Source: an uncultured delta proteobacterium (GTDB lineage: Bacteria; Myxococcota; UBA727; VGSZ01). Taken from it: DNA of 64,000 bases. The stretch's first letter is position 1. Every line of letters starts with the position of its first letter. The position numbers and the translations under genes are program-made. The stretch lies in assembly GCA_963775425.1 (NCBI GenBank), contig CAVZJB010000008.1:1-64000 (forward strand), read 5' to 3'. The notes beneath the pieces were generated by a model, which saw nothing but the letters and a program-made list of their open reading frames with translations, was not told where the DNA came from and ran no database searches. Shown in pieces: positions 1 to 64,000 of this stretch.

Positions 1-39
1 CTTGCAAAGCTCGCGCTCTCCCAGCTGAGCTACGACCCC
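1..39 (-). tRNA. tRNA-Ala(UGC), 5' half only (runs off the window edge)
   Basis: Reverse complement reads GGGGTCG-TA-GCTC-AGCTGGGA-GAGC-G-CGAGC-TT-TGC-AA-G: acceptor 5' strand, D arm and an anticodon loop with TGC. Confidence 0.9.
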
Positions 40-50
40 ACAACGGGATC

Positions 51-79
51 AAGGTAGCGGAGGGAATTCGGGTGCGCAA
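51..79 (-). promoter_or_regulatory. Putative sigma70 promoter of tRNA-Ala
   Basis: Minus strand TTGCGC-N17-TACCTT just upstream of the tRNA 5' end. Confidence 0.55.
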
Positions 80-242
80 CGAGGGGAGCTGCCGGCGGAG
101 TGTGGTGCGGCTGGCTCCAACGTCTCGGCTGGATGCGGCCGCCGCGGCCTGGCGGGCACCATGGCCGGGCGCTCTCGCGTCGATGGGCGAGGAGGCGAAG
201 GCCGACATTCGAACCGCGTCGTCGGCGGGTGGCGCCGGCGGG

Positions 243-286
243 CTCTTTCGCGGTTGCCGAGTCTTCGAGGCAAGCCGCGAAAGAGA
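243..286. terminator. Inverted repeat downstream of the glycosyltransferase (terminator or REP-like)
   Basis: ctctttcgcgg-ttgcc ... ggcaa-g-ccgcgaaagag hairpin. Confidence 0.4.
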
Positions 287-333
287 CGCCGGTGACAGGA
301 CCCGCTCGACGGCAAGCGCCCGAGGGACGCGGG

Positions 334-1563
334 TCACGCCCTGGCACCCATACGCTCGAGCAAGTCGACGCTCGCCGCGACCGGGTCGGTGGCGTTGAGC
401 TCGTCGGCAAAGCCGCGGGCCCGCTCGCGCAGGGCGTCGTCGGAGACCGCGCGCCGCAGGGCGTCGCCGAGCTTGGCTGCGGTGAGCTCACGCCGGCGAA
501 TGGTCCCGGCGCTCACCCCGCGCAACGACAGGCGATGAGCCCAGTAGGGCTGATCGAGGAAGTGCGGCACCACCACCTGCGGCGCCCCCGCGCGCGACGC
601 CGCGGCGGTGGTTCCGGCGCCGCCGTGGTGCACGACGGCCGACATGCGCGGGAACAGGGACCCGTGCGAAGCCGCGGGCACCACGAGCACGCGCTCGGTG
701 CTCTCCGCTTTGCCGAGCATCACCGCGCGGACGCCGGCGGCGGCTGCGGCGGCGTCGACGAGGGCGACGGTGGCGGCGGCGTCGTGGTCGGGCATGGAGC
801 CGAAGCCGACGTAGACGCAGCGGTCATCGTCGACGAAGGCGGAGAGCGCGGGGTCCAACGGCTGCGGCGCGGGCTGGAGCGCGCCGACCTGGTGAACGCG
901 TCGAGGAGTCACGCCGTGGCGTCGCCAGCTCTCCACGAGATCGGTGGGCGCGGGGGCGATGGCGGCGTCGTAGGCGAGCATCAGGTCGTCGGGGACGACG
1001 TCGACGATGCTCGTGTGCGGCGCGAGGCCGAGCGCGCGCCGCTCCCGGTTGAGCGGGCGCAGCATGATGCGGCTCAGGAACGACTGCGTGACGTTGTGGA
1101 AGGCGCGGTTGGCGAGCCTGGGGAGGCGCTGGAGCGGGACGACGATGGGCGGGTGCTCGTCGGAGGGGAGCAGGTGCGGCGAGTAGTGCACATAGGCGGC
1201 GGCCGCGCCGCTCACTTCAGCGGCGGTGCGCGCGAGGAGGTGCAGGCCGGCGCTGACGATGACGTTCGCCCCCGCGGCCGCTTCGATCATGAGCGGTGTC
1301 GCGAGGTGGAGGTCCTCCTCGACGAGCTCGCGGAACGCGCCGAAGATCCGGGTGACACCCACGGTGGCGGCGTCGAACCTCTGGAGCCAGGCCATGACGT
1401 CGCGGCCGCTCGGCACGAAGGTCACGCGCGAGTCGAGGAGCGAGCGCCCCTCGGGCGGGCCGAGGAGCACGACGTCGTGCCCCCGGTCGACGAGCGCGCC
1501 CGCGAGGACGGCGATGGGTTGGACGTCGCCCCGGGAGCCCACCGTCGCGAGCACGACCTTCAT
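334..1563 (-). CDS. GT1-family glycosyltransferase (GT28 N-terminal / sterol-glucosyltransferase-like)
   Basis: N-terminal GSRGDVQP, VYVGFGSM and HHGGAGTT...PHFLDQPYWA sugar-nucleotide-binding motifs. Confidence 0.9.
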   Translation of the reverse strand: MKVVLATVGSRGDVQPIAVLAGALVDRGHDVVLLGPPEGRSLLDSRVTFVPSGRDVMAWLQRFDAATVGVTRIFGAFRELVEEDLHLATPLMIEAAAGANVIVSAGLHLLARTAAEVSGAAAAYVHYSPHLLPSDEHPPIVVPLQRLPRLANRAFHNVTQSFLSRIMLRPLNRERRALGLAPHTSIVDVVPDDLMLAYDAAIAPAPTDLVESWRRHGVTPRRVHQVGALQPAPQPLDPALSAFVDDDRCVYVGFGSMPDHDAAATVALVDAAAAAAGVRAVMLGKAESTERVLVVPAASHGSLFPRMSAVVHHGGAGTTAAASRAGAPQVVVPHFLDQPYWAHRLSLRGVSAGTIRRRELTAAKLGDALRRAVSDDALRERARGFADELNATDPVAASVDLLERMGARA

Positions 1564-1573
1564 CGTGTCGACT

Positions 1574-2824
1574 CTACTCCGAGCGAAGCGCGACGACCGG
1601 GTCGAGCTTTGCGGCTCTCAAGGCAGGGAACAGTCCGAAGAGCACCCCCGTAAACACCGCCATCCCGAGGGCCAGCGCCACCGCCCACGGCTCGACGACG
1701 AACCTCCACGGCGCGAGCACATGGGTGAGCACGACGGACAGGAGGAAGGTGAACCCGACGCCGCCAAGCACACCCAGGAGTCCGCCGGCGCCCGCCAAGG
1801 CCGCGGCCTCGACGATGAACTGCTTGGAAATCTCCCCGGGCGTCGCGCCGATGGCGCGGCGAAGGCCGATCTCATGCGTTCGCTCGGTGACGGTCACGAG
1901 CATGATGTTCATGATGTTGATGCCGCCCACGAAGAGCGCGACCACGCCCGTGCCGAACAAGAGAATCTCGATGATGCGCAGGATGAGATCCTCCTGGCTC
2001 TTGCCGCGCGCGTCGCTCTCGAGCTCGAAGTTCTTCACGCCGTTGTGACGGCGAAGGATGGTCTGCTCGACGACGTCGGTGAGCTGGCGCGCCTTGGCCA
2101 CGAGCGTGGCCGAGTCCTTGAGCCGCACGTAGACGCTCGGCACCCGGTGGTTCGCGCCGCCGAAGACCGCGCCGTAGGTGGTCGCCGGGATCATCACGCG
2201 GCGGTTCCACATCCAGGTGCCGTTGCCGTGTCCCATGGTGGGCTTGTGCGCGAGCACGCCGACGACATCGAAGACCGTGCCGTCGATGGTGATGTGCACG
2301 CCGGGCCCGAGCGCGTGCTTCTCCAGGAGCTCCGTCCACATCTCCTGGCCGATGACACACACGCGCCGCCGCTCCTGAAAGTCGTCGCGCGTGAAGTAGC
2401 GGCCCTGTTCGACCGAGATGCGATACAGCGACAGCGAGTCCGTCTCGCCCGCGAACATCGTGGTGCGCTTCTCCTTGGTGCCGAAGAGCGCCTTGGTGTG
2501 GCGCCACGCGGCAGCGTTCACCTGCGCGCCCTGGAGGAGCGAGCTCTGCGAGAGCGCGATCGCGTCGTAGCTCGACAGGTCGCGGGTGGTGCGATGGGCG
2601 TCCTTGCGCGGCGGCGACGACGAGCGCACCTCGATGAGGTCCTCCTCGTTGGCGTGTTGGGACAAGCGAACGAGCGCCTCCTCGCCCGCCGTCAGAAGCC
2701 CCGCGAGCAGCACCATGGAGCCGGCGCCGATCATGATGCCGAGCAGCGTGAGCGCCACGCGCAGGCGGCTGCGCGAGAAGGTGTGGCGCACGGAGCGAAC
2801 CAGGTCGACGGAACGCATGGCCAT
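1574..2824 (-). CDS. ABC transporter permease, MacB/FtsX family
   Basis: RLRVALTLLGIMIG, periplasmic domain, VGGINIMNIMLVTVTERTHEIGLRRAIGA, PALRAAKLDPVVALRSE. Confidence 0.93.
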   Translation of the reverse strand: MAMRSVDLVRSVRHTFSRSRLRVALTLLGIMIGAGSMVLLAGLLTAGEEALVRLSQHANEEDLIEVRSSSPPRKDAHRTTRDLSSYDAIALSQSSLLQGAQVNAAAWRHTKALFGTKEKRTTMFAGETDSLSLYRISVEQGRYFTRDDFQERRRVCVIGQEMWTELLEKHALGPGVHITIDGTVFDVVGVLAHKPTMGHGNGTWMWNRRVMIPATTYGAVFGGANHRVPSVYVRLKDSATLVAKARQLTDVVEQTILRRHNGVKNFELESDARGKSQEDLILRIIEILLFGTGVVALFVGGINIMNIMLVTVTERTHEIGLRRAIGATPGEISKQFIVEAAALAGAGGLLGVLGGVGFTFLLSVVLTHVLAPWRFVVEPWAVALALGMAVFTGVLFGLFPALRAAKLDPVVALRSE

Positions 2825-2827
2825 CGC

Positions 2828-4066
2828 TCACCGCCTCATCGCGTCGACGGCGTCGAGCCGCGAGGCCCGCCGCGCAGGAACGAAACCGAAGCCCACGCCC
2901 ACGCCCAAAGACACGAGCAGCGCGATGACGACGGCGGGGACGCTGACGGTCCCCGCCCACGCGTCCTGCAGGTGGTGGATGACGACGTTGGCGGCGCAGG
3001 CGAGGCCGACGCCGCTGCCGACGCCGAGGACGCCGCCGAGCGAAGACAGGAACATGGCCTCGAACAGGAACTGGATCTGGATGGCGTTGGGCGAGGCGCC
3101 GAGCGCCTTGCGGATACCGATCTCCTTGGTGCGCTCGGAGACCGAGACGAACATCATGTTCATCACGCCCACGCCGCCGACGAGCAGCGAGATGCTCGCG
3201 ACGAAGCCGACGATGAGCTTCAGGATCAAGAAGATGGTCTCGAACTGCTTCATGATCCCGGCGAAGTCCCAGATCTCGAAGTCGTCGACGCCGTGGTGCC
3301 GCTCGCTGAGGATGGCGTTGGCCACGCGCTTGACGATGTCGTTGTGGGCCACGGCGTCGGTCTTGACCACGAGGATGGTCTGCGTCTCCGCCGCGCGGTC
3401 GATGTCGCGCAGGGTCTCGAGCGGCATGACGATGAAGTTCTCCCAGGAGAACCCGAAGTTCATGCCCACGCGCCCGAGCTTCTTGGTCTGGCCCACGATC
3501 AGGCAGCGCACGCCCATGACGTTCACGCGCTTGCCCACGGCGTCGCCGTCGAAGAGCTCGTGGGCCACCGTGGGCCCGACGACGCAGACGTTGGCGCGGG
3601 TGTGGTTCTCGTCATCGGTGAAGGCGCGGCCCTTGTCGATGTGCATGCGAAACGCCGAGAGGAACGCGGTGTCGGCGGCGACGACGTCGGCGTTGGTGGT
3701 CTTGCCGGTCTCGCTAGCGATCTCCTTTTCGTCGAGCCCGGCGAACCACGTCTGCTCGGCGACGTGCGGCAGGGCGGCGGCCAGCGCCTCGCGGTCGGCC
3801 TTCTCGAGGTAGCCCGGCGCCAGCGACGCCTTGTCCTTCATGCGCTCGGGGTTGTCGGGCGTGACCAGCAGGAGCCGCGCGCCGCCGAGGTCCTCGACGT
3901 CCTTGGCGATGGTCAAAAGCCCGCTGTCCGCCAGCGACGTCATCAACACGATGGACAACGCGCCGATGGTGATGCTCACCACCGTCAGGAGCGAACGCAG
4001 CTTGTGCGCCCGCAGCACCTTGGCGGCGATGCGCAGGTAGCTGCCGGCGAGCAGGAGGCTCGTCAA
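2828..4066 (-). CDS. ABC transporter permease, MacB/FtsX family
   Basis: HKLRSLLTVVSITIG, VGGVGVMNMMFVSVSERTKEIGIRKALGA, PARRASRLD. Confidence 0.93.
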   Translation of the reverse strand: MTSLLLAGSYLRIAAKVLRAHKLRSLLTVVSITIGALSIVLMTSLADSGLLTIAKDVEDLGGARLLLVTPDNPERMKDKASLAPGYLEKADREALAAALPHVAEQTWFAGLDEKEIASETGKTTNADVVAADTAFLSAFRMHIDKGRAFTDDENHTRANVCVVGPTVAHELFDGDAVGKRVNVMGVRCLIVGQTKKLGRVGMNFGFSWENFIVMPLETLRDIDRAAETQTILVVKTDAVAHNDIVKRVANAILSERHHGVDDFEIWDFAGIMKQFETIFLILKLIVGFVASISLLVGGVGVMNMMFVSVSERTKEIGIRKALGASPNAIQIQFLFEAMFLSSLGGVLGVGSGVGLACAANVVIHHLQDAWAGTVSVPAVVIALLVSLGVGVGFGFVPARRASRLDAVDAMRR

Positions 4067-5178
4067 AGCTTGGCCTCGTTGTCCTTGGAGGACGCGGGGT
4101 CGATGACGACCTGATCGCCTTCCTTGATGCCGTCGAGGATCTCAATCTCGCGGTCGTTGCTCTTGCCGGTCTTGACGTCGACCTTCTCGGTGGACTTCAC
4201 GCCGTCGCCGGCGGTGAGCACGCGCTTGAGCTGGGTCTTGCCGTCTTCCTTGATGACCGCCTCGATGGGGACGAGCAGCACCTTCGGGCGCGTCTCGACG
4301 AGGATGCGCACGTCGGCGGTCATGCCCGACTTGATGACGCCCTCGTGGTTCTCGAGCGCGCACTCGACGGGGAACACCTCGGCGTCGCGGCCCTCGGCCT
4401 TCACGGCGGCCGGCGCGATCTTGGTGACCACGGCGGTGAAGGCCTGGTCGGGCAGCGCGTCGAGCGTGAGCTTGGCGGTCTGGCCGAGCGAGACGCGCGC
4501 GACGTCGATCTGGTTGAGCTCCACCTTGGCGATGAGCGTGGACAGGTCGGCCACCGTCAACAGCGGCTTGCCCTCGAACGTGGCCTGCACGCCCGGGGTC
4601 ACCACCTCGCCGGGCTCGATGCCGCGGGCGATGATGGTGCCGGCCATGGGCGAGCGGATCTCGCAGCTCTTCAAGCGGTCGCGCGCGGCGTTGACCGCGA
4701 CCTCGGCGATGCGCACCGAGGCCTTGCGCATGTCCACCTCGTTCTGCGCCACCTCGACGTCCGCGGCGGCGACGGCGCGGTCGGCGAGGCCGGCCTGCTT
4801 GCGCGCAAGGGTGAGCTCCGCGAACTTCTCGGCCTGCTTGGCCTGCGCAAGCTCGGCGTCGGCGCGGGCGGCCTCGCGCGCGTAGTCGACGGGGTCGAGC
4901 TTCAACAGGAGCTGGCCCTTGTCGACGTGCTCGCCCTCGTCGACGAGCACCTCGAGCACCTGGCCGGCGACCTTGGACTTGATGTCCACCTTCTCGCGCG
5001 GCCCGATGGTGCCGGTGTCGATGACCTCGACGGCGAGGTCCTTGCGCTCCACCTTGGTGAGCAGCTTCTTGTCGATGTCCTCGCCGCCGCCGCCCTTGAG
5101 CTTGAACCCAATCCCGCCCGCGGCCGCGAGCACCACGAGCAACAACAGGGCCGGCTTGAGATAACTGCGCTTCTTCAC
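4063..5178 (-). CDS. Efflux periplasmic adaptor (MacA/HlyD-type membrane fusion protein)
   Basis: N-terminal TM helix, lipoyl half-motifs (SKVAGQVLEVLVDEGEHVDKGQLL; IRSPMAGTI), coiled hairpin, GMTADVRI. Confidence 0.92.
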   Translation of the reverse strand: MKKRSYLKPALLLLVVLAAAGGIGFKLKGGGGEDIDKKLLTKVERKDLAVEVIDTGTIGPREKVDIKSKVAGQVLEVLVDEGEHVDKGQLLLKLDPVDYAREAARADAELAQAKQAEKFAELTLARKQAGLADRAVAAADVEVAQNEVDMRKASVRIAEVAVNAARDRLKSCEIRSPMAGTIIARGIEPGEVVTPGVQATFEGKPLLTVADLSTLIAKVELNQIDVARVSLGQTAKLTLDALPDQAFTAVVTKIAPAAVKAEGRDAEVFPVECALENHEGVIKSGMTADVRILVETRPKVLLVPIEAVIKEDGKTQLKRVLTAGDGVKSTEKVDVKTGKSNDREIEILDGIKEGDQVVIDPASSKDNEAKL

Positions 5179-5225
5179 GGGGTCTCCTGAGCGAAACGAA
5201 TCGAGGCGGGGGACGAGCCCCCGCC

Positions 5226-6674
5226 CTACGGCGAGGGGTTCGTCGACGACGGCGACGGCGAGGGGTTCGTCGACGACGGCGACGGCGAGGGGTTCGTCGA
5301 CGACGGCGACGGCGAGGGGTTCGTCGACGACGGCGCGCCCCCCAACGAGGACGCGGAGGCGCCGACGGCGGCGTCGAGCTCGATGTGGGCGAGGGCGAGC
5401 TGGGCGTCGAGGTCCACGATCTGGCGCTCGGCGTCGGCGAGCGTGACCTGGGCGTCGAGGAGCTCGGTGAGGAGCACCTCGCCGCGCTCGTAGGCGTGCT
5501 GGAGGATGACGACGTCGTCGGCGTCGATGGCCCTAGCCCTGGCGATGGCCGCGCGCTGCTCGCGCAAGCTCACGAGCTTGGCGTAGGCGACGCGCACGCC
5601 GCCCTCGACGTCGCGCCGGAGCGCCCGCAGCTCCTCGTCGGCGAGGCGCCGGCGGTGGGCCGCGTCCTCGACGGCGTGGGTGGTCGCCCACGTGTCGAAC
5701 AGGTTCATCGAGAGCGTCACGCCGGCTTGCACGTCGCCGGAGGAGCCGAAGAACGGCACCGCGGCCCCGGCCACCGCGCGGTTGCCGGCGCCGGCGACGA
5801 CGGGGTTGTTGCCGACCTGCATCAGGACGCCCGCGCCGAGCTGCGGCCAGAAGCCGGACTGCGCCGCGCGCTTCTCCTCGTCGACCGCGGCGCCGCGCAG
5901 CTCGGCGGCCTTGAGCTCCGGCCGCGCGTCGAGCGCCTCCTGCACGAGCGCGTCGACGTCGGCGTCGCCGGGGGCGGCGGTGGGCGCGGGGGGATCGTCG
6001 ACCAGCACCACGGGCTCGTCGATGCCGAGCACCGAAGCGAGCTGGACGCCGGCGGCGCGCCGCTCGCTCGCGAGGCTCGCGCGCTCGACGTCGAGCTGCG
6101 CCCGCCGCGACGCCGCGCGATTCTTGTCGAGCCCGGCGGCGAGCCCCGCGTTCACGCGCGCGATCACGATGCGCTCGCTCTCCTCCAGCCGCGCCTCGGA
6201 CGTCTTCTGCGCGTCCTGCAGGAGCGCGAGCCGCCGCTCGCTCCAATACGCGCGCGCCACGGCGAGCGCGACGTCGCGCCGCGCCCTGTCGACGTCGAAC
6301 GTCGCGGCGTTTTCGAGCTTCTCCGCGCGCGCGATGTCGGACTCCACGCGAAAGCCCGAGAAGATCGGTACGTCCACGCTGCCCTGCACGTTGGCGAGGC
6401 CGAGCACCCCGCTCTTCCACGCGAACGTGTCGGCGAAGAACGGCGTGGACGCGCCTGCGTAGAGCTCCTGCACGCTGGCGTCGACCGAGACGTGGACGCG
6501 CTCGAGGTTGGCGAGCAGCGTCTGCAGCCGCGCGCGCTCGACGTCGACGTTGGCGCGGGCGACGCCGGGGTCGCTCCGGAGCGCGATCTCGGTGGCCTCG
6601 CGCAGCGTCAACGGGCGCGGGCTCGCGCCGGCGAGCGCGGCGGCGGCGACGAAGGGGACGAGCGCGGCGATCAC
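5226..6674 (-). CDS. TolC-family outer membrane efflux protein with a Pro/Ser repeat tail
   Basis: Signal peptide, LTLREATEIAL, two OEP repeats (VARAYW; RPELKAA; YERGEVLLTELLDAQ); position within an efflux operon. Confidence 0.9.
   Translation of the reverse strand: MIAALVPFVAAAALAGASPRPLTLREATEIALRSDPGVARANVDVERARLQTLLANLERVHVSVDASVQELYAGASTPFFADTFAWKSGVLGLANVQGSVDVPIFSGFRVESDIARAEKLENAATFDVDRARRDVALAVARAYWSERRLALLQDAQKTSEARLEESERIVIARVNAGLAAGLDKNRAASRRAQLDVERASLASERRAAGVQLASVLGIDEPVVLVDDPPAPTAAPGDADVDALVQEALDARPELKAAELRGAAVDEEKRAAQSGFWPQLGAGVLMQVGNNPVVAGAGNRAVAGAAVPFFGSSGDVQAGVTLSMNLFDTWATTHAVEDAAHRRRLADEELRALRRDVEGGVRVAYAKLVSLREQRAAIARARAIDADDVVILQHAYERGEVLLTELLDAQVTLADAERQIVDLDAQLALAHIELDAAVGASASSLGGAPSSTNPSPSPSSTNPSPSPSSTNPSPSPSSTNPSP
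5229..5335 (-). repeat. 27-bp tandem repeat, about 4 copies, encoding (SPSSTNPSP)n at the TolC C-terminus
   Basis: Plus-strand unit cggcgaggggttcgtcgacgacggcga repeated in tandem. Confidence 0.9.
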
Positions 6675-7456
6675 GGGCTCTCCTGCGTCGCGAGGCCCGG
6701 CGTCCCCGACGGCGGCGTGAGCGCCTCCGAGGTGTCCCCGCCCGGCGCGGGGCGCCCCGTGACGCGCTTGCGCGCGCTGTTCTTCTCGTCCGAGACGACG
6801 TTTCCGTCCTTGAAGTGCACGACGCGCTCGGCGTAGCGCGCGATGTTCGGGTCATGGGTCACGAGCACGATGGTCATCCCCTGGTCGTGGAGCGCGCAGA
6901 ACAGCTCCATCACCTGCGCGGTGGTGGCGGAGTCGAGCGCGCCGGTGGGCTCGTCGGCGAGGAGGAGCAGCGGGTCGTTGACGAGGGCGCGCGCGATGGA
7001 GACGCGCTGCTGCTGGCCGCCCGACAGTTGCGTGGGCAGGTGCTCCACGCGGTCGCCGAGGCCGACGCGGTCGAGCGCGATGAGCGCCTTCTTCTTCCGC
7101 ACCGACGAGCGCTCGCCCGCGTAGACCATCGGGAGCTCGACGTTCTCGAGCGCCGTGTCCCGCGGCAACAGATGAAAGGACTGAAAGACGAAGCCGATCT
7201 TCTTGTTGCGCAGCTCGCTGAGCGCCACCTCGTCGTAGGACTCCACGGACTCGCCGTCGAGGACGTAGGTGCCTGCGTCGGGCCGGTCGAGCGTCCCGAT
7301 GACGTTCAGCATCGTGGACTTCCCCGATCCGGAGGCGCCCATGATGGCGACCATCTCGCCCTGGTCGACGGAGAGGGAGGCGCCGCGCAGGGCGTGCACC
7401 ACGCTCTCCCCGAGGTGATAGGTCTTTTCGATGCCGGTGAGCGCGATGAGGGTCAT
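6671..7456 (-). CDS. ABC transporter ATP-binding protein (MacB/LolD-type)
   Basis: Walker A GASGSGKS, signature LSGGQQQRV, Walker B LLLADEPTGALD, H-loop VTHD. Confidence 0.95.
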   Translation of the reverse strand: MTLIALTGIEKTYHLGESVVHALRGASLSVDQGEMVAIMGASGSGKSTMLNVIGTLDRPDAGTYVLDGESVESYDEVALSELRNKKIGFVFQSFHLLPRDTALENVELPMVYAGERSSVRKKKALIALDRVGLGDRVEHLPTQLSGGQQQRVSIARALVNDPLLLLADEPTGALDSATTAQVMELFCALHDQGMTIVLVTHDPNIARYAERVVHFKDGNVVSDEKNSARKRVTGRPAPGGDTSEALTPPSGTPGLATQESP

Positions 7457-7570
7457 GTGGTTCTCAAGGGGACGACGCGGGGTGAAGGGGGATCAGATGC
7501 ACCGGATCTGCGCGGACAGGTGACAACTCTCACGTTTCCCCCGTTCCAAAACTACGGCAGGCTTTGGAAC

Positions 7571-8524
7571 GTGCTCGCGCCCCGCCTGATTTCTCCGCTC
7601 TGCGCGCTCGTCGTCGCCCTCGGCGTCGCGAGCGTCCTCGCGTGCGCCGGCGGCCCGGCCGGCCAAGGCAGCGAAGGCGAAGGAGAGGGAGAGGGAGGCG
7701 GCGAAGGAGAAGGGGAGGGCGAAGGCGAGGGCGACGCCGTCTCCTTCGAATTCGAGCGCGCCGACGGCACCGCCATCGACGACGCGCTCCTCGACCTCGG
7801 CACCGTCGACGCCGGCTCCGCCGCGCTCGCCGTCGACCTCGCCATCAAGAACACCGGCGCCGCCGACTTCGCCATCCTCACCGACCCGCCGCTGCTCGTG
7901 GCCGGCCGCGACGCCGCGCGCTTCACGGTGACGACGCAGCCGGCGGACGTGGTGCCCGCGGGCCAGGCGGTGCCGTTCACGCTGCAATACGACCCGGCCT
8001 CGCCCGGGCAGCACGAGGGCAAGCTCCTGTTCGCCTACGGCGTGCGCACCGAAGACCGCGCGGTGCTCACGGTCGAGGCCGTGGCCCAGGGCGACGCCAA
8101 CTCGGGTGTCCACTACGCCATCTACGACGGCGCCTTCGCGGACCTCCCCGACTTCTCCACGCTCACGCCGGCGGAGACGGGCGTGTTGCCCACGTTCGAC
8201 ATCTCGCAGCGCGCAGGCACCGACAACTTTGCGTTCACGTTTGACGGTTTTGTCGTCGCCGACGCCGAGGGCAACTATGTGTTCTACACCACGTCGGACG
8301 ACGGCTCGCGCCTGTCCATCGACGGCGCGCTCGTCGTGGACAACGGCGGCAGTCACGCGGCGCAGGAGGTCTCGGGCGCCGTGGACCTCGGCGCGGGTCC
8401 GCACGCCATCCACCTCGAGTACTTCGAGGGCGGCGGCGGCGAGTCGCTCGTCGTCGAGTGGGAGGGCCCGGGGCTCGCGCGCGAGGAGGTCCCGGCCGAT
8501 CACCTGTTCCTGGAGAGCCCGTAG
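7571..8524 (+). CDS. Lipoprotein with a GE linker, an Ig-like (choice-of-anchor D/ASPM-like) domain and a C-terminal PA14 domain
   Basis: Probable GTG start at 7571 within ORF 6815..8524; lipobox VLAC; PA14 motifs FYTTSDDGSRLSIDGALVVDNGGSH and IHLEYFEGGG. Confidence 0.8.
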   Translation: MLAPRLISPLCALVVALGVASVLACAGGPAGQGSEGEGEGEGGGEGEGEGEGEGDAVSFEFERADGTAIDDALLDLGTVDAGSAALAVDLAIKNTGAADFAILTDPPLLVAGRDAARFTVTTQPADVVPAGQAVPFTLQYDPASPGQHEGKLLFAYGVRTEDRAVLTVEAVAQGDANSGVHYAIYDGAFADLPDFSTLTPAETGVLPTFDISQRAGTDNFAFTFDGFVVADAEGNYVFYTTSDDGSRLSIDGALVVDNGGSHAAQEVSGAVDLGAGPHAIHLEYFEGGGGESLVVEWEGPGLAREEVPADHLFLESP

Positions 8525-8695
8525 CGCGGGGCGGCGGCCGCCGATCGCAGCCGCCGCCCCACGACGACGAGCGCGACGACGAGGTCGCGCGCGACGGCGA
8601 GGAGGACGAGAGCCGGATGACCATGACGCCATCGTCGCCGCCGGCAAGCGACTACCCGTGAATCGAACCGGAGCGCCCGTCGACGCTCGGCTTGT

Positions 8696-10810
8696 TCACT
8701 TCGCCTTCGCGGGCTCGGTGCCGAGGTCCTTCACGACGGTGAGGTAGTTGTCGTAGCGCGACTGGATCTGGCTGACGTACTGCACGGGCTCCTCGCCGCG
8801 GCAGTAGCCGTGCCGCGCGTGCCGCGCGTACTGCGGCTTCTGCAGGAGCAACATGGTCTTTTCCACGTTGCCGAACCAGCGATCGGGATCGAGCTTCATC
8901 TCCTCGGCGAGCCGCCGCGCGTCTTCGACGTGTCCCTTGCCCGCGTTGTACGAGGCCAGGGCGAAGCGAACGCGCTGCTTGAACGGGAGGTCCTCGTCGA
9001 AGCCGTCGATGAGGTGCGCCATGTACTCGACGCCGGCGTGCACGCCTTCGTCGGGATCCTCGAGGTCCTCGAAGCCCATCTCCTTGCCGGTGGCGGGCAT
9101 CACCTGGAACAGCCCCTTGGCCCCCACCCAGCTCTTGGCGTTCGGGTCGAAGCGGCTCTCCTGGTACGCCTGCGACGCCATCAAGCGCCAATCGAGGCCG
9201 AACTCCTTGGAGCGCTTCTTGAGGAGGCCGTCGTACGGGGAGATGGCGCCGGTGACGCGGGTGGCATCGTGCGCGTTGTCGATGACGTGCTTGTTCTCGA
9301 AGTACTGCTTCTTGAGCACGTTGTATTCGAGGCCGCGGTAGCGCTTCTTCACGAAGTCGTTGAGCGCCGCGAGCAGCTCCTTGTTCTCCTTGCGCACGCC
9401 GTACGCGATGGGTTGTCCCGGCTTGAGCACGAGCGTGGTCTGGATGTCGGTTCTGTACGTGAGCTCCACGGCGGCGATGTTGCTGTCGGCCACGGTGAAG
9501 GCGATCTTGCCCGACGCCACGTCGCCGATGAGCTCCTCTGTCTCCTCGCCCTCGGGCGCGTCCTTGACCTTGACGCCGCCGGCCGCGTCGAGGGTGGCGC
9601 GGTAGCTGGAGCTCTTGCGCACCACCACCGGCCGCTTCTGCGACGCCTTCTTCAGATCGTCGAGCGACCCGATGGGCGGCTCGCCGGCCTTCTGCACCAG
9701 GACCTCGTCGGCGCTCATGTAGGGATCGGAGAAGGCGATCTTGGCTTGCCGCGCCGGCGTCACCGTCATCTGCGCCGCGATGACGTCGCCCTTGCCCGCG
9801 AGCAGCCAGGGCACGAGGTCGCCGGCCTTGGGCGGCACGATGACGTCGAGGCGCAGCCCGTTGTCCTTGGCGAACAGCTTCATGAGCTCGTAGTCGAAGC
9901 CCTGCTGCGTGCCCTTGTGGAGGAAATAGCTGACGGCGTTGTTGCGCGTGAGCATGCGAACGCTGCCGCGCTTCTTGATGCCGTCGAGCCCCGCCTGGCT
10001 CGGCCTGGACGTGGTGTTGAGCGCGTGCTCGACGAGAAACGCGTCCGCCGCCGCCTTCAGCTTGGGGTTTTGCGGGCGGATGCCGAAGCCAATCTGCCGC
10101 CCCTCGCGCAGCGGGAACAGCGCCTCGACCTCGGGCGTGTACGCCGCGATGTGGGCGAAGAGGTCGGAGTCGCAGGCGGTGTAGGCGATCTTGCCGGTGG
10201 CGACGTCGTGGACCAACGACTCCGTGTCCTCGTCCTCGGGCGCGTCGGCGACGACGACGCCCTTGGAGTCCTTCTCGGCGAGCTTGTCGAGCGTCTCCCG
10301 ATAGCTCGAGCTCTTGCGCACCGTGACCGTCTTGCCCGCGAGGTCCGCGAGCGCCTTGAGCGTGTCGCCCTTCTTGCCGACGAGCATTTCGGACACGACG
10401 GTGACCGGGCGCGAAAACGCGATCTGCTTTTCGCGCGCGTCCGTCTGCGCGAGGCGCGCGGCGATGAGGTCTCCCTTGCCCGCCAGCAGCATCGGGATGA
10501 GGTCCTCGTAGCGGGGCACGCGGATGGGCTGCACGTCGACGCCGAGGTGCTTGGCGAGCTGCGCGGCGACCTCCCGATCGCCGAGCGTGGACGCGCCCGC
10601 GCGCGGCAGCACGACCTCGCCGCCGCCGTAGACGAGGACGCGCAGGACCTCGCGCTTCTGGACGGCGTCGAGGTCGCCGGTGTCGACGACGTCGGCCGGC
10701 GCCGCGCTCGTATCAGCGGGGCCCGCGCCCGGCCCGGCGTCGCCGGCGGGCGGTGTCTTGTGACATGCGACCGACGCGGCGATCGCGAGAGCGATGAGGG
10801 CGTTGCGCAT
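8696..10810 (-). CDS. mltF: MltF-like lytic transglycosylase lipoprotein with tandem substrate-binding domains
   Basis: Lipobox SVAC; two SBP family 3 repeats (GDLIAARL; GDVIAAQM); SLT domain AYQESRFDPNAKSWVGAKGLFQVMP and ASYNAG. Confidence 0.85.
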   Translation of the reverse strand: MRNALIALAIAASVACHKTPPAGDAGPGAGPADTSAAPADVVDTGDLDAVQKREVLRVLVYGGGEVVLPRAGASTLGDREVAAQLAKHLGVDVQPIRVPRYEDLIPMLLAGKGDLIAARLAQTDAREKQIAFSRPVTVVSEMLVGKKGDTLKALADLAGKTVTVRKSSSYRETLDKLAEKDSKGVVVADAPEDEDTESLVHDVATGKIAYTACDSDLFAHIAAYTPEVEALFPLREGRQIGFGIRPQNPKLKAAADAFLVEHALNTTSRPSQAGLDGIKKRGSVRMLTRNNAVSYFLHKGTQQGFDYELMKLFAKDNGLRLDVIVPPKAGDLVPWLLAGKGDVIAAQMTVTPARQAKIAFSDPYMSADEVLVQKAGEPPIGSLDDLKKASQKRPVVVRKSSSYRATLDAAGGVKVKDAPEGEETEELIGDVASGKIAFTVADSNIAAVELTYRTDIQTTLVLKPGQPIAYGVRKENKELLAALNDFVKKRYRGLEYNVLKKQYFENKHVIDNAHDATRVTGAISPYDGLLKKRSKEFGLDWRLMASQAYQESRFDPNAKSWVGAKGLFQVMPATGKEMGFEDLEDPDEGVHAGVEYMAHLIDGFDEDLPFKQRVRFALASYNAGKGHVEDARRLAEEMKLDPDRWFGNVEKTMLLLQKPQYARHARHGYCRGEEPVQYVSQIQSRYDNYLTVVKDLGTEPAKAK

Positions 10811-10896
10811 GGGCGCAGACTACTGCGAGACCGTCACGAGCGGCGGACCAGTCGCCGTGCATCCGTCGCGGCGGGAATTTCCTCCGGCCGCGGAGC

Positions 10897-12766
10897 TCAG
10901 GGCTCGGGGTGCGCTTTGTGGCACTCCTTTTCGCAGCGCTTCAGCCCTTTGATCCACGCGCGCATGCCGTCGAGCGAGAGGGCGCCGAAGTCGTGGCGAT
11001 GGAGGGCCACGGTCCTGGTGCAGGGAAGCTCGGGACAGCGCGCAAGGAGCGCCTCGACGCGGGGCTCGTTCATGGAGTCGGGCGCGGCCTTGGCGTCGTC
11101 CTTCTCGTCGACCTTGTCGTCGACCTTGGCGTCCTCGACCGTGTCGTCGACCTTGGCGTCCTCGACCTTGTCGTCGACCTTGGCGTCCTCGACCTTGGCG
11201 CCGTCGACCTTGGCGCCGTCGACCTTGGCGCCGTCGACCTTGGCGGCGACCTTCGCCTCGGCCGCCACGTCCGGCTTCGCGCCCGCGTCGGGCTTGGCCG
11301 CGTCGACCTTGCCTGGGCGGGTCTTGCCTGCGTCGGGCTCCGCGACGAGCGCGCCGGCCCTTGCCACCATCGTGTCGCTGCCGTCGGCGGCGCTCGTGTC
11401 GACCGGCGCCGGTGGAGGAACGACCGGGGGCGGCGCCGGCGCGGCCACGTGCGTCGCGGCGGCGTCGCGCGCGGTCTGCCGCGCCGTCCACGTGATGCCG
11501 ACGACGACGGCGGCGACAGCGACGACGATGCCGGCGGCGGCCGCGAGGAGCGGCCCGTTCTTGCGCGGGCCGAACATCGCCTTGACGGCGAGCTCGGTGG
11601 GCTCCGTGTTCTCCCGCATGCCGAGCGGCATCGGCTCCGACGACGACGGCGAGCGCGCCAGGCTGATGGTCGGCTCCGTGCTCACGTTGAACACGCCGCT
11701 CGCGCGGGGGCCGAGCGCGTCGCCCTTCACTTCGGCGCGCGTGAGCGTGGAGAGCGTGCGCCGGCCCTCCTCGATGTCGGCCGTGTAGACCTCTTGCATC
11801 AGCGAGCGCAGGAGCGGCGCGTCCCCGTGCAGGCCGCGCACGAAGCGGTAGTGGACGAGCGACTCACGCAGCTCGAGGCACGTCGCGTAGCGGTTCACCG
11901 GCAGGCCGGCGAGCGCCTTGTCGAGGATGGCGCGCATGTCGTCGTCGAGGGCGTCCCACTTGCGCGGGCGGAAGCCGCCCTGGGCGGCGATGCCCCAGAA
12001 TCTCGTACGGGCTCCGCCCCTCGTAGAAGCGCTCGCCGACGAGCATCTCGTAGAGCATCACGCCGACGGCGAAGAGATCGGCGCGCCCGTCGACGCGCTC
12101 GCCGCGCACCTGCTCCGGCGCCATGTAGCTGAGCTTGCCCATGACGACGTTCGGCGACGTCTGCTCCATCTTCAACGTCGAAGCGGCGAGGCCGAAGTCG
12201 ATGAGCTTCACCTCGCCTTCCCACGACAGCATCACGTTCTGCGGCGAGACGTCGCGGTGCACGAGCAGGAGCGGGCGGCCCGTGGCGGCGTCGGCGTGGC
12301 GGTGGGCGTAGTCGAGCGCCTCGAGGACCTCGCAGACGACGTGCAGCGCCAGCCCCGGGTTCACCACGTTGCCCTTCTCGGCGACGTCGTGGGTGAGCGC
12401 GCGCAGGTCCTTGCCCGCGATGTACTCCATGGCGAGGTAGTAGCGCTCGCCCACCGTGCCGACGTCGAAGACGTGGCAGATGTTCCGGTGTCCGAGCTGC
12501 ACGACGATGCGAGCCTCGTCGATGAAGCGGGTGGTGTATTCGCGATCGTCGGTGAGGTGCGGGCGCAGCGTCTTCACCACGCAGTGCTTCTCGAGGCCGC
12601 GCACGCTGCCGTGCTTGGCGAGAAACACCTCGCCCATGCCGCCCCGGGCCAGGGGTGCGAGGAGCACATAGTTGCCGAAGGCCCGCGGGTACTCCTCGGG
12701 CGGGGCGTCCGGCAGCTGCATCAGGCTCGCCGGCAAGCTCTTCGGGAGTGCCTTTTCGTCGCTCAA
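10897..12766 (-). pseudogene. Ser/Thr protein kinase split by a +1 frameshift at about 11999-12000 (pseudogene or sequencing error)
   Basis: Kinase motifs GGMGEV, HRDVSPQN, DFGLA and YMAPEQ in 11864..12766; removing one A at 11999/12000 restores ...PYEIWGIAAQGGFRPRKWDALDDDMRAIL, in frame with ORF 10897..11937 (TM helix plus C-terminal domain). Confidence 0.85.
11090..11245 (-). repeat. Degenerate 12-15 bp repeats encoding AKVDG/AKVED/KVDD in the kinase C-terminal region
   Basis: Repeated cgtcgaccttggcg-like units. Confidence 0.8.
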
Positions 12767-12800
12767 ACGCCGTCCCCGTGGTGTGGCACTATAGCCTCCG

Positions 12801-13856
12801 GTGCCCGACTCGTCTCTCCGTCGACCACAGGGGATCCCCCGCGACGCGGGGGACGTGCCTCCGCCCTACGCTGCCAGGCGGGGGGCCCGCGCGGCGCTGC
12901 TCGTCGTCGTGGCCGTGGCGCTCGCGGGGGCGGGGGCGGCCCGGGCGGCGGATCCGCAGCCGGCGGCGGCGGTCGAGGACGAGGACGAGGGCACGACGGT
13001 GGCGGTCATGCCGCTCGGGACCGCGGTCCTGCTGCCGAGCGTGCGCGACGCCCTCGACGCAGATCTGCGGGCGGCGGTGGCGGCGCAGCCGGGCCTCGTC
13101 GTCCAGCCGGCGGACGAGACGCAGGCCCACATCCAGGAGGCCGGGCAAAACGGCCTCGACCTCGTGCACTGCCCGCCGAGCCGGGAGGACTGCGCGCTGC
13201 GCGTCGGCGTCCTCGCCGACGTCGACTACGTCGTCACCTTCGCCGTCGAGGAGGTCGGCGATCGCCTGCTGCTCCGAGGCGGGTGGCTCGCCACCGACGG
13301 CACCGAGAAGCGCTTCGTCGCCGGCGAGCTCTACGCGAAGGACAAGGACCCGATGGAGCTGCGGCTGCGGGCGCTCGTCGCCAGCGTCGTCACCGGAAAG
13401 GGCGAGCCGTCAGACCTGCCGTATGCGCTGAGCGTCGAGCCCTCGGAGAGCCTGATCTACGTCGACGGCGCCCCGCGCTCCTTGAGCCAGCACTACCTGT
13501 GGCTGCCGCCCGGCGAGCACGTGCTGCGCATCGAGGCGCCGCAGCGCGCGCCGCAGGAGCGCATCATCAAGGTGTCGCCTGACGGCGTCGACAACGAGCT
13601 CGTGCTCGCCCTCGCCGAAGCCGACACGCCCGTCCCGTTCTACGTCGGCCTCGGCGTCGCCAGCGCCGGCGGCCTCCTCGCCATGGGCGCGGCCGCCGTC
13701 GCCGTCGTCGAGGAGTACAACCTCGAGCAGGGCCGCGTGCCCTTCGCCCAACGCGACGGCGCGCTGTTCACCGGCCGCGTCTCCGTCGGCGTGGTCGCGG
13801 CAGGCGCGCTCATGCTCGGCGGCGGCGCCGTGGTCGCCGTGGTGGGGGGCCCATGA
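12801..13856 (+). CDS. PEGA-domain secreted/membrane protein (start uncertain)
   Basis: Signal peptide, LSVEPSESLIYVDG...LPPGEHVLRIEAP PEGA motif, two C-terminal hydrophobic helices. Confidence 0.75.
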   Translation: MPDSSLRRPQGIPRDAGDVPPPYAARRGARAALLVVVAVALAGAGAARAADPQPAAAVEDEDEGTTVAVMPLGTAVLLPSVRDALDADLRAAVAAQPGLVVQPADETQAHIQEAGQNGLDLVHCPPSREDCALRVGVLADVDYVVTFAVEEVGDRLLLRGGWLATDGTEKRFVAGELYAKDKDPMELRLRALVASVVTGKGEPSDLPYALSVEPSESLIYVDGAPRSLSQHYLWLPPGEHVLRIEAPQRAPQERIIKVSPDGVDNELVLALAEADTPVPFYVGLGVASAGGLLAMGAAAVAVVEEYNLEQGRVPFAQRDGALFTGRVSVGVVAAGALMLGGGAVVAVVGGP

Positions 13857-16800
13857 CGCCCGTCGCCCGCCGCGGCCAAGCGCTCGCCCTCGTCGTCGCC
13901 GCGGCCGCGCTCGGGCCAGGGTGTCAGCTCTTCGGCGAGCGCCCGCGCTGCGACCCCGAAAACGATCGCAGCGTCCAGGCCTGCCCGGCCGATCAGTTCT
14001 GCGCGCCCGACGGCTTCTGCGCGCCCAAGAGGCAGCTCGACGCCTGCGCGCCCGCCGCCGTCCCCGCGTCGCGGCCGCTGCACCTCGGGGTCGCCGCCGC
14101 CGGCGTGCAGGCGATGGGGGACACGATCGGCGACGGTGTCAGCGTCCTCGTCGTCGGCGACGCCCACCTGTGCAACGCCGTCGCGCGCGGTTGCCCCGGC
14201 CAGAGCGCGAACCCCGCGGGCGCGCAGCCCCTCGGCGCCGTCACCGGCGTCTCCGGCTTCGCGGGCGTGTCGACCCGGCTCGAGCTCGAGGACCTGCACT
14301 TCCCCGTCGGCGGCGCGTTCACCGACGGCGTCACCGTCGAAGCGGTGTTTCGCTCGTCCGCGCAGGCGCCGGGCGCGACCCTCCCCATCGCGTCGATGGT
14401 GGACGGCAGCGACGGCTGGATCCTCGAGGAGGCCGTCGACGGCTCCGTCGTCCTTGTCGCCGGACGGGCGCGCGCCACGCTCGCCGCGCCCAGCCCGGCC
14501 ACCTGGCACCACGTGCTGTGCACCGTCGACGCCGCCGCCGTCGGCGCCGCCGGCTTCCCGGCCGACGCCGTGCTGTGCGCCGTCGACGGCGCGGTCGCGT
14601 CGCCGGCGGAGGACATCGGAGGCCGGCGCACGCTCGCGGCGCCCCACGACCTCGTCGTGGGCGCCGTCCCCGACGATGCGCTGTCCGCGGTGGAGGTGGC
14701 GGTGGTGCGCGTGTGGCCCACCGCGAGGCCGTACGACGCGGGCGACGCGCTCGCGCGGATCGACGCCCTCGTCGATGACGAGCGCGCCCGCGTATTCCGC
14801 TACCTCGGCCTCGTCGTCGACGTGCCCGACGACGGCGCGCCGCGCTTCCGCAGCACCAACAGCGGCAACACGGTGCGCGCGCTGCGGGTGAACAACGCGC
14901 TCGCCGACGCGTTCGAGCTCGTCCCCGCAGGCTGGCCGCGGCTCGCGCACAGCGCCGACGGCACGCAGGGCGGCGTCCTCCTCGAGCCAACGCGCGAGAA
15001 CCGCCTCGACCCCGGCGTTGCCGGCTGCACCGCGGGCGCGACGTCGACGTCACCGTCCCTCTCCGGCCGGCTCGACGCCTGCGTCTACGACGTCGCCACG
15101 CCCGTCGAGCTCCCGCTCTCGCACGTGTCGCAGCGGCACGGTCCCGACGCGCAGCCCGACTTCGGGCCGGGGTCGGCGTTTGTCTTCTCGGCGTTCCTGC
15201 ACACGGGCACCCACGTGGGTGCGTCGCTCGCCATCGAGGTGGAGGGCGCGGGCGCGCCGTTCAACGACGGAGACTGCACCATCGTCGACGACAGCGTGCT
15301 CGGACCGGTCCGCTCCGCGGGCTCCGACGGCGACTGCTCCATCGAGGTCTTCGACGACGGCTGGGTGCGCATGGTGGACCGCTTCATCGCCAACGCCATC
15401 GAGATCTCGGTGCACGTGCACGCCAAGGGTGAGATCTGGTCGCCGCAGCTCGAGCTCGGCAACGATCCGAGCACGCCGTTGTCGCGCGCGCGCACGCGCA
15501 AGGCGGACGAGATCGTGATCGACGCCCCCGGCCTCGCCGACGCCACCTCCACGGCGCTTCGGGCCACCGTGCTCACCGACGGCGTGGAGCTGTCGATGTC
15601 GCCGCTGCTCGTCGCCGCCGACGCGGACCACACCGATCACACGGCCAAGCTCGTCGTCGCGCCCGCTGCTCCCGGCACCATCGCGCCGCGGCTCGTGGTG
15701 ACGGAGCAGGCGCGGCAGGAGGTCTCTGCGGGGACCTTCGCCTTCACGCAGGGACAGAGCGCGCGCTTCGGCGGCGACCTCGGGCCCCAGGTGGACGCAT
15801 GCGACGGCTGCCTGGGCGGCACGCTCGCGGCCACGCTGCCGGCGTCGGAGCAGTGGGAAGAGGTCGGTCTGGTGGGAGCGGGGGAGCCCGGCCTGCTCGT
15901 GAACGCCGACGTCGTCACCAGCGGCAGCGCGCCGCTTCCGCTCGCGCTGGACATCGTCACCGGGCCGCCGCAGAGCGGCTGCCTCGACGGCGAGCGGCCC
16001 GACGTGGCGCTCGTGGCGTGCAAGCAAGGCGCGTGCAGCGAGGACGCGCCGGTGGTCTGGACCGGGCCCAAGAACCCGAGCGTGAAGGTCGGCCCGTCCA
16101 TCGACGAGAGCGGCGTGGCCGGGCTGTGGTCCACCAATCTCGGGACCGACGCGCGCAGCGTCGACGAGCTCTATCTCGAGGCGCGCTTCGAGCCCGACGG
16201 CTCCGACGGGGACGTCGTCGCGCTCTCCGACGGCGCCCACGTGTTCCTGCGGGTGGAGGCCGACCACGGCGATCTCGTCGTCAGCGACAACTTCCGTGAG
16301 GCGCTGCGCGCGCCGAGCACGCTGCACGCCGGGGAGTGGACACAGCTGTCGTGTTGGCTCGGGCTTCAGTCACGCTGCGTGGTGAACGCGGGCGATCCAC
16401 AGGACATCGGCGTCGTCGTCGTCACGGGGCACACGCTCAAGGCAGTCGCCGTCGGCGGCGGCGCCGCGCACACGGCCTTCTTCCGTCTGTGGCACGAGCT
16501 GCCGCAGAAGCCGAAGGTGGAGATCGATCGCAGCCTCGGGGCGCGCGTGGCCGCGTCGTTCGGACTCATCGCGGCTCCGCGGCGGGCGCCGTTCGACGTG
16601 CTCGAGAGCCGAACCGGCGCGGGAATCGTCGAGCGCAACGGCGAGAAGCTGAAGGTGGGGCCGCACTGGCCGCGGCTCGTCGACGAGGGCGGCGGCGCCG
16701 TGTACGCCGCCGACGCCGGTGAGGGCATCGCGTTCGTCACGCGCGACCTCACCGACGCCGAGCGCGTCTCGCTCGACATGAGCTTCTCCAAGGCGCCGGC

Positions 16801-17089
16801 CGGCCCGCTCGTCGAGCTCGACAACGACACCGAGACGCTCTCGTTCGTGAAGAACGGCACCGAGCTCGACGTGCATCACGACGGCGACGCCACCGTGGTG
16901 CTCAACGGCCTCGACCCCAACGGCGTCTCCTTCGGGGCGCGCGGCAACCTCGTCGTCCTCGAGCGCCTCGGGGGCCCCGCCATCGCCGTCACCGCACAGC
17001 CCCTGAGCGACCAACCGATGACCCGGGCCGTCGTCGGCGGCGGCGCCTCGCCGCTGCGGCTGCGGTCACTGCGGGTCGGCACACGCTGA
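13853..17089 (+). CDS. Large lipoprotein with LamG-like and phage-fibre-like beta domains
   Basis: Lipobox LGPGC, Cys-rich N-terminus, LamG-like motifs (TVEAVFR; TWHHVLCT; EWTQLSC), phage fibre-like motifs WPRL..GGVLLEPTRENRL and QLELG..ST..RTRKAD; translationally coupled to the upstream gene. Confidence 0.7.
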   Translation: MTPVARRGQALALVVAAAALGPGCQLFGERPRCDPENDRSVQACPADQFCAPDGFCAPKRQLDACAPAAVPASRPLHLGVAAAGVQAMGDTIGDGVSVLVVGDAHLCNAVARGCPGQSANPAGAQPLGAVTGVSGFAGVSTRLELEDLHFPVGGAFTDGVTVEAVFRSSAQAPGATLPIASMVDGSDGWILEEAVDGSVVLVAGRARATLAAPSPATWHHVLCTVDAAAVGAAGFPADAVLCAVDGAVASPAEDIGGRRTLAAPHDLVVGAVPDDALSAVEVAVVRVWPTARPYDAGDALARIDALVDDERARVFRYLGLVVDVPDDGAPRFRSTNSGNTVRALRVNNALADAFELVPAGWPRLAHSADGTQGGVLLEPTRENRLDPGVAGCTAGATSTSPSLSGRLDACVYDVATPVELPLSHVSQRHGPDAQPDFGPGSAFVFSAFLHTGTHVGASLAIEVEGAGAPFNDGDCTIVDDSVLGPVRSAGSDGDCSIEVFDDGWVRMVDRFIANAIEISVHVHAKGEIWSPQLELGNDPSTPLSRARTRKADEIVIDAPGLADATSTALRATVLTDGVELSMSPLLVAADADHTDHTAKLVVAPAAPGTIAPRLVVTEQARQEVSAGTFAFTQGQSARFGGDLGPQVDACDGCLGGTLAATLPASEQWEEVGLVGAGEPGLLVNADVVTSGSAPLPLALDIVTGPPQSGCLDGERPDVALVACKQGACSEDAPVVWTGPKNPSVKVGPSIDESGVAGLWSTNLGTDARSVDELYLEARFEPDGSDGDVVALSDGAHVFLRVEADHGDLVVSDNFREALRAPSTLHAGEWTQLSCWLGLQSRCVVNAGDPQDIGVVVVTGHTLKAVAVGGGAAHTAFFRLWHELPQKPKVEIDRSLGARVAASFGLIAAPRRAPFDVLESRTGAGIVERNGEKLKVGPHWPRLVDEGGGAVYAADAGEGIAFVTRDLTDAERVSLDMSFSKAPAGPLVELDNDTETLSFVKNGTELDVHHDGDATVVLNGLDPNGVSFGARGNLVVLERLGGPAIAVTAQPLSDQPMTRAVVGGGASPLRLRSLRVGTR

Positions 17090-17115
17090 GCGGGTCGCTG
17101 TGACATCATCGGGAC

Positions 17116-17976
17116 ATGGATCCGCGCGCGGTGCTCGCGATCTCGGCGCTCCTCATCGGGGTCTTCGTCGCCGTCGACCTCCGCGACGCAGGCTTTCGCG
17201 CGTCGTGGTGGCGTGACCGCGCCCGGCTCAAGCGCAACGCCGCGTTTCTCGTCGCCAACCTCGCCACCATGACGGCGCTGCACGCGGTGACCGATGCGCT
17301 CCACCACGCGTTGCCGCGTTGGGTGACGTGGCGCGGGCCGCGCGTCATCGAGGTCGTCGCGTGCCTCGTCGTCGCCGAGCTGGTGAACTGGATCTCGCAC
17401 CGGGTGAAGCACAAGAACGCGCGGCTGTGGCGCTTCCACACGCAGCACCACGTGGAGACGCTCTACAACGTCAACCTCACGCTCCACACCCACGGCCTCG
17501 AGGTCGTCGTCAGCGGCGCCGCCATGGGCGCGGTGCTCACGCTGCTCGGCTTCTCGCAATTCTCCGTCGACGTCTTCGCGCTCAGCTACTTCGGCGCCAA
17601 CCTCTACAAACACTGCACCGCGCGCTTGAGCCTGGGCCCGCTCGACTTCATCGTGGTGTCCCCCGCCTACCACCGGCTGCACCACGCCCGGGATCACGAG
17701 GGCAACTACGGCTCGGTGCTCACGCTCTTCGACGTGCTGTTCGGCACCGCCACTTTCCCGACGATGCAGGACGCGTTCGCGCGCGAGCTCGGCACCAAGG
17801 ACGAGGAGCCCTTCGGCTTCGTCGCCGAGATGCTGTCACCGTTCCGCGGACTTGGCCGTGCTCGGCAGCGTGACGGGCAGCTTGCCGGTGGCGCGCATGC
17901 CGTCGCTGACGGCGAGCGCGGCGGCGCGCTCGCTCTCGTTGCGCCACCCGAAGGCGCACACGTAGGCGTCGAGTGA
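17116..17976 (+). CDS. Sterol desaturase / fatty acid hydroxylase family protein
   Basis: His boxes HRVKH, HTQHH and HRLHH; NYGSVLTLFDVLFGT. Confidence 0.88.
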   Translation: MDPRAVLAISALLIGVFVAVDLRDAGFRASWWRDRARLKRNAAFLVANLATMTALHAVTDALHHALPRWVTWRGPRVIEVVACLVVAELVNWISHRVKHKNARLWRFHTQHHVETLYNVNLTLHTHGLEVVVSGAAMGAVLTLLGFSQFSVDVFALSYFGANLYKHCTARLSLGPLDFIVVSPAYHRLHHARDHEGNYGSVLTLFDVLFGTATFPTMQDAFARELGTKDEEPFGFVAEMLSPFRGLGRARQRDGQLAGGAHAVADGERGGALALVAPPEGAHVGVE

Positions 17977-19503
17977 CGGCAGCCGGCTCGACAGGTAGGG
18001 CGAGCCGAAGCTGACCACCACCACCTTCGCCTTGGGCAGCGCCTGGCGCGCGCGCTCCACCACCAGCCGGTGGTCGAGGTTCTCCATGCCGATGACGATG
18101 ACGTCGGCGTCCTTGGCCATCTCCACGAGCCGCGCGGCGTCGGCGGCGGTGCGCTCGTGGGTGGGCGCGAGGGGCAGGTGCAGCGTGGCCGCGCCGAGAC
18201 GCTCGTGCAGCATCTCGGCGAACAAGGGCTCGGTGGACGCGACCACCACCTTCTCGTCCTTCTTGAGCGGCAGCGTGTCGTGGTCGTTCTTGACGACGGT
18301 GATGGCCTTCTGGGCGATCTCGTCGACGACGTGGCGGTCGGCGTGCGCGAGCGCGTCGAGGCCCTTCTTGACCTCGACGAGCTTGGCCGAGAACAGGCCG
18401 TGCCGCGCCTTCTCCGTGAGCACGCGCCGCACCGCCTGATTGAAGCGCCACTCGGGGATGCGTCCCGACAGCACCGCCTCCTTGAGCGCGTCGCGCACCT
18501 CGCGCTTCTTCTCCGGGAACCACAGCACCATGACGACGTCGGCGCCCGCGATGATGGCGCGCACCGCGGCCTCGCCCGAGCCGAAGCGCTGCACGATGCC
18601 CTGCATCTCGAGGCCGTCGGTGATGACGAGGCCGTCGTAGCCGAGCTCGTCGCGCAGCAGGCCGGTGAGCACGCGCGGGTTCACGGTGGCCGGCAGGTCC
18701 TTCTCGCCGTCGTCGCCGAGGGCCGGCAAGGCGATGTGCGCGGTCATGATGGCGTCGAGCCCCTCGGAGAAGGCGCGCGCGAACGGGTGAAGCTCCACCT
18801 CCTCGAGCCGCGCCTTGTCGTGGGGCAGGACGGGCAGGTGGTAGTGGCTGTCGCTATCGGTGTCGCCGTGGCCGGGGAAGTGTTTGGCCACGGGGATGAC
18901 GCCCTGGCTCTGCATGCCCTGGATGTACGCGATGCCGAGCTGACCGACCTCGCGCGGGCTCTCGCCGAACGAGCGGATCCCGATCACGGGGTTGTTCGGG
19001 TTGCTGTTGACGTCGAGCACCGGCGCGAGGTTCATGTTGAACCCGAGCAGGCGCAGGTCGCGCCCGAGCGCCTCGCCGGCGCGGCGGGCGAGCGAGGGGT
19101 CGCCGGTCGCGCCGAGCGCCATGGCGGAGGGGAGGATGGTGGCGTCGTGCTTGACGCGTACGACGTTGCCGCCCTCCTGATCGACGGCGACGAACATCGG
19201 CACGCCCGCCGGGTCGTGCGCGCGCACGTCGCGGATGAGCCTCATGGCCTGCTCGGGCGTGTCGATGTTCCGGGTGAAGAGCGCGACGCCGCCGGGCTTC
19301 ATGTCGTCGAGGAAGCGGGCGATGGTGCCGTCCATCTTGGTGCCGCCGAAGCCGAGCAGCATGAGCTGCCCGACCTTCTCGTCGAGCGTGAGGCTGTCGA
19401 GCACAGCGTCGACGTCGACTCCGCCGACGTCGTAGGCGCCGTGCGGCGGCTGCCCGGCGGGGGAGGCGGCGGCGAGGGCCAGCGCGACGACGAGCGAGTG
19501 CAC
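17836..19503 (-). CDS. nagZ: Beta-N-acetylhexosaminidase, GH3 (NagZ-like)
   Basis: AVDQEGG, APVLDVN, RSFG, KHFPGHGDTDSDSH catalytic motif, ITDGLEM. Confidence 0.9.
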   Translation of the reverse strand: MHSLVVALALAAASPAGQPPHGAYDVGGVDVDAVLDSLTLDEKVGQLMLLGFGGTKMDGTIARFLDDMKPGGVALFTRNIDTPEQAMRLIRDVRAHDPAGVPMFVAVDQEGGNVVRVKHDATILPSAMALGATGDPSLARRAGEALGRDLRLLGFNMNLAPVLDVNSNPNNPVIGIRSFGESPREVGQLGIAYIQGMQSQGVIPVAKHFPGHGDTDSDSHYHLPVLPHDKARLEEVELHPFARAFSEGLDAIMTAHIALPALGDDGEKDLPATVNPRVLTGLLRDELGYDGLVITDGLEMQGIVQRFGSGEAAVRAIIAGADVVMVLWFPEKKREVRDALKEAVLSGRIPEWRFNQAVRRVLTEKARHGLFSAKLVEVKKGLDALAHADRHVVDEIAQKAITVVKNDHDTLPLKKDEKVVVASTEPLFAEMLHERLGAATLHLPLAPTHERTAADAARLVEMAKDADVIVIGMENLDHRLVVERARQALPKAKVVVVSFGSPYLSSRLPSLDAYVCAFGWRNESERAAALAVSDGMRATGKLPVTLPSTAKSAER

Positions 19504-19560
19504 CCCGGCACTCTAACCAGGCACCCGATCAGCGTCGAGAAACGAACGGATTGTGGCTCG

Positions 19561-20508
19561 TCACGGCGCCGGCGGCGCGTCGCCGACGGCCGCGTTGGAA
19601 TTCCCGCCCAGATCGACGGGGCCCGCAAAGCCGTGCCGGCTCAGCCGAACGACGATGTCCTGGACGTCCTTGTCGGGCAGCCGCGGGTTGTCCACCATCA
19701 CCACGCTCCCGCCGACGCGCGCGAGGTCCGGCGCCGACACGGAGCGGAGCCGGCTGGCCCCGCGCACGACGACGTCGCCGCCGACGGCGGCGAGGTGCGG
19801 CAGCGACAGCGTCTCGAGCGCCGGCGCGTCCTCGATGCGCAGCGTGCCCCCGAGCGACTGCAACTGCGGCAGCTCCAGACGCAGCAGCGCCGCCGCCTTC
19901 ACGACGAGCCCGCCCGTGAGCGCGCGGCGCCCGCTCAAGCGCATGACGTCCTCGGGGCCGTGCACCGCGAGCTGGCCGACGAGCGTGGGCGCGCGCACGC
20001 CCTCGTCGGGCGGGCACTCCAGGGTGCGCCCGGTGATCTCGGTGGGGTCGAGCGCGCCGTCATCGTTGAGGTCGATGCCCTGGCGCACCACGCGGGCGCC
20101 GCGGCAGTCGGCGTCCGTGGCGGCGTCGCTCTCGATGAGCTCGCGCGGCCCCTCGTCGCCGCCGGCGCGAAACACCGCGCGCGTGCCGTCGGGGCAGGCC
20201 ACGCGAACGTGCTCGTCGTCGCGCACGAGATCGCACGAGCCCTCGCGAGGGTGCCACGCGGGCGGTGGGATGTCCGCTGGCGGCTTCGGCGGCGCGTCGT
20301 CGCTGTCGTCGTCGTCGTCGACGTCGTTGTTGTTGTTGTTGCTGTCGTCGCACAGCACGTCGACGCAGGCCTGCGCGGTGAGCTGCAGGACCGTGCCCGC
20401 GCACTCGCTCGCGACCTCCGCGCAACTGCCGGTGAGCGTGACGACGAGACAGAGCGCGAGCGAGCGGCGCACAGGGGGAGCGTACGTCGACGAACCGATG
20501 AAGCGCAC
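19561..20508 (-). CDS. Hypothetical lipoprotein with an L-domain/leucine-rich beta-solenoid
   Basis: Lipobox-like TGSC; GIDLNDDGALD Ca-binding-like loop; repeats LELPQLQSLGG, LSLPHLAAVGG, SAPDLARVGG. Confidence 0.65.
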   Translation of the reverse strand: MRFIGSSTYAPPVRRSLALCLVVTLTGSCAEVASECAGTVLQLTAQACVDVLCDDSNNNNNDVDDDDDSDDAPPKPPADIPPPAWHPREGSCDLVRDDEHVRVACPDGTRAVFRAGGDEGPRELIESDAATDADCRGARVVRQGIDLNDDGALDPTEITGRTLECPPDEGVRAPTLVGQLAVHGPEDVMRLSGRRALTGGLVVKAAALLRLELPQLQSLGGTLRIEDAPALETLSLPHLAAVGGDVVVRGASRLRSVSAPDLARVGGSVVMVDNPRLPDKDVQDIVVRLSRHGFAGPVDLGGNSNAAVGDAPPAP

Positions 20509-20564
20509 AACCCGTGTGATCCGAGCCGCGTTGACGCAAGGCGCAGTCGTGGCAGATCCCCCCG

Positions 20565-21524
20565 ATGCGCGCCGCCGCCCTCCCCGCCGTCCTCGTGAGC
20601 CTGCTCGCCGCGGCCGGCCCGGCGCGCGCCCAGGCCGATGCGGGCCACTGCGAAGCGCCCGACGGCGGCACGGTGACGCTCGACGGCGACTGCGAGACCG
20701 CCGACGGCGGGTCGCAGGCGGTGTTCTGCTCGGACAGCGACCCGACGCAGGGGACCATCGCGCGCCTGCCGTGCAGCGACTTCCCCCTCGACGACGGCAG
20801 CGTCCTGCACGGACAGTGCAACATCCTCGACGGCATCGGGGCCTGGTGCACCTTCCCGGAGCACGACGCCTGCGCCCTCGGTGACGGCAACGGCGGCACC
20901 GTCGTCTTCGGCTGCGGGGTGCCCGAGGACGACGCCACGTTCGTGTGCGACGAGATCAGCGGCTGCAGCAACGCCCAGCAGGGCGGGCTGTTCGGCGCCT
21001 CGTGCCTGAGCCCGTTCCCCAAGTGCCTGGGCAACTTCCTGCGCATCGATTGCACGTCGTGGGGCCAGGCGGTCACGCTGGACTGCGCCGCCGAAAACGG
21101 CGTCTGCGACAACACCAACACCGTCTGCGTCGACGGCGTTGGCGGCGAGTGCGACGACTTCTTGCTCACGTGCGCCACCGGCCTCGAGTGCCGGAGCAAC
21201 CGCTGCGTCGATCCCAACGCGCCCGGCGAGGGCGAGGGCGAGGGCGAAGGCGAAGGCGAGGGAGAAGGCGAAGGAGAGGGAGAAGGAGAGGGCGAAGGCG
21301 AAGGCGAAGGCGAAGGCGAAGGAGAGGGCGAAGGCGAAGGAGAGGGCGAGGGCGACCCGAGCGATCCCGACCCCGGCGTCACGCTCGGGCCGGGCGGTGA
21401 GGGCGAGGGCGACGTCGCCGCCGAGCCCCTCGACTCCGGCTGCGCCTGCGGCACCTCGTCGCCGACGGGGACCCTGCTGTTCGCCGCGTGCCTGGCGCTG
21501 GCCTTCGTCCGCCGGCGCCGCTGA
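20565..21524 (+). CDS. Cys-rich secreted protein with a (GE)n linker and MYXO-CTERM sorting signal
   Basis: Signal peptide; C-terminal SGCACGTSS, hydrophobic helix and RRRR. Confidence 0.85.
   Translation: MRAAALPAVLVSLLAAAGPARAQADAGHCEAPDGGTVTLDGDCETADGGSQAVFCSDSDPTQGTIARLPCSDFPLDDGSVLHGQCNILDGIGAWCTFPEHDACALGDGNGGTVVFGCGVPEDDATFVCDEISGCSNAQQGGLFGASCLSPFPKCLGNFLRIDCTSWGQAVTLDCAAENGVCDNTNTVCVDGVGGECDDFLLTCATGLECRSNRCVDPNAPGEGEGEGEGEGEGEGEGEGEGEGEGEGEGEGEGEGEGEGEGEGDPSDPDPGVTLGPGGEGEGDVAAEPLDSGCACGTSSPTGTLLFAACLALAFVRRRR
21225..21353 (+). repeat. Hexanucleotide repeat GGCGAR/GGAGAR encoding about 21 Gly-Glu dipeptides
   Basis: Visible ggcgag/ggcgaa/ggagag tandem run. Confidence 0.95.
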
Positions 21525-21693
21525 CGCGACAGCGCTGACCCACATCGTGGCCGCCAGGATTCAGTGGCCGCCAGGACTCGTGCCGCCAAAAATGACGTCA
21601 TCACATTACATGACTATGCAATGTTGATAGAGAGTAAACATAGAATACGAAGCGCGTGAGCTCCATGCCGGCGCTGCACAGCCGTGCGGCACG

Positions 21694-22122
21694 TCAGAGG
21701 GTGGGGGGCTTGTCGGCGAGCCAGCCGTCGTCGGTGCGGACCCAATGCTCTTGCACCGCGCTGGTCTTCACGGTCATCGTGGCGCGGTCGACCCAGGTGA
21801 CGTTGACGACGACGTCGGCGGTGTCGCCGTCCTTGCTCATCACGACTCCCGCGATGTCCATGTCCGTCACCTCGAGCGACTGCATGCGCTCCGCCCACGT
21901 CGAGAGGAACGCGCCGCGCATCTCGGGCTTCACCGAGAGGGCGGCGTTTTCGAGCCGGCCCCAGCGCAGGTTGTTGTGGTGGTGGAACAGCGACACGTCG
22001 AGGTCGTCGCGCGTGTACACCCCCTTGCCGCACCCGCCGCCGACGAAGAGCGCGAGCGAGAGCGCGGCGTAGAGCGCTGTGGAGAGCGCGAGCGCAGAGC
22101 TGCGAGAGCGACGCACGTTCAT
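21694..22122 (-). CDS. Hypothetical lipoprotein (possible NTF2-like fold) downstream of envC
   Basis: Signal peptide with GGGC lipobox; high GC3 codon pattern; C-terminal EHWVRTDDGWL. Confidence 0.7.
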   Translation of the reverse strand: MNVRRSRSSALALSTALYAALSLALFVGGGCGKGVYTRDDLDVSLFHHHNNLRWGRLENAALSVKPEMRGAFLSTWAERMQSLEVTDMDIAGVVMSKDGDTADVVVNVTWVDRATMTVKTSAVQEHWVRTDDGWLADKPPTL

Positions 22123-22126
22123 GGTG

Positions 22127-23257
22127 TCACCTCAGGAAGGGCGCGGGGTCGCGCGGGCGCCCGTTTTCGCGGAGCTCGAAGTAGAGCTTGGGGCCGTTGA
22201 AGCTCTCGGTGTCGCCGACGAAGCCGATGGTCTGCCCGCGCTTCACCGTGTCGCCGCCGCTCACCGCCACCTTGGACAGGTGCGCCGAGATGGTGTGGTG
22301 CCCCTCTCCGTGATCGATGATCACGACGCGGCCGAAGCCGCGCATCCAGCCGACGTACGCGACGCGCCCGTCGGCGACGGTGGACACCGGCGTGCCGGCG
22401 GCGGCGCGGATCTCGAGGCCGTTGCACACGACCTCGGCGCCGGAGTCCTTGTCGACGACAATCCCGAAGCGGCGGATCACCCTTCCCTCCACCGGCCGGG
22501 GCAGCTTGCCGCTCGCGAGGATGCCCCGGCGCGCCGCGCGCTTGATGTGGCGCCGGTGCGCCTGCTCGACGAGCTTCTCCACGAGCATCGCCATGTGTTG
22601 CTCGGTGTCCTCGAGCTCCTTGACGTGCCGCTTGGCCAACGAGCGCTCCGACGTGATGCGCCCGATGGTCTCTTCGCGCAGCGTCCGCGTCTCTTCAATC
22701 AGCGCGCGCTGGTCCGCGATCTCCTTGGCCGTGAACGCCGCCTCTTCGGTGGCCTCGCGCAGCCGCTCGCGGTGGTCGCGCACCGCCTTCTCCGTGCGCG
22801 CGACGTCGTCGACGAGCCTGGCGTCGTTCTGCGTGAGCACCTGCAGGAAACGGCGCCGCAGCGCGAGCTCCTCGAAGCCCTCCGCGCCGAGCAGCGCCCG
22901 TGCGGTGCCGCCCTCGCCGCCGACGTAGAGCGCGCGCATCCTGTCCTGCAGGCGCGCCCGGGCTTCGCCGAGGGACTTCTCGTCGATGCCAGCGCGCTCC
23001 TCGAGGGTCACCAGCTCTGCGCGCAGGGCCTCGAGCTTCTTGTCGGCGGCTTCGGCGTCGTCGTTGAGCTGGGCGAGCGACTCGTCGAGCTGGCCGATAC
23101 TGTCCGTGATGGAGCGCTGCTCGTTGTCGAGGTCGTTGATGGCCGAGCGCCGCTCGTCGAGCTCCGCGCGCACCGACTTCAGCTTCTCCTTCTCCTCGTC
23201 GGCCGAAGGGCCCGGGGCACCGGCCAGCGCGAGCGCGACGACGAGGGCGAGGCTCAT
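22127..23257 (-). CDS. envC: Murein hydrolase activator EnvC (coiled coil plus degenerate M23 domain)
   Basis: ATG at 23257 overlaps the ftsX stop; long coiled coil; NGLEIRA...GFGRVVIIDHG...LYFELR. Confidence 0.88.
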   Translation of the reverse strand: MSLALVVALALAGAPGPSADEEKEKLKSVRAELDERRSAINDLDNEQRSITDSIGQLDESLAQLNDDAEAADKKLEALRAELVTLEERAGIDEKSLGEARARLQDRMRALYVGGEGGTARALLGAEGFEELALRRRFLQVLTQNDARLVDDVARTEKAVRDHRERLREATEEAAFTAKEIADQRALIEETRTLREETIGRITSERSLAKRHVKELEDTEQHMAMLVEKLVEQAHRRHIKRAARRGILASGKLPRPVEGRVIRRFGIVVDKDSGAEVVCNGLEIRAAAGTPVSTVADGRVAYVGWMRGFGRVVIIDHGEGHHTISAHLSKVAVSGGDTVKRGQTIGFVGDTESFNGPKLYFELRENGRPRDPAPFLR

Positions 23258-24156
23258 ACGCGGAGAAACTTCCCGACCGAGAGGGTCGCGCCGAACAGCC
23301 CGAGCAGAGCGCCGCCGCACAACAGGAGCAGCCACAGGTGCAGCGGCATGGGCTCGAGCACGAACGCGCCGAGCGCCCCCGACAGCGCCACCTTCACGAC
23401 GCCGGCGAGCGACGCGTGCGCGAGCGCGAGCGCCCCCAGGCCGCCGAGCGAGCCGAGCACCCCCTGCGCGAGCCCGGACAGCAGGAACGGGACGCGCACG
23501 AAGGCGTCGGTGGCGCCCACGAGCTTCATGATGGCGATCTCGTCCCTGCGTTGAAACACGGTGATCTTCGTGGCGTTGGACACGACGATGACGACGACCA
23601 GCGCGATGAGGAGCCCGAGGAACGCGCCGGCGCCGTGCAGCAAGCGCATGAGCGCGTCGATGCGCTTGACCTCGCCGCCGGGATGCATGACCTCGTCGAC
23701 GCCGGGCATCTTCTGGATCAAGGCGATGAGCGCGTCGCGGTCGCCGGGGCCGCCGGCGATGTCGAAGCGCGGCGTGACCTCGACGACCCAAGGCATCTTC
23801 AGGCCCGCGGAGCCCTCGAGCGCCTTGCCGGCGTCGCCGAGCCCGCGGCGGGCGCGGGCGAGCGCCTCCTCGGGCGTCACCAGCCGGGCGTCGGACACGC
23901 GCGGGTCGAGGGCGAGCTTCGCGCGGATCTCCTCCGCGTCTCCGGCGCTGTCGACGTCGAGGAAGGCGACGGCCGCCACGCTCTGGCCGACGCTCGAAGC
24001 CACGCGCTCGAAGTTCACGAGCAGCGTGGCGTAGGCGCCGATGGAGAACGCGCCGAGGCCCGTCATCAGCGTGGCGAAGAAGAAGGGCAGGCCGCCCTGG
24101 CGAATGCTGCGCGCGCCGTGGCGCAGCACCGACGACGAGAACGCCGCCGCGCTCAC
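23254..24156 (-). CDS. ftsX: Cell division permease FtsX
   Basis: 4 TM helices; [32 protein letters not shown]; lies between ftsE and envC. Confidence 0.92.
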
Positions 24157-24860
24157 GCGACCCTCTGAAAGCGCGGGTCGCGTGCGTCGCCGAACGCGGG
24201 GACGTCACTTTTCACCTTGCCGTCCTCGAGGCGGACCAGGCGGCAGCGGCCGGTGGCGAGGAGCTGCGGGTCGTGGGTGGCGACGACGACGGTGGTGCCG
24301 CGGACGTGGGCGGTCATCAGGAGCTCGAGGATGTCGCGGGCGCGCTCGGGGTCGAGGTTGCCGGTGGGCTCGTCGCACAGCAGGACGGCGGGCTCGGGGA
24401 CGAGGGCGCGCGCGATGGCCACGCGCTGTTGCTCACCGCCCGAGAGGTTCTTCGCCTGCTGGTGCAGCTTGTGGCGCAGGCCGACCTGCTCGAGCACGGC
24501 CACCGTTCGCAGGCGCACCTCCTCCACGGGCCGCGCCTGCACCTCGAGCGCGAGCGCGATGTTGTCGAAGACCGTGGCGTCGGGGAGCAGCTTGAAGTCC
24601 TGGAAGACGACCCCGGTGTTCCGTCGCACGCGCGGGATCTGCCGCGCCTTGAGGCGCGCGAGGTTCTTGCCGTTCAAGATCACCTGGCCCGACGAGGCCG
24701 TCTCCGCACAGAACAACAGGCGCAGGAGCGTGCTCTTGCCGGCGCCCGAAGGGCCGGCGAGGAAGCACAGCTCGCCCTTGTGGATCTCGAGGTTGACGTC
24801 GTCGAGGGCGGGCCGCTCGGTGCCCTCATAGCGCTTGGTCACGTGGAACAGCTCGATCAC
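24153..24860 (-). CDS. ftsE: Cell division ATP-binding protein FtsE
   Basis: [53 protein letters not shown]; start placed at GTG 24860. Confidence 0.93.
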
Positions 24861-24930
24861 CGGCGCACACTCCTCGCGGAGCCGAGGGTATCCACCTGGA
24901 GCCAACCGGCGCCAATTTCCTGCTCGAGCC

Positions 24931-26274
24931 TCAGCGGAACAACAGCACCGCGACGACGGCGACGACGACGATCGCCAGGGCGCCCCCGGCGACGGCGAAC
25001 GCGAGGGCGCGCCGCTTGTGGCGCGCCGCGGCGGCGCGGCGCAGCCCCGCGCGCTCGTCGGCGACGCTGGTGGCGACGCGGCGCGGCGCCGGCGCCGCCG
25101 CCAGCGACGGCGGCGACACCGCCATCTTGGGCGCGATGTCGACGGACGGCAAAAGCACCGTGTCGCGCGGCTCCCCGGCGTCGTTGAACGCCGGCAGCGC
25201 CGCCGCCCTGACGGCGAGCGCGGCCGCGACGGCTGCGGCCTCCTCGGCGGCGATGGTCTCGTCGGCGAGGGCGGCGTCGCCGGCGGGGGGCGCGGCCGCG
25301 GACCGTGCGGCCGCTTCGGCGCGCCACGTCCGCACGCGCGAAAGCTCCGGCTGGGCGAGCGACTCCACCAGCGCGGCGAGCGTCCGTTGTGCCGCCGGGG
25401 CGCCGCCGCGCTTCTTCAACAGCGGCGCGAGGGCGTCGCGGCGCTCGCCGGCGTCGGCGGCGCGCTGCGCCGGGTCGCGGGCGAGGAGCGGCGTGAGCCA
25501 CGCGGCGACGTCGGGGTCGAGCGTCGACAGCTTGGCGGGCGTGTAGTCGACGCGGGCCACGTGCGACCAGATGTCACGCGGCGCGAGGTCGCCCCAGTAG
25601 GGCTCGAGGGCGAGCAGCTCGTAGAACACGACGCCCGCCGAGAAGAGGTCGGCGCGCGCGTCGACCTTCTCCGCGCGCGCTTGTTCGGGCGACATATAGC
25701 CGAGCTTCCCCATGACGATGTCCTGCGCCGTCTTGGCCCGCTTCAACGAGGACAGCGCCAGGCCGAAGTCGATGACGCGCGCGATGCCGCGCGCGTTGCA
25801 CATGATGTTTTGGGGGGAGATGTCCCGATGCACGATGCCGAGTGGCGCGCCGCTCACAGGGTGCTGCGCGCCGTGCGCGAACGCCAGCGCGTCGAGGGCG
25901 CAGGCCGCGATCCACAGGGCCGTGGCGACGTCGAGCGGCCTCTTGGCCTCGGCGCAGCGCGCGAGGAGCGTCAGCAGGTCGACGCCTTCGACCAGCTCGA
26001 TGGCCATGTAGCGCACGCCGCCCACGCGGCCTGCGTCGAGGACGCGGCTGATGCCGGGGTGCGCGAGCAACAGCGCGATGCGGGTCTCGTCGCCGAAGCG
26101 CTTGACGGCCTCGGCGTCGTCGGCGACGTCGGCGCGCATGGTCTTGAGCACGCACACATCCGGGGCGCCCGGGATGGCCGCGCCCGGCCGCGCGAGCCAC
26201 ACCTCACCCATCCCGCCGCGCCCGAGGGGCTCGAGGAGGACGAACGGGCCGAAGGGCCCCGGCGAGAGAGCCAT
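24931..26274 (-). CDS. Ser/Thr protein kinase with a C-terminal TM helix
   Basis: [27 protein letters not shown]. Confidence 0.9.
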
Positions 26275-26323
26275 CCCTCAACATTACCTTGAGGACGAGG
26301 GCGGCCGGCACTACGTTGACGAG

Positions 26324-27454
26324 ATGGTCGACAAGGCGAAGCGGAAATCGCCCGCGAAGAGGCCGTTGCCTCCGCGCGTGGTGGAGCCCATCGTCGAGGA
26401 GCTCACCGAGGACCTCGGCGCGCCGCCCGCCGACGACGAAGAGGACGACGACGAGCAGGACGACGAAGACGTCGTCGACGTCGGCGCCGCCGGCCTCGTG
26501 CGGCGCGCGGGCATCGCGCTCCCCGAGGGCGAGTGGGTCCGCGACGAGGGCCCGCCGATCGTCGACGACGACAACGTCCCCGTCTCCCGCGGCGACGACC
26601 TCTACAACGCGTTCGTCCGCGAGGCCACCAAGCTGCAGCGCCTGTCGGACGACGAGGAGCGGGCGCTGGGCCTGCGCGTCCGCGACCACGGTGACGATCG
26701 TGCCGCCAAGAAGCTCGTCCTGCACAACCTCCGCCTCGCCATCAAGATGGCGCACCAGTACCGCCGCGCGTGGACCAACTTGATGGACCTCGTGCAGGAG
26801 GCGTCGGCGGGCATGGCCATCGCCGCGCAGCGCTGGGACCCCGACCAGGGAACGCGCTTCGGCACCTACGCCGTGTATTGGATCCGCGCGCAGCTCACCA
26901 AGTTCCTGATGACCCACGGGCGCGCCATCCACACCGGCAACACGCGCGCCGGACGCAAGCTCTACTTCCAGCTCCCGCGCGTGCGCCGGAAGCTGCTCGC
27001 AGAGGGCAAGGAGCCCACGGTCGAAAATATTGCCAAGGAGGTGCAGGAGGATCCCATCGAGGTGGCGCGCATCGTGTCGCGCCTCGACGGGCGCGAAGCG
27101 TCACTGGATGCGCAGGTCGGGCAGGAGGACGACGGCGGCACGCTCGGCGACATGATCGCCGACGATGAGAGCGGCCCCGAGCAGAACGCCGCCCGCATGG
27201 AGGTGCAGCAGATGCTCGAGGGCGTGATGAAGCGCTTCGTCGAGCAGCTCGACAACGAGCGCGACCGTGCCATCTGGACCGAGCACCTCGTCTCCGCCGA
27301 GCCCAAGAGCCTGGTGGAGCTGGGCGCGCGCTTCGGCGTCTCCAAGCAGCGCATGGGCCAGCTCGCCACGCGCCTCAAGCGCGCGTTCCGCCGCCACGTC
27401 ATCGACGAGCTCGGGCCCACCACCCAGTTGCACTGGCTGTTCAACAACGAATGA
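26324..27454 (+). CDS. RNA polymerase sigma factor, sigma70 family (RpoH/sigma32-like)
   Basis: Region 2 LVLHNLRL..MDLVQEA..RFGTYAVYWIRAQ, RpoH-like RKLYFQL, region 4 SLVELGARFGVSKQRMGQL; start placed at ATG 26324. Confidence 0.88.
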   Translation: MVDKAKRKSPAKRPLPPRVVEPIVEELTEDLGAPPADDEEDDDEQDDEDVVDVGAAGLVRRAGIALPEGEWVRDEGPPIVDDDNVPVSRGDDLYNAFVREATKLQRLSDDEERALGLRVRDHGDDRAAKKLVLHNLRLAIKMAHQYRRAWTNLMDLVQEASAGMAIAAQRWDPDQGTRFGTYAVYWIRAQLTKFLMTHGRAIHTGNTRAGRKLYFQLPRVRRKLLAEGKEPTVENIAKEVQEDPIEVARIVSRLDGREASLDAQVGQEDDGGTLGDMIADDESGPEQNAARMEVQQMLEGVMKRFVEQLDNERDRAIWTEHLVSAEPKSLVELGARFGVSKQRMGQLATRLKRAFRRHVIDELGPTTQLHWLFNNE

Positions 27455-28188
27455 TCCTCGAGATGCTCGCGCCGGTCCTCGCCGTCCTGATCGCACAGCA
27501 GGCGCCGGAGCCGCCGCTTCAGCGGTGCCGTTCGGAGTCGCAGGCGCTCAACACCGCCAAGGCCATCGCCACCTGCCAGGCGGCGGCCAACGAGAGCGAC
27601 CTCGACCAGGCCTCGCGCGTCGACGCGCTGCGCCTGCTCGGCATCGCGCTCATCGTCGAGGGGGAGCAGGAGCTCGCCGTCGACGCGTTCAAGAAGATGC
27701 TCGCGCTCGACCCGAACGTCGTCCTCGGCGCCGACGCCGGACCGCCCGTGCAGCACGCCCTCGAGCGTGCGCGCCAGGCGCTCGAGGCGGAGCGCGCAGA
27801 GGCCGCCGCCAAGGCGACGCCGGAGCCCCCGCCGCCGCCCGCGAGCGCGCCTGGGGTGAGCGGCACCACCGTGGCGGGCTGGTCGCTGGCGGGCGCCGGC
27901 GGCGCGGTGGCGCTGGTGTCGTCGGTGTTGGCCGCGGGCGCGGTGTACGACCGCTTCTTCAACCGCGTGCCGTGCCCCGGCAACGAGGCCGCGAGCTGCG
28001 TCCCGAACACGCCGCTGCTGTTCGGCATCTACGCGAGCGGTGCGGGCCGCCCGAAGTTCGTCTCCGACTCCGGCGCGTGGATCGGCGTCAGCACCGCCAC
28101 CGCGGGGCTCGGCGCGCTGGCGGTCGGCGCCGGCGTCTTCCTCCTGATGCGTGACGACGAGCCGCCCCCCGGCGCTCAGGCGCCGTGA
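27451..28188 (+). CDS. TPR-containing secreted/membrane protein
   Basis: ALRLLGIAL..AVDAFKKMLALDP TPR; two C-terminal TM segments; coupled to the sigma gene. Confidence 0.7.
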   Translation: MILEMLAPVLAVLIAQQAPEPPLQRCRSESQALNTAKAIATCQAAANESDLDQASRVDALRLLGIALIVEGEQELAVDAFKKMLALDPNVVLGADAGPPVQHALERARQALEAERAEAAAKATPEPPPPPASAPGVSGTTVAGWSLAGAGGAVALVSSVLAAGAVYDRFFNRVPCPGNEAASCVPNTPLLFGIYASGAGRPKFVSDSGAWIGVSTATAGLGALAVGAGVFLLMRDDEPPPGAQAP

Positions 28189-28826
28189 ACCGTCCAGCGC
28201 TCGCCGTCGCCGCCGCGCTCGCGTCGGCCGCCTGTGCCACCGCTCTGCCACCCGACGTCGAGGCCCGCGTCCGCGCCGCCGTCGACGACGACCGCGCGGC
28301 GTATCCCGAGCTGAACAAGGACATCGCCGTCGGCGCCATCGACGACGACGTGGTCTTCTTCCAATCGAACTTCACGCCTGAGAGCGCGCTCGGCGACGGG
28401 CCGCTCGCCTTCTCGCTGCAGGCGAGCCCGCGGGCGTTCGCGCTCGGCATCGACCGCGACGCGCTTCACGGCGTCATCGGCCACGAGCTGGCGCATAGCC
28501 TCGACTACGTGCACCGCTCCGCCCGCGGCAAGGGAGCGCTCCTCGCCCTCCTGTGGCCCGCGCTCGTCCCCGAGGCGTCGACGTGGGAGCGCTTCACCGA
28601 CCTCGTGGCCATCGACCGCGGCTTCGGCCCGCGCCTCCTGCACTATCGCGTCTGGCTGTTCCGCGTCCTCGACAGGGACGCGGTCCGCGACAAGCGCGCG
28701 GTGTACTACTCGCCCCTCGAGATCGCGCTGCTCCTCGACGTCCGCGCGCGTTGTCCGGCGCAGTTCGCCGCGTTCCTCGAGCGGCCGCCGCGGACCGCCC
28801 GCGCCATCGCCACACGCTGTCCCTGA
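28185..28826 (+). CDS. Putative zinc metallopeptidase lipoprotein (HEXXH)
   Basis: Lipobox SAAC; GVIGHELAH followed by ERFTD. Confidence 0.7.
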   Translation: MNRPALAVAAALASAACATALPPDVEARVRAAVDDDRAAYPELNKDIAVGAIDDDVVFFQSNFTPESALGDGPLAFSLQASPRAFALGIDRDALHGVIGHELAHSLDYVHRSARGKGALLALLWPALVPEASTWERFTDLVAIDRGFGPRLLHYRVWLFRVLDRDAVRDKRAVYYSPLEIALLLDVRARCPAQFAAFLERPPRTARAIATRCP

Positions 28827-28837
28827 CGTCGTCGGCG

Positions 28838-30181
28838 TTAGACCAGGATCTCGGTGAGCACGCGGTGGCCGTAGTCGCCGAAGCTCGCGACGTCGACGCC
28901 GGCGGTGTGCAGCATGGTCAACAGCACGTCGCCGATCTCCGTCGAAGGGTCGAGCGCCATGTGGTTGCCGCTGTTCAACAGCCCGCCGCCCTTGCCGGCC
29001 AGCAACACCGGCAGGTTCTCGTGGCTGTGCGTGTTCCCGTCCTCGATCTCCGACGAGAAGAACACCGCCGAGTTGTCGAGCAGCGTGCCGTCGCCCTCCT
29101 GCACCGCCGCCATCTTGCCGAGCAGGTACGCGAGCTGCGCGACCTCGAAGCGGCCGATGTCCGCGAGCGCCTGGAGCTTGTCGGGGTCGCCCTGGTGGTG
29201 GCTGTACTCGTGGTGGCCGCCGGGGTGGCCGATGAAGCCGTAGGGGCGGTTGCTGCCGCCGTTGCCGAGCATGAAGGTGCCGACGCGCACGAGGTCGCAC
29301 TGCATGGCCAGCGCCGTGAGGTCGAGCATCTGACGCACGTAGGTCTCCACGTCGGCGTCGGGGCCGTCGGGCCGCTCGGGGAACGCGCACTGCGTCGGCT
29401 GCGCGGTCTCGATCCCGCGCTCGAGCTCGCGCACGCCCGTGAGGTACTCGTCGAGCTTGCGGCGGTCCGTGTTGCCCAGCCGGCCCTGCAGCCGCTTGGT
29501 GTCGTCGCGCACGAAGTCGAGGATGCTGAGCCGCCGCCGCCGCCGCTTCTGCTTCTGCTCCTCGGTGAGCCCCGCGTCCGCGCCCGCGAACAGGCGATCG
29601 AACACCGCGCGCGGGTTCACCTCCTTGGGCATCGGCACCGACGGCGACGCCCACGAGATGTTGTGGCTGTACGCGCAACTGTAGCCGGTGTCGCACGAGC
29701 CGACGCCGCTGCCGCTCTCGCAGCCGAGCTCCAACGACGGCAGCCGCGTCTTGCCCTTGAGCGCCGCCGCCGCGATCTGGTCGACGCTGGGCGCGTTTTG
29801 CACGTGGGTCTCGCTCTTGAGCGGGTGCACCGCCGTGATGAAGGAGCTGGTGCCGCGGGCGTGGTCGCCGCCGCCGTCGCCGAGAGACTCCGCGGCCGTG
29901 TTCTTACAGCCGCTCAACACGAGGAGGGAGTCACGCACGTCCGCGAGCGGCGTGAGCATGTCGGGCAGCTCGAAGCCCGCGCCCTCGGTGGTCGGCGTGA
30001 ACGTCGCCATGTTGATGCCGCAGGGCACGTAGAAGAAGAACAGACGCCGCGGCCCCCCCGCCGCCTCCTGCGCGCGCAGCGGGGAGCGCATGGCGTCGAG
30101 GAAGGGCAGGGCCACGGCGGCGCCGATGCCCTTCAGGCAGGCGCGGCGGCTGAGGGTGAAGCGGCGCGGAAGAACGGTCAT
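28838..30181 (-). CDS. DUF1552 family protein (Tat-like signal)
   Basis: SRRACLKGIG..LPFLDAM, SVDQ, CDTGYSCAY, DRRKLDEYLTGVRELE, HHEYSHH, DGTLLDNS. Confidence 0.9.
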   Translation of the reverse strand: MTVLPRRFTLSRRACLKGIGAAVALPFLDAMRSPLRAQEAAGGPRRLFFFYVPCGINMATFTPTTEGAGFELPDMLTPLADVRDSLLVLSGCKNTAAESLGDGGGDHARGTSSFITAVHPLKSETHVQNAPSVDQIAAAALKGKTRLPSLELGCESGSGVGSCDTGYSCAYSHNISWASPSVPMPKEVNPRAVFDRLFAGADAGLTEEQKQKRRRRRLSILDFVRDDTKRLQGRLGNTDRRKLDEYLTGVRELERGIETAQPTQCAFPERPDGPDADVETYVRQMLDLTALAMQCDLVRVGTFMLGNGGSNRPYGFIGHPGGHHEYSHHQGDPDKLQALADIGRFEVAQLAYLLGKMAAVQEGDGTLLDNSAVFFSSEIEDGNTHSHENLPVLLAGKGGGLLNSGNHMALDPSTEIGDVLLTMLHTAGVDVASFGDYGHRVLTEILV

Positions 30182-32394
30182 GGCGTCACCCCGGGCTCGT
30201 CGCCGGCGGCCTCGGCGCGGCGCATGCGGAAGGCGGGCGATTTGACGATGTCGATGATGAGGTCGCTCATCTTGTAGCCGCCGGCGGCGAACTTGGCGTT
30301 GATGTCGTCGACGTTGCAGAGGAAGTCGAAGTCGTTGACGCCGCGGCCGAGCGCGTAGCTCATCGCCTTCTGCGTCATGCAGTACGGGAGCTGCCCGTCG
30401 TCGTGGATGTGCTGCGCGAGCTCGCGCGCGCCGTGGAACGGGGCGTTCGGGTCACCCATGTAAAACGCGCTGTCGTCGATGGCGAAGCCGGCGTCGGTGG
30501 CGCGCCAACGGCCGATGGCGTCGAAGTGCTCGAGGCCGAAGCCGAAGGGATCGATGACCGCGTGGCAGGAAGCGCAGAACGGATCCGAGCGGTGCTGCTC
30601 GAGGCGCTGGCGCACCGTGTCCTCCTCGTTGCCCTGCTGGGGCTCCGGCAGGCCCTCCACGCCCGGGGGCGGCGGGTCGGGCGCGAGGCACAGGAGGTTT
30701 TCGAGGATCCACTTGCCGCGGCGCGTGGGCGAGGTGCGCGTCGGCTGCGAAGACACCGTGAGGATGCTGGCGTTGGTGAGGATGCCGGCGCGGCCGGTGC
30801 CCTGCGTGGACACGAGGCCCCAGCCGTGCCCGAGCGTGTCGACGGGCGGCTCGAGGCCGTAATGCGACGCGAGCCGGTCGTTCACGAAGGTCTCGTCGTC
30901 GGTGACCATGTCGAGGGCGGAGAGGGAGTCGTCGCGCAGGAAGCGGTCGAAGGTGAGCTCGGTCTCGCACTGCATGGCGGAGCGGAGCGACTCGTCGAAC
31001 TGCGGGAAGCGGATGGGATCCGGCGCCGCCGAGGCCACCGCCCGCGTGAACAGCCATTGCCCGGCGAAGCTCTTCACGAGCGCCTCGCTCTTGGGATCGT
31101 CGAGCATCCGCCGCGCCTCTTCCTCGAGGACGTCCGGATCCTGCAGGGCGCCCTCGTCGGCGAGCTCCTCGAGGCGCGCGTCCGGCGTCGACGACCACAA
31201 GAAGTAGCTCAGGCGCACCGCCAGCTCGTGGTCGGAGAGCGGGTGCGCCTCCGGCGCGGGCGCGCCGACGTCCGGATCGAGCTCCACGCGGAACAGGAAG
31301 TGGGGCGAGAGGAGCACGGCGACGAGCGTGCTGCGCAGCGCGCCCTCGACGTCGCCCTCGTCGCGCAGCTCGCGCACGTAGAAGTGCTGCAGCCGGTCGA
31401 CCTCGCCGTCGTCGAGGGGACGGCGCCACGCGCGCCGCGCGAAGCCGGCGATGACCGAGCGCACGCAGGGCAGGCCCCGGTCGAGGTCGCAGGTGACGAT
31501 GGCGCGGCGCGCGGCGGGGTCGGGGCCGAGCTCGGTGACGGTGAGCGGGCCCTCCACCTCGAAGAAGTCGACGAGGAGCTGGCCGCCGCCGCCGCCCTTG
31601 ACGGTCGAAGACGGCGGGAAGCTCGCGCTGAGCGTATGCACGGGGCCCTTGTCGAGGGACGCGCGCACCTCGAGGAGCTGCTTGTCGTCGACGCTGCCGG
31701 TGACCGAGGAGCGGAACACCTCACGGCCGTCGACGTCCAGCTCGATCTGATCGTCTTTGCCGCCGTTTCTGCCCACGCGCACCCGCACCGCGTAGACGCC
31801 GGCGGCGTTCGGCAGGATGGCCTGCACGCTCACCTGGTTTCCACGGTTGAGCGTGTAGTCGGTGCTGGAGTCGCTGCCGCGGCCGCCGTCGCCGACGCCG
31901 TACTCGGCCTCGTACTGGTGCGTCTCCGGCACCTCGCCCGGCCGGGCCATGGCCGTGTCGATGACGGTCTGGGCCGCGGTCTCGAGCTTCTCGGCGAGCA
32001 GCGGCGACATGGAGAGGACGTCGGCGTTGTTGTCGAAGCCGCCGCCGAAGTCGTCGACGGGGAAGGAGGTGGCCGCGAGCTGCAGGTCCTGGCCGGTGAG
32101 GTCGCGCAGGGTGTTGTCGAGCTCGAAGCGGTTGAGCCGGTGGAGGGTCTTCGTGCCGACGTCACACCCGGCGAGCTCGGCGGGCGGATCGGGCGTGAAC
32201 GACGCCGGCAGCGGCGCCTCCTCGCTCGCGGCGGCGAGCGACGTGGGGCACACGAGGTCGTCCGGCGGCGGCAGCGGCTTTCCCGGGAAGAACGGCGACA
32301 CGATGAGGGCGAGGGCGACGTCGCACCCGGACGCGACCGGCGCGAGGGCGAGCGCGGCGACGAGGGGCAGCAGGGAGCGCGGCGGGGAGCGCAT
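30178..32394 (-). CDS. DUF1592/DUF1588/DUF1587/DUF1585/DUF1595 domain protein
   Basis: HRLNRFELDNTLRDL, ELAVRLSYFLWSS, TSPTRRGKWI, CASCH..DPFGFGLEHFDAIGRWR. Confidence 0.9.
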   Translation of the reverse strand: MRSPPRSLLPLVAALALAPVASGCDVALALIVSPFFPGKPLPPPDDLVCPTSLAAASEEAPLPASFTPDPPAELAGCDVGTKTLHRLNRFELDNTLRDLTGQDLQLAATSFPVDDFGGGFDNNADVLSMSPLLAEKLETAAQTVIDTAMARPGEVPETHQYEAEYGVGDGGRGSDSSTDYTLNRGNQVSVQAILPNAAGVYAVRVRVGRNGGKDDQIELDVDGREVFRSSVTGSVDDKQLLEVRASLDKGPVHTLSASFPPSSTVKGGGGGQLLVDFFEVEGPLTVTELGPDPAARRAIVTCDLDRGLPCVRSVIAGFARRAWRRPLDDGEVDRLQHFYVRELRDEGDVEGALRSTLVAVLLSPHFLFRVELDPDVGAPAPEAHPLSDHELAVRLSYFLWSSTPDARLEELADEGALQDPDVLEEEARRMLDDPKSEALVKSFAGQWLFTRAVASAAPDPIRFPQFDESLRSAMQCETELTFDRFLRDDSLSALDMVTDDETFVNDRLASHYGLEPPVDTLGHGWGLVSTQGTGRAGILTNASILTVSSQPTRTSPTRRGKWILENLLCLAPDPPPPGVEGLPEPQQGNEEDTVRQRLEQHRSDPFCASCHAVIDPFGFGLEHFDAIGRWRATDAGFAIDDSAFYMGDPNAPFHGARELAQHIHDDGQLPYCMTQKAMSYALGRGVNDFDFLCNVDDINAKFAAGGYKMSDLIIDIVKSPAFRMRRAEAAGDEPGVTP

Positions 32395-32474
32395 GGACCT
32401 TCAGACACGGCCGGCGGCCGCCTGGGAAAGGTCGCACAGCGGCCGGATCTGCGCCCGCCGCGCCGCGTCGGCGC

Positions 32475-32873
32475 TCAGAGCTGCAGGCGCAGCCAGCGCA
32501 GCGCGGGCTCGATGCGGGAGAACACCCGCCGGGGGTGGGCCGGCGGGGCGCGCAGGTTGATCATGGTGAGCGCCTCGCGTTGCGCGGGCACCGGTCCGAG
32601 CACCAGCGCCGCGACGAGGAGCTGCTCCGTGAGCGGCGCCGTCTCGCGGACGTAGTCGGCGGTCCGCTCCGTCTGCTCGCGTGTGAGGCCGCTGACGAAG
32701 CGTCCGTCGAGCAACAGGCCGAAGCGCTTGCCGCGCGCGTACAGGCCGCTCATGCGGGCCGTGTACCGATCGAGGAAAGCGTCGTCGACGTTTTCCGGCC
32801 AGCGCGCGACGACGATGGGCCAGTGGGACTCGTCGACGCCGTCTTCCGAATTTTTCGCGAGCTCGAACATCAT
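32475..32873 (-). CDS. Hypothetical protein (STAS/SEC14-like small domain)
   Basis: RBS GGAC before MMFELAK; WPIVVARW..LLLDGR..RVFSRIEPALRWL pattern. Confidence 0.65.
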   Translation of the reverse strand: MMFELAKNSEDGVDESHWPIVVARWPENVDDAFLDRYTARMSGLYARGKRFGLLLDGRFVSGLTREQTERTADYVRETAPLTEQLLVAALVLGPVPAQREALTMINLRAPPAHPRRVFSRIEPALRWLRLQL

Positions 32874-32980
32874 GGGACCGTCCTCGGTCCCCCCTTGCGC
32901 CGCACTATAGGCACGCCGGCGCGCCCGCGTGCGAGTGCCGTGCGAAGACGCGCAGCGCCGCCGCCCGGGGACGCGCGTGG

Positions 32981-35167
32981 TCAGAGGTGCGCGCGGAAAA
33001 ATGTCGTGATGGTCTTGTAGACGTGGAGCTGGCTCCGGCGGCCCGTGATGCCGTGCGCCTTGCCCGGGTAGATCGACAGGTCGAAGAGCTTCTCCTCGTT
33101 CTCCAGCGCCTCGATGAGCCGCAGCGAGTGCTCGAACAGGACGTTGTCGTCGGCGGTTCCGTGGAGCAGCAGGAACGGCTTGTTCAGGAGCTTGGCCCTC
33201 CGGACGAGGTTGGCGTTTTCGTACGCGGGCGCCTTGCCGTCCTTGCCCGGCATGCCGAGGTAGCGCTCGGTGTAGTGCGTGTCGTAGAGCGTCCAGTCCG
33301 TCACCGGCGCCACCGCGACCGCCGCCGCGAACGGCGTGCCCGCGTCGAGGATGGCGCGCGTGGACAGGAAGCCGCCGTAGCTCCACCCGAACACGCCGAT
33401 GCGGCGCTTGTCGATCCACGGGGTGCTCGCCACGACCTGCTTCACCGCGGCGAAGAGGTCCTTCACCTCGATGTCGCCGAAGGCGTGGTCGTGGGCCCGG
33501 GTGAAGGCGTGGTCGCGGCCCGCCATGCCGCGGTTGTCGACGAGGAACACCCCGAAGCCCTGCTCGGCCCAATAGGTCTCCATCGGAAAGCCGCGGCTCC
33601 ACGCGTGCGTCACCGTCTGCGCCGTCGGCCCGCCGTAGATGCTCACGATGAGCGGCGCGCGCTCCCCCTTGGGGCGCCGCGTGGGCGGCAACAGCAGCCC
33701 GTTGAGCTTCGTCTTGCCGTCGGCGGCGAGGAGGTCGAGCCACACAGGCTGCGAGTGCTCGACGCCGGCGAGCTCCGCGGCGGGGTTGTCGTCGAGGACG
33801 AGCACGGTCTTCCCCGTGGCGTCCAACACCTTGGTCTGCGGGGGGACGCCGAAGTCGGAGACGTGGTCGACGAAGAAGCGGCCGGCGTCGTCGAAGCCGA
33901 CCGCGTGCCAGCCGGGCTCGGGCGTGAGGCACACCGCGGCCGTCCCCGGCGCCGCGTTGCCCGGGGGATCGACGGGGATGGAGAACGCGCGCATCTGGCG
34001 TCCCCGATCGCGCCACGCGGTGTAGAAGACCACGCCGCGCTCGTCGTCGACGGCGGCGATGCGCTGCACGGGCTCGGGCTCGTCGGTGAGCACGCGCTGC
34101 TGCCCGGTCTTGCGATCGACGACGACGATCTGGCGCCGCCCGCTCTTCTCCGTGGTCCACAGCGCGCGCTTGCCGTCCTTGAGCGGGATGAAGTCGTCGG
34201 TGAGCTCCACCCACGTGTTGTCCTTCTCGACGACGACGTCGTGCTTGCCCTCGAGAACGCGCACCGTCTTCTGATCGCGGCTCTGCCATTCGAGCCAGGG
34301 CGCGCCGTCGGGGAAGAAGCCGGCGCGCGGCAGGTAGCCGTCCTCCGCCGGCTGCCACAGCTTTTGCTTTCTGCCCGACAGCTCGATGAGCCACGGCGTC
34401 ACCACCGCGTTGTTCTCGCCCGCGGCGGGGTAGCGCTGCTCGAACATCTCGGTGTGGTCCGCGAAGATCTGCGCGCGCACCTTCTTGCCGACGGGCGTCT
34501 CGTCCACCTCGAACACCAGCAAGGACTTCCCGTCCGGCGACCACCACATCCCCGCGTGTCGATCCATCTCCTCCTCGGCGATGAATTCCGGCAGGCCGAA
34601 GTGGTGCACGGCGCTGCCGCCGTGCGTGAGCGCCTGCGTCTTGCGCGTGGCGATGTCCATCACGACGACGTCGTTGTTCTTGACGAACGCCACCTGCTTG
34701 CCGCTCTTGCTGCACACGGGGTTCAGCTCGGGGACGTCCTCGTCGTGCGTGAGCCGTGTGACCAACCTGTCGGCGAGCGTCACGTAGTACAGGTCGCCGG
34801 AGAGCGGAAAGATCACGGCCTTGGCGTCGTGGCCGCACCACAGGTAGCCCGTGATGCCGCGCGTGCGGATGCGCTTGCGCTCGAGGGCCATGCGCTCCTG
34901 CTCGGTGAGCTTCTGCGCCTTGCCGCCGAGGAGGTCGTCGGTGGCCACCAGCTTCCGGGGCGTGCCCGAGGGGAGATCCGCCCCCCACAGGTCGAGCACC
35001 TCGCTGTCCTTCTCGCTGCCCTTGAGGAACGTGACGCTCTTGCCGCCGGGCGCGAGCTGCAGCGCGGCCGGCGCGCGCCCCGCGAGCGGCGGGTCTTCGA
35101 AGATGCGCTCGAGGCTGAGCTCGTGGGCGGGGGCGAGGGCGATGACGAGGGCGGCGAGGGGGAGCAT
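32981..35167 (-). CDS. S9B dipeptidyl peptidase IV family protein
   Basis: Propeller AEEEMDR, IYGGP, nucleophile GWSYGG, YDTHYTERY, HGTADDNV. Confidence 0.93.
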   Translation of the reverse strand: MLPLAALVIALAPAHELSLERIFEDPPLAGRAPAALQLAPGGKSVTFLKGSEKDSEVLDLWGADLPSGTPRKLVATDDLLGGKAQKLTEQERMALERKRIRTRGITGYLWCGHDAKAVIFPLSGDLYYVTLADRLVTRLTHDEDVPELNPVCSKSGKQVAFVKNNDVVVMDIATRKTQALTHGGSAVHHFGLPEFIAEEEMDRHAGMWWSPDGKSLLVFEVDETPVGKKVRAQIFADHTEMFEQRYPAAGENNAVVTPWLIELSGRKQKLWQPAEDGYLPRAGFFPDGAPWLEWQSRDQKTVRVLEGKHDVVVEKDNTWVELTDDFIPLKDGKRALWTTEKSGRRQIVVVDRKTGQQRVLTDEPEPVQRIAAVDDERGVVFYTAWRDRGRQMRAFSIPVDPPGNAAPGTAAVCLTPEPGWHAVGFDDAGRFFVDHVSDFGVPPQTKVLDATGKTVLVLDDNPAAELAGVEHSQPVWLDLLAADGKTKLNGLLLPPTRRPKGERAPLIVSIYGGPTAQTVTHAWSRGFPMETYWAEQGFGVFLVDNRGMAGRDHAFTRAHDHAFGDIEVKDLFAAVKQVVASTPWIDKRRIGVFGWSYGGFLSTRAILDAGTPFAAAVAVAPVTDWTLYDTHYTERYLGMPGKDGKAPAYENANLVRRAKLLNKPFLLLHGTADDNVLFEHSLRLIEALENEEKLFDLSIYPGKAHGITGRRSQLHVYKTITTFFRAHL

Positions 35168-35227
35168 GGCCGAACGCTATGCGGCGGACGGTTTGAATCA
35201 AGCCCGCATAGGTGTTAGCTCGCCGCC

Positions 35228-36424
35228 ATGCGCTTCCTCGTCGTTGCTCTCGTCGTCACCAGCGCCGCGGCTGCATCCGCGACCCCCAGGTTCGTCGGGT
35301 GGAGCCCGTCGGGCGGCTTCGCCTGGTTCGCCGACGGTGCCGCCGTGCAGGTCTGCCGGGTCGACAAGACCGACGTCCCCGACGGCTGGCCCGAGGGCGC
35401 CTCGGTCGGACCCGGCGCCGCTTGCGGCGACGTGCCCGCGCAGCTCGACGGCGCGGCCGCGCTCGACGCCGCCAAGAAGAACGTCAAGGGCAGCCGCGCG
35501 CTCGCCAAGAACCCCTACGGGCTCGAGGTGAAGATCGAGGACGCCGACGGCAAGCCCACGGTGCTCGTGATGGACGGCCCCGACAAGAAGCAGCCCCTGG
35601 GCGACGCCGGCGAGGCGTCCGTCGCCGACGTGAAGTGGCGCCCCGACGGCAAGGCGGTCGCGGTGACGCTCGTGAACAAGAAGGACAAGACCGGCTCCGT
35701 CATCGTCGACGCCGTCGACAAGCTCCTCGTCGGCGGCCGCGCGGGTCACAAGCTTGCGCAGAAGCTCTACGGCGACTCGCAGAAGCTCTACAAGAAGCGC
35801 GACTGGGCCGGCGCCGGCCGCATCCTCGAGGACGCCATCACCGCCGACCCCGACTGGGCCCCGGCGCGCTACGCGCGGGCCGCCGCCGAGGCGCAGGGCG
35901 GCATGGGGCGCACCGCGATGATCGACAACCTGCAGTGGCTGAAGGAGCACGCCGACAAGGACAAGGAGGCCAAGAAGCTCCTCGCCAGGGCCAAGAGCGA
36001 CAAGGCGTTCGACGCGTGGATCGGCGACCCCGAGGTGCGCGAGCTGGTGGGCATGCCCAAGGTCTCGTCGATGGACGTGCCCGCGCGGCTGCTCGAGCGC
36101 GACGGCGTGTGGACCGCGCAGGGCGCCACCTGCAAGACCCCGTGGCTCACGCTGCAGTTCAAGAAGGGCGGCGCCGCGCGCCTCACCGTCGCCGAGTCGT
36201 GCAAGGGCAAGAAGACGTCCAAGGCCGTGGCGGCGGTGCTGAAGCAGACGCCGGCGGGGCCGTTCTCGCTCGAGCTGAAGAAGGCCGTCGACGGCGTACC
36301 GCAGAAGAGCACCCTGGTCCTCGACGACACCTACCAGCAGCTCAAGCTCCAGCCCGACGGCGACGGCGACGCCGTCGGCACCTTCGAGCCGGGCGGTCCG
36401 CGCCTCGAAGACAGCACCCTGTGA
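35228..36424 (+). CDS. Secreted hypothetical protein with a TPR-like segment
   Basis: Signal peptide; YKKRDWAGAGRILEDAITADPDWAPARYARA. Confidence 0.7.
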   Translation: MRFLVVALVVTSAAAASATPRFVGWSPSGGFAWFADGAAVQVCRVDKTDVPDGWPEGASVGPGAACGDVPAQLDGAAALDAAKKNVKGSRALAKNPYGLEVKIEDADGKPTVLVMDGPDKKQPLGDAGEASVADVKWRPDGKAVAVTLVNKKDKTGSVIVDAVDKLLVGGRAGHKLAQKLYGDSQKLYKKRDWAGAGRILEDAITADPDWAPARYARAAAEAQGGMGRTAMIDNLQWLKEHADKDKEAKKLLARAKSDKAFDAWIGDPEVRELVGMPKVSSMDVPARLLERDGVWTAQGATCKTPWLTLQFKKGGAARLTVAESCKGKKTSKAVAAVLKQTPAGPFSLELKKAVDGVPQKSTLVLDDTYQQLKLQPDGDGDAVGTFEPGGPRLEDSTL

Positions 36425-36449
36425 CGTCGCGGGTGCGCGGGGTGCGGGC

Positions 36450-37511
36450 GTGACCGACCTGATGCGCTCCATCCTGGTGCGGGACGCGCTGCGGCCGTTC
36501 TTCCTCGACGCCGCCGGCCTGCACATCCTCGACCAGCGCGCGCTGCCGCTCGACGAGCGCTGGCTCGTGTGCACGACGCTCGAAGAGGTGGCGCGCGCCA
36601 TCGAGACCCTGGCCGTGCGCGGGGCCCCCGCCATCGGCGGCGCGGCGGCCTTGTGCATGGCGATGCTCGCGCGCGCGTCCGCCGCGGGCACCACGGCGCT
36701 CGAGCGCGTCCTCGAAGAAGCCGACGCGCGCTTGCGGCGCACGCGGCCGACGGCGGTGAACCTCTTCGCCGCGCTCGACGCGGTGAAGGCCGCGCGCGTG
36801 ATCGCGGGCGACCGCGGCGACTTCGCCCCCGACGAGGAGGCTCGCGCCATCGCCGCCCGCGTCGTGGACGCCGCCGAGCGCGTGGTCCTCGACGACGAGG
36901 CCGCCTGCGCGGCGATGGGGGAGCACGGCGCGGGTCTGTTGAAGGATGGCGACGTCGTCATCACCATCTGCCACACCGGCGCGCTCGCCACGTGCGGCCA
37001 GGGGACGGCGCTCGGCGTGGTGAAGTCGGCGCGCGCGCGCGGCAAGGACGTGCGCGTGGCGGCGCTCGAGACGCGGCCGCTGCTGCAGGGCGCGCGGCTG
37101 ACGGCGTGGGAGTGCGCGCGCGAGAAGATCCCCTGCACCCTCATCACCGACGGCATGGCCGCGTACGCGATGGCCAAGCTCGGCGTCACGCGCGCGCTCG
37201 TCGGCGCCGACCGCATCGCCAAAGACGGCGCCACCGCGAACAAGATCGGCACGTACGCGCTGGCGGTGGCGGCCAAGCACCACGGGGTGCCGTTTCACGT
37301 CGTGGCGCCCACGTCCACGTTCGATCCCGTCGTCGACGACGCGGCCGGCATCGTCATCGAGCAGCGCGCCGCCGACGAGGTGCGCACCGCCCGCGGCCAA
37401 CCCCTCGCGCCCCACGACGCTCCTGTGTGGAACCCCGCGTTCGACGTCACGCCGCCCGCCCTCATCGAGAGCTACGTCAGCGAGCGCGGCGTCCTCCGCC
37501 CGCCCTTCTGA
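36450..37511 (+). CDS. mtnA: S-methyl-5-thioribose-1-phosphate isomerase
   Basis: LDQRALP, VRGAPAIG, RPTAVNL, CHTGALAT, ETRPLLQGARLT, GADRI..ANKIGT, NPAFDVTP. Confidence 0.95.
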   Translation: MTDLMRSILVRDALRPFFLDAAGLHILDQRALPLDERWLVCTTLEEVARAIETLAVRGAPAIGGAAALCMAMLARASAAGTTALERVLEEADARLRRTRPTAVNLFAALDAVKAARVIAGDRGDFAPDEEARAIAARVVDAAERVVLDDEAACAAMGEHGAGLLKDGDVVITICHTGALATCGQGTALGVVKSARARGKDVRVAALETRPLLQGARLTAWECAREKIPCTLITDGMAAYAMAKLGVTRALVGADRIAKDGATANKIGTYALAVAAKHHGVPFHVVAPTSTFDPVVDDAAGIVIEQRAADEVRTARGQPLAPHDAPVWNPAFDVTPPALIESYVSERGVLRPPF

Positions 37512-37602
37512 GCGCGGGCGGTCTCGGGGGCGGCGAAGGCCGTCGCCGTCGTCACCGCGGCGAGGGCGCAGAGGGCGAGCCAGCGGCCGCGCGCGCCGGC
37601 GC

Positions 37603-39237
37603 TCACGAGGGCGGGATCTCCACGGTCCGCTCGACGGTGCGGCCCGACGCCACCTTGAGGTCGGAGAACACGTGGGTCTCGCCGCTCCTGACGACGACGA
37701 GGGTGTACGCGCCCGGCGGCAGGTACGCGTCCTGGCCGGCGGGCACGGAGACGAGCGCGTCGCCGGGTGGGATGGGGAGGGCCCCCGTCTTGTCCGGCTT
37801 TTGCGCTTTGTCGGCCTTGAAGAAGCGCACCTCGGCGGGGACGGCGACGCCTCCTTGGAACACCTGCACCACCGCGGTGCCCACGTCGAGGTTCAGGCGC
37901 ATCGAGAGGCGGGAGCCGAGGGCGAGGGAGACGTCGTGGGCCGTGACGATGTCGCCCTGCGGCGCGTGGAAGATCGCCTTGACGGACACCTTGCCCGCCG
38001 ACAACGAGAACGAAGCTTTGCCGTCGGCGTCGACGGTCTTTTTGGCCACGGGGACGTCGTTGCCGGGGGCGTCGATCTCCACCTCGATGGACCTGGAGGC
38101 GGCGCCGGGGGCGTGCCCGCCGAGGACGGTCCTGGTCTCGAGGCGCGCCGAGGTGACGTCGAGGGTGACCGCGCGCTGCTCGCCCGCGTGCACGCGCACC
38201 GTGGCCGTGGCCTTGGGCGGCGTCCCGTCGTCTCGCCGGGCGTCCTTGCGGACGGCGCCGATGACGAACGTGCCCGCCGCCACGCGCAGCACGTCGCCGA
38301 CGGCGGCGGTGTTGAACGGCGCGGGCGCGCCCGGCGTCGACAGCTCGATGTCGATCTGCGCGTCCGCCGGCGGCGCGTGGCCGTCGACGAGGACGCGCGG
38401 CCGGATCACCGCCGTGTGGTGCGCCACGTACTTCGTGGTGGCCCTCTTGGGCCGGATGACGACGTTCCTGGTCAGCACCTCGGAGAAGTCGTAGGTGTCG
38501 TCGAGCTGCGTGACGAGGTCGTAGGTGCCCGGCGGCGCCTCCCCCTTCTCCCCCGCGTGCAGCTCGATGAGCCGCGTCTTCTGTCCCGGCGCGCGCAGCG
38601 CGGCGACGCCGCCCGCCTTCCGGCCGTTGTCGCTGAGGAACACCGTGAGCGTGCCGTCGGTGGTGTCGACGGTGACGGTGCTCTTGTTCTTCGCCGCGAT
38701 GCGCGCCTCGGCGTTGCCGAACACCGGGCGCGTCGACCCCGGGTCGTCGACCTTGGCGAGCACGCGGACCTTCCCCGGGCACAGCGGGATGACCGCCTTG
38801 TCCGTGGCCGACGCCACTTCGTGGCCGCGGTCGTCGAACACCGTGATCTCCGCGCGCACCGGCGTGTCGAAGCGCAGCACGTTCACGAGCAGGAACCCCG
38901 GGTCGAGAGACACCGGGACGCTGATCTCGCCCCGCTTGGCGACGATGGCGGCGCTCTTTTTCACCGTGCCCTCGTCGCTCGGGCAGGCGACGACGGCGTC
39001 GTATTTGCCGGGCTCGAGGTTCACCTGCTTGCCGGCGTCGAGCCCGGTCTGGTCGGCGTCGGCCTCGCCGGCCCGGTAGACGTCGACGGTGCAGGCGCCG
39101 GTCCACTTGACGTCGCCCTCCTTCTTCACGTCGAAGCTCACGGCGACGGTGGGTGTGTCGTCGCCGCTCTCGACGCCGGCGGCGGGGGCGGCGCACACGA
39201 GCAGGGCGAGGGCGGCGGCGGGCTTCAGCGCGATCAT
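37603..39237 (-). CDS. Secreted hypothetical protein with repeated beta-sandwich (prealbumin-like) modules
   Basis: Signal peptide MIALKPAAALALL; repeated LEPGKYD, PPGTYDL, LPPGAYTL motifs. Confidence 0.7.
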   Translation of the reverse strand: MIALKPAAALALLVCAAPAAGVESGDDTPTVAVSFDVKKEGDVKWTGACTVDVYRAGEADADQTGLDAGKQVNLEPGKYDAVVACPSDEGTVKKSAAIVAKRGEISVPVSLDPGFLLVNVLRFDTPVRAEITVFDDRGHEVASATDKAVIPLCPGKVRVLAKVDDPGSTRPVFGNAEARIAAKNKSTVTVDTTDGTLTVFLSDNGRKAGGVAALRAPGQKTRLIELHAGEKGEAPPGTYDLVTQLDDTYDFSEVLTRNVVIRPKRATTKYVAHHTAVIRPRVLVDGHAPPADAQIDIELSTPGAPAPFNTAAVGDVLRVAAGTFVIGAVRKDARRDDGTPPKATATVRVHAGEQRAVTLDVTSARLETRTVLGGHAPGAASRSIEVEIDAPGNDVPVAKKTVDADGKASFSLSAGKVSVKAIFHAPQGDIVTAHDVSLALGSRLSMRLNLDVGTAVVQVFQGGVAVPAEVRFFKADKAQKPDKTGALPIPPGDALVSVPAGQDAYLPPGAYTLVVVRSGETHVFSDLKVASGRTVERTVEIPPS

Positions 39238-39332
39238 GTCCCGAAGCCTCCGCCCGCTGGCGCGCCGGGGGCAAGCCCGGAGCGCAGGGAACCCCGCTGA
39301 CAAGGGGCGCGCGAGACGTCAGGTTCGCGGCG

Positions 39333-41039
39333 ATGGACTTCGTCGAGGAACGCCGCGAAGGCTTGCGCTGGCTCGCGCAACTGCGCTGGTGGGCGCTCGG
39401 GGGGACGCTCGCCGGCGTCGTCGTCGCGCTCGGGCTCAACTGGACCTTCGTCGACACCAAGGCGCTGTCCGGCGGCGTCGTCGTCATGGGCCTCGTGAAC
39501 CTGGGCCTCGTGTGGCGCGTGCGCCGCGAGGCGGACGTCGGCAAAAACGAGCTCTCGCTGCACGCCACGGCGGACCTGCTCTTCCTCACCTGGCTCCTGG
39601 CGTGGTCGGGCGGGGTGACGAACCCCATCTCCTTCGCCTTCAGCTTCCACGTCGTCCTCGGCGCGCTCTTGAACGGCCGCCGCGGCGCCGTGGCCTCCAC
39701 CCTCGCCTCGCTCGCCTGCATCGCGTTCCTGTCGGTCATCGACGAGACGCACCTGCTCCCGGTGCCCGCGCTCGAGCACCCGCCGCGCACCCTGTGGGTG
39801 CTCTCCCTCGGTCTCCTCGTCGCGGGGCTCGGCTACCTCGCCCTCGTCGTCGCCGAGCGGCAGGCGGCGCAGAACCGGCGCCTCGTCGAGGAGCGCAAGG
39901 AGGCCACCAGCAGCGTCGCGCTCCTCCTCGAGAGCCTCGAGGCCTTGCAGGTCGGCCTCGACCTCGTCGGCGCCGACGGCGCCTCGCAGCTCAAAAACGA
40001 GACCGCGCGCGCCCTCGAGGGCACGCCGCAGGCGGCGGAGGCGGCGCGCTCGGTGGAGAAGATCGAAGGGGATCAGGCGGTGCTGCGCCGCTTCGCCGTC
40101 GGCGGCCAGATCGGCGAGGGCGCGCACCCGCCCGGCCAGGGCAACGAGCGCATCATCGACCTCATCGCGCTGCCGCCGTCGCAGGCGCGCCCGGCGCGCG
40201 CGCTCCTGTACGTCGACCGCACCGACGAGCTCCTCGTCGAGCAGCGCCACGTCATGCTCGAGCGCCTGGCCACGCTCGGCCGCGCCATGCAGGGCGTCGC
40301 CCACGAGCTCAACACGCCGCTCACCACCATGCAGACCCTCGGCAAGGACCTGCGCGCCGCGCTCGCGGACGCGCCCCTCGACGAGAGGCTGCGCGTCGAC
40401 GTCGAGGAGTCCCTCTCGCTCCTCATCGACGAGTCCAAGCGCTGCCGCGCCCTCACGCAGGCCCTGTTGTCCCGCGCCGACGACGGCCGCGCCGGCGCCC
40501 GCGGCGCCGCCCCGAGCCTGCTCGACGTCGCCCGCCGCGCCGTGCGCCTCGTGGCCCCCACCGAGGAGGGCGACGACGTCGACATCGACGAGGTGACCCT
40601 CGCGCTGCCGTGCCCCGTCGACGGGGATCGCGTGCTGCAGGTGGTGATGAACCTCGTGCAGAACGCCCTGCGCGCCACGGTGGAGCAGCGTGGCGACGGC
40701 CGCGGCCCCCGGGTCACCGTGCGCGCAGAGCGCGCAGAGCGCGCCGTGGTGGTGCGCATCGTCGACCGCGGCCCCGGCCTGCCCGACGAGGTGCGGGCGC
40801 GCTTGTTCGAGCCCTTCGTCACAACCCGGCCCGTCGGGGAGGGCACCGGCCTCGGGCTGTACACCTCGCAGCGCATCGCCCACGAGATCGGCGGGTCGCT
40901 CGCCATCGAGGACGCGGCCGGCGGCGGCACCGTCGCCGTGCTCACGCTCCCGGCCGGCGGCAAGGCGATCGACCGCGAACCGCCCCCGCCCGCGCCGCGC
41001 TTGGCAGGGCCCGGCGGCCCGGCTAGGAGGGCGTCATGA
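39333..41039 (+). CDS. Sensor histidine kinase with a RegB/PrrB-like membrane domain
   Basis: WLAQLRWWAL, GGVTNP, H-box GVAHELNTPL, N-box NLVQNA, DRGPG, GTGLGL. Confidence 0.88.
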   Translation: MDFVEERREGLRWLAQLRWWALGGTLAGVVVALGLNWTFVDTKALSGGVVVMGLVNLGLVWRVRREADVGKNELSLHATADLLFLTWLLAWSGGVTNPISFAFSFHVVLGALLNGRRGAVASTLASLACIAFLSVIDETHLLPVPALEHPPRTLWVLSLGLLVAGLGYLALVVAERQAAQNRRLVEERKEATSSVALLLESLEALQVGLDLVGADGASQLKNETARALEGTPQAAEAARSVEKIEGDQAVLRRFAVGGQIGEGAHPPGQGNERIIDLIALPPSQARPARALLYVDRTDELLVEQRHVMLERLATLGRAMQGVAHELNTPLTTMQTLGKDLRAALADAPLDERLRVDVEESLSLLIDESKRCRALTQALLSRADDGRAGARGAAPSLLDVARRAVRLVAPTEEGDDVDIDEVTLALPCPVDGDRVLQVVMNLVQNALRATVEQRGDGRGPRVTVRAERAERAVVVRIVDRGPGLPDEVRARLFEPFVTTRPVGEGTGLGLYTSQRIAHEIGGSLAIEDAAGGGTVAVLTLPAGGKAIDREPPPPAPRLAGPGGPARRAS

Positions 41040-42358
41040 GGGTGCTCATCGTCGACGACGATCCCGGCCTGCGGCTCGCGCTCTCCAAGGCGCTCACCCG
41101 CAAGGGCGTCGACGTCATCGATCTGTCCGGCGGCGAGCCCGCGCTCGACGCGCTCAAGACCGGCGTCGCCCGCGCCGGCCGCGTCGACGTCTGCGTGCTC
41201 GATCTCAAGATGCCCGGCATGGGCGGCCTCGAGGTCCTGCGCCGCACCCCGCACCGAAGGGTCCCGGTCGTCGTGCTCACCGGGCACGGCACGGTGCCCG
41301 ACGCCGTCGAGGCCATGCGGCTCGGCGCCCAGAACTTCCTGCAGAAGCCCATCGACGCCGACATCCTGCTCCCCGTCCTGCACCAGATGCTGAAGGACGA
41401 GCCGGCGTCGGTGTCCACCACCCTCCTCGGCGCCTCCGACGCCATGCTCTCCTTCCTCGAGAAGCTCGACCGCGCGGCGCAGTCCGAGGAGCCCGTGCTC
41501 CTCGTCGGCGAGCCCGGCACCGGCAAGGAGCTGTGCGCCCGCCGCATCCACGAGGGCAGCGCGCGCAAGCGGGGCTCCTTGATGGCGCTCAGCTCGGCGG
41601 CGATGCCGAAGGAGATGGTCGAAAGCGAGCTGTTCGGCCAGCGCCGCGGCGCCTCGGCCTCGTGGACAAACGGTGGCGGCGACACCCGCGACGGCCTGTG
41701 CGCCAAGGCCGCCGACGGCACCCTCTTCATCGACGAGATCGGCGATCTGCCGCCCGACGTGCAAGGCAAGCTCCTGCGCGCGCTCGAGGACAAGCGCTTT
41801 CGCCCCGTGGGCTCCGACGTGGAAAAGCCGTTCCGCGCGCGCCTCGTCGCCGCCACGCAGAAGGACCTCAAGGGCGCCGACGGCGTCCGCGGCGACCTCT
41901 TCTATCGCCTCGGCGTCATCCCGCTGTCGGTGCCGCCCCTGCGCGAGCGCGGCGACGACATCGTGCTCATCGCGCGCGCCTGCCTCGGGCGCAGCACGGA
42001 CCGGCAGATGTCGCTGACGCCGGAGGCCGAGGACCGCCTGCGCGACTACGCCTTCCCCGGCAACGTGCGCGAGCTCGTGAACCTCATGAAGCGGGCGGCG
42101 CTGTTCGCCCCCGAGGAGGTCGTCGACGTCGGGCTCATCGACGAGCTCCTCGCGGAGTCACCCTACGGCCAGGGCGCCGCCGCCCCCGTCGACCCCGGGC
42201 CGCGCGCGGGCCAGCGCGTGACGCTCGAGGAGCTCGAAAAGACGCACATCCGCCGGCTCCTCGACGAGCTGAAGAACGTCTCGGAGGTGGCCCGCATCGT
42301 CGGCATCGACCGCCGCACGCTGCAGCGAAAGATGGCCGCGTGGGGCTTTCGCGATTAG
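41036..42358 (+). CDS. NtrC-type response regulator (receiver, AAA+, HTH) lacking GAFTGA
   Basis: VLIVDDD, DLKMPGMGG, GEPGTGKE, TLFIDEIG, FPGNVREL, HTH NVSEVARIVGIDRRTLQRKM. Confidence 0.9.
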   Translation: MRVLIVDDDPGLRLALSKALTRKGVDVIDLSGGEPALDALKTGVARAGRVDVCVLDLKMPGMGGLEVLRRTPHRRVPVVVLTGHGTVPDAVEAMRLGAQNFLQKPIDADILLPVLHQMLKDEPASVSTTLLGASDAMLSFLEKLDRAAQSEEPVLLVGEPGTGKELCARRIHEGSARKRGSLMALSSAAMPKEMVESELFGQRRGASASWTNGGGDTRDGLCAKAADGTLFIDEIGDLPPDVQGKLLRALEDKRFRPVGSDVEKPFRARLVAATQKDLKGADGVRGDLFYRLGVIPLSVPPLRERGDDIVLIARACLGRSTDRQMSLTPEAEDRLRDYAFPGNVRELVNLMKRAALFAPEEVVDVGLIDELLAESPYGQGAAAPVDPGPRAGQRVTLEELEKTHIRRLLDELKNVSEVARIVGIDRRTLQRKMAAWGFRD

Positions 42359-42536
42359 GGCGCAACCCGCAGGTGTAGGTGCCGATGCCACAGGCAGGGG
42401 ACGGCGCGGCGGATCGAGACGCGATCGGACGGACGCGGCGGCGCGCAACAGGCGTACTTCCGCCACGCCGCCGGGGCTGAACGACAGAAGCGGCCGGCGG
42501 TGGTGGGCGCACACGGAGGTTCGCTAGCCTCTCGGT

Positions 42537-43676
42537 GTGCGCGCCGTCCTTTACTTCGGGTTCGCCGCCGTCGCCCTCGCGCCGGTGCGCGCGGGCGCGC
42601 CGAGCCACGCGGACGGGCCGGTGTGCAAGGTCGGCGAGAAGCTGCCCCCGTTGGTGCGGCGCGACCTCGTCGCGGGCGCGGGCGGCGCCGGGCGCGCCTG
42701 GGTAAGGGCGGTGCGCGACCTCGCCGAGGACCGCCTCGACGTCGACGCGCTGCCGCCCACCACGCCGATCACGGTGTGGACCGTCGGCGGCGACGTCGTC
42801 GCCTTCGAGATCGCGGACCGCTTCGCCGCCCCGGCGCAAGCGTCCGGCGGCGGCCTGCGCTGGAGCTTCGACGACGGCAGCACGCTCGACGGCCCGTTCC
42901 TCGCGCGGCCGGTGCGCTACATGGCGGTGGCCTCGCGCATCGGCGTCCGCCAGCACCCGATCACCCGGCGCATCCGCTTCCACGCCGGCACCGACTACGC
43001 CGCGCCCGTCGGGACGCCGGTGCACGCCGCCGGCGACGGCGTCGTCACCAAGTGGATGCGGAGCTGGACCGGCGGGCGCATCCTCATCATCAAGCACGAC
43101 GACGGCTACGAGACCAAGTACATGCACTTGAGCGCCCGGGCCGACGGCATCGACGAGGGCGTGCGCGTCCACGAGGGACAGCTCATCGCCTACGTCGGCA
43201 GGACCGGCCGCGTCACGGGCCCGCACCTGCACTTCGAGATCCGCGACCCGTGGCGCACGCCGCTCGACTCCGTCGTCGCGCGCTGGCCCGGCGCCGCCCG
43301 CGTCGGCGACGCCGCTCTCGAGGCGCTGCGCCTGCGCCGCGACCTCCTGCACACGTTTCTGGCGAACGGCGAGCGCGACCTCGACGACCCGCTGACGTCG
43401 CCGCCCTCCGCCGTGGACGACGCTCCGCCGGTGGACGACGACGGCGCCGGCGTCGTCCTGCCCTTCGCCCCCGTGCGCACGGCCGAGCGCCGCGCCCGGG
43501 GCCCGCGGCGCCGGCGGGTGCGCACCACGCACCCCGTCTTCGACGAGATCGACGTCACCGCGCGCGACACGCTCGCCCGCCGCGCCATCCAGCTCGCCGC
43601 CGAATTCCCCGACGACCCGATGCCTCGCCTCGGACAGCCGCCCGCTGCTGCGGCTCCGCGCGCCGAGGCGGTGTAG
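42537..43676 (+). CDS. M23 family metallopeptidase (MepM-like)
   Basis: HAGTDYAAPVGTPV, YMHLS, TGPHLHFE. Confidence 0.88.
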   Translation: MRAVLYFGFAAVALAPVRAGAPSHADGPVCKVGEKLPPLVRRDLVAGAGGAGRAWVRAVRDLAEDRLDVDALPPTTPITVWTVGGDVVAFEIADRFAAPAQASGGGLRWSFDDGSTLDGPFLARPVRYMAVASRIGVRQHPITRRIRFHAGTDYAAPVGTPVHAAGDGVVTKWMRSWTGGRILIIKHDDGYETKYMHLSARADGIDEGVRVHEGQLIAYVGRTGRVTGPHLHFEIRDPWRTPLDSVVARWPGAARVGDAALEALRLRRDLLHTFLANGERDLDDPLTSPPSAVDDAPPVDDDGAGVVLPFAPVRTAERRARGPRRRRVRTTHPVFDEIDVTARDTLARRAIQLAAEFPDDPMPRLGQPPAAAAPRAEAV

Positions 43677-43685
43677 ATTCGCCGC

Positions 43686-44042
43686 GTGACGACCAAGTCG
43701 ACGAGCGGTGAGCAAGAGAGGCGCGCGTACAAGCGCGTGCAGGCCCCGGTGTACTGCCGCCCTGCGGGGCTGGCGCTGCGCTTCCTCCAGCAAAAGCAGA
43801 AGCCGCTCGACATCTCGCTCGGCGGCATGCGCATCTACAGCGACGAGCCCGTCAAGAAGGGCACCCGCCTCGAGCTCGAGTTGTTCTTGCCCGACAACAG
43901 CAGCGTCACCTGCAAGGTCGAGGCGGTCTGGATCGTGGTGCTCCCCCCCGGCTCGCCCGCCAAGCACGACGTTGGCCTCAAGTTCATCGACATCAAGCCC
44001 GAGGACCGGGATCGCCTGGGCGCCGTGCTCGAAGACGTCTGA
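43686..44042 (+). CDS. PilZ domain protein
   Basis: ERRAYKR (RxxxR) and DISLGG (DxSxxG). Confidence 0.88.
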   Translation: MTTKSTSGEQERRAYKRVQAPVYCRPAGLALRFLQQKQKPLDISLGGMRIYSDEPVKKGTRLELELFLPDNSSVTCKVEAVWIVVLPPGSPAKHDVGLKFIDIKPEDRDRLGAVLEDV

Positions 44043-44082
44043 CGTCGGAAATCACCCGTAGGGCGGGGGCTGTCCGTCGTCG

Positions 44083-45057
44083 TCAGCGCCAGGGCAGCGC
44101 GTTGACGTCGTCGATGTCCTTGGCGCCGGTGAGGAACATCAGCAGGCGGTCGAAGCCGAGCGCGCAGCCGGCGGCGCGCGGCATCTCGTCGAGCGCCGCG
44201 AGGAAGTCCTCGTCGAGCGGGAGCGCGGGCTTGCCGAGCGCCTCGCGCGCCTCGTTGTCGGCGACGAAGCGGGCGCGCTGCTCGGCGGCGTCGGTGAGCT
44301 CGTCGAAGGCGTTCGAGAGCTCGAGGCCGCCGGCGTAGACCTCGAAGCGCGAGGCGTAGCGGGCGTCGTCGTCGCAGGTGCGCGCGAGCACCGCCATGGA
44401 CGCGGGCCAGCGCTGCACGACCATGGGCCTGCCGCGGCCGATGTTCGGCTCCACGCGCTCGCCCATCACGGCGAAGAACGCGTCCTCGAAGTCGGCCCCG
44501 TGCCGCAGGACGAGGCCGGCGGCGCGGGCGCGGGCGACGAGGTCGCCGTCGCTGCCGGGGGCTGCGTCGAGCGCGGCGTCGAGGTCGATGCCGGCGTGCT
44601 CCTCGAAGAGGTCGGCGACGTCGGCGCGCGCGAAGGGCACGGCCGGCGCCTCCACCTCAAGCGCCTCCGCCACCGCGGCGAACAGCTCCTCGTGGTCGGC
44701 GATGATCTCCTCGAGCGTTTGCTTGGCCCGGTACCACTCGAGGAGCGCGAACTCCGGCAGGTGCAGCGCCGTGCGCTCCCCGTCGCGAAAGACGTGCGAG
44801 AGCTGGAAGATGCGCTCGGCGCCGGCCGCCAGGAGCCGCTTCATGGACAGCTCCGGCGAGGTGATGAGCCAGCGCCGCTCGGCCTTGCCCTCGAACGTGG
44901 TGCGCACGTCGACGGCGATGGGGTCGATGTGCGGCTCCAGGCCCGGCCCCGGCACGAGCAGCGGCGTGTCCACCTCGAGGAAGCCGCGCGCCCGCAGGAA
45001 GGAGCGCACCGCCCAGGCGGCGTCGTGACGTCGACGCAACTGATCCACCGTGCCCAT
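44083..45057 (-). CDS. epmA: EF-P lysine aminoacylase EpmA/GenX
   Basis: FLEVDTP, TSPELSMKRLLAAG, FRDGE..HLPEF..LEWY, GLELSNAFDEL, GCALGFDRL; no anticodon-binding domain. Confidence 0.92.
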   Translation of the reverse strand: MGTVDQLRRRHDAAWAVRSFLRARGFLEVDTPLLVPGPGLEPHIDPIAVDVRTTFEGKAERRWLITSPELSMKRLLAAGAERIFQLSHVFRDGERTALHLPEFALLEWYRAKQTLEEIIADHEELFAAVAEALEVEAPAVPFARADVADLFEEHAGIDLDAALDAAPGSDGDLVARARAAGLVLRHGADFEDAFFAVMGERVEPNIGRGRPMVVQRWPASMAVLARTCDDDARYASRFEVYAGGLELSNAFDELTDAAEQRARFVADNEAREALGKPALPLDEDFLAALDEMPRAAGCALGFDRLLMFLTGAKDIDDVNALPWR

Positions 45058-45087
45058 GACGACGCACTCATGCCATGCTGCGCCGCC

Positions 45088-46749
45088 ATGCAGAAGCCCG
45101 CCTCATTCCCCTCGCGCGTCTCCCTTGCGGCCTCCGCGCTCGCCCTCGCCGCCCTGCTGGCGGCGCCGGCGGCGCACGCGGCCGCGTACTACGTCGGCGA
45201 GATCGGCGCCCGCAGCATCGCCCGCGGCGGCGCCAACCTCGTCGCCCCCGCCGACCCCACGGCGGCGTGGCTGAACCCGGCGGCGCTGTCGCTCGCCAAG
45301 GGCGTACAGCTCACCGTCGACCTCAACCTCGTCTTCCTCGAGTCCTCCTTCACCCGCGACTGCGGCGGCAAGCCAAACGGCTGCGCACCGCCCGCCGACC
45401 TGCACCGCACCTACACCGGCACAGACGGCAGCAAGCACGTCTACGACGTCCACGCCAACCGCCCGGCTCCCGACGCGGACACGAACGAGCCCGGGCCCGC
45501 CGACGTCAACGCCCTCGGCAACTTCGACACCCCCTCGCGCTTCGACGGCAAGACCGCGGTGTCGAACCGCGCGCTGGTGCAGCCGGTGCCGCGCATCATG
45601 CTGTCCATCAACGGCGACACCTTCGGCGTCGACGGCGTCGCCCTCGGCGCCTACGTGTTCGCGCCCAGCAACGGCGACTACGACTTCGGCACGGACACGC
45701 CCACGCGCTACACGCTCATCGATCGCGACCTGCTCGAGGTCTACTACGGGCTCGCGCTCGCCTATCGCTACGGCGACGTCATCGGCGTCGGCGCCGGCCT
45801 GCAGTTCGTCACCGCGGGCGTCAACCAGCGGGTGGCGCTGAGCGCCGACCAGTACAGCAACGAGGACCCCGACTACGACCTGCGCATCAAGGTCGACGTG
45901 CGCCAGGACTTCATCCCCTCGGGCAACTTCGGCGTCTGGACCAACCCGGGCAAGCTCCTCGGCATCGGCGACCTCATGCTCGCGGGCTCGGTGCAGCTCG
46001 GCCGCACCGTGAAGGCCACGGGGCCGGTGTCCATCGACGCCATCGGCAAGCGCTTCCAGGCCGAGTTCATCGACACCAACCTCATCACCCTCGACGTGGC
46101 CAAGGACGCCACCGCCACCACCGAGTTTCAGCTCGCGCCGTTTTATCGGGTGGGCGCCCAGTACGGCCTCGACCTCGGCGGCGGCACCTCGTTCAACGTC
46201 GAGGGCGACTTCGTCTACGAGCAGTGGTCGGTCTACGACCACGTCTTCCTCGCCACCAAGGGCGTCACCGTCGACACCAACCCCAACGACGCCGTCCCCG
46301 CCAAGGAGCTCGACCCCGTGGTGCAGCCCAAGGACTGGGTCGACGCGTGGAGCGCGCGCTTCGGCGGCACCCTCGGCCTGTTCGACAAGATGCTCGAGCT
46401 GCACGCCGGGGGCTTCTACGAGACCAGCGGCATCCCCAACGCGACCTACTCCGTCGAGCTCGCCGACGGCGACAAGGTGGGCGTGGGCGCCGGCGTCTCC
46501 GGCACGATGTTCGGCGCGCGCGTCGACGTCGGCTACAGCCACGTCTTCATCTTCGACCGCACCGTCGGCAACGAGAGCATCGTCTACAACGGCACCGCAG
46601 GCCCCTCCATCCTCATGGGCGGCGCCGACACCGAGACGCGCGTCGCGATGGGCAAGTACAGCGCCGGCTTCGACATGGTGAACGTCGGCGTCACGGTCGC
46701 GTTCGACGAGATGTTCGGCTTCGGCGCCCACGCGGGTGGGAGAGGGTGA
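45088..46749 (+). CDS. FadL/OmpP1-family outer membrane transport protein
   Basis: Signal peptide, ARSIARGGA..DPTAAWLNPAAL hatch motif, beta-strand pattern, DWVDAWSARFG. Confidence 0.82.
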   Translation: MQKPASFPSRVSLAASALALAALLAAPAAHAAAYYVGEIGARSIARGGANLVAPADPTAAWLNPAALSLAKGVQLTVDLNLVFLESSFTRDCGGKPNGCAPPADLHRTYTGTDGSKHVYDVHANRPAPDADTNEPGPADVNALGNFDTPSRFDGKTAVSNRALVQPVPRIMLSINGDTFGVDGVALGAYVFAPSNGDYDFGTDTPTRYTLIDRDLLEVYYGLALAYRYGDVIGVGAGLQFVTAGVNQRVALSADQYSNEDPDYDLRIKVDVRQDFIPSGNFGVWTNPGKLLGIGDLMLAGSVQLGRTVKATGPVSIDAIGKRFQAEFIDTNLITLDVAKDATATTEFQLAPFYRVGAQYGLDLGGGTSFNVEGDFVYEQWSVYDHVFLATKGVTVDTNPNDAVPAKELDPVVQPKDWVDAWSARFGGTLGLFDKMLELHAGGFYETSGIPNATYSVELADGDKVGVGAGVSGTMFGARVDVGYSHVFIFDRTVGNESIVYNGTAGPSILMGGADTETRVAMGKYSAGFDMVNVGVTVAFDEMFGFGAHAGGRG

Positions 46750-47420
46750 CGCTGCCGGCGCAGCAGCCGTCGCGCGCGTTGCCAGGTGCGCCGCGTCGCT
46801 GTCCCCCCGGGGCAGGGAGAGCGTGACGTCGGGCGCGAGATCGGCACCACGGCGTCGTCGAGCGTGTCGATCACGCGCACGACGCCGCCTCCGTCGAGGG
46901 TGGCCGCGACGGCGACGCGCGCGCCGTCGGCGGTGGCGGCGACGTCGCGGACCGCGGTGAGATCGGCGCCGATGGCGTCGACGCGCGGCGCCGCGAAAAC
47001 GCGAGGCCGCCGCCGCTGACGTCGTCGCTGAGGGCGGAGAGACGCCGAGGGGAAGCCGCCGTCGGCGACGCACGCGAGCGGCTTGAGCACGCGCACGGTG
47101 AGCTCGCCGCCGTCGTCGAGCGCGACGCCATGGGCCTCGCCGCGTCCGATGACGTCGCCGTCCGCCGACAGCACGGCGACGACGCTCACGCGAGCGCCGA
47201 AGGGGACGGCGTCGAGGACGGGGACGCCCTGAGCGAGCTCGAAGTCGCCCGCGGCGCGGCGGGTGTCGTCGTCGTCATCGCTCACCTCGAGGTGCAGGCT
47301 CCCTCCTTGCGCGCGCGGATCGGCGAACGGATCGAGCGCCGCCACCGACGGCGCCTCGAGCACGATGCGCACCCCGCCGAGCGCGGGCGGCGGCGGCGGC
47401 GCGTCGACGTCGTCACGGCA
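46750..47420 (-). pseudogene. Degraded lipoprotein gene fragment (no signal peptide, several frameshifts)
   Basis: Coding-like frame C-RDDVDAPPPP..RIVLEAP..KPLACVADGG switches register near 47040 and again near 46850. Confidence 0.5.
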
Positions 47421-48186
47421 CGACCACGGTGGCGCTGCCGGACCGGGCCGCGGGCGGGGGCGGCGCGCGCTCCTGCGGGGCCGTCCCCACGAGCCACGCG
47501 GTGACGCCGCCGGCCACGGCGCCCACGACGACGGCGGCGCCCGCGCTGCCCCCGATGATCCACCAGCGCAGGTCCGCGCCGCGGTCGTCGCCGGCCGCGC
47601 CGGCGTCCGCGTCGGCCGCGGTCGTCGCGGGGGCGGCGACCCGCGGCGCGGCCTGCTCGTCGGGCGCGGGCGCTTGCGCGCGCGCGGTGAGCGCGTCGGG
47701 GGGCCCGTCGGGGGGCCCGTCGGGGGGCGCTGGCGCCAACCGCGCGAAGACGTCGTCGACGAGCTGCTTGGCGCGCGTGGCGGCGTCCTTGCCGCGGGGC
47801 AGGATCTCGGTGGCGCGGCCGGCGCCGCCGGGGCGGCTGGCGTCGACGAGGGTGAGCACCACGGCGAACGAACCGTCGGGGCGCGGCGCCGCCACCGGGA
47901 TGAGCACGAGCTCGACCTCGTCGAGCACGGCGAGCTTCCGGACGCAGGGCAGATCGCCCACCGTGCACTGCACCCCCGCGGCGCGCGCCGCCGCGAGCGC
48001 CGCGCGCGTCTGCTCCTTGGGTTGCACGGCGACGTCCTCGCGCTGCGCGGCCACCGCCGCGCGCAGGCCGTCGTCGACGACGCTCAGGTTCTCGAGCTGC
48101 GCGAGCGACACGTGCACGCCGGTCACGGGGAGCACCGCGAGCGGCCGTGCGCTGACGACGGCGAGCGCGAGGAAGAGGGCGTTCAT
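47413..48186 (-). CDS. Hypothetical secreted protein with a C-terminal TM anchor
   Basis: MNALFLALA signal, LAVLPV, CTVGDLPC, WWIIGG TM helix; typical myxobacterial architecture. Confidence 0.7.
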   Translation of the reverse strand: MNALFLALAVVSARPLAVLPVTGVHVSLAQLENLSVVDDGLRAAVAAQREDVAVQPKEQTRAALAAARAAGVQCTVGDLPCVRKLAVLDEVELVLIPVAAPRPDGSFAVVLTLVDASRPGGAGRATEILPRGKDAATRAKQLVDDVFARLAPAPPDGPPDGPPDALTARAQAPAPDEQAAPRVAAPATTAADADAGAAGDDRGADLRWWIIGGSAGAAVVVGAVAGGVTAWLVGTAPQERAPPPPAARSGSATVVVP

Positions 48187-48308
48187 CGGAGCGGAATCAT
48201 ACATCGACGCGCAGTGGCGCCGATGTGCCCCTGTCTCGACGACGAGCAACACGGGCCGAAGATTTTCGCGCGGCGACGGAGCTCGACTACCGTACGAGCA
48301 GGAGGTCG

Positions 48309-48440
48309 ATGATGTCGTTGCTTACCCTCTTTGCAGAGTTCCTCATCGGTACTTTCAACTTCCCGATCTTCCGCGACTGGATCGGCGACCGCGCCCAGCA
48401 GATCGACACCTGCGCCGGCGGCAGCTGCGTCGAGCGCTGA
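48309..48440 (+). CDS. Small protein, 43 aa (MMSLLTLFAEFLIGTFNFPIFRDWIGDRAQQIDTCAGGSCVER)
   Basis: Strong GGAGG RBS directly upstream, isolated gene, hairpin downstream. Confidence 0.55.
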   Translation: MMSLLTLFAEFLIGTFNFPIFRDWIGDRAQQIDTCAGGSCVER

Positions 48441-48468
48441 GCCCGCTGAGCGTCGGGCGCTCCCGAAA

Positions 48469-48501
48469 CGACACGCGCCTCCGAAGGGGAGGCGCGTGTC
48501 G
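48469..48501. terminator. 14-bp stem hairpin between the small ORF and the convergent tRNA-Ile
   Basis: cgacacgcgcctcc-gaagg-ggaggcgcgtgtcg. Confidence 0.65.
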
Positions 48502-48516
48502 CGGGATCTTTCGGGT

Positions 48517-48593
<77 letters not shown>

Positions 48594-48604
48594 CCGGCCC
48601 TCCC

Positions 48605-48633
48605 CACGTAGCCAGACCCGCGCGTGTTTGCAA
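48605..48633 (-). promoter_or_regulatory. Putative sigma70 promoter of tRNA-Ile
   Basis: Minus strand TTGCAA-N17-TACGTG. Confidence 0.5.
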
Positions 48634-48643
48634 CGCTGTTTGC

Positions 48644-49240
48644 GTGCGGCTGATGGTCTACGACGCCACGTGGGTCGGGCGCGCCTCGCAGGTGGGCCTC
48701 ACCTCCTCGTGGATCGCCGGCGGCGCGCTGTATCGCGCGCTCGGCCGGCTCGATCACGTCTACGGCGCCCGGTCGTGGGAGGACGCGCTCGCGTGGCTGT
48801 GCTCCGTGGAGCCCTCGCGGCCGATCTCCGAGGTGCAGTACTGGGGGCACGGGCGCTTTGGCCGCGCGCTCATCGCCAGGGACGTCCTCGACAAGCGCGC
48901 CCTGGACGACCCCGCGCACCCCCGCCACGACGACCTCGCCGCGCTGCGCGACCGGCTCACCGGCGACGCGCTCGTGTGGTTCCGGACCTGCGAGACCTTC
49001 GGCCGCCCGGAGGGCCACGCCTTCGCCGCCGCCTGGACGCGCTTCTTCGAGCGCCGCGCCGCCGGCCACACCTACGTGATCGGCCCCTTTCAAAGCGGGC
49101 TCCACTCGCTGTCGCCGGGCCAGGCGCCGTCGTGGTCCGTCGACGAAGGCGTCGGCGAAGACGGCAAGGCGCTGATGTCCTCGCCCGGCGCGCCCCACAC
49201 CATCACCTGCCTCCACGGCGCCGTGCCCGCCGGGTGGTGA
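48644..49240 (+). CDS. Hypothetical protein, DUF4347/clan CD peptidase-like
   Basis: EVQYWGHG and WFRTCETF resemble the His-Gly...Cys spacing of the caspase-like fold. Confidence 0.55.
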   Translation: MRLMVYDATWVGRASQVGLTSSWIAGGALYRALGRLDHVYGARSWEDALAWLCSVEPSRPISEVQYWGHGRFGRALIARDVLDKRALDDPAHPRHDDLAALRDRLTGDALVWFRTCETFGRPEGHAFAAAWTRFFERRAAGHTYVIGPFQSGLHSLSPGQAPSWSVDEGVGEDGKALMSSPGAPHTITCLHGAVPAGW

Positions 49241-49253
49241 TACAAGCGACGCC

Positions 49254-50471
49254 GTGACGAGCGCTCATCAGGTCCTCGAGGAGCACCTGCAAAACGGCAG
49301 GCTCGACCCCGCCGAGGCCATGGCGCGTCACATGCTCGAGGCCGACACCGAAGATCCGCTCGCGCACGTGGCGTGGGCGCGCATCTCGGCGATGCGCGGC
49401 CACCTCGACGACGGCATCAAGCGGCTCGAGCGCCTCCTCGCCGGAAACCCCAAGCAGCCGGACGCGCTCGCGTGGCTGGCGGTGCTCTGGAACGACAAGG
49501 GCGACACCGAGCGCGCGCTGCTCCTCGCCCGCCGCGCGGTCTCCCTCGGCGCGCGCGTGCCGCAAAACGACGTCATGCTCGGCGACGACGCGCTCTCCCG
49601 CGGCGTCGTCGACGAGGCGGTGCGCTACTACGACCGCGCCGCCGCGCAGGCGCCCAGGCTCGCGCCGGCGTGGATCGGGCGCGGGCGCGTGATGCGCAGC
49701 CAGGGGCAGCTCGCCGACGCCGAGGACGCCTTCGCCCGCGCCGTCGAGGTCGCGCCGCTGCGCGTGGACGCGTGGGTGAACCTCATCGAGGTGGAGCTCG
49801 AGGGCGGCGCCGACGACGCCGCCGCGGACAACCTCGCCCTCGCGCTCAAGGCGCACCCGGGCAACCGCGAGCTGCTCGCGCTCAAGGCCAACGAGGAGAA
49901 GAAGAAGGCCGACACCTACGACCCGGTCGAGGCGGCGCTCAAGGACATCCGCGACAAGATCTACCGGGGCGACACCGAGGCCGCGCTGCGCACGCTCTAT
50001 GCCGTCATCGACGAGCACCCCGGCGATCCGCGCACCTACGTCGCCGAGGCCGAGATCGCCGCGGTGGCGGGCCAGGGAGACATTCCGGCGCTGATCAACG
50101 CCCTCACGCGCATGGTGCGCGATCGGCCCACGGCGTGGGAGCCGCGCGCGGCGCTCGGCCGGCTCATGCTCCGGCCCGGCCCGATGCAGAACGTGCGCAT
50201 GGGCCTCGCCCACTGCGAGGAGGCCTGGCGCACCTCGGGCGAGCACCCGCGCGCGGGGCTGTTCCTGTTCGAGGCCTTCGCCGTCGTCGACAAGCGCGCC
50301 CTGGCGCTGGCGCTCGGGCAGAAGCTCTCCAAGGGCGAGGGGCCCGAGGCGGAGGTGGTGCGCCAGCTCCTCGGCGAGGTGCACCCGCCGGTGCCCCACA
50401 AGCCCTTCAGCAAGCCCCCGCGGCCCGAGTTCCTCGAGGGCGGCGACGACGACGACGGAAGCGGCGCCTGA
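49254..50471 (+). CDS. Tetratricopeptide repeat protein
   Basis: Multiple TPRs (AWIGRGRV..AEDAFARAVEVAP and others). Confidence 0.85.
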   Translation: MTSAHQVLEEHLQNGRLDPAEAMARHMLEADTEDPLAHVAWARISAMRGHLDDGIKRLERLLAGNPKQPDALAWLAVLWNDKGDTERALLLARRAVSLGARVPQNDVMLGDDALSRGVVDEAVRYYDRAAAQAPRLAPAWIGRGRVMRSQGQLADAEDAFARAVEVAPLRVDAWVNLIEVELEGGADDAAADNLALALKAHPGNRELLALKANEEKKKADTYDPVEAALKDIRDKIYRGDTEAALRTLYAVIDEHPGDPRTYVAEAEIAAVAGQGDIPALINALTRMVRDRPTAWEPRAALGRLMLRPGPMQNVRMGLAHCEEAWRTSGEHPRAGLFLFEAFAVVDKRALALALGQKLSKGEGPEAEVVRQLLGEVHPPVPHKPFSKPPRPEFLEGGDDDDGSGA

Positions 50472-50511
50472 GCGACACACGCGGCGAGCGTGATAGGTTC
50501 GCCAGGCCGCC

Positions 50512-51282
50512 ATGCCCCAGAAGAACCCCGACGAGGCCCGCGCCAACGACATCGCGCAGAAGAGCGAGTCGATGGCCCGTGAGCTGTCGCAAAAGCGGGA
50601 GCTGCGCATCCGTCAGGAGCGCGTGCGCCACCTGTCGTCGGACGACTCCGGCGGCGGCAGCCGCACGCGCAAGCCGGCGCCGCTCGCCGAGGACAAGACC
50701 GTGCGCGCCGAGGACGTGCGCGAGCCGCACCGCGAGCAGCGGCCGCGGTCGGCGCCCACGCAGACGGTGCCCTTCTACCCGGAGCGCCGCCCGTCGATGC
50801 TCGACGAGGTGGCCACGGAGCTCGAGGAGCTCCTGCGCGATCTGCGCGGCGGCTGGCGTCGTTGGGAGGCCGCGGACCGCATCACCTTCGTCGCCGCCTT
50901 CGCCACCCTGATCGGCGTGCTCCTGCCGTGGACCAGCGACAAGACCCACGTGTTCCAGCTCGGCATCGCCGCCGGCGGCGGGTTCCACGCGGCGCTCGCG
51001 TGCGCGGCGGTGGCGCTCCTCGTCGGGCGCGGCAAGCGCGGCGAGCGCGGCGGGCGCGCGCGCACGTCGGCGGCGCGGCGGGCGAGCTTGTGGCACCTGT
51101 TGCTCGGCGCCACGTCGACGATCCTGTGCGCCTACTTCCTCGTCATCTACGGCGCGCAGCGCTCGGCGGCGACGGGGCTCGAGATCCGCTTCGGGCTCTA
51201 CGTCACGTTGGCCGCCGGCATGGGGCTGTCCTATGGTGGCTTCGCGCGGTTCTGGAGCCGCCACGAGGGAGAGCGCGGATGA
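50512..51282 (+). CDS. Hypothetical membrane protein (charged N-terminus, 4 TM helices)
   Basis: LIGVLLPW...FGLYVTLAAG hydrophobic segments. Confidence 0.7.
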   Translation: MPQKNPDEARANDIAQKSESMARELSQKRELRIRQERVRHLSSDDSGGGSRTRKPAPLAEDKTVRAEDVREPHREQRPRSAPTQTVPFYPERRPSMLDEVATELEELLRDLRGGWRRWEAADRITFVAAFATLIGVLLPWTSDKTHVFQLGIAAGGGFHAALACAAVALLVGRGKRGERGGRARTSAARRASLWHLLLGATSTILCAYFLVIYGAQRSAATGLEIRFGLYVTLAAGMGLSYGGFARFWSRHEGERG

Positions 51283-51617
51283 GCGACGATCTCAAGGCCT
51301 TCAAGATCTCCGACCAGGTGAAAAAGCAGGTCGACCGGCCCAAGGGCGCGCCGCCCGCGGAGGCGGAGGCGCCTCAGGCGTCGGCGGGCTTCCCGCGCAT
51401 CGAGGCCCTCGTCGAGAGCGACGTCCCCGACGTCGAAGGCCTCGCCGAGCGCCAGGGCCTCCTCGAGGAGATGGCCAAGGGCAAGGCCTCCAACAAGGAC
51501 AAGGCGTCCGCCAAGAAGGCCGCCGCGGCCTACGCCAAGGCCCGCGCCCTCATCAGCTATCTGCTTGAAACAAAAAGAAAAATGACCGGCGTCGGGCCCG
51601 ATACGACAGGTGGCTGA
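51279..51617 (+). CDS. Small helical hypothetical protein
   Basis: ATG overlaps the upstream stop (ATGA); MSDDLKAFKISDQVKKQ...; strong codon bias. Confidence 0.75.
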   Translation: MSDDLKAFKISDQVKKQVDRPKGAPPAEAEAPQASAGFPRIEALVESDVPDVEGLAERQGLLEEMAKGKASNKDKASAKKAAAAYAKARALISYLLETKRKMTGVGPDTTGG

Positions 51618-51727
51618 GGAAGGATCTCGAGGGGGCGCCCGCGCAACCAGCCGTCGGGCCCAGCGATAACCCCCTTGAACGATTTCAGCACTCACCCACC
51701 GATTCTCGAACAGCGAGGGAAGACACC

Positions 51728-52261
51728 ATGACCATCAACGTGACCGGCGGCGGCAACCGTTCCATCCAGCTCGACTCGTCCAGCACCACGGTGCGCCAGT
51801 CTCCTCGCACCGACTTCGGAACGCAGGTGCGCAACGGCATCGCGACCGGCGCGGGCACCGCGGGCGCCGCCCTTGGTGTGGCCGCTCCCTTCGTCCCCGG
51901 CGCGGCGGTCGTGTCCGCGGCGGTCACCGGCGCGGCCGGCGGCGTGCAGGGCAGCGCGGGCGGCTTCGGCGGCGGCGCGGGCGGCGCGGCGGGCAGCGGC
52001 GTGGCCACCGTCGGCTCCGACGGCATCCCCCTGAACGGCCCCGGCCTGAACACGCCGACGGGCACGCAGTCCACCGGCAACAACCAGCAGGACCTCATCA
52101 ACCAGACCAAGGACATGCAGGAGATGATGGCCAGCTTCAACCTGCAGTACCTCCAGCTCCAGGAGAAGATGCAGGCGGAGAACCGCTCCTTCACCACCGT
52201 GTCCAACGTCATGAAGACCAAGCACGACACCGCGAAGTCGAGCATCTCGAACGTCCGCTGA
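51728..52261 (+). CDS. Gly-rich protein with a T3SS needle/filament-like C-terminal helical hairpin
   Basis: RBS GAGGGA; C-terminus NLQYLQLQEKMQAENRSFTTVSNVMKTKHDTAKSSISNVR resembles SctF/SctI/EspA-Bsp22 termini; own terminator. Confidence 0.65.
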   Translation: MTINVTGGGNRSIQLDSSSTTVRQSPRTDFGTQVRNGIATGAGTAGAALGVAAPFVPGAAVVSAAVTGAAGGVQGSAGGFGGGAGGAAGSGVATVGSDGIPLNGPGLNTPTGTQSTGNNQQDLINQTKDMQEMMASFNLQYLQLQEKMQAENRSFTTVSNVMKTKHDTAKSSISNVR

Positions 52262-52278
52262 TCTCTTCTGCTAGAGTG

Positions 52279-52307
52279 AGCCCGGGCAACCACCCGGGCT
52301 TTTCTCT
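52279..52307 (+). terminator. Rho-independent terminator
   Basis: agcccggg-caacca-cccgggct followed by tttctct. Confidence 0.75.
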
Positions 52308-52336
52308 ACCCGGATCGATGTAGGAGCAGGGAACAC

Positions 52337-52756
52337 ATGGAGCCGGTCGAGATCCTCAAAGGGCTGATCGAGGTTCCCCAGCCGGAGGCGGCGCTCCTCC
52401 TCGAGGCCGGCTACCTCTACATGGAGATGGGAAAGCCCAAGGACGCCGAGGACGTGTTCGTCGGCGTCTGCGCCCTGTTGCCCCAAAGCGACGTGCCGCT
52501 CGTCGCGCTCGGCAACCTCGAGTTTTCGCAGGGTCGTTTCCAACGCGCGCTCACGCACCACCAGGCGGCGCTCAAGCTGCGCCCGCAGTCGGCGCTGGCG
52601 CAGGCGCACGTGGGCGAAGCCCTGCTGTGGCTCAAGAAGGTCGACGAGGGAAAGAAGGCGCTCGAGCGCGCCATCGAGATGGAGCCGGCAGGGATGCCGG
52701 CTGCGTTTGCCAAGGCTCTCCTGGAGGCGCACGCTGCCGGAGAGCTGAACCGATAA
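52337..52756 (+). CDS. Small TPR protein, T3SS chaperone-like (SycD/YscG/SctY class)
   Basis: 139 aa, three TPRs (LLEAGYLY..AEDVF; LVALGNL..ALKLRP; AHVGEAL..AIEMEP). Confidence 0.7.
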   Translation: MEPVEILKGLIEVPQPEAALLLEAGYLYMEMGKPKDAEDVFVGVCALLPQSDVPLVALGNLEFSQGRFQRALTHHQAALKLRPQSALAQAHVGEALLWLKKVDEGKKALERAIEMEPAGMPAAFAKALLEAHAAGELNR

Positions 52757-52781
52757 GCTGGACGTAGGGGCGGAGGACACG

Positions 52782-53156
52782 ATGCGCATTGGACGAGGAG
52801 GCGGCCCCAGAGGACCCACCGGCGCCAACAACGCCGGCCCCGTCAACAAGGCCGGCTCCGCCAAGTTTGGCGGCATGGTGGGCGGCACCGCCGCCAACGG
52901 GACCGAAGAGGCCAACCGCGTCCAGAGCGCCATGATGCAGGAGCTCGCGGCGCTCGCCGCCGAGCTGCGCGCAGGCAAGGCGACCAAGGAAGAGGCCAGC
53001 CGCCGCTTCGTCGGCCTCGTCATCCGCCAGAAGTTCGGCAAGCAGAAGGGCAAGGGCGCCCAGAAGATGGAAGAGGCGGTGAGCGACCTCGTCGAGGCCG
53101 ACCCGCAGTTCGTCTCGCGCCTGCAGTCCCAGCTCAAGCGCATCGCGGGCGGCTGA
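52782..53156 (+). CDS. Hypothetical protein with a disordered Gly-rich N-terminus (possible T3SS substrate)
   Basis: RBS GGAGG; MRIGRGGGPRGPTG followed by a helical C-terminal domain. Confidence 0.75.
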   Translation: MRIGRGGGPRGPTGANNAGPVNKAGSAKFGGMVGGTAANGTEEANRVQSAMMQELAALAAELRAGKATKEEASRRFVGLVIRQKFGKQKGKGAQKMEEAVSDLVEADPQFVSRLQSQLKRIAGG

Positions 53157-53273
53157 GCGCGCGCATTGGTTCGCTGACGCTCACGAACAGCCGCGCCCTC
53201 CGGGCGCCCGGGGCGGCTGAGCGCGCGCCTTGGTTCGCTGACGCTCACGAACAGCCGCGCCCTCCGGGCGCCC
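53147..53273. repeat. Two near-identical 63-64 bp direct repeats (REP/BIME-like)
   Basis: gggcggctgagcgcgcgc(a/c)ttggttcgctgacgctcacgaacagccgcgccctccgggcgccc x2, followed by hairpin ccccggct-cgctca-agccgggg. Confidence 0.85.
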
Positions 53274-53353
53274 CGGCTCGCTCAAGCCGGGGGTCGGCTC
53301 GTGAGCGCGACGCCTCCGGGTCGGAGGAACCGTTCGGCTCGGCGTGTTGTCGC

Positions 53354-53770
53354 TTGGGCATGCACACGCCCACCGCCATCCGCAGGGTCGCTCCCGACCG
53401 CGCCGCCGTCGACGCCGCGCGCCTCCGCGCCGGCCTGCGCCGGCAACGCGCGATGCTGCTCGTGCCGTTCGCGCTGCTCGGCGTCGTCGTCGCGTGGGGC
53501 GCGTGGGCGCTGGCGCCGGCGGAGGTGTCGTCGATGTGCGTGCCCCTCGCCGACGATTGCTGGTGGCCGTCGCTCGACCTCGCGTTCACCGCGCGCCTCG
53601 CGTTCTGCGCCGGCATCGTCGCCGCCTGCGGCGCCCTGGCGGTGGTGCTGCGCGGCCGCCGCGCGCTCGCCGACGACGCGCTCGCGCTCGGCGTGGACCG
53701 CAGCGCCCTGCGCTGCTCCGGCGGCACGCCCGAGCCGTTCTATTTGCAGATGCGCGACATGCCGTGTTGA
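53354..53770 (+). CDS. Small hypothetical membrane protein (2 TM helices)
   Basis: Two hydrophobic segments separated by CVPLADDC. Confidence 0.55.
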   Translation: MGMHTPTAIRRVAPDRAAVDAARLRAGLRRQRAMLLVPFALLGVVVAWGAWALAPAEVSSMCVPLADDCWWPSLDLAFTARLAFCAGIVAACGALAVVLRGRRALADDALALGVDRSALRCSGGTPEPFYLQMRDMPC

Positions 53771-53835
53771 GCGGCCTGAGTGTCCGTCGTCGTTCGACCG
53801 ATTCCGCGGAGGCCGCCGGCCGATAGCGAAGCGCG

Positions 53836-54996
53836 ATGACCAAGCTTTTCGCCTTCGCCGATCGCTCGCTGCGTGAGCTCGCCAAGTACGCGTACGCCCT
53901 CAACCAATCGCGCGCCCGCCTGCTGATGGACCCGGTCTACGACGCCGTCTGCGCAGGCGTCCTGCGCGGCGTGGAGCCGAGCCCGCTCCTCATGGGCGAG
54001 CGCGTCTCGAAGAACCTCTACCTCGACTACCGAAGCGCGTCGCGCAAGCTCATGTGGTTCATCGAGGACGTCGACTTCGACGAGGCGCGGCCGGAGCTGT
54101 TGCCCCCGCGGCAGCGGCTGATGATGCACACGGTGGCGCTCGGCGAGACCTCCGGCTCCGCCGTGGCCGACGGCTTCCTGCGCGCGTTCCGCACGCACCC
54201 GGAGCTGGCGGCGTTCTTCGGCACGTGGTTCGTCGAGGAGCTCAACCACTTCATCGGCTTCCACCTCTACCTCACGCGGATGAAGGAGGCGTGGCCGGCG
54301 CAGCGTGGGCTCGACGTCGCCCGCACGGAGTTTCAGCCGTATGCGAAGGGCACCATGGAGATCGCCGCGGCCAACATGTACCAGGAGCTCATCGGCTACC
54401 TCGTGTACGCGAGCTTCAGCCGCCAGGCGAAGGACCCGTTCCTCGCGCGCCTGTTGATGCGCTTCGCCCGCGACGAGATGCGGCACTACAAGTTCTACCA
54501 GCAGATCGTCGTGCGCGAGATCCAGCGCGACCCGGGCTTTCGCCGCACCGTGCTCAAGGTGATCTTGAAGTCGACGACGCCCTACAACCAGGTCGCCGGC
54601 GGCGTGCAGAACGTGCTCCACCACCTCGAGCTCGGCGCCTTCTACTTCCGCAAGCCCGAGTACGAGCAGTTCCTCAAGCACGTCGGCTACCTGCTCGGTG
54701 ACGAGCGCCGCGGCTTCTTCGACTGGTTCTTCCGCGGCATCGCGCCGCCGTGCACGTTGTGCCGGCGCGAGCTCGTCCAGTGCGACTGCGCGTCGTACGA
54801 CGATGACGCCGAGCCGGCCGCGCGCAACCCGGCGTGGTGGCGCCAGGTGTCGCGCGCGGGGCGCCGCGACAGCGACGTCGACGTCGACGCCTGGGTCGAG
54901 CAGATCCTCGCGCAGCGCGCCGCGGTCCGACGACACAGCGCCGGCGGCTTCGAGGGGGCACGCCCCCTCGAAGCCGCCGTGCACATCAGCCCTTGA
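53836..54996 (+). CDS. Ferritin-like diiron protein (acyl-ACP desaturase-like) with a Cys-rich C-terminal motif
   Basis: ALGE, VEELNH, YQEL, RDEMRH diiron ligands; CTLC..CDC. Confidence 0.8.
   Translation: MTKLFAFADRSLRELAKYAYALNQSRARLLMDPVYDAVCAGVLRGVEPSPLLMGERVSKNLYLDYRSASRKLMWFIEDVDFDEARPELLPPRQRLMMHTVALGETSGSAVADGFLRAFRTHPELAAFFGTWFVEELNHFIGFHLYLTRMKEAWPAQRGLDVARTEFQPYAKGTMEIAAANMYQELIGYLVYASFSRQAKDPFLARLLMRFARDEMRHYKFYQQIVVREIQRDPGFRRTVLKVILKSTTPYNQVAGGVQNVLHHLELGAFYFRKPEYEQFLKHVGYLLGDERRGFFDWFFRGIAPPCTLCRRELVQCDCASYDDDAEPAARNPAWWRQVSRAGRRDSDVDVDAWVEQILAQRAAVRRHSAGGFEGARPLEAAVHISP
54942..54979. repeat. Perfect 18-bp inverted repeat at a convergent gene junction
   Basis: cggcggcttcgagggggc-ac-gccccctcgaagccgccg. 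Confidence 0.8.
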
Positions 54997-56113
54997 GCTC
55001 GAGCCTGGTCAGCGCGCCGTCGCCCATGACGACGTGCAGCGTGCCGACCTTCGCCGCGAGCTCGTTGTAGGCCTCGAGCTCCTTGAGGCGAACGAGCAGC
55101 GGGTTGTCCGCCAGCACCTTCGCGGTCTGCGCGAGGCTGCGGGTGGCCGCGGTCTCCTCGCGCCGCAGGATCACGTTGGCCTCCGCCTCCTTCTGCGCCT
55201 CGATGACGCGGTTGAGGAGCGCCTTCATCTCGCCGGGCAGGATGAGGTCGCGGACGCCGACGTCGCCGACCTCGATGCCGAGCTCGGCCGCCTTCGCCTT
55301 GATCGCCGGCGCGAGCGCGTCGACGAGGAGCTCGCGGCGGGCGAGCAGCTCGTCGAGGACGTGGCCCGCGGTGCTCTCGCGCAGCGCGAGCTGCGCGGCG
55401 AGGTACAGGGCCTCCTCGGGCGCCTTGGCCACGCGGTGCGCCTTCGTGGCGTCGACGATCTTCCAGGTCGCGCTCACGTTGACGCGGAGCGTGACCTTGT
55501 CCTTGGTGATCACGTCCTGGCCGGTGACGGCCATGATGCGCTCACGCAGATCGACGAGCAGGAAGGCGACCCGACGGCGCACGGTCCAGGCCGCGTGCCG
55601 GCCCGGGCCGAGCTCGGCGTCGACCGCGCCGTCCACGGCGCGGAGCGCGACGTGGCCGTCGGGGACGACGATCTCGACGTAGTCGCGCGCCGGCACGATG
55701 GCGCGGAGCTCCTCGCGCAGGGGCTCGGCGGTGACGCCGCCGGCGTCGAGCACCACGAGGGTGATCGCGCTGACGGCCTCGACGCGCCCGTCCTTGCGGA
55801 CCTCGACGCGGTCGACGGTCCACACGAGGTGAACGCCGGCGGCGAGCCACTGCACGGGGCGGCCGCGGCGCACGACGACGGCGCGCTCGGTCTCCCCGAC
55901 GCTGACGGCGGCCAGCTCGGCGGGATCGAACAGGCGCGCGTGCTCGCCGGGCATGTCGACGACGAGCGCGCGGGTGTCGTATCGGACGACCTCGACCTTG
56001 GCGAAGCTCCACACGACGTGGCGGCCGGGGACGAGCGCACGCTCGGCCACGCCGTCCTTCACGAGGACGCCGCGCTCATGGAGCTTGATGTCGATGACGG
56101 TGCGAAGAGCCAT
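54986..56113 (-). CDS. Slipin (SPFH/band 7) family protein
   Basis: RBS AAGGAGG before MALRTV; GQDVITKDKVTLRVN, VRDLILPGEMKALLNRVIEAQKEAEANVILRREETAATRSL, NPLLVRLKELE. Confidence 0.9.
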   Translation of the reverse strand: MALRTVIDIKLHERGVLVKDGVAERALVPGRHVVWSFAKVEVVRYDTRALVVDMPGEHARLFDPAELAAVSVGETERAVVVRRGRPVQWLAAGVHLVWTVDRVEVRKDGRVEAVSAITLVVLDAGGVTAEPLREELRAIVPARDYVEIVVPDGHVALRAVDGAVDAELGPGRHAAWTVRRRVAFLLVDLRERIMAVTGQDVITKDKVTLRVNVSATWKIVDATKAHRVAKAPEEALYLAAQLALRESTAGHVLDELLARRELLVDALAPAIKAKAAELGIEVGDVGVRDLILPGEMKALLNRVIEAQKEAEANVILRREETAATRSLAQTAKVLADNPLLVRLKELEAYNELAAKVGTLHVVMGDGALTRLELKG

Positions 56114-56434
56114 GGGACACCTCCTTCGAGGACAGCAGGACGACGACGAGCACCACGCGGGCGCTCCGAGGGACACGAGCGATCGGATAAGAACCGGGCG
56201 ATCGGGGACCAGGGTCGCGTCGCCTCACGTGGCGCGCGCGGCGCGGCGGGCGCGGCGAGGGGCGGCGTCGCGCGCGGGCACCGTCGAGCCTCGGTGAGGT
56301 GTCGGCGGTGATGGCGCGCGGGCGGCCCGACCCCGGGCCCTTGGCGCAGCGGGCGGCGCGTGCCCCTCCTCCCCGCGGGCGGGCGAAGGAGACGGCGGGG
56401 GCGCTCCCCTGGCGCCCGGTCCTCCCGGCTTTCA

Positions 56435-56510
56435 TGGATCAGATGACGGGATTCGAACCCGCTACAGCCAGCCTGACAGACTGGTGCTCTACCCGATGAG
56501 CTACATCCGA
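56435..56510 (-). tRNA. Non-canonical tRNA-Asp(GUC)-like RNA
   Basis: TCGGATG-TA-GCTC-ATCGGGTA-GAGC-A-CCAGT-CT-GTC-AG-GCTGG-CTGTA-GCGGG-TTCGAAT-CCCGT-CATCTGA-T-CCA: 76-nt cloverleaf with encoded CCA but U73. Confidence 0.85.
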
Positions 56511-56683
56511 GGGTCCGCCTTCAAGGGGCGATCTCGCGTCTCATAAGGAGCGGAACGCATCGGTGCGATGCACGAAACGCAAAGCGTGTGCAGCACGAGG
56601 CGCCGGTTGTGTCCTCCTTTCGAGGCCACACCGACGCTCGCGCGCCCGCCTTGATTCAGAACCCGCGGCCGCGCCGATCAGGA

Positions 56684-56881
56684 TCAGGCGCGGCGCTCGG
56701 TTCGGCGCCGGACCACGGCGGCGGCGACCATGAGCGCGACGAGGACGACGAGCACCGCGCCGTGCACGGGCTCCACGACGTAGTGCATCACGGTGAAAGG
56801 GCTCGTGGTCCCGTGGCCCGGGTGGGCCGCGGCGGGCAGCGCGCCCATCATCGAAGACAACAAGACGGCGAGGCGCTTCAT
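56684..56881 (-). CDS. Small membrane protein with an AHPGH metal-binding N-terminus (HupE/UreJ-like start)
   Basis: RBS AAGGAG; signal peptide ending AAA-HPGHG, then HYVVEPVH and a TM helix; directly downstream of hypF. Confidence 0.65.
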   Translation of the reverse strand: MKRLAVLLSSMMGALPAAAHPGHGTTSPFTVMHYVVEPVHGAVLVVLVALMVAAAVVRRRTERRA

Positions 56882-56957
56882 GGTCGGCTCCTTCAGGCGG
56901 GTGAAGCTACGGCATCTCGCTCGGAGCAGGGCGCATTTCTTTGCGCGCGGCGTCGGC

Positions 56958-59267
56958 TCACCTCGCCTTCGCGAGCAGCGCAGACGCCACCGCGGCCTGG
57001 CCGAGGGAGAGGCCGCCGTCGTTGGGCGGCACGCGTCGATGCGCCAGCACCTCGAAGCCGTCGTCCTCGAGGAGCGCGCGCGCTCGCTCGCTCAAGCGGC
57101 GGTTCTGGAAGCAGCCGCCCGACAGCACCACCGTCCCCGGCGCCCCTCGGGCGCGCGCCCGCCTGCAGCCCGCGAGCACCACCGCCGCCAGCGTCTCGTG
57201 GAAGCGCGCGGCGACGACGCCGGCGTCGACGCCGGCGCGGACGTCGCGGGCGACGGCGCGCACCACGGGCCTGAGGTCGACGACGAACGGCGAGGCCGGC
57301 GCCGCCGTGGCTGCGTCGCCGAGCGCGAAGGCGTACGCAGGCGCGGCCGTGTCACCCGCCGCCTGTTCGAGCAGCACCGCGGCCTGCGCCTCCCACGTCG
57401 AGGTGACGCACAAGCCGCACAGCGACGACACCGCGTCGAACCACCGGCCGGCGCCGCTGGTGGCCGGCAGCGGGAGTCCGCGTTGCAGGAGCTCTTCCAC
57501 GCGGGTCAGGCGGTCAGCGTCGACGCCCGCGAACAAGCCCGACGCGGGCACCTCGGCGTCGTGGAGCGCGGCGAGCCCGATGCGCCACGGCTGCCGGACG
57601 GCCGCGTCGCCGCCGCACAGCGCGAGCGGCCGCAGGTGTCCGAGGCGGCGGTACGACGTGAGGTCCGCTTCGAAGATCTCGCCGCCCCACAGCGTGCCGT
57701 CGTCGCCGGCGCCGCTGCCGTCGAAGATCACGCCGATCACGGGGCCCTTGTGGTGGTGCTCGGCGAGGCAGGCGGCGACGTGCGCGTGGTGGTGTTGCAC
57801 CGGAACCCGCGGCAGGCCGAGCGCGATCGCGAAGCGCGTCGAGCGGTAGTCAGCGTGCAGGTCGTGCGCGACGGCGGCCGGCACCACCGACAAGAGGCGC
57901 TCGAGGTCCGGGACGACGTCCAGGAAGTGACTGAACGTCGGCAGGTCGGAGAGGTCGCCGATGTGTTGCGACAAGAGCGCCCGGCCGTCGCGCGCGAGGC
58001 ACACGGTGTTGTCCTGATCGCCGCCCACGGCGAGCAGCGGCGGCCCCGCGACGGGGAGCGTCACAAGCTCGGGGACGAAGCCGCGCGCGCGGCGCAGCGG
58101 GACCGGGCGCCCGTCGAAGACGCGCACCACGGAGTCATCCACGCGCCGGACGATGTCGCGGTCGTGCAAGAGGAAGGCGTCGGCGATCCCCTGCAGCCGG
58201 CGCTGCGCGTCGTCGCTGTCCGCGGCGATGGGCTCCTGCGCGGCGTTGCCGCTCGTCATCACGAGCAGGGGCGGCCCCTCGCGCGCGAGCAGCTCCTGCA
58301 GCGGCGACGGCGGGAGGAACACACCGACCTCGTCGAGCCCCGGCGCCACCGCAGGCGACAGCGGGCCGCCGGCCGCCGCCGCGACGAGGACGATGGGCCG
58401 CGCGGGGGACAGCAGCGCGCTGCGCTCGGCGTCAGTCGGGCGCGCGATGCGCTCGACCTCGATGACGTCGCGCACCATCACCGCGAACGGCTTGTCGGGC
58501 GTTCGCTTGCGCGAACGCAAGCGCGTGACGGCCTCGTCGTCGGTGGCGTCGCATGCGAGGACGAAGCCGCCGACGCCCTTGACGGCGACGATGCCGCCGG
58601 CGGCGAGCAGGCGGACGGCGGCGTCGAGCGCGTCGCCCGCCTCGAGCACCGGCCCGCCGCCGGCGACGAAGGACACGCGCGGCCCGCACTGCGGACAGGC
58701 GATGGCCTCGGCGTGGTAGCGGCGGTCCCCGGCGTTGTCGTATTCGCGCGCGCACGCGTCGCACATGGAAAACGGCGCCATGGCGGTGGCCGCGCGATCG
58801 TAGGGGAGCGCGCGCACGACGCTGTAGCGCGGGCCGCACGACGTGCACGCGATGAACGGGTGGCGGTGGTGGCGGTCCCGGGGGTCGGCGAGCTCGGCGG
58901 CGCAGGCGCTGCACGGCGCGAGGTCGGCGGGGATGGCGCACGACGACAGGTGTGTCTCGACGCCGCTCGAGCTCTGCACGATGGTGAAGGTGCTGTCGCC
59001 GCGCACGGCGACGGCGACGTGCTCGACGACGTCGACGCGCGCCGCCGCGGGCGCGCGCCGGGGGATCTCGAAGAGGAAGCGCGCGACGGCGTGCTGCGAC
59101 CCTTCCACCTCGAGGACGACGCTGCGGCCATCGTTCTTGATGCAGCCCGTGAGCTCGAGCGCGCGCGCGAGGCGGGCCATGGCGGGACGAAAGCCGACGC
59201 CCTGCACGACGCCTTCGATGCGGACGGAGCGGCGCACCACGGAGACCGACGACGGCGAAGCGTGCAT
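56958..59267 (-). CDS. hypF: Carbamoyltransferase HypF
   Basis: GVVQGVGFRP acylphosphatase domain, two CxxC-x18-CxxC zinc fingers, KGVGGF, QHHHAH, DGSGAGDDGTLWGGE, PPNDGGLSLGQ. Confidence 0.96.
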   Translation of the reverse strand: MHASPSSVSVVRRSVRIEGVVQGVGFRPAMARLARALELTGCIKNDGRSVVLEVEGSQHAVARFLFEIPRRAPAAARVDVVEHVAVAVRGDSTFTIVQSSSGVETHLSSCAIPADLAPCSACAAELADPRDRHHRHPFIACTSCGPRYSVVRALPYDRAATAMAPFSMCDACAREYDNAGDRRYHAEAIACPQCGPRVSFVAGGGPVLEAGDALDAAVRLLAAGGIVAVKGVGGFVLACDATDDEAVTRLRSRKRTPDKPFAVMVRDVIEVERIARPTDAERSALLSPARPIVLVAAAAGGPLSPAVAPGLDEVGVFLPPSPLQELLAREGPPLLVMTSGNAAQEPIAADSDDAQRRLQGIADAFLLHDRDIVRRVDDSVVRVFDGRPVPLRRARGFVPELVTLPVAGPPLLAVGGDQDNTVCLARDGRALLSQHIGDLSDLPTFSHFLDVVPDLERLLSVVPAAVAHDLHADYRSTRFAIALGLPRVPVQHHHAHVAACLAEHHHKGPVIGVIFDGSGAGDDGTLWGGEIFEADLTSYRRLGHLRPLALCGGDAAVRQPWRIGLAALHDAEVPASGLFAGVDADRLTRVEELLQRGLPLPATSGAGRWFDAVSSLCGLCVTSTWEAQAAVLLEQAAGDTAAPAYAFALGDAATAAPASPFVVDLRPVVRAVARDVRAGVDAGVVAARFHETLAAVVLAGCRRARARGAPGTVVLSGGCFQNRRLSERARALLEDDGFEVLAHRRVPPNDGGLSLGQAAVASALLAKAR

Positions 59268-59387
59268 GGGAGAGGCCTTAAGAAACCCCGTCGTCGCCGC
59301 CAGACAATGAAAGCGTGCGATCCGCGCTCGTCGACGACGATCGTCCGGTCAGCGTGCGGATCACGTGGCGGTGCATAGGACAACGCG

Positions 59388-59544
59388 ATGAACAAGCTCG
59401 CGTTGATGCAGAGCCCGGTGGCCACCGTCGAAGCCGACGCGCCGCGCGCGGAGGTCCTCGTCGTGCACCTGCGGCAGCTTCGACGTCGAGGTGGTCGTCG
59501 GTGAGGATCTCACCCTGTTGGAGGTGGAGGTGCGCGATGTGTGA
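59388..59544 (+). pseudogene. hypA: hypA remnant with an internal deletion and frameshift
   Basis: N-terminal MNKLALMQSPVATVEADAPRAEVLVVHLR joined out of frame to C-terminal CTCGSFDVEVVVGEDLTLLEVEVRDV*, overlapping the hypB start. Confidence 0.75.
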
Positions 59545-60319
59545 GACCTGCGCTTGCATTCGCCGGACGCCGAACAGCGGTCAACTGCGCGGCCACGCTC
59601 AGCCGCACGCCGCCATTCGCGGGCCCGCGCAGGGGACGCGCTCGATGCGGCTGGCCCTCGACCTCGTCGACAAGAGCGCGCGCCTCGGCGCCCTCGCGCG
59701 GGCGCGTATGGAGGAGCGCGGCGTCCACGCGCTCAACCTCATCGGCGCTCCAGGCGCCGGCAAGACCGCGCTGCTCGAGGCGACGCTGGCGCGGCTGCGT
59801 GACGTGCCCGCCGCCGTCCTCGAGGGCGACCAGCAGACCGACCTCGACGCCGCGCGCATCCGCGCCACCGGCGTCCCCGTCCACCGGATCAACACGGGCG
59901 GCGCGTGCCACCTCGACCCCCACATGATCATCGACGCGCTCAACCGGATGACGCTGCCCCGGCGCACGCTGCTCTTCGTCGAAAACGTCGGCAACCTCGC
60001 CTGTCCGGCGCTGTTCGACATCGGAGAGCGGGCGAAGGTGGTGGTGATGAGCGTGACCGAGGGCGAGGACACGCCGCTCAAGCACCCACAGGTGTTCGCG
60101 GCGTCGGAGGCGCTGGTGCTGACCAAGGTCGACCTGCTGCCGCACCTGCCGTTCGACGTCGAGCGCTGCGTCGCGCAAGCGCTTCAGGTGAATCGCTCGC
60201 TCAAGGTGTTCTTGACGTCTGCGACCACCGGCGAAGGCGTGGCGCACTGGTGCCGCTTCGTGCGCGGCTTCGCTGAGCCGCGCGTGTCGCAGGAGGCGGA
60301 GTGGCCGACGCTGTCGTGA
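59537..60319 (+). CDS. hypB: Hydrogenase nickel incorporation GTPase HypB
   Basis: MCETCAC, GAPGAGKTALLE, EGDQ, CHLD, ENVGNLACP, SVTEGED, TKVD. Confidence 0.92.
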   Translation: MCETCACIRRTPNSGQLRGHAQPHAAIRGPAQGTRSMRLALDLVDKSARLGALARARMEERGVHALNLIGAPGAGKTALLEATLARLRDVPAAVLEGDQQTDLDAARIRATGVPVHRINTGGACHLDPHMIIDALNRMTLPRRTLLFVENVGNLACPALFDIGERAKVVVMSVTEGEDTPLKHPQVFAASEALVLTKVDLLPHLPFDVERCVAQALQVNRSLKVFLTSATTGEGVAHWCRFVRGFAEPRVSQEAEWPTLS

Positions 60320-60386
60320 TCGACGAGTTGGGGACGAAAGCGATCGCCGCGCTGCGGGAGCGCGAGAGAGAAATCGGGGGCTGAAG

Positions 60387-61712
60387 ATGAGCTTCGAGCG
60401 CGCGCAGAAGATCGCCGACGCGGTCCTTCTGGAGGGATACCTCCTGTATCCGTACCGGCCGTCGACGAAGAACGACCACCGCTTCACCTTCGGTGTGGTG
60501 GCGCCGCGCGCGTTCAGCGAGGCCGGCGGTGGGGAGCGCTGGTCGCTGCAGACGGAGCTCCTGCTCCAGCCGCCGGGGGTGACCGGCGCCGATGTCGTGT
60601 GGCTGCGCCTGCGCCACCTGCAGATGCAGCGGCGCACCGTGGAGGCGGCGCTCCCCGAGGGCTTCGTCGAGGTGTCGTCGCTCGACGCCGCCGGCGTGCT
60701 TCACGTGCCGTTCGACGAGGCCGTGCTGTGCGAGAGCGACCTCGTCATTCGCGTCGACGACGCGCTGTCTCCCGTGGGCATCGAGCTCGAGTTCGGCGTG
60801 GAGGCGGCGCGCACCGAGGAGATGGTCGCGGCGAATGGCGTCGTCCTCGGCCGCATCGTGCGGGAGCGCGAGGCCATCACCGGCTGTGTGCATCTCCAGG
60901 CGGAGGAGGTCCCCGCCGGGCGCCCGCTGTTGCGCATGACGCTGCGCGTGGAGAACCACACGCCGTGGCTCGTCGGCTCCGTGCGCCGCGACCGCGCGCT
61001 GCGCAAGAGCCTCTTGTCGGCGCACTTGCTCTTGTGGGCGCCGACGACGTCCTTCGTCTCGTCGGCGGAGCCACCCGGCTGGGCCGCGCGCGCGGCGTCG
61101 GCGTGCAAGAGCGACGGCCTGTACCCCGTGCTCGTCGGCGAGCGCGACGACCTGTTGCTCGCCACGCCCATCATGCTGCCCGACCGCCCGCAGCTCGCGC
61201 TCGAGAGCCCCGGCGACCTCTCCGACGCCACCGAGATCGACGAGCTGCTGGCGCTGCGCGTGCGCACGCTCACCGACCACGACAAGCGCCTGGCCCGTGC
61301 GACCGATCCGCGCGCAGCCCGCATCATCGACCACGTCGCCGCGCTCGACGACGCCCGGCTCGAGCGGCTCCACGACGCGCGGCAGGCACCGGGCGTCGAC
61401 AGCGGGCCGCCCACGGTCCCGCAGAGGGCGGCGACGGTGGGCGGCGCGCGGGTGCCGCCCGAGCTGCAGCCGGGGAGGCACGTGCGGCTGCGCCCCGGCC
61501 TCCACCGCGCCGACGCGCAGGACGCCCGGTACGCAGGGAGGACGGCGACCGTGGAGCGGGTGATGCAGGACGGGGACGGCAACGTGCTCCTCGCTGTCAC
61601 CCTCGACGACGACCCCGCGGGGATCGAGCAGCGCTTCCGCAGACAATTCCACACCTGTCGCATCGATGAAGTCGAGCCGATCGAGCTTGGCGGCCCGGAG
61701 GTGGTCCCATGA
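60387..61712 (+). CDS. Conserved hydrogenase-cluster accessory protein (group 1h/actinobacterial-type)
   Basis: ADAVLLEGYLLYPYR, PIMLPDRPQLALESPGDLSDATEIDELLALRVRTLTD, C-terminal RVRLRP..DAQD..LAVTLDDDP; recognised from memory of such clusters. Confidence 0.7.
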   Translation: MSFERAQKIADAVLLEGYLLYPYRPSTKNDHRFTFGVVAPRAFSEAGGGERWSLQTELLLQPPGVTGADVVWLRLRHLQMQRRTVEAALPEGFVEVSSLDAAGVLHVPFDEAVLCESDLVIRVDDALSPVGIELEFGVEAARTEEMVAANGVVLGRIVREREAITGCVHLQAEEVPAGRPLLRMTLRVENHTPWLVGSVRRDRALRKSLLSAHLLLWAPTTSFVSSAEPPGWAARAASACKSDGLYPVLVGERDDLLLATPIMLPDRPQLALESPGDLSDATEIDELLALRVRTLTDHDKRLARATDPRAARIIDHVAALDDARLERLHDARQAPGVDSGPPTVPQRAATVGGARVPPELQPGRHVRLRPGLHRADAQDARYAGRTATVERVMQDGDGNVLLAVTLDDDPAGIEQRFRRQFHTCRIDEVEPIELGGPEVVP

Positions 61713-62248
61713 CGGAGCGCGTGCTCGTGGCCGGAATCGGCAACGTGTTCTTTCGTGACGACGGCTTCGGCGTGGAGCTCGCCTGGCGGCTGGCGCCGTG
61801 GAAGGAGGGCGGCGTCGCGGTCGTCGACTACGGCATCCGCGAGCTCCACCTCGCCTACGACCTGCTCGAGCCGTGGGACCTCCTCGTCATCCTCGACGCC
61901 ACGCCGCGAGGGGGGCCGCCCGGGACGCTCTACGCCATCGAGCCGAACGTCGACGCCGCGCGGCCCTCGGACGCCGTCGGCGCCGCCGCCCACGGCAACG
62001 ACCTGGCGTCGGTGTTCACGGCCGCGCGCGGGCTCGGCGCCGACATCCCGCGGGCGCTCGTCATCGGCTGCGAGCCCGCCGACGTCGGCGCCGGCATCGG
62101 CCTGAGCCCGGTCGTCGACAAGGTGATGCCGTCCGCCGTGGAGCTCGTGCACAGCGTGGTGGATTTCAACGCGGCCGCTCCATCCGGTCGCAAAGGGCGG
62201 CGGGGATTTTGCCCCCGTGATCCCGCGCGTGGTATCGAGACGGGGTGA
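61709..62248 (+). CDS. Hydrogenase maturation protease (HyaD/HybD family)
   Basis: VLVAGIGNVFFRDDGFG, VVDYGIR, ILDA, AHG, VIGCEP. Confidence 0.9.
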   Translation: MTERVLVAGIGNVFFRDDGFGVELAWRLAPWKEGGVAVVDYGIRELHLAYDLLEPWDLLVILDATPRGGPPGTLYAIEPNVDAARPSDAVGAAAHGNDLASVFTAARGLGADIPRALVIGCEPADVGAGIGLSPVVDKVMPSAVELVHSVVDFNAAAPSGRKGRRGFCPRDPARGIETG

Positions 62249-62580
62249 GGCCCCGCGTGCTCCTGGTCGTTGCCGGCGGCGTCGCTGCCGTCGTCGCCGC
62301 CTACGCGGTGCTGTCTCCTTCGGGACTTCCACAGTTGTGGAACCTGCGCCGCCAGGAAGAGACCCTGCAGGTCCACGTCGACAAGGCGCGCGTCGACAAC
62401 GCCCGGCTCACCGACGAGGTGAAGGTCCTTCAGGGCGGGGAGCCCGCGAGCAAGATCGTCCTCGAGAAGCACGCGCGCGAGGAGCTCGGGTACGTCCGCG
62501 CCGACGAGGTCGTGCTCACCGGCCTCCCCGCGCACGCGCCCGCGGCCGACGGCGCCCCGCCGGCGGCGGCGGCGCCGTGA
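62245..62580 (+). CDS. ftsB: Septum formation initiator FtsB/DivIC
   Basis: Single TM helix, coiled coil NARLTDEVKVL, LEKHAREELGYVRADE. Confidence 0.85.
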   Translation: MRPRVLLVVAGGVAAVVAAYAVLSPSGLPQLWNLRRQEETLQVHVDKARVDNARLTDEVKVLQGGEPASKIVLEKHAREELGYVRADEVVLTGLPAHAPAADGAPPAAAAP

Positions 62581-62605
62581 GCGCGCTCCTGAACGGGACG
62601 GACGC

Positions 62606-64000
62606 ATGACCGCGCTGCCGCGGCTCGCCGGCACCATCGGGGATCGGGGGCGCTTCGACGCGTTCGTCGAGGACGCACCGCGCAGGGCGCCGCGGCCGGC
62701 CGTGGCTTTGTCCCCGTCGACGGCGCGCGCCCTCGGGCTGTTCGTGCCCCTCGCGTGCGGGATCCTGTGGCTCCTGCGCGTCGACCTCGTCGTCGTGGCC
62801 GCGCTCCCCGTGGCGGCGGCGTTCGTCCTCGCGGCGCCGCTGTTGATCGCGCGCGCCACGGGCAAGCGCGCGGTGTGGCCGGACGCCGTCGGCCCGCTGG
62901 GCGCCGCCTTCGCCGCCGTGTGCGCCGGCGTCGCCGCCACCGGCGCGGCGTCGCCCTTCTTGCTGCTCGCGCTCGCCGTCGTCGTCGCCGAGGGCGCGCT
63001 CGTCCCCGGCCGCCGCCTCGCGGTGGCGCTGCCGTCGTCGGCGGTGGCGCTGTGCGGCGCGCTGTGGGTGTCGGCGGCCGGCCCCGGCGCCCTCGTCGCC
63101 GACGCGCTGGTGCTGCTCGGCTTCGGGATGCTCGGGCGCGCGCTCTTCTTCGGCACGCTCAAGGCCGTGCAGCTGCGCGAGGAGGCGCGCGTCGACGGCG
63201 AGCTTCTGCGCCTCTACGACGATGCCCGCTTGTTCGGGTTGCTCGGGTCCGCCGAGCCCGACGACGAAGACGCCGCCGACAAGCGCCTCGTCGCACAGAC
63301 CCTCGCGGTGCGCGACGGCTGCTATCGGCTGCTGCGCCTGGGCGCCCGCGCGCTCTCGCCCGACGCCGCCGGCGTCTACCTCCTCGACGCGCGCGGCAAG
63401 GAGCTGGTGCTGAAGGAGCAGCTCGTCGACGTCGAGGGCGCCCTCGTCCCGCGCGTGAGCGCGTCCGCCGGGGCGCTCGGCCTCGCGCTGAAGCGCGCCC
63501 AGGCCATCCGCCTGCTCGACGCCGACGGCCCGGCGGTGCAGGTCCACCGTCGCGGCGCCAGGAGCGTGCTGTGCGCCCCGCTGCGCGACGGTGCGCAGAT
63601 CCGCGGCGTGCTCGTCTTTGATCGGAGCCACGGGGAGCTGTTCACCGACCACGACGAGACCTTCGCGCTCCTGTTGTGCGAGGAGCTGGTCGCGCTGCTG
63701 CGAACCGAGCGCGTGCTCGAGCGCCTCGACTTCGAGCACAAGAAGATCGGTCGCATCTTCGGCGCGGCCCGCGCCTTCGGCGGCGTGGTCCGCCTCGACG
63801 ACGCCATGGAGCACGCGCTGCGCGCGGCCGTCGACCTCTGTCCGTCGGCGAGCGCGGCGGTCCTCGAGATCATGCCCCCCGATGTGCGCACGACCCCCTC
63901 GGCCACCACGCTGGTGGGCCCGCCGCCGCCGTCGATGCGCGTGCGGGCGGCCGCCGGTCCGTTGGCCGCGCTGCTCGCCACCGACGACGTCATGACCGTC
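62606..64000 (+). CDS. Membrane GAF-domain sensor, probably a diguanylate cyclase (DmxA-like); truncated by the window end
   Basis: Frame open from ATG 62606 to the edge (absent from the ORF track); several TM helices, then GAF motifs GVYLLDARGKELVL and RSVLCAPLRDGAQIRGVLVFDR; follows ftsB. Confidence 0.7.
   Translation, partial: MTALPRLAGTIGDRGRFDAFVEDAPRRAPRPAVALSPSTARALGLFVPLACGILWLLRVDLVVVAALPVAAAFVLAAPLLIARATGKRAVWPDAVGPLGAAFAAVCAGVAATGAASPFLLLALAVVVAEGALVPGRRLAVALPSSAVALCGALWVSAAGPGALVADALVLLGFGMLGRALFFGTLKAVQLREEARVDGELLRLYDDARLFGLLGSAEPDDEDAADKRLVAQTLAVRDGCYRLLRLGARALSPDAAGVYLLDARGKELVLKEQLVDVEGALVPRVSASAGALGLALKRAQAIRLLDADGPAVQVHRRGARSVLCAPLRDGAQIRGVLVFDRSHGELFTDHDETFALLLCEELVALLRTERVLERLDFEHKKIGRIFGAARAFGGVVRLDDAMEHALRAAVDLCPSASAAVLEIMPPDVRTTPSATTLVGPPPPSMRVRAAAGPLAALLATDDVMTV

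Follow-up and report, generated by a model that had tools for sequence, protein, structure and literature searches.

The needle subunit of type III secretion systems (T3SS), SctF, is a small helix-turn-helix hairpin of about 70-90 aa, and in injectisome operons sctF occupies the slot upstream of sctJ. Needle chaperones bind the C-terminal region of the subunit, and needle genes are preceded upstream by genes for needle co-chaperones, according to the accessible portion of one article (PMC9426511). For Myxococcus xanthus, the available text of reviews and primary papers states that prey lysis requires its system, T3SS*, and that T3SS* lacks homologs of the needle, secretin and translocon. A secretin is not reported for myxobacterial T3SS in the accessible parts of two articles (PMC3459982, PMC10433427), and the former gives the inference of Abby and Rocha that the basal myxobacterial group has lost SctF. 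Because T3SS* is said to have no needle, secretin or translocon, the route by which its substrates exit is an open question.

We analyzed a stretch of DNA of 64 kb, called the window, in which an earlier note had singled out a 177-aa protein resembling needle or filament subunits. Every ORF listed in that note was found on the + strand, and the end of the 177-aa protein, here termed X, is exactly as quoted. The region at 49254-53156 holds six ORFs, listed here with the elements flanking X:

49254-50471, + strand: multi-TPR protein of 405 aa (Pfam TPR_14, 5.6e-19)
50512-51282, + strand: predicted membrane protein of 256 aa, with hydrophobic windows
51279-51617, + strand: small helical protein of 112 aa, directly upstream of X
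51715-51722, + strand: Shine-Dalgarno-like GAGGGAAG, read by eye; the ATG of X is 5 nt further on
51728-52261, + strand: X, 177 aa, Gly/Ala-rich, with a needle-like C-terminal end
52280-52299, + strand: terminator-like hairpin GCCCGGG/CCCGGGC after the X stop, read by eye
52337-52756, + strand: three-TPR protein of 139 aa (TPR_1, 6.6e-12), predicted chaperone of X
52782-53156, + strand: ORF for a 124-aa protein with a Gly-rich N-terminus and a helical C-terminus

That X has a ribosome-binding site and terminator of its own, as previously proposed, agrees with our reading by eye. The terminator-like element extends over 52280-52307 and consists of a 7-bp GC stem and a 6-nt loop, followed by the T-rich tail TTTTCTCT; the hairpin is not among the sites given by an automatic terminator scan. 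Longer minus-strand ORFs at 51685-52293 and 52271-53248 overlap genes of the module and are treated as shadow ORFs of high-GC DNA. The absence of an export apparatus nearby was borne out, in that no T3SS core family was detected among the 8 + 41 window ORFs scanned.

The genes around X differ in how constantly they accompany it. A tblastn homolog of the 405-aa TPR protein adjoins the module in just two of 80 loci (L019 and L021), so that its membership in the module is uncertain. The 256-aa protein, whose hydrophobic 19-residue windows start near residues 120-124, 150-154 and 193-197, has no family match above cut-off in Pfam or NCBIfam; its homologs lie upstream of the module in 12/80 loci (once on the opposite strand), and it is tied to the module in close relatives only. 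Neither the 112-aa nor the 124-aa protein matched a Pfam or NCBIfam family. A homolog of the former directly precedes X in 22 of the 62 class A loci, that is, those of Myxococcota, and by its position we regard the 112-aa protein as a candidate co-chaperone in the SctE slot. The gene for the latter lies downstream of the TPR gene in 24/62 loci. In Corallococcus, these two slots are taken by ORFs of 103 aa and 131 aa, respectively.

One search retrieved 711 relatives of X at E<=0.001, and a second one returned 1444 cluster representatives. Because of this conservation, we take the gene to be real and not a product of chance; the family that includes X is large and has no name. In the N-terminal Gly/Ala-rich extension of 118 residues, a Ser/Thr-rich N-terminus leads into a conserved, hydrophobic stretch that is rich in Gly and Ala (about residues 37-75) and contains a P-F-V-P turn, and this in turn leads into a Gly-rich linker. 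The rest of X is a 58-residue helix with the needle-like end. Hydropathy peaks at 1.86 in the 19-residue window from residue 48. In the family alignment, conservation is strong at residues 1-70 and 120-177. The AlphaFold2 (AF2) model of X is a single long helix at 119-176 without a hairpin, and confidence is low outside these residues. A Foldseek search with this model, for which a single long helix is an uninformative query, gave no matches.

The likeness of X to needle proteins resides in its C-terminal part. When compared by hhalign with the MxiH/PrgI alignment, the X family gave P 9.6e-4 and its T3SS-linked subset P 7.9e-4; both matches span 34 columns, C-terminus against C-terminus end to end, at a probability of just 22-25%. 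The real score of 24.9 was above those of all 200 needle profiles with shuffled columns (shuffled mean 11.7, maximum 23.1), so that the profile match to the needle family, in exact C-terminal register, is weak but above chance. The window's X matches no needle, rod or filament family at E<=1 in Pfam or NCBIfam, and a profile search of PDB sequences returned no needle protein at E<=10. Its Corallococcus homolog matches PF09392 at 18.3 bits (E 0.0026; residues 128-186 to positions 16-71 of 71), below the curated cut-off of 29.4 bits, as is every needle-family match among the relatives of X. Sub-threshold matches among 71 family members are to PF09392 in five (best E 0.023), HrpA_pilin in nine (best E 0.0014) and HrpF in two, and PF09392 is found on 11% of a 63-member neighbor cluster in the ESM Atlas. 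Of the comparisons first proposed for X, matching to the needle family thus gave sub-threshold matches only, and the fold search was uninformative.

Gene order in relatives connects X with T3SS. In 23 of the 62 class A loci, an X homolog precedes sctJ by 0.4-3.9 kb and shares its strand. Nine of these loci have a short form, in which X is followed by SctI-like and SctJ genes and then, where the flank is long enough, by SctQ/R/S/V. In the long form (14 loci), the order is X, TPR, further genes and SctJ, and then SctN in 10 and SctQ in five. The gene between X and sctJ weakly matches Pfam T3SS_basalb_I, with E values of 0.0091 (L071) and 0.016 (L064). Among 201 Myxococcota genomes sampled, and tabulated by hand, 163 have both X and SctJ (a count that includes the unpublished G189), nine X only, one SctJ only and 28 neither; in some, such as G146, G144 and G139, the two are adjacent on one contig. 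The synteny and co-occurrence that had been suggested as a check are therefore found across Myxococcota. The window's own module is detached, and unlike the 23 loci of its relatives it adjoins no T3SS gene. The non-flagellar T3SS genes of this genome are themselves dispersed over at least three contigs (C9, C4 and C14), and export apparatus genes found elsewhere in it are those for SctRST, SctV, SctN, SctQ, SctJ, SctL, SctO-like and SctI-like proteins.

The 139-aa TPR protein adjoins X, on its downstream side, in 46/62 loci, and its AF2 model has seven helices at a pLDDT of 95.8. Prediction of a complex between the two proteins, another check that had been proposed, gave a score of 0.68, compared with 0.06 for the best of three controls. 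Among solved complexes, 58 of 80 reach the mark applied to this score, as do two of 110 mismatched pairs; these counts are only rough here because our own alignments were used, and the pass of X with the TPR protein may be owed to likeness with solved needle-chaperone complexes. Contact agreement between runs was at least 100%, and partner pLDDT was at least 53. In the predicted interface, residues 153-177 of X, in the C-terminal helix, lie in the TPR groove. Chaperone contact of this protein with X is thus a prediction of modeling only. No YscG/PscG-type needle chaperone is among the Foldseek matches listed for the TPR protein, nor does it match the Pfam family of YscG at E<=1.

On balance, we favor the explanation that X is related to SctF, though divergent and extended at its N-terminus, and that it serves the myxobacterial non-flagellar T3SS, which in M. 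xanthus is the "needle-less" T3SS*, with the 139-aa TPR protein as its chaperone. This explanation draws on how genes are ordered in relatives, on the joint occurrence of X and SctJ, on the weak profile match and on the scattered T3SS of this genome. The window module is probably a detached, SctF-like T3SS module, of which the searchable literature yielded no description. The earlier note had likewise proposed a dispersed needle- or filament-type module for a T3SS encoded elsewhere; this is supported because the genome has a non-flagellar T3SS on other contigs, because homologs sit upstream of sctI-like and sctJ genes and co-occur with SctJ, and because the TPR neighbor is predicted to hold X by its needle-like C-terminal helix. 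The TPR protein, perhaps assisted by the 112-aa protein, would act in the cytoplasm and cap the last ~25 residues of X, whose helix might otherwise be prone to self-assembly. The export apparatus encoded elsewhere in the genome would then secrete X as an early substrate, and X would assemble through its C-terminal helix atop an SctI-like rod. The Gly/Ala-rich N-terminal part of X would be exposed on the outside, in a position to touch or enter a membrane. A more tentative idea is that the "needle-less," earliest-branching T3SS of Myxococcota kept a needle after all, in the form of a filament or stub of the extended SctF-like X. The Gly/Ala-rich outer coat might then be a membrane-penetrating stand-in for the missing secretin and translocon.

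The features of the TPR protein and of the N-terminal part of X could be read differently. X might be a translocator-like or pore-forming T3SS substrate, a hydrophobic protein whose solubility depends on a class II (LcrH/SycD-type) chaperone and which, once exported, inserts into the cell's own outer membrane or into a prey membrane, although we consider this quite improbable. The top NCBIfam match of the TPR protein is indeed LcrH_SycD (2.9e-9), with SctY (1.2e-6) and CdsG (2e-6) also matched, all below cut-off; over positions 8-117 of the 136 of TIGR02552 (LcrH/SycD) it scores 36.8 bits, where the curated cut-off is 104.8. Foldseek matches include SycD (TM 0.72/0.75), PcrH and IpgC among generic TPRs, and the best natural structures of the same size are SycD, PcrH, IpgC and AcrH (TM 0.67-0.75). 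The conserved hydrophobic segment of X would suit a translocator, "several LcrH homologues" are noted for the M. xanthus cluster in the accessible text of reviews (PMC10433427), and linkage to T3SS is equal for a translocator and a needle. However, the predicted contact places the C-terminal helix of X in the TPR groove, not an extended N-terminal peptide, and the sole above-chance sequence likeness of X is to needle proteins. Moreover, the X gene is placed where sctF would be, ahead of the sctI-like and sctJ genes, and X is far shorter than the product of ipaC of pCP301 (about 1.1 kb), the one translocator gene compared.

The spread of the family bears on a different possibility, namely, that X is not a T3SS substrate. 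The expectation that homologs keep to genomes with T3SS holds within Myxococcota, where they track SctJ, and fails in part beyond them. The C-terminal profile is matched by all but two of the best 150 cluster representatives (148), the myxobacterial N-terminal profile by only 78 (about half); signal-peptide-like N-termini occur in 28 of the other 72. Such class B proteins, with the C-terminal domain of X behind a signal-peptide-like (Sec) N-terminus, are found outside Myxococcota in hosts that include Chitinophagaceae, Acidobacteriota, Chthonomonadales, Chloroflexia and a Limnohabitans metagenome-assembled genome. Their genes stand alone, with no conserved neighbors found, and the FHIPEP export gate is absent from four of the five class B genomes checked. 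Their domains are closer to that of the window's X (38-42/58 identities) than are the T3SS-linked copies of Corallococcus (25/58) and Anaeromyxobacter (32/58). The C-terminal domain could thus be a general periplasmic or envelope coiled-coil, and X, anchored by its hydrophobic segment, a membrane-bound form beside or accessory to the basal body. We consider this unlikely. A cytoplasmic TPR partner and a predicted C-terminal cap are ill-suited to an ordinary Sec-independent membrane protein, the place of X ahead of the sctI-like and sctJ genes does not vary between two cluster types, presence or absence of X closely follows that of SctJ, and the needle profile match exceeds chance. Much less likely than the filament or stub of X is a further idea, in which the Sec-exported copies of Bacteroidota, Acidobacteriota and other phyla without T3SS are either exaptations of the polymerizing helix or prey-side caps that interfere with a predator filament; the domain's presence in such phyla may hint at a second use of the needle-type helix. 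That the X frame is open by chance, or that an antisense ORF is the real gene, has next to no probability. The antisense ORFs that overlap the region are longer and have GC3 values of 0.81-0.90, but that of the X frame is 0.96, the Shine-Dalgarno-like site and terminator-like hairpin are on the + strand, gene order is conserved on that strand, and the 711 protein homologs have conserved ends. These conservation data rule out such a frame in place of X.

If X is an SctF relative, long and short loci alike have a conserved needle-like gene at the position of sctF, accompanied by a chaperone, and this gene is a concrete candidate for how substrates exit. It lends itself to deletion, tagging and imaging in a tractable non-pathogen, and it also bears on the evolution of injectisomes from flagella.

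As in SctF (MxiH, PrgI, YscF and PscF; PF09392), the C-terminal helix of X reaches the last residue, and in the hhalign register the MxiH/PrgI alignment shares with X the pattern S-N-x-x-K-x-x-x-D ... I-x-N-x-R; the gene slot in relatives is also SctF-like. In contrast, X has 177 aa, about double the length of a needle subunit (about 80 aa), the N-terminal helix or hairpin is not detected in its AF2 model, it carries the long Gly/Ala-rich extension, and its scores are below the family cut-off. The HrpA pilin and the EspA/Bsp22 filaments resemble X in being longer than needles and secreted by T3SS, as X would be, and 9/71 family members match HrpA_pilin weakly, none of them above any cut-off. 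However, those host-directed systems of plant or animal associates have secretins, which myxobacterial T3SS are not reported to have. The chaperones YscG, PscG, AscG and CdsG, which go with YscE-type co-chaperones, are, like the 139-aa protein, small, seven-helix and TPR-like, with genes directly after that of the subunit. Its predicted seat on the C-terminal region of X and its weak CdsG match add to this likeness, whereas its closest folds are those of class II chaperones and generic TPRs. The T3SS of this genome is of the same kind as M. xanthus T3SS* (mxan_2434-2464) and the "Myxo" NF-T3SS group of Abby and Rocha (2012), for which the accessible text describes long and short locus variants, as found here (PMC3459982). 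The genes are clustered in M. xanthus, whereas their counterparts in this genome are scattered.

Six ORFs were called on the plus strand across window positions 49254-53156:

within 49254-53156, plus strand, 405-aa TPR protein
within 49254-53156, plus strand, 256-aa hydrophobic protein
within 49254-53156, plus strand, 112-aa helical protein
51728-52261, plus strand, X, the 177-aa Gly/Ala-rich protein
52337-52756, plus strand, three-TPR protein of 139 aa
within 49254-53156, plus strand, 124-aa protein

When the six proteins were scanned against Pfam and NCBIfam, only TPR families matched, and X belongs to no family in either collection. The earlier note had placed no export apparatus nearby, and none of the 49 scanned ORFs of the window matches a T3SS core family. 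The ribosome-binding site and terminator that it had assigned to X are also present: a Shine-Dalgarno-like GAGGGAAG lies 5 nt ahead of the ATG, and the stop codon is followed by a GC-rich hairpin and a T-rich tail. This hairpin is absent from the output of the automatic terminator scan. GC3 is 0.96 for X in its own frame. X, the three-TPR gene and the 124-aa gene are all covered by long antisense ORFs (51685-52293, minus strand, 202 aa, GC3 0.90; 52271-53248, minus strand, 325 aa, GC3 0.81), which are shadows, and which a length-based gene caller picks over the real genes. G+C content is 0.63 at 52000-52499 versus 0.70-0.75 around it, a dip over the part of X that encodes the conserved C-terminal domain and over the intergenic hairpin after it. 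Upstream on the same strand (39153-44042) are genes for a histidine kinase, a sigma-54-dependent response regulator, an M23 peptidase and a PilZ protein. Just 3' of the module (56958-62248) are hydrogenase maturation genes for HypF, a HypB/CobW-type GTPase and a HycI-type protease, and 28838-32394 (minus strand) carries a planctomycete-type pair, DUF1552 (HXXSHH) and a multi-domain DUF1585/1587/1588/1592/1595 protein.

Relatives of X number 711 at E<=0.001 in a 90%-clustered collection; a 50%-clustered library contains 1444 representatives of the family, with 591 at E<=1e-10. All named relatives are labelled hypothetical. In the family alignment the N-terminal part has a conserved motif around R-Q-x-P-x-T-D-F-G, and the Gly/Ala-rich hydrophobic stretch contains an invariant A-A-P-F-V-P-G turn. 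The Gly-rich linker is variable, and the last ~58 residues, which always form the protein end, are highly conserved. AlphaFold2 with 71 sequences predicts a single long helix at residues 119-176 (block pLDDT 71-90), with little confidence elsewhere. In the ESM Atlas, the neighbors of X were unnamed Myxococcota clusters, with PF09392 as a single weak lead, present on 11% of the members of one neighbor cluster.

The gene order around X in relatives connects it to T3SS. One genome per species was scanned, yielding 80 loci, of which 18 were set aside as class B (the same C-terminal domain behind signal-like N-termini in other phyla), leaving 62 class A loci of the myxobacterial type. T3SS core genes occur in the fetched flank of 23 of the 62, always downstream and on the same strand. 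Nine of these have a short form, in which X is followed after a gap of 0.4-0.6 kb by SctJ and then, where the flank reaches, by SctQ/R/S/V. In the other 14, a long form, the TPR gene and further genes separate X from SctJ, which lies at 2.4-3.9 kb; 10 of the 14 have SctN beyond it at 5.2-6.9 kb, and five have SctQ near 9 kb. Long and short locus variants are also described in a part of PMC3459982. In another 19 class A loci, as in the window, no core gene lies within the flanks, which extend 5 kb or more on each side. The gene immediately before sctJ weakly resembles Pfam T3SS_basalb_I in Anaeromyxobacter soli (L071, E 0.0091) and Corallococcus coralloides (L064, E 0.016).

Co-occurrence points the same way. 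When 201 Myxococcota genomes were searched with the X profile (E<=0.001) and with the SctJ of the genome under study, G000 (E<=1e-10), X turned up in 172 genomes and SctJ in 164. By hand tabulation, 163 genomes have both (162 of 200 if the unpublished genome G189 is left out), nine have X only, one has SctJ only and 28 have neither; the X hits in three of the nine X-only genomes are near E 1e-4. These counts carry no test statistic because related genomes are not independent. In one well-sampled Myxococcota family, where 55 of 60 genomes are positive for X, many genomes carry two X genes, each paired with a neighboring sctJ, as on contig 1 of G146 (2964963/2967810 and 2285267/2286212).

G000 itself (8.26 Mb in 18 contigs) has a single copy of X and two FHIPEP genes. 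One FHIPEP gene belongs to a full flagellar gene set on contig C9 (326000-380000; L004-L006, L010, L012), present besides the non-flagellar T3SS and comprising FlhA, FlhF, FliA, flagellin, FliD, FliS, FlgK, FlgM, FlgH, FlbD, MotA/B, FliF and FliP. A flagellar role for X was therefore considered; it was rejected because X occurs twice per genome, each copy beside sctJ, in the well-sampled family. The other FHIPEP gene, a non-flagellar SctV (C4:94355-96505; L008:6355-8505), is isolated among polysaccharide genes and distant from all other sct genes of G000, with an amino-acid kinase gene on one side and epimerase and Wzm/Wzt-type ABC transporter genes on the other. T3SS genes are thus spread over at least three contigs (C4, C9 and C14) besides that of the window:

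C9:110-115 kb, SctQ, a FliO-like gene, SctR, SctS and SctT
C9:116.7-117.2 kb, YscO-like gene
C9:119-123 kb, SctN with a double-FHA protein
C9:218 kb, SctJ
C9:230.5 kb, SctL
C14, SctI-like gene

The 734-aa protein with two FHA domains (C9:120467-122671; L016:14467-16671) directly adjoins sctN and may be an SctD-like or signaling component of the system.

The TPR gene directly follows X in 46 of the 62 class A loci. The best NCBIfam matches of its product are LcrH_SycD, SctY and CdsG, all below cut-off. Its predicted model has seven helices (pLDDT 95.8) and, among natural proteins of the same size, superposes best on SycD, PcrH, IpgC and AcrH; generic TPRs score equally, and a profile search against PDB sequences returned generic and designed TPRs and nothing else. 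Prediction of the X-TPR complex with both alignments scored 0.68, compared with 0.06 for the best of three controls, a mark that 58 of 80 solved complexes and two of 110 mismatched pairs attain; both counts are approximate because custom alignments were used for X and the TPR protein. The runs gave contact agreement of at least 100% and partner pLDDT of at least 53. Residues 153-177 of X sit in the TPR groove of this model, which supports binding of X by the TPR protein and resembles the action of needle chaperones described in a section of PMC9426511. Because needle-chaperone complexes have already been solved, the prediction may reflect likeness rather than prove binding.

Evidence for needle identity is weak but consistent. 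Alignment by hhalign of the X family with 20 MxiH/PrgI-type needle proteins gave P 9.6e-4 and a probability of 22% over 34 columns ending flush at the last residue of both families; the T3SS-linked subset gave P 7.9e-4 in the same register. The needle set represents the MxiH/PrgI subfamily alone (all >=62% identical to MxiH). Across 200 column-shuffled versions of the needle profile the highest score was 23.1 (mean 11.7, sd 2.5), against 24.9 for the real one, and the reversed profile scored 12.5. The most conserved C-terminal residues of X (S159, N160, K163, D167, N175 and R177) align with the invariant S, N, K, D, N and R of needles. The sole Pfam match of the Corallococcus homolog is T3SS_needle_F (E 0.0026), reaching the profile end. 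Among 71 family members, five match T3SS_needle_F, nine HrpA_pilin and two HrpF, all below cut-off, and the commonest weak match (23 of 71) is to an unrelated helical-bundle domain. Window X itself matched no needle family in the Pfam scan, and the family profile gave three chance-level matches and no needle protein among PDB sequences. Foldseek with the X model gave no matches at E<=10, a single helix being unsearchable in this way.

The main support for rival readings of X is the spread of class B, which lowers confidence that the C-terminal domain works only as a needle-type polymerizing helix. The C-terminal profile matches 148 of the best 150 representatives, the myxobacterial N-terminal profile only 78; 28 of the other 72 have a signal-peptide-like start. 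Class B proteins, which have no Pfam family in the Pfam scan, carry the 58-residue domain behind a coiled coil, with a signal or lipoprotein-like N-terminus in front. They occur in Chitinophagaceae, Acidobacteriota, Chthonomonadales, Chloroflexia, Saprospiraceae and a Limnohabitans MAG. Stand-alone loci (L085:9671-10186, L070, L072, L076, L073, L098, L092, L089 and others) belong to Bacteroidota, Acidobacteriota, Armatimonadota, Chloroflexota and the Limnohabitans MAG, and the fetched loci have no conserved neighbor. The class B domain is identical to that of window X at 38-42 of 58 positions; for T3SS-linked copies the figures are 25/58 (Corallococcus) and 32/58 (Anaeromyxobacter). The C-terminal domain thus extends beyond T3SS genomes: of five class B genomes checked, four are without FHIPEP. 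Myxococcota proteins of 245-278 aa (L060:3388-4224, P0154 and P0169), with a long non-signal N-terminus and the class B form of the domain, are possible intermediates between the classes.

The proposal of a needle or filament module serving a T3SS encoded elsewhere holds up for the most part: X and the TPR protein beside it belong, as a detached piece, to the non-flagellar T3SS of myxobacteria. X may build a needle or a short periplasmic stub, or may be a membrane-inserting piece. According to passages of PMC12075869, PMC10433427 and PMC10849154, the T3SS* of Myxococcus xanthus (mxan_2434-2464) is without secretin, needle and translocon homologs; its cluster has SctI and several LcrH homologs (a passage of PMC10433427). 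Part of PMC3459982, the only full-text match for Myxococc with SctF, considers SctF detectable if present and probably lost. The 15 full-text matches listed, of 270, for needle-protein names include no myxobacterial paper, and prior annotation of the X gene is possible. X is twice the size of a needle subunit, with no hairpin detected. It holds the slot of the needle gene and has a needle-like C-terminal helix. The composite order of small helical gene, X, TPR, (131-aa gene), SctI-like and SctJ parallels the co-chaperone, needle, chaperone, rod and SctJ of injectisome operons, an order that appears both in the pCP301 annotation (mxiG-H-I-J) and in a section of PMC9426511.
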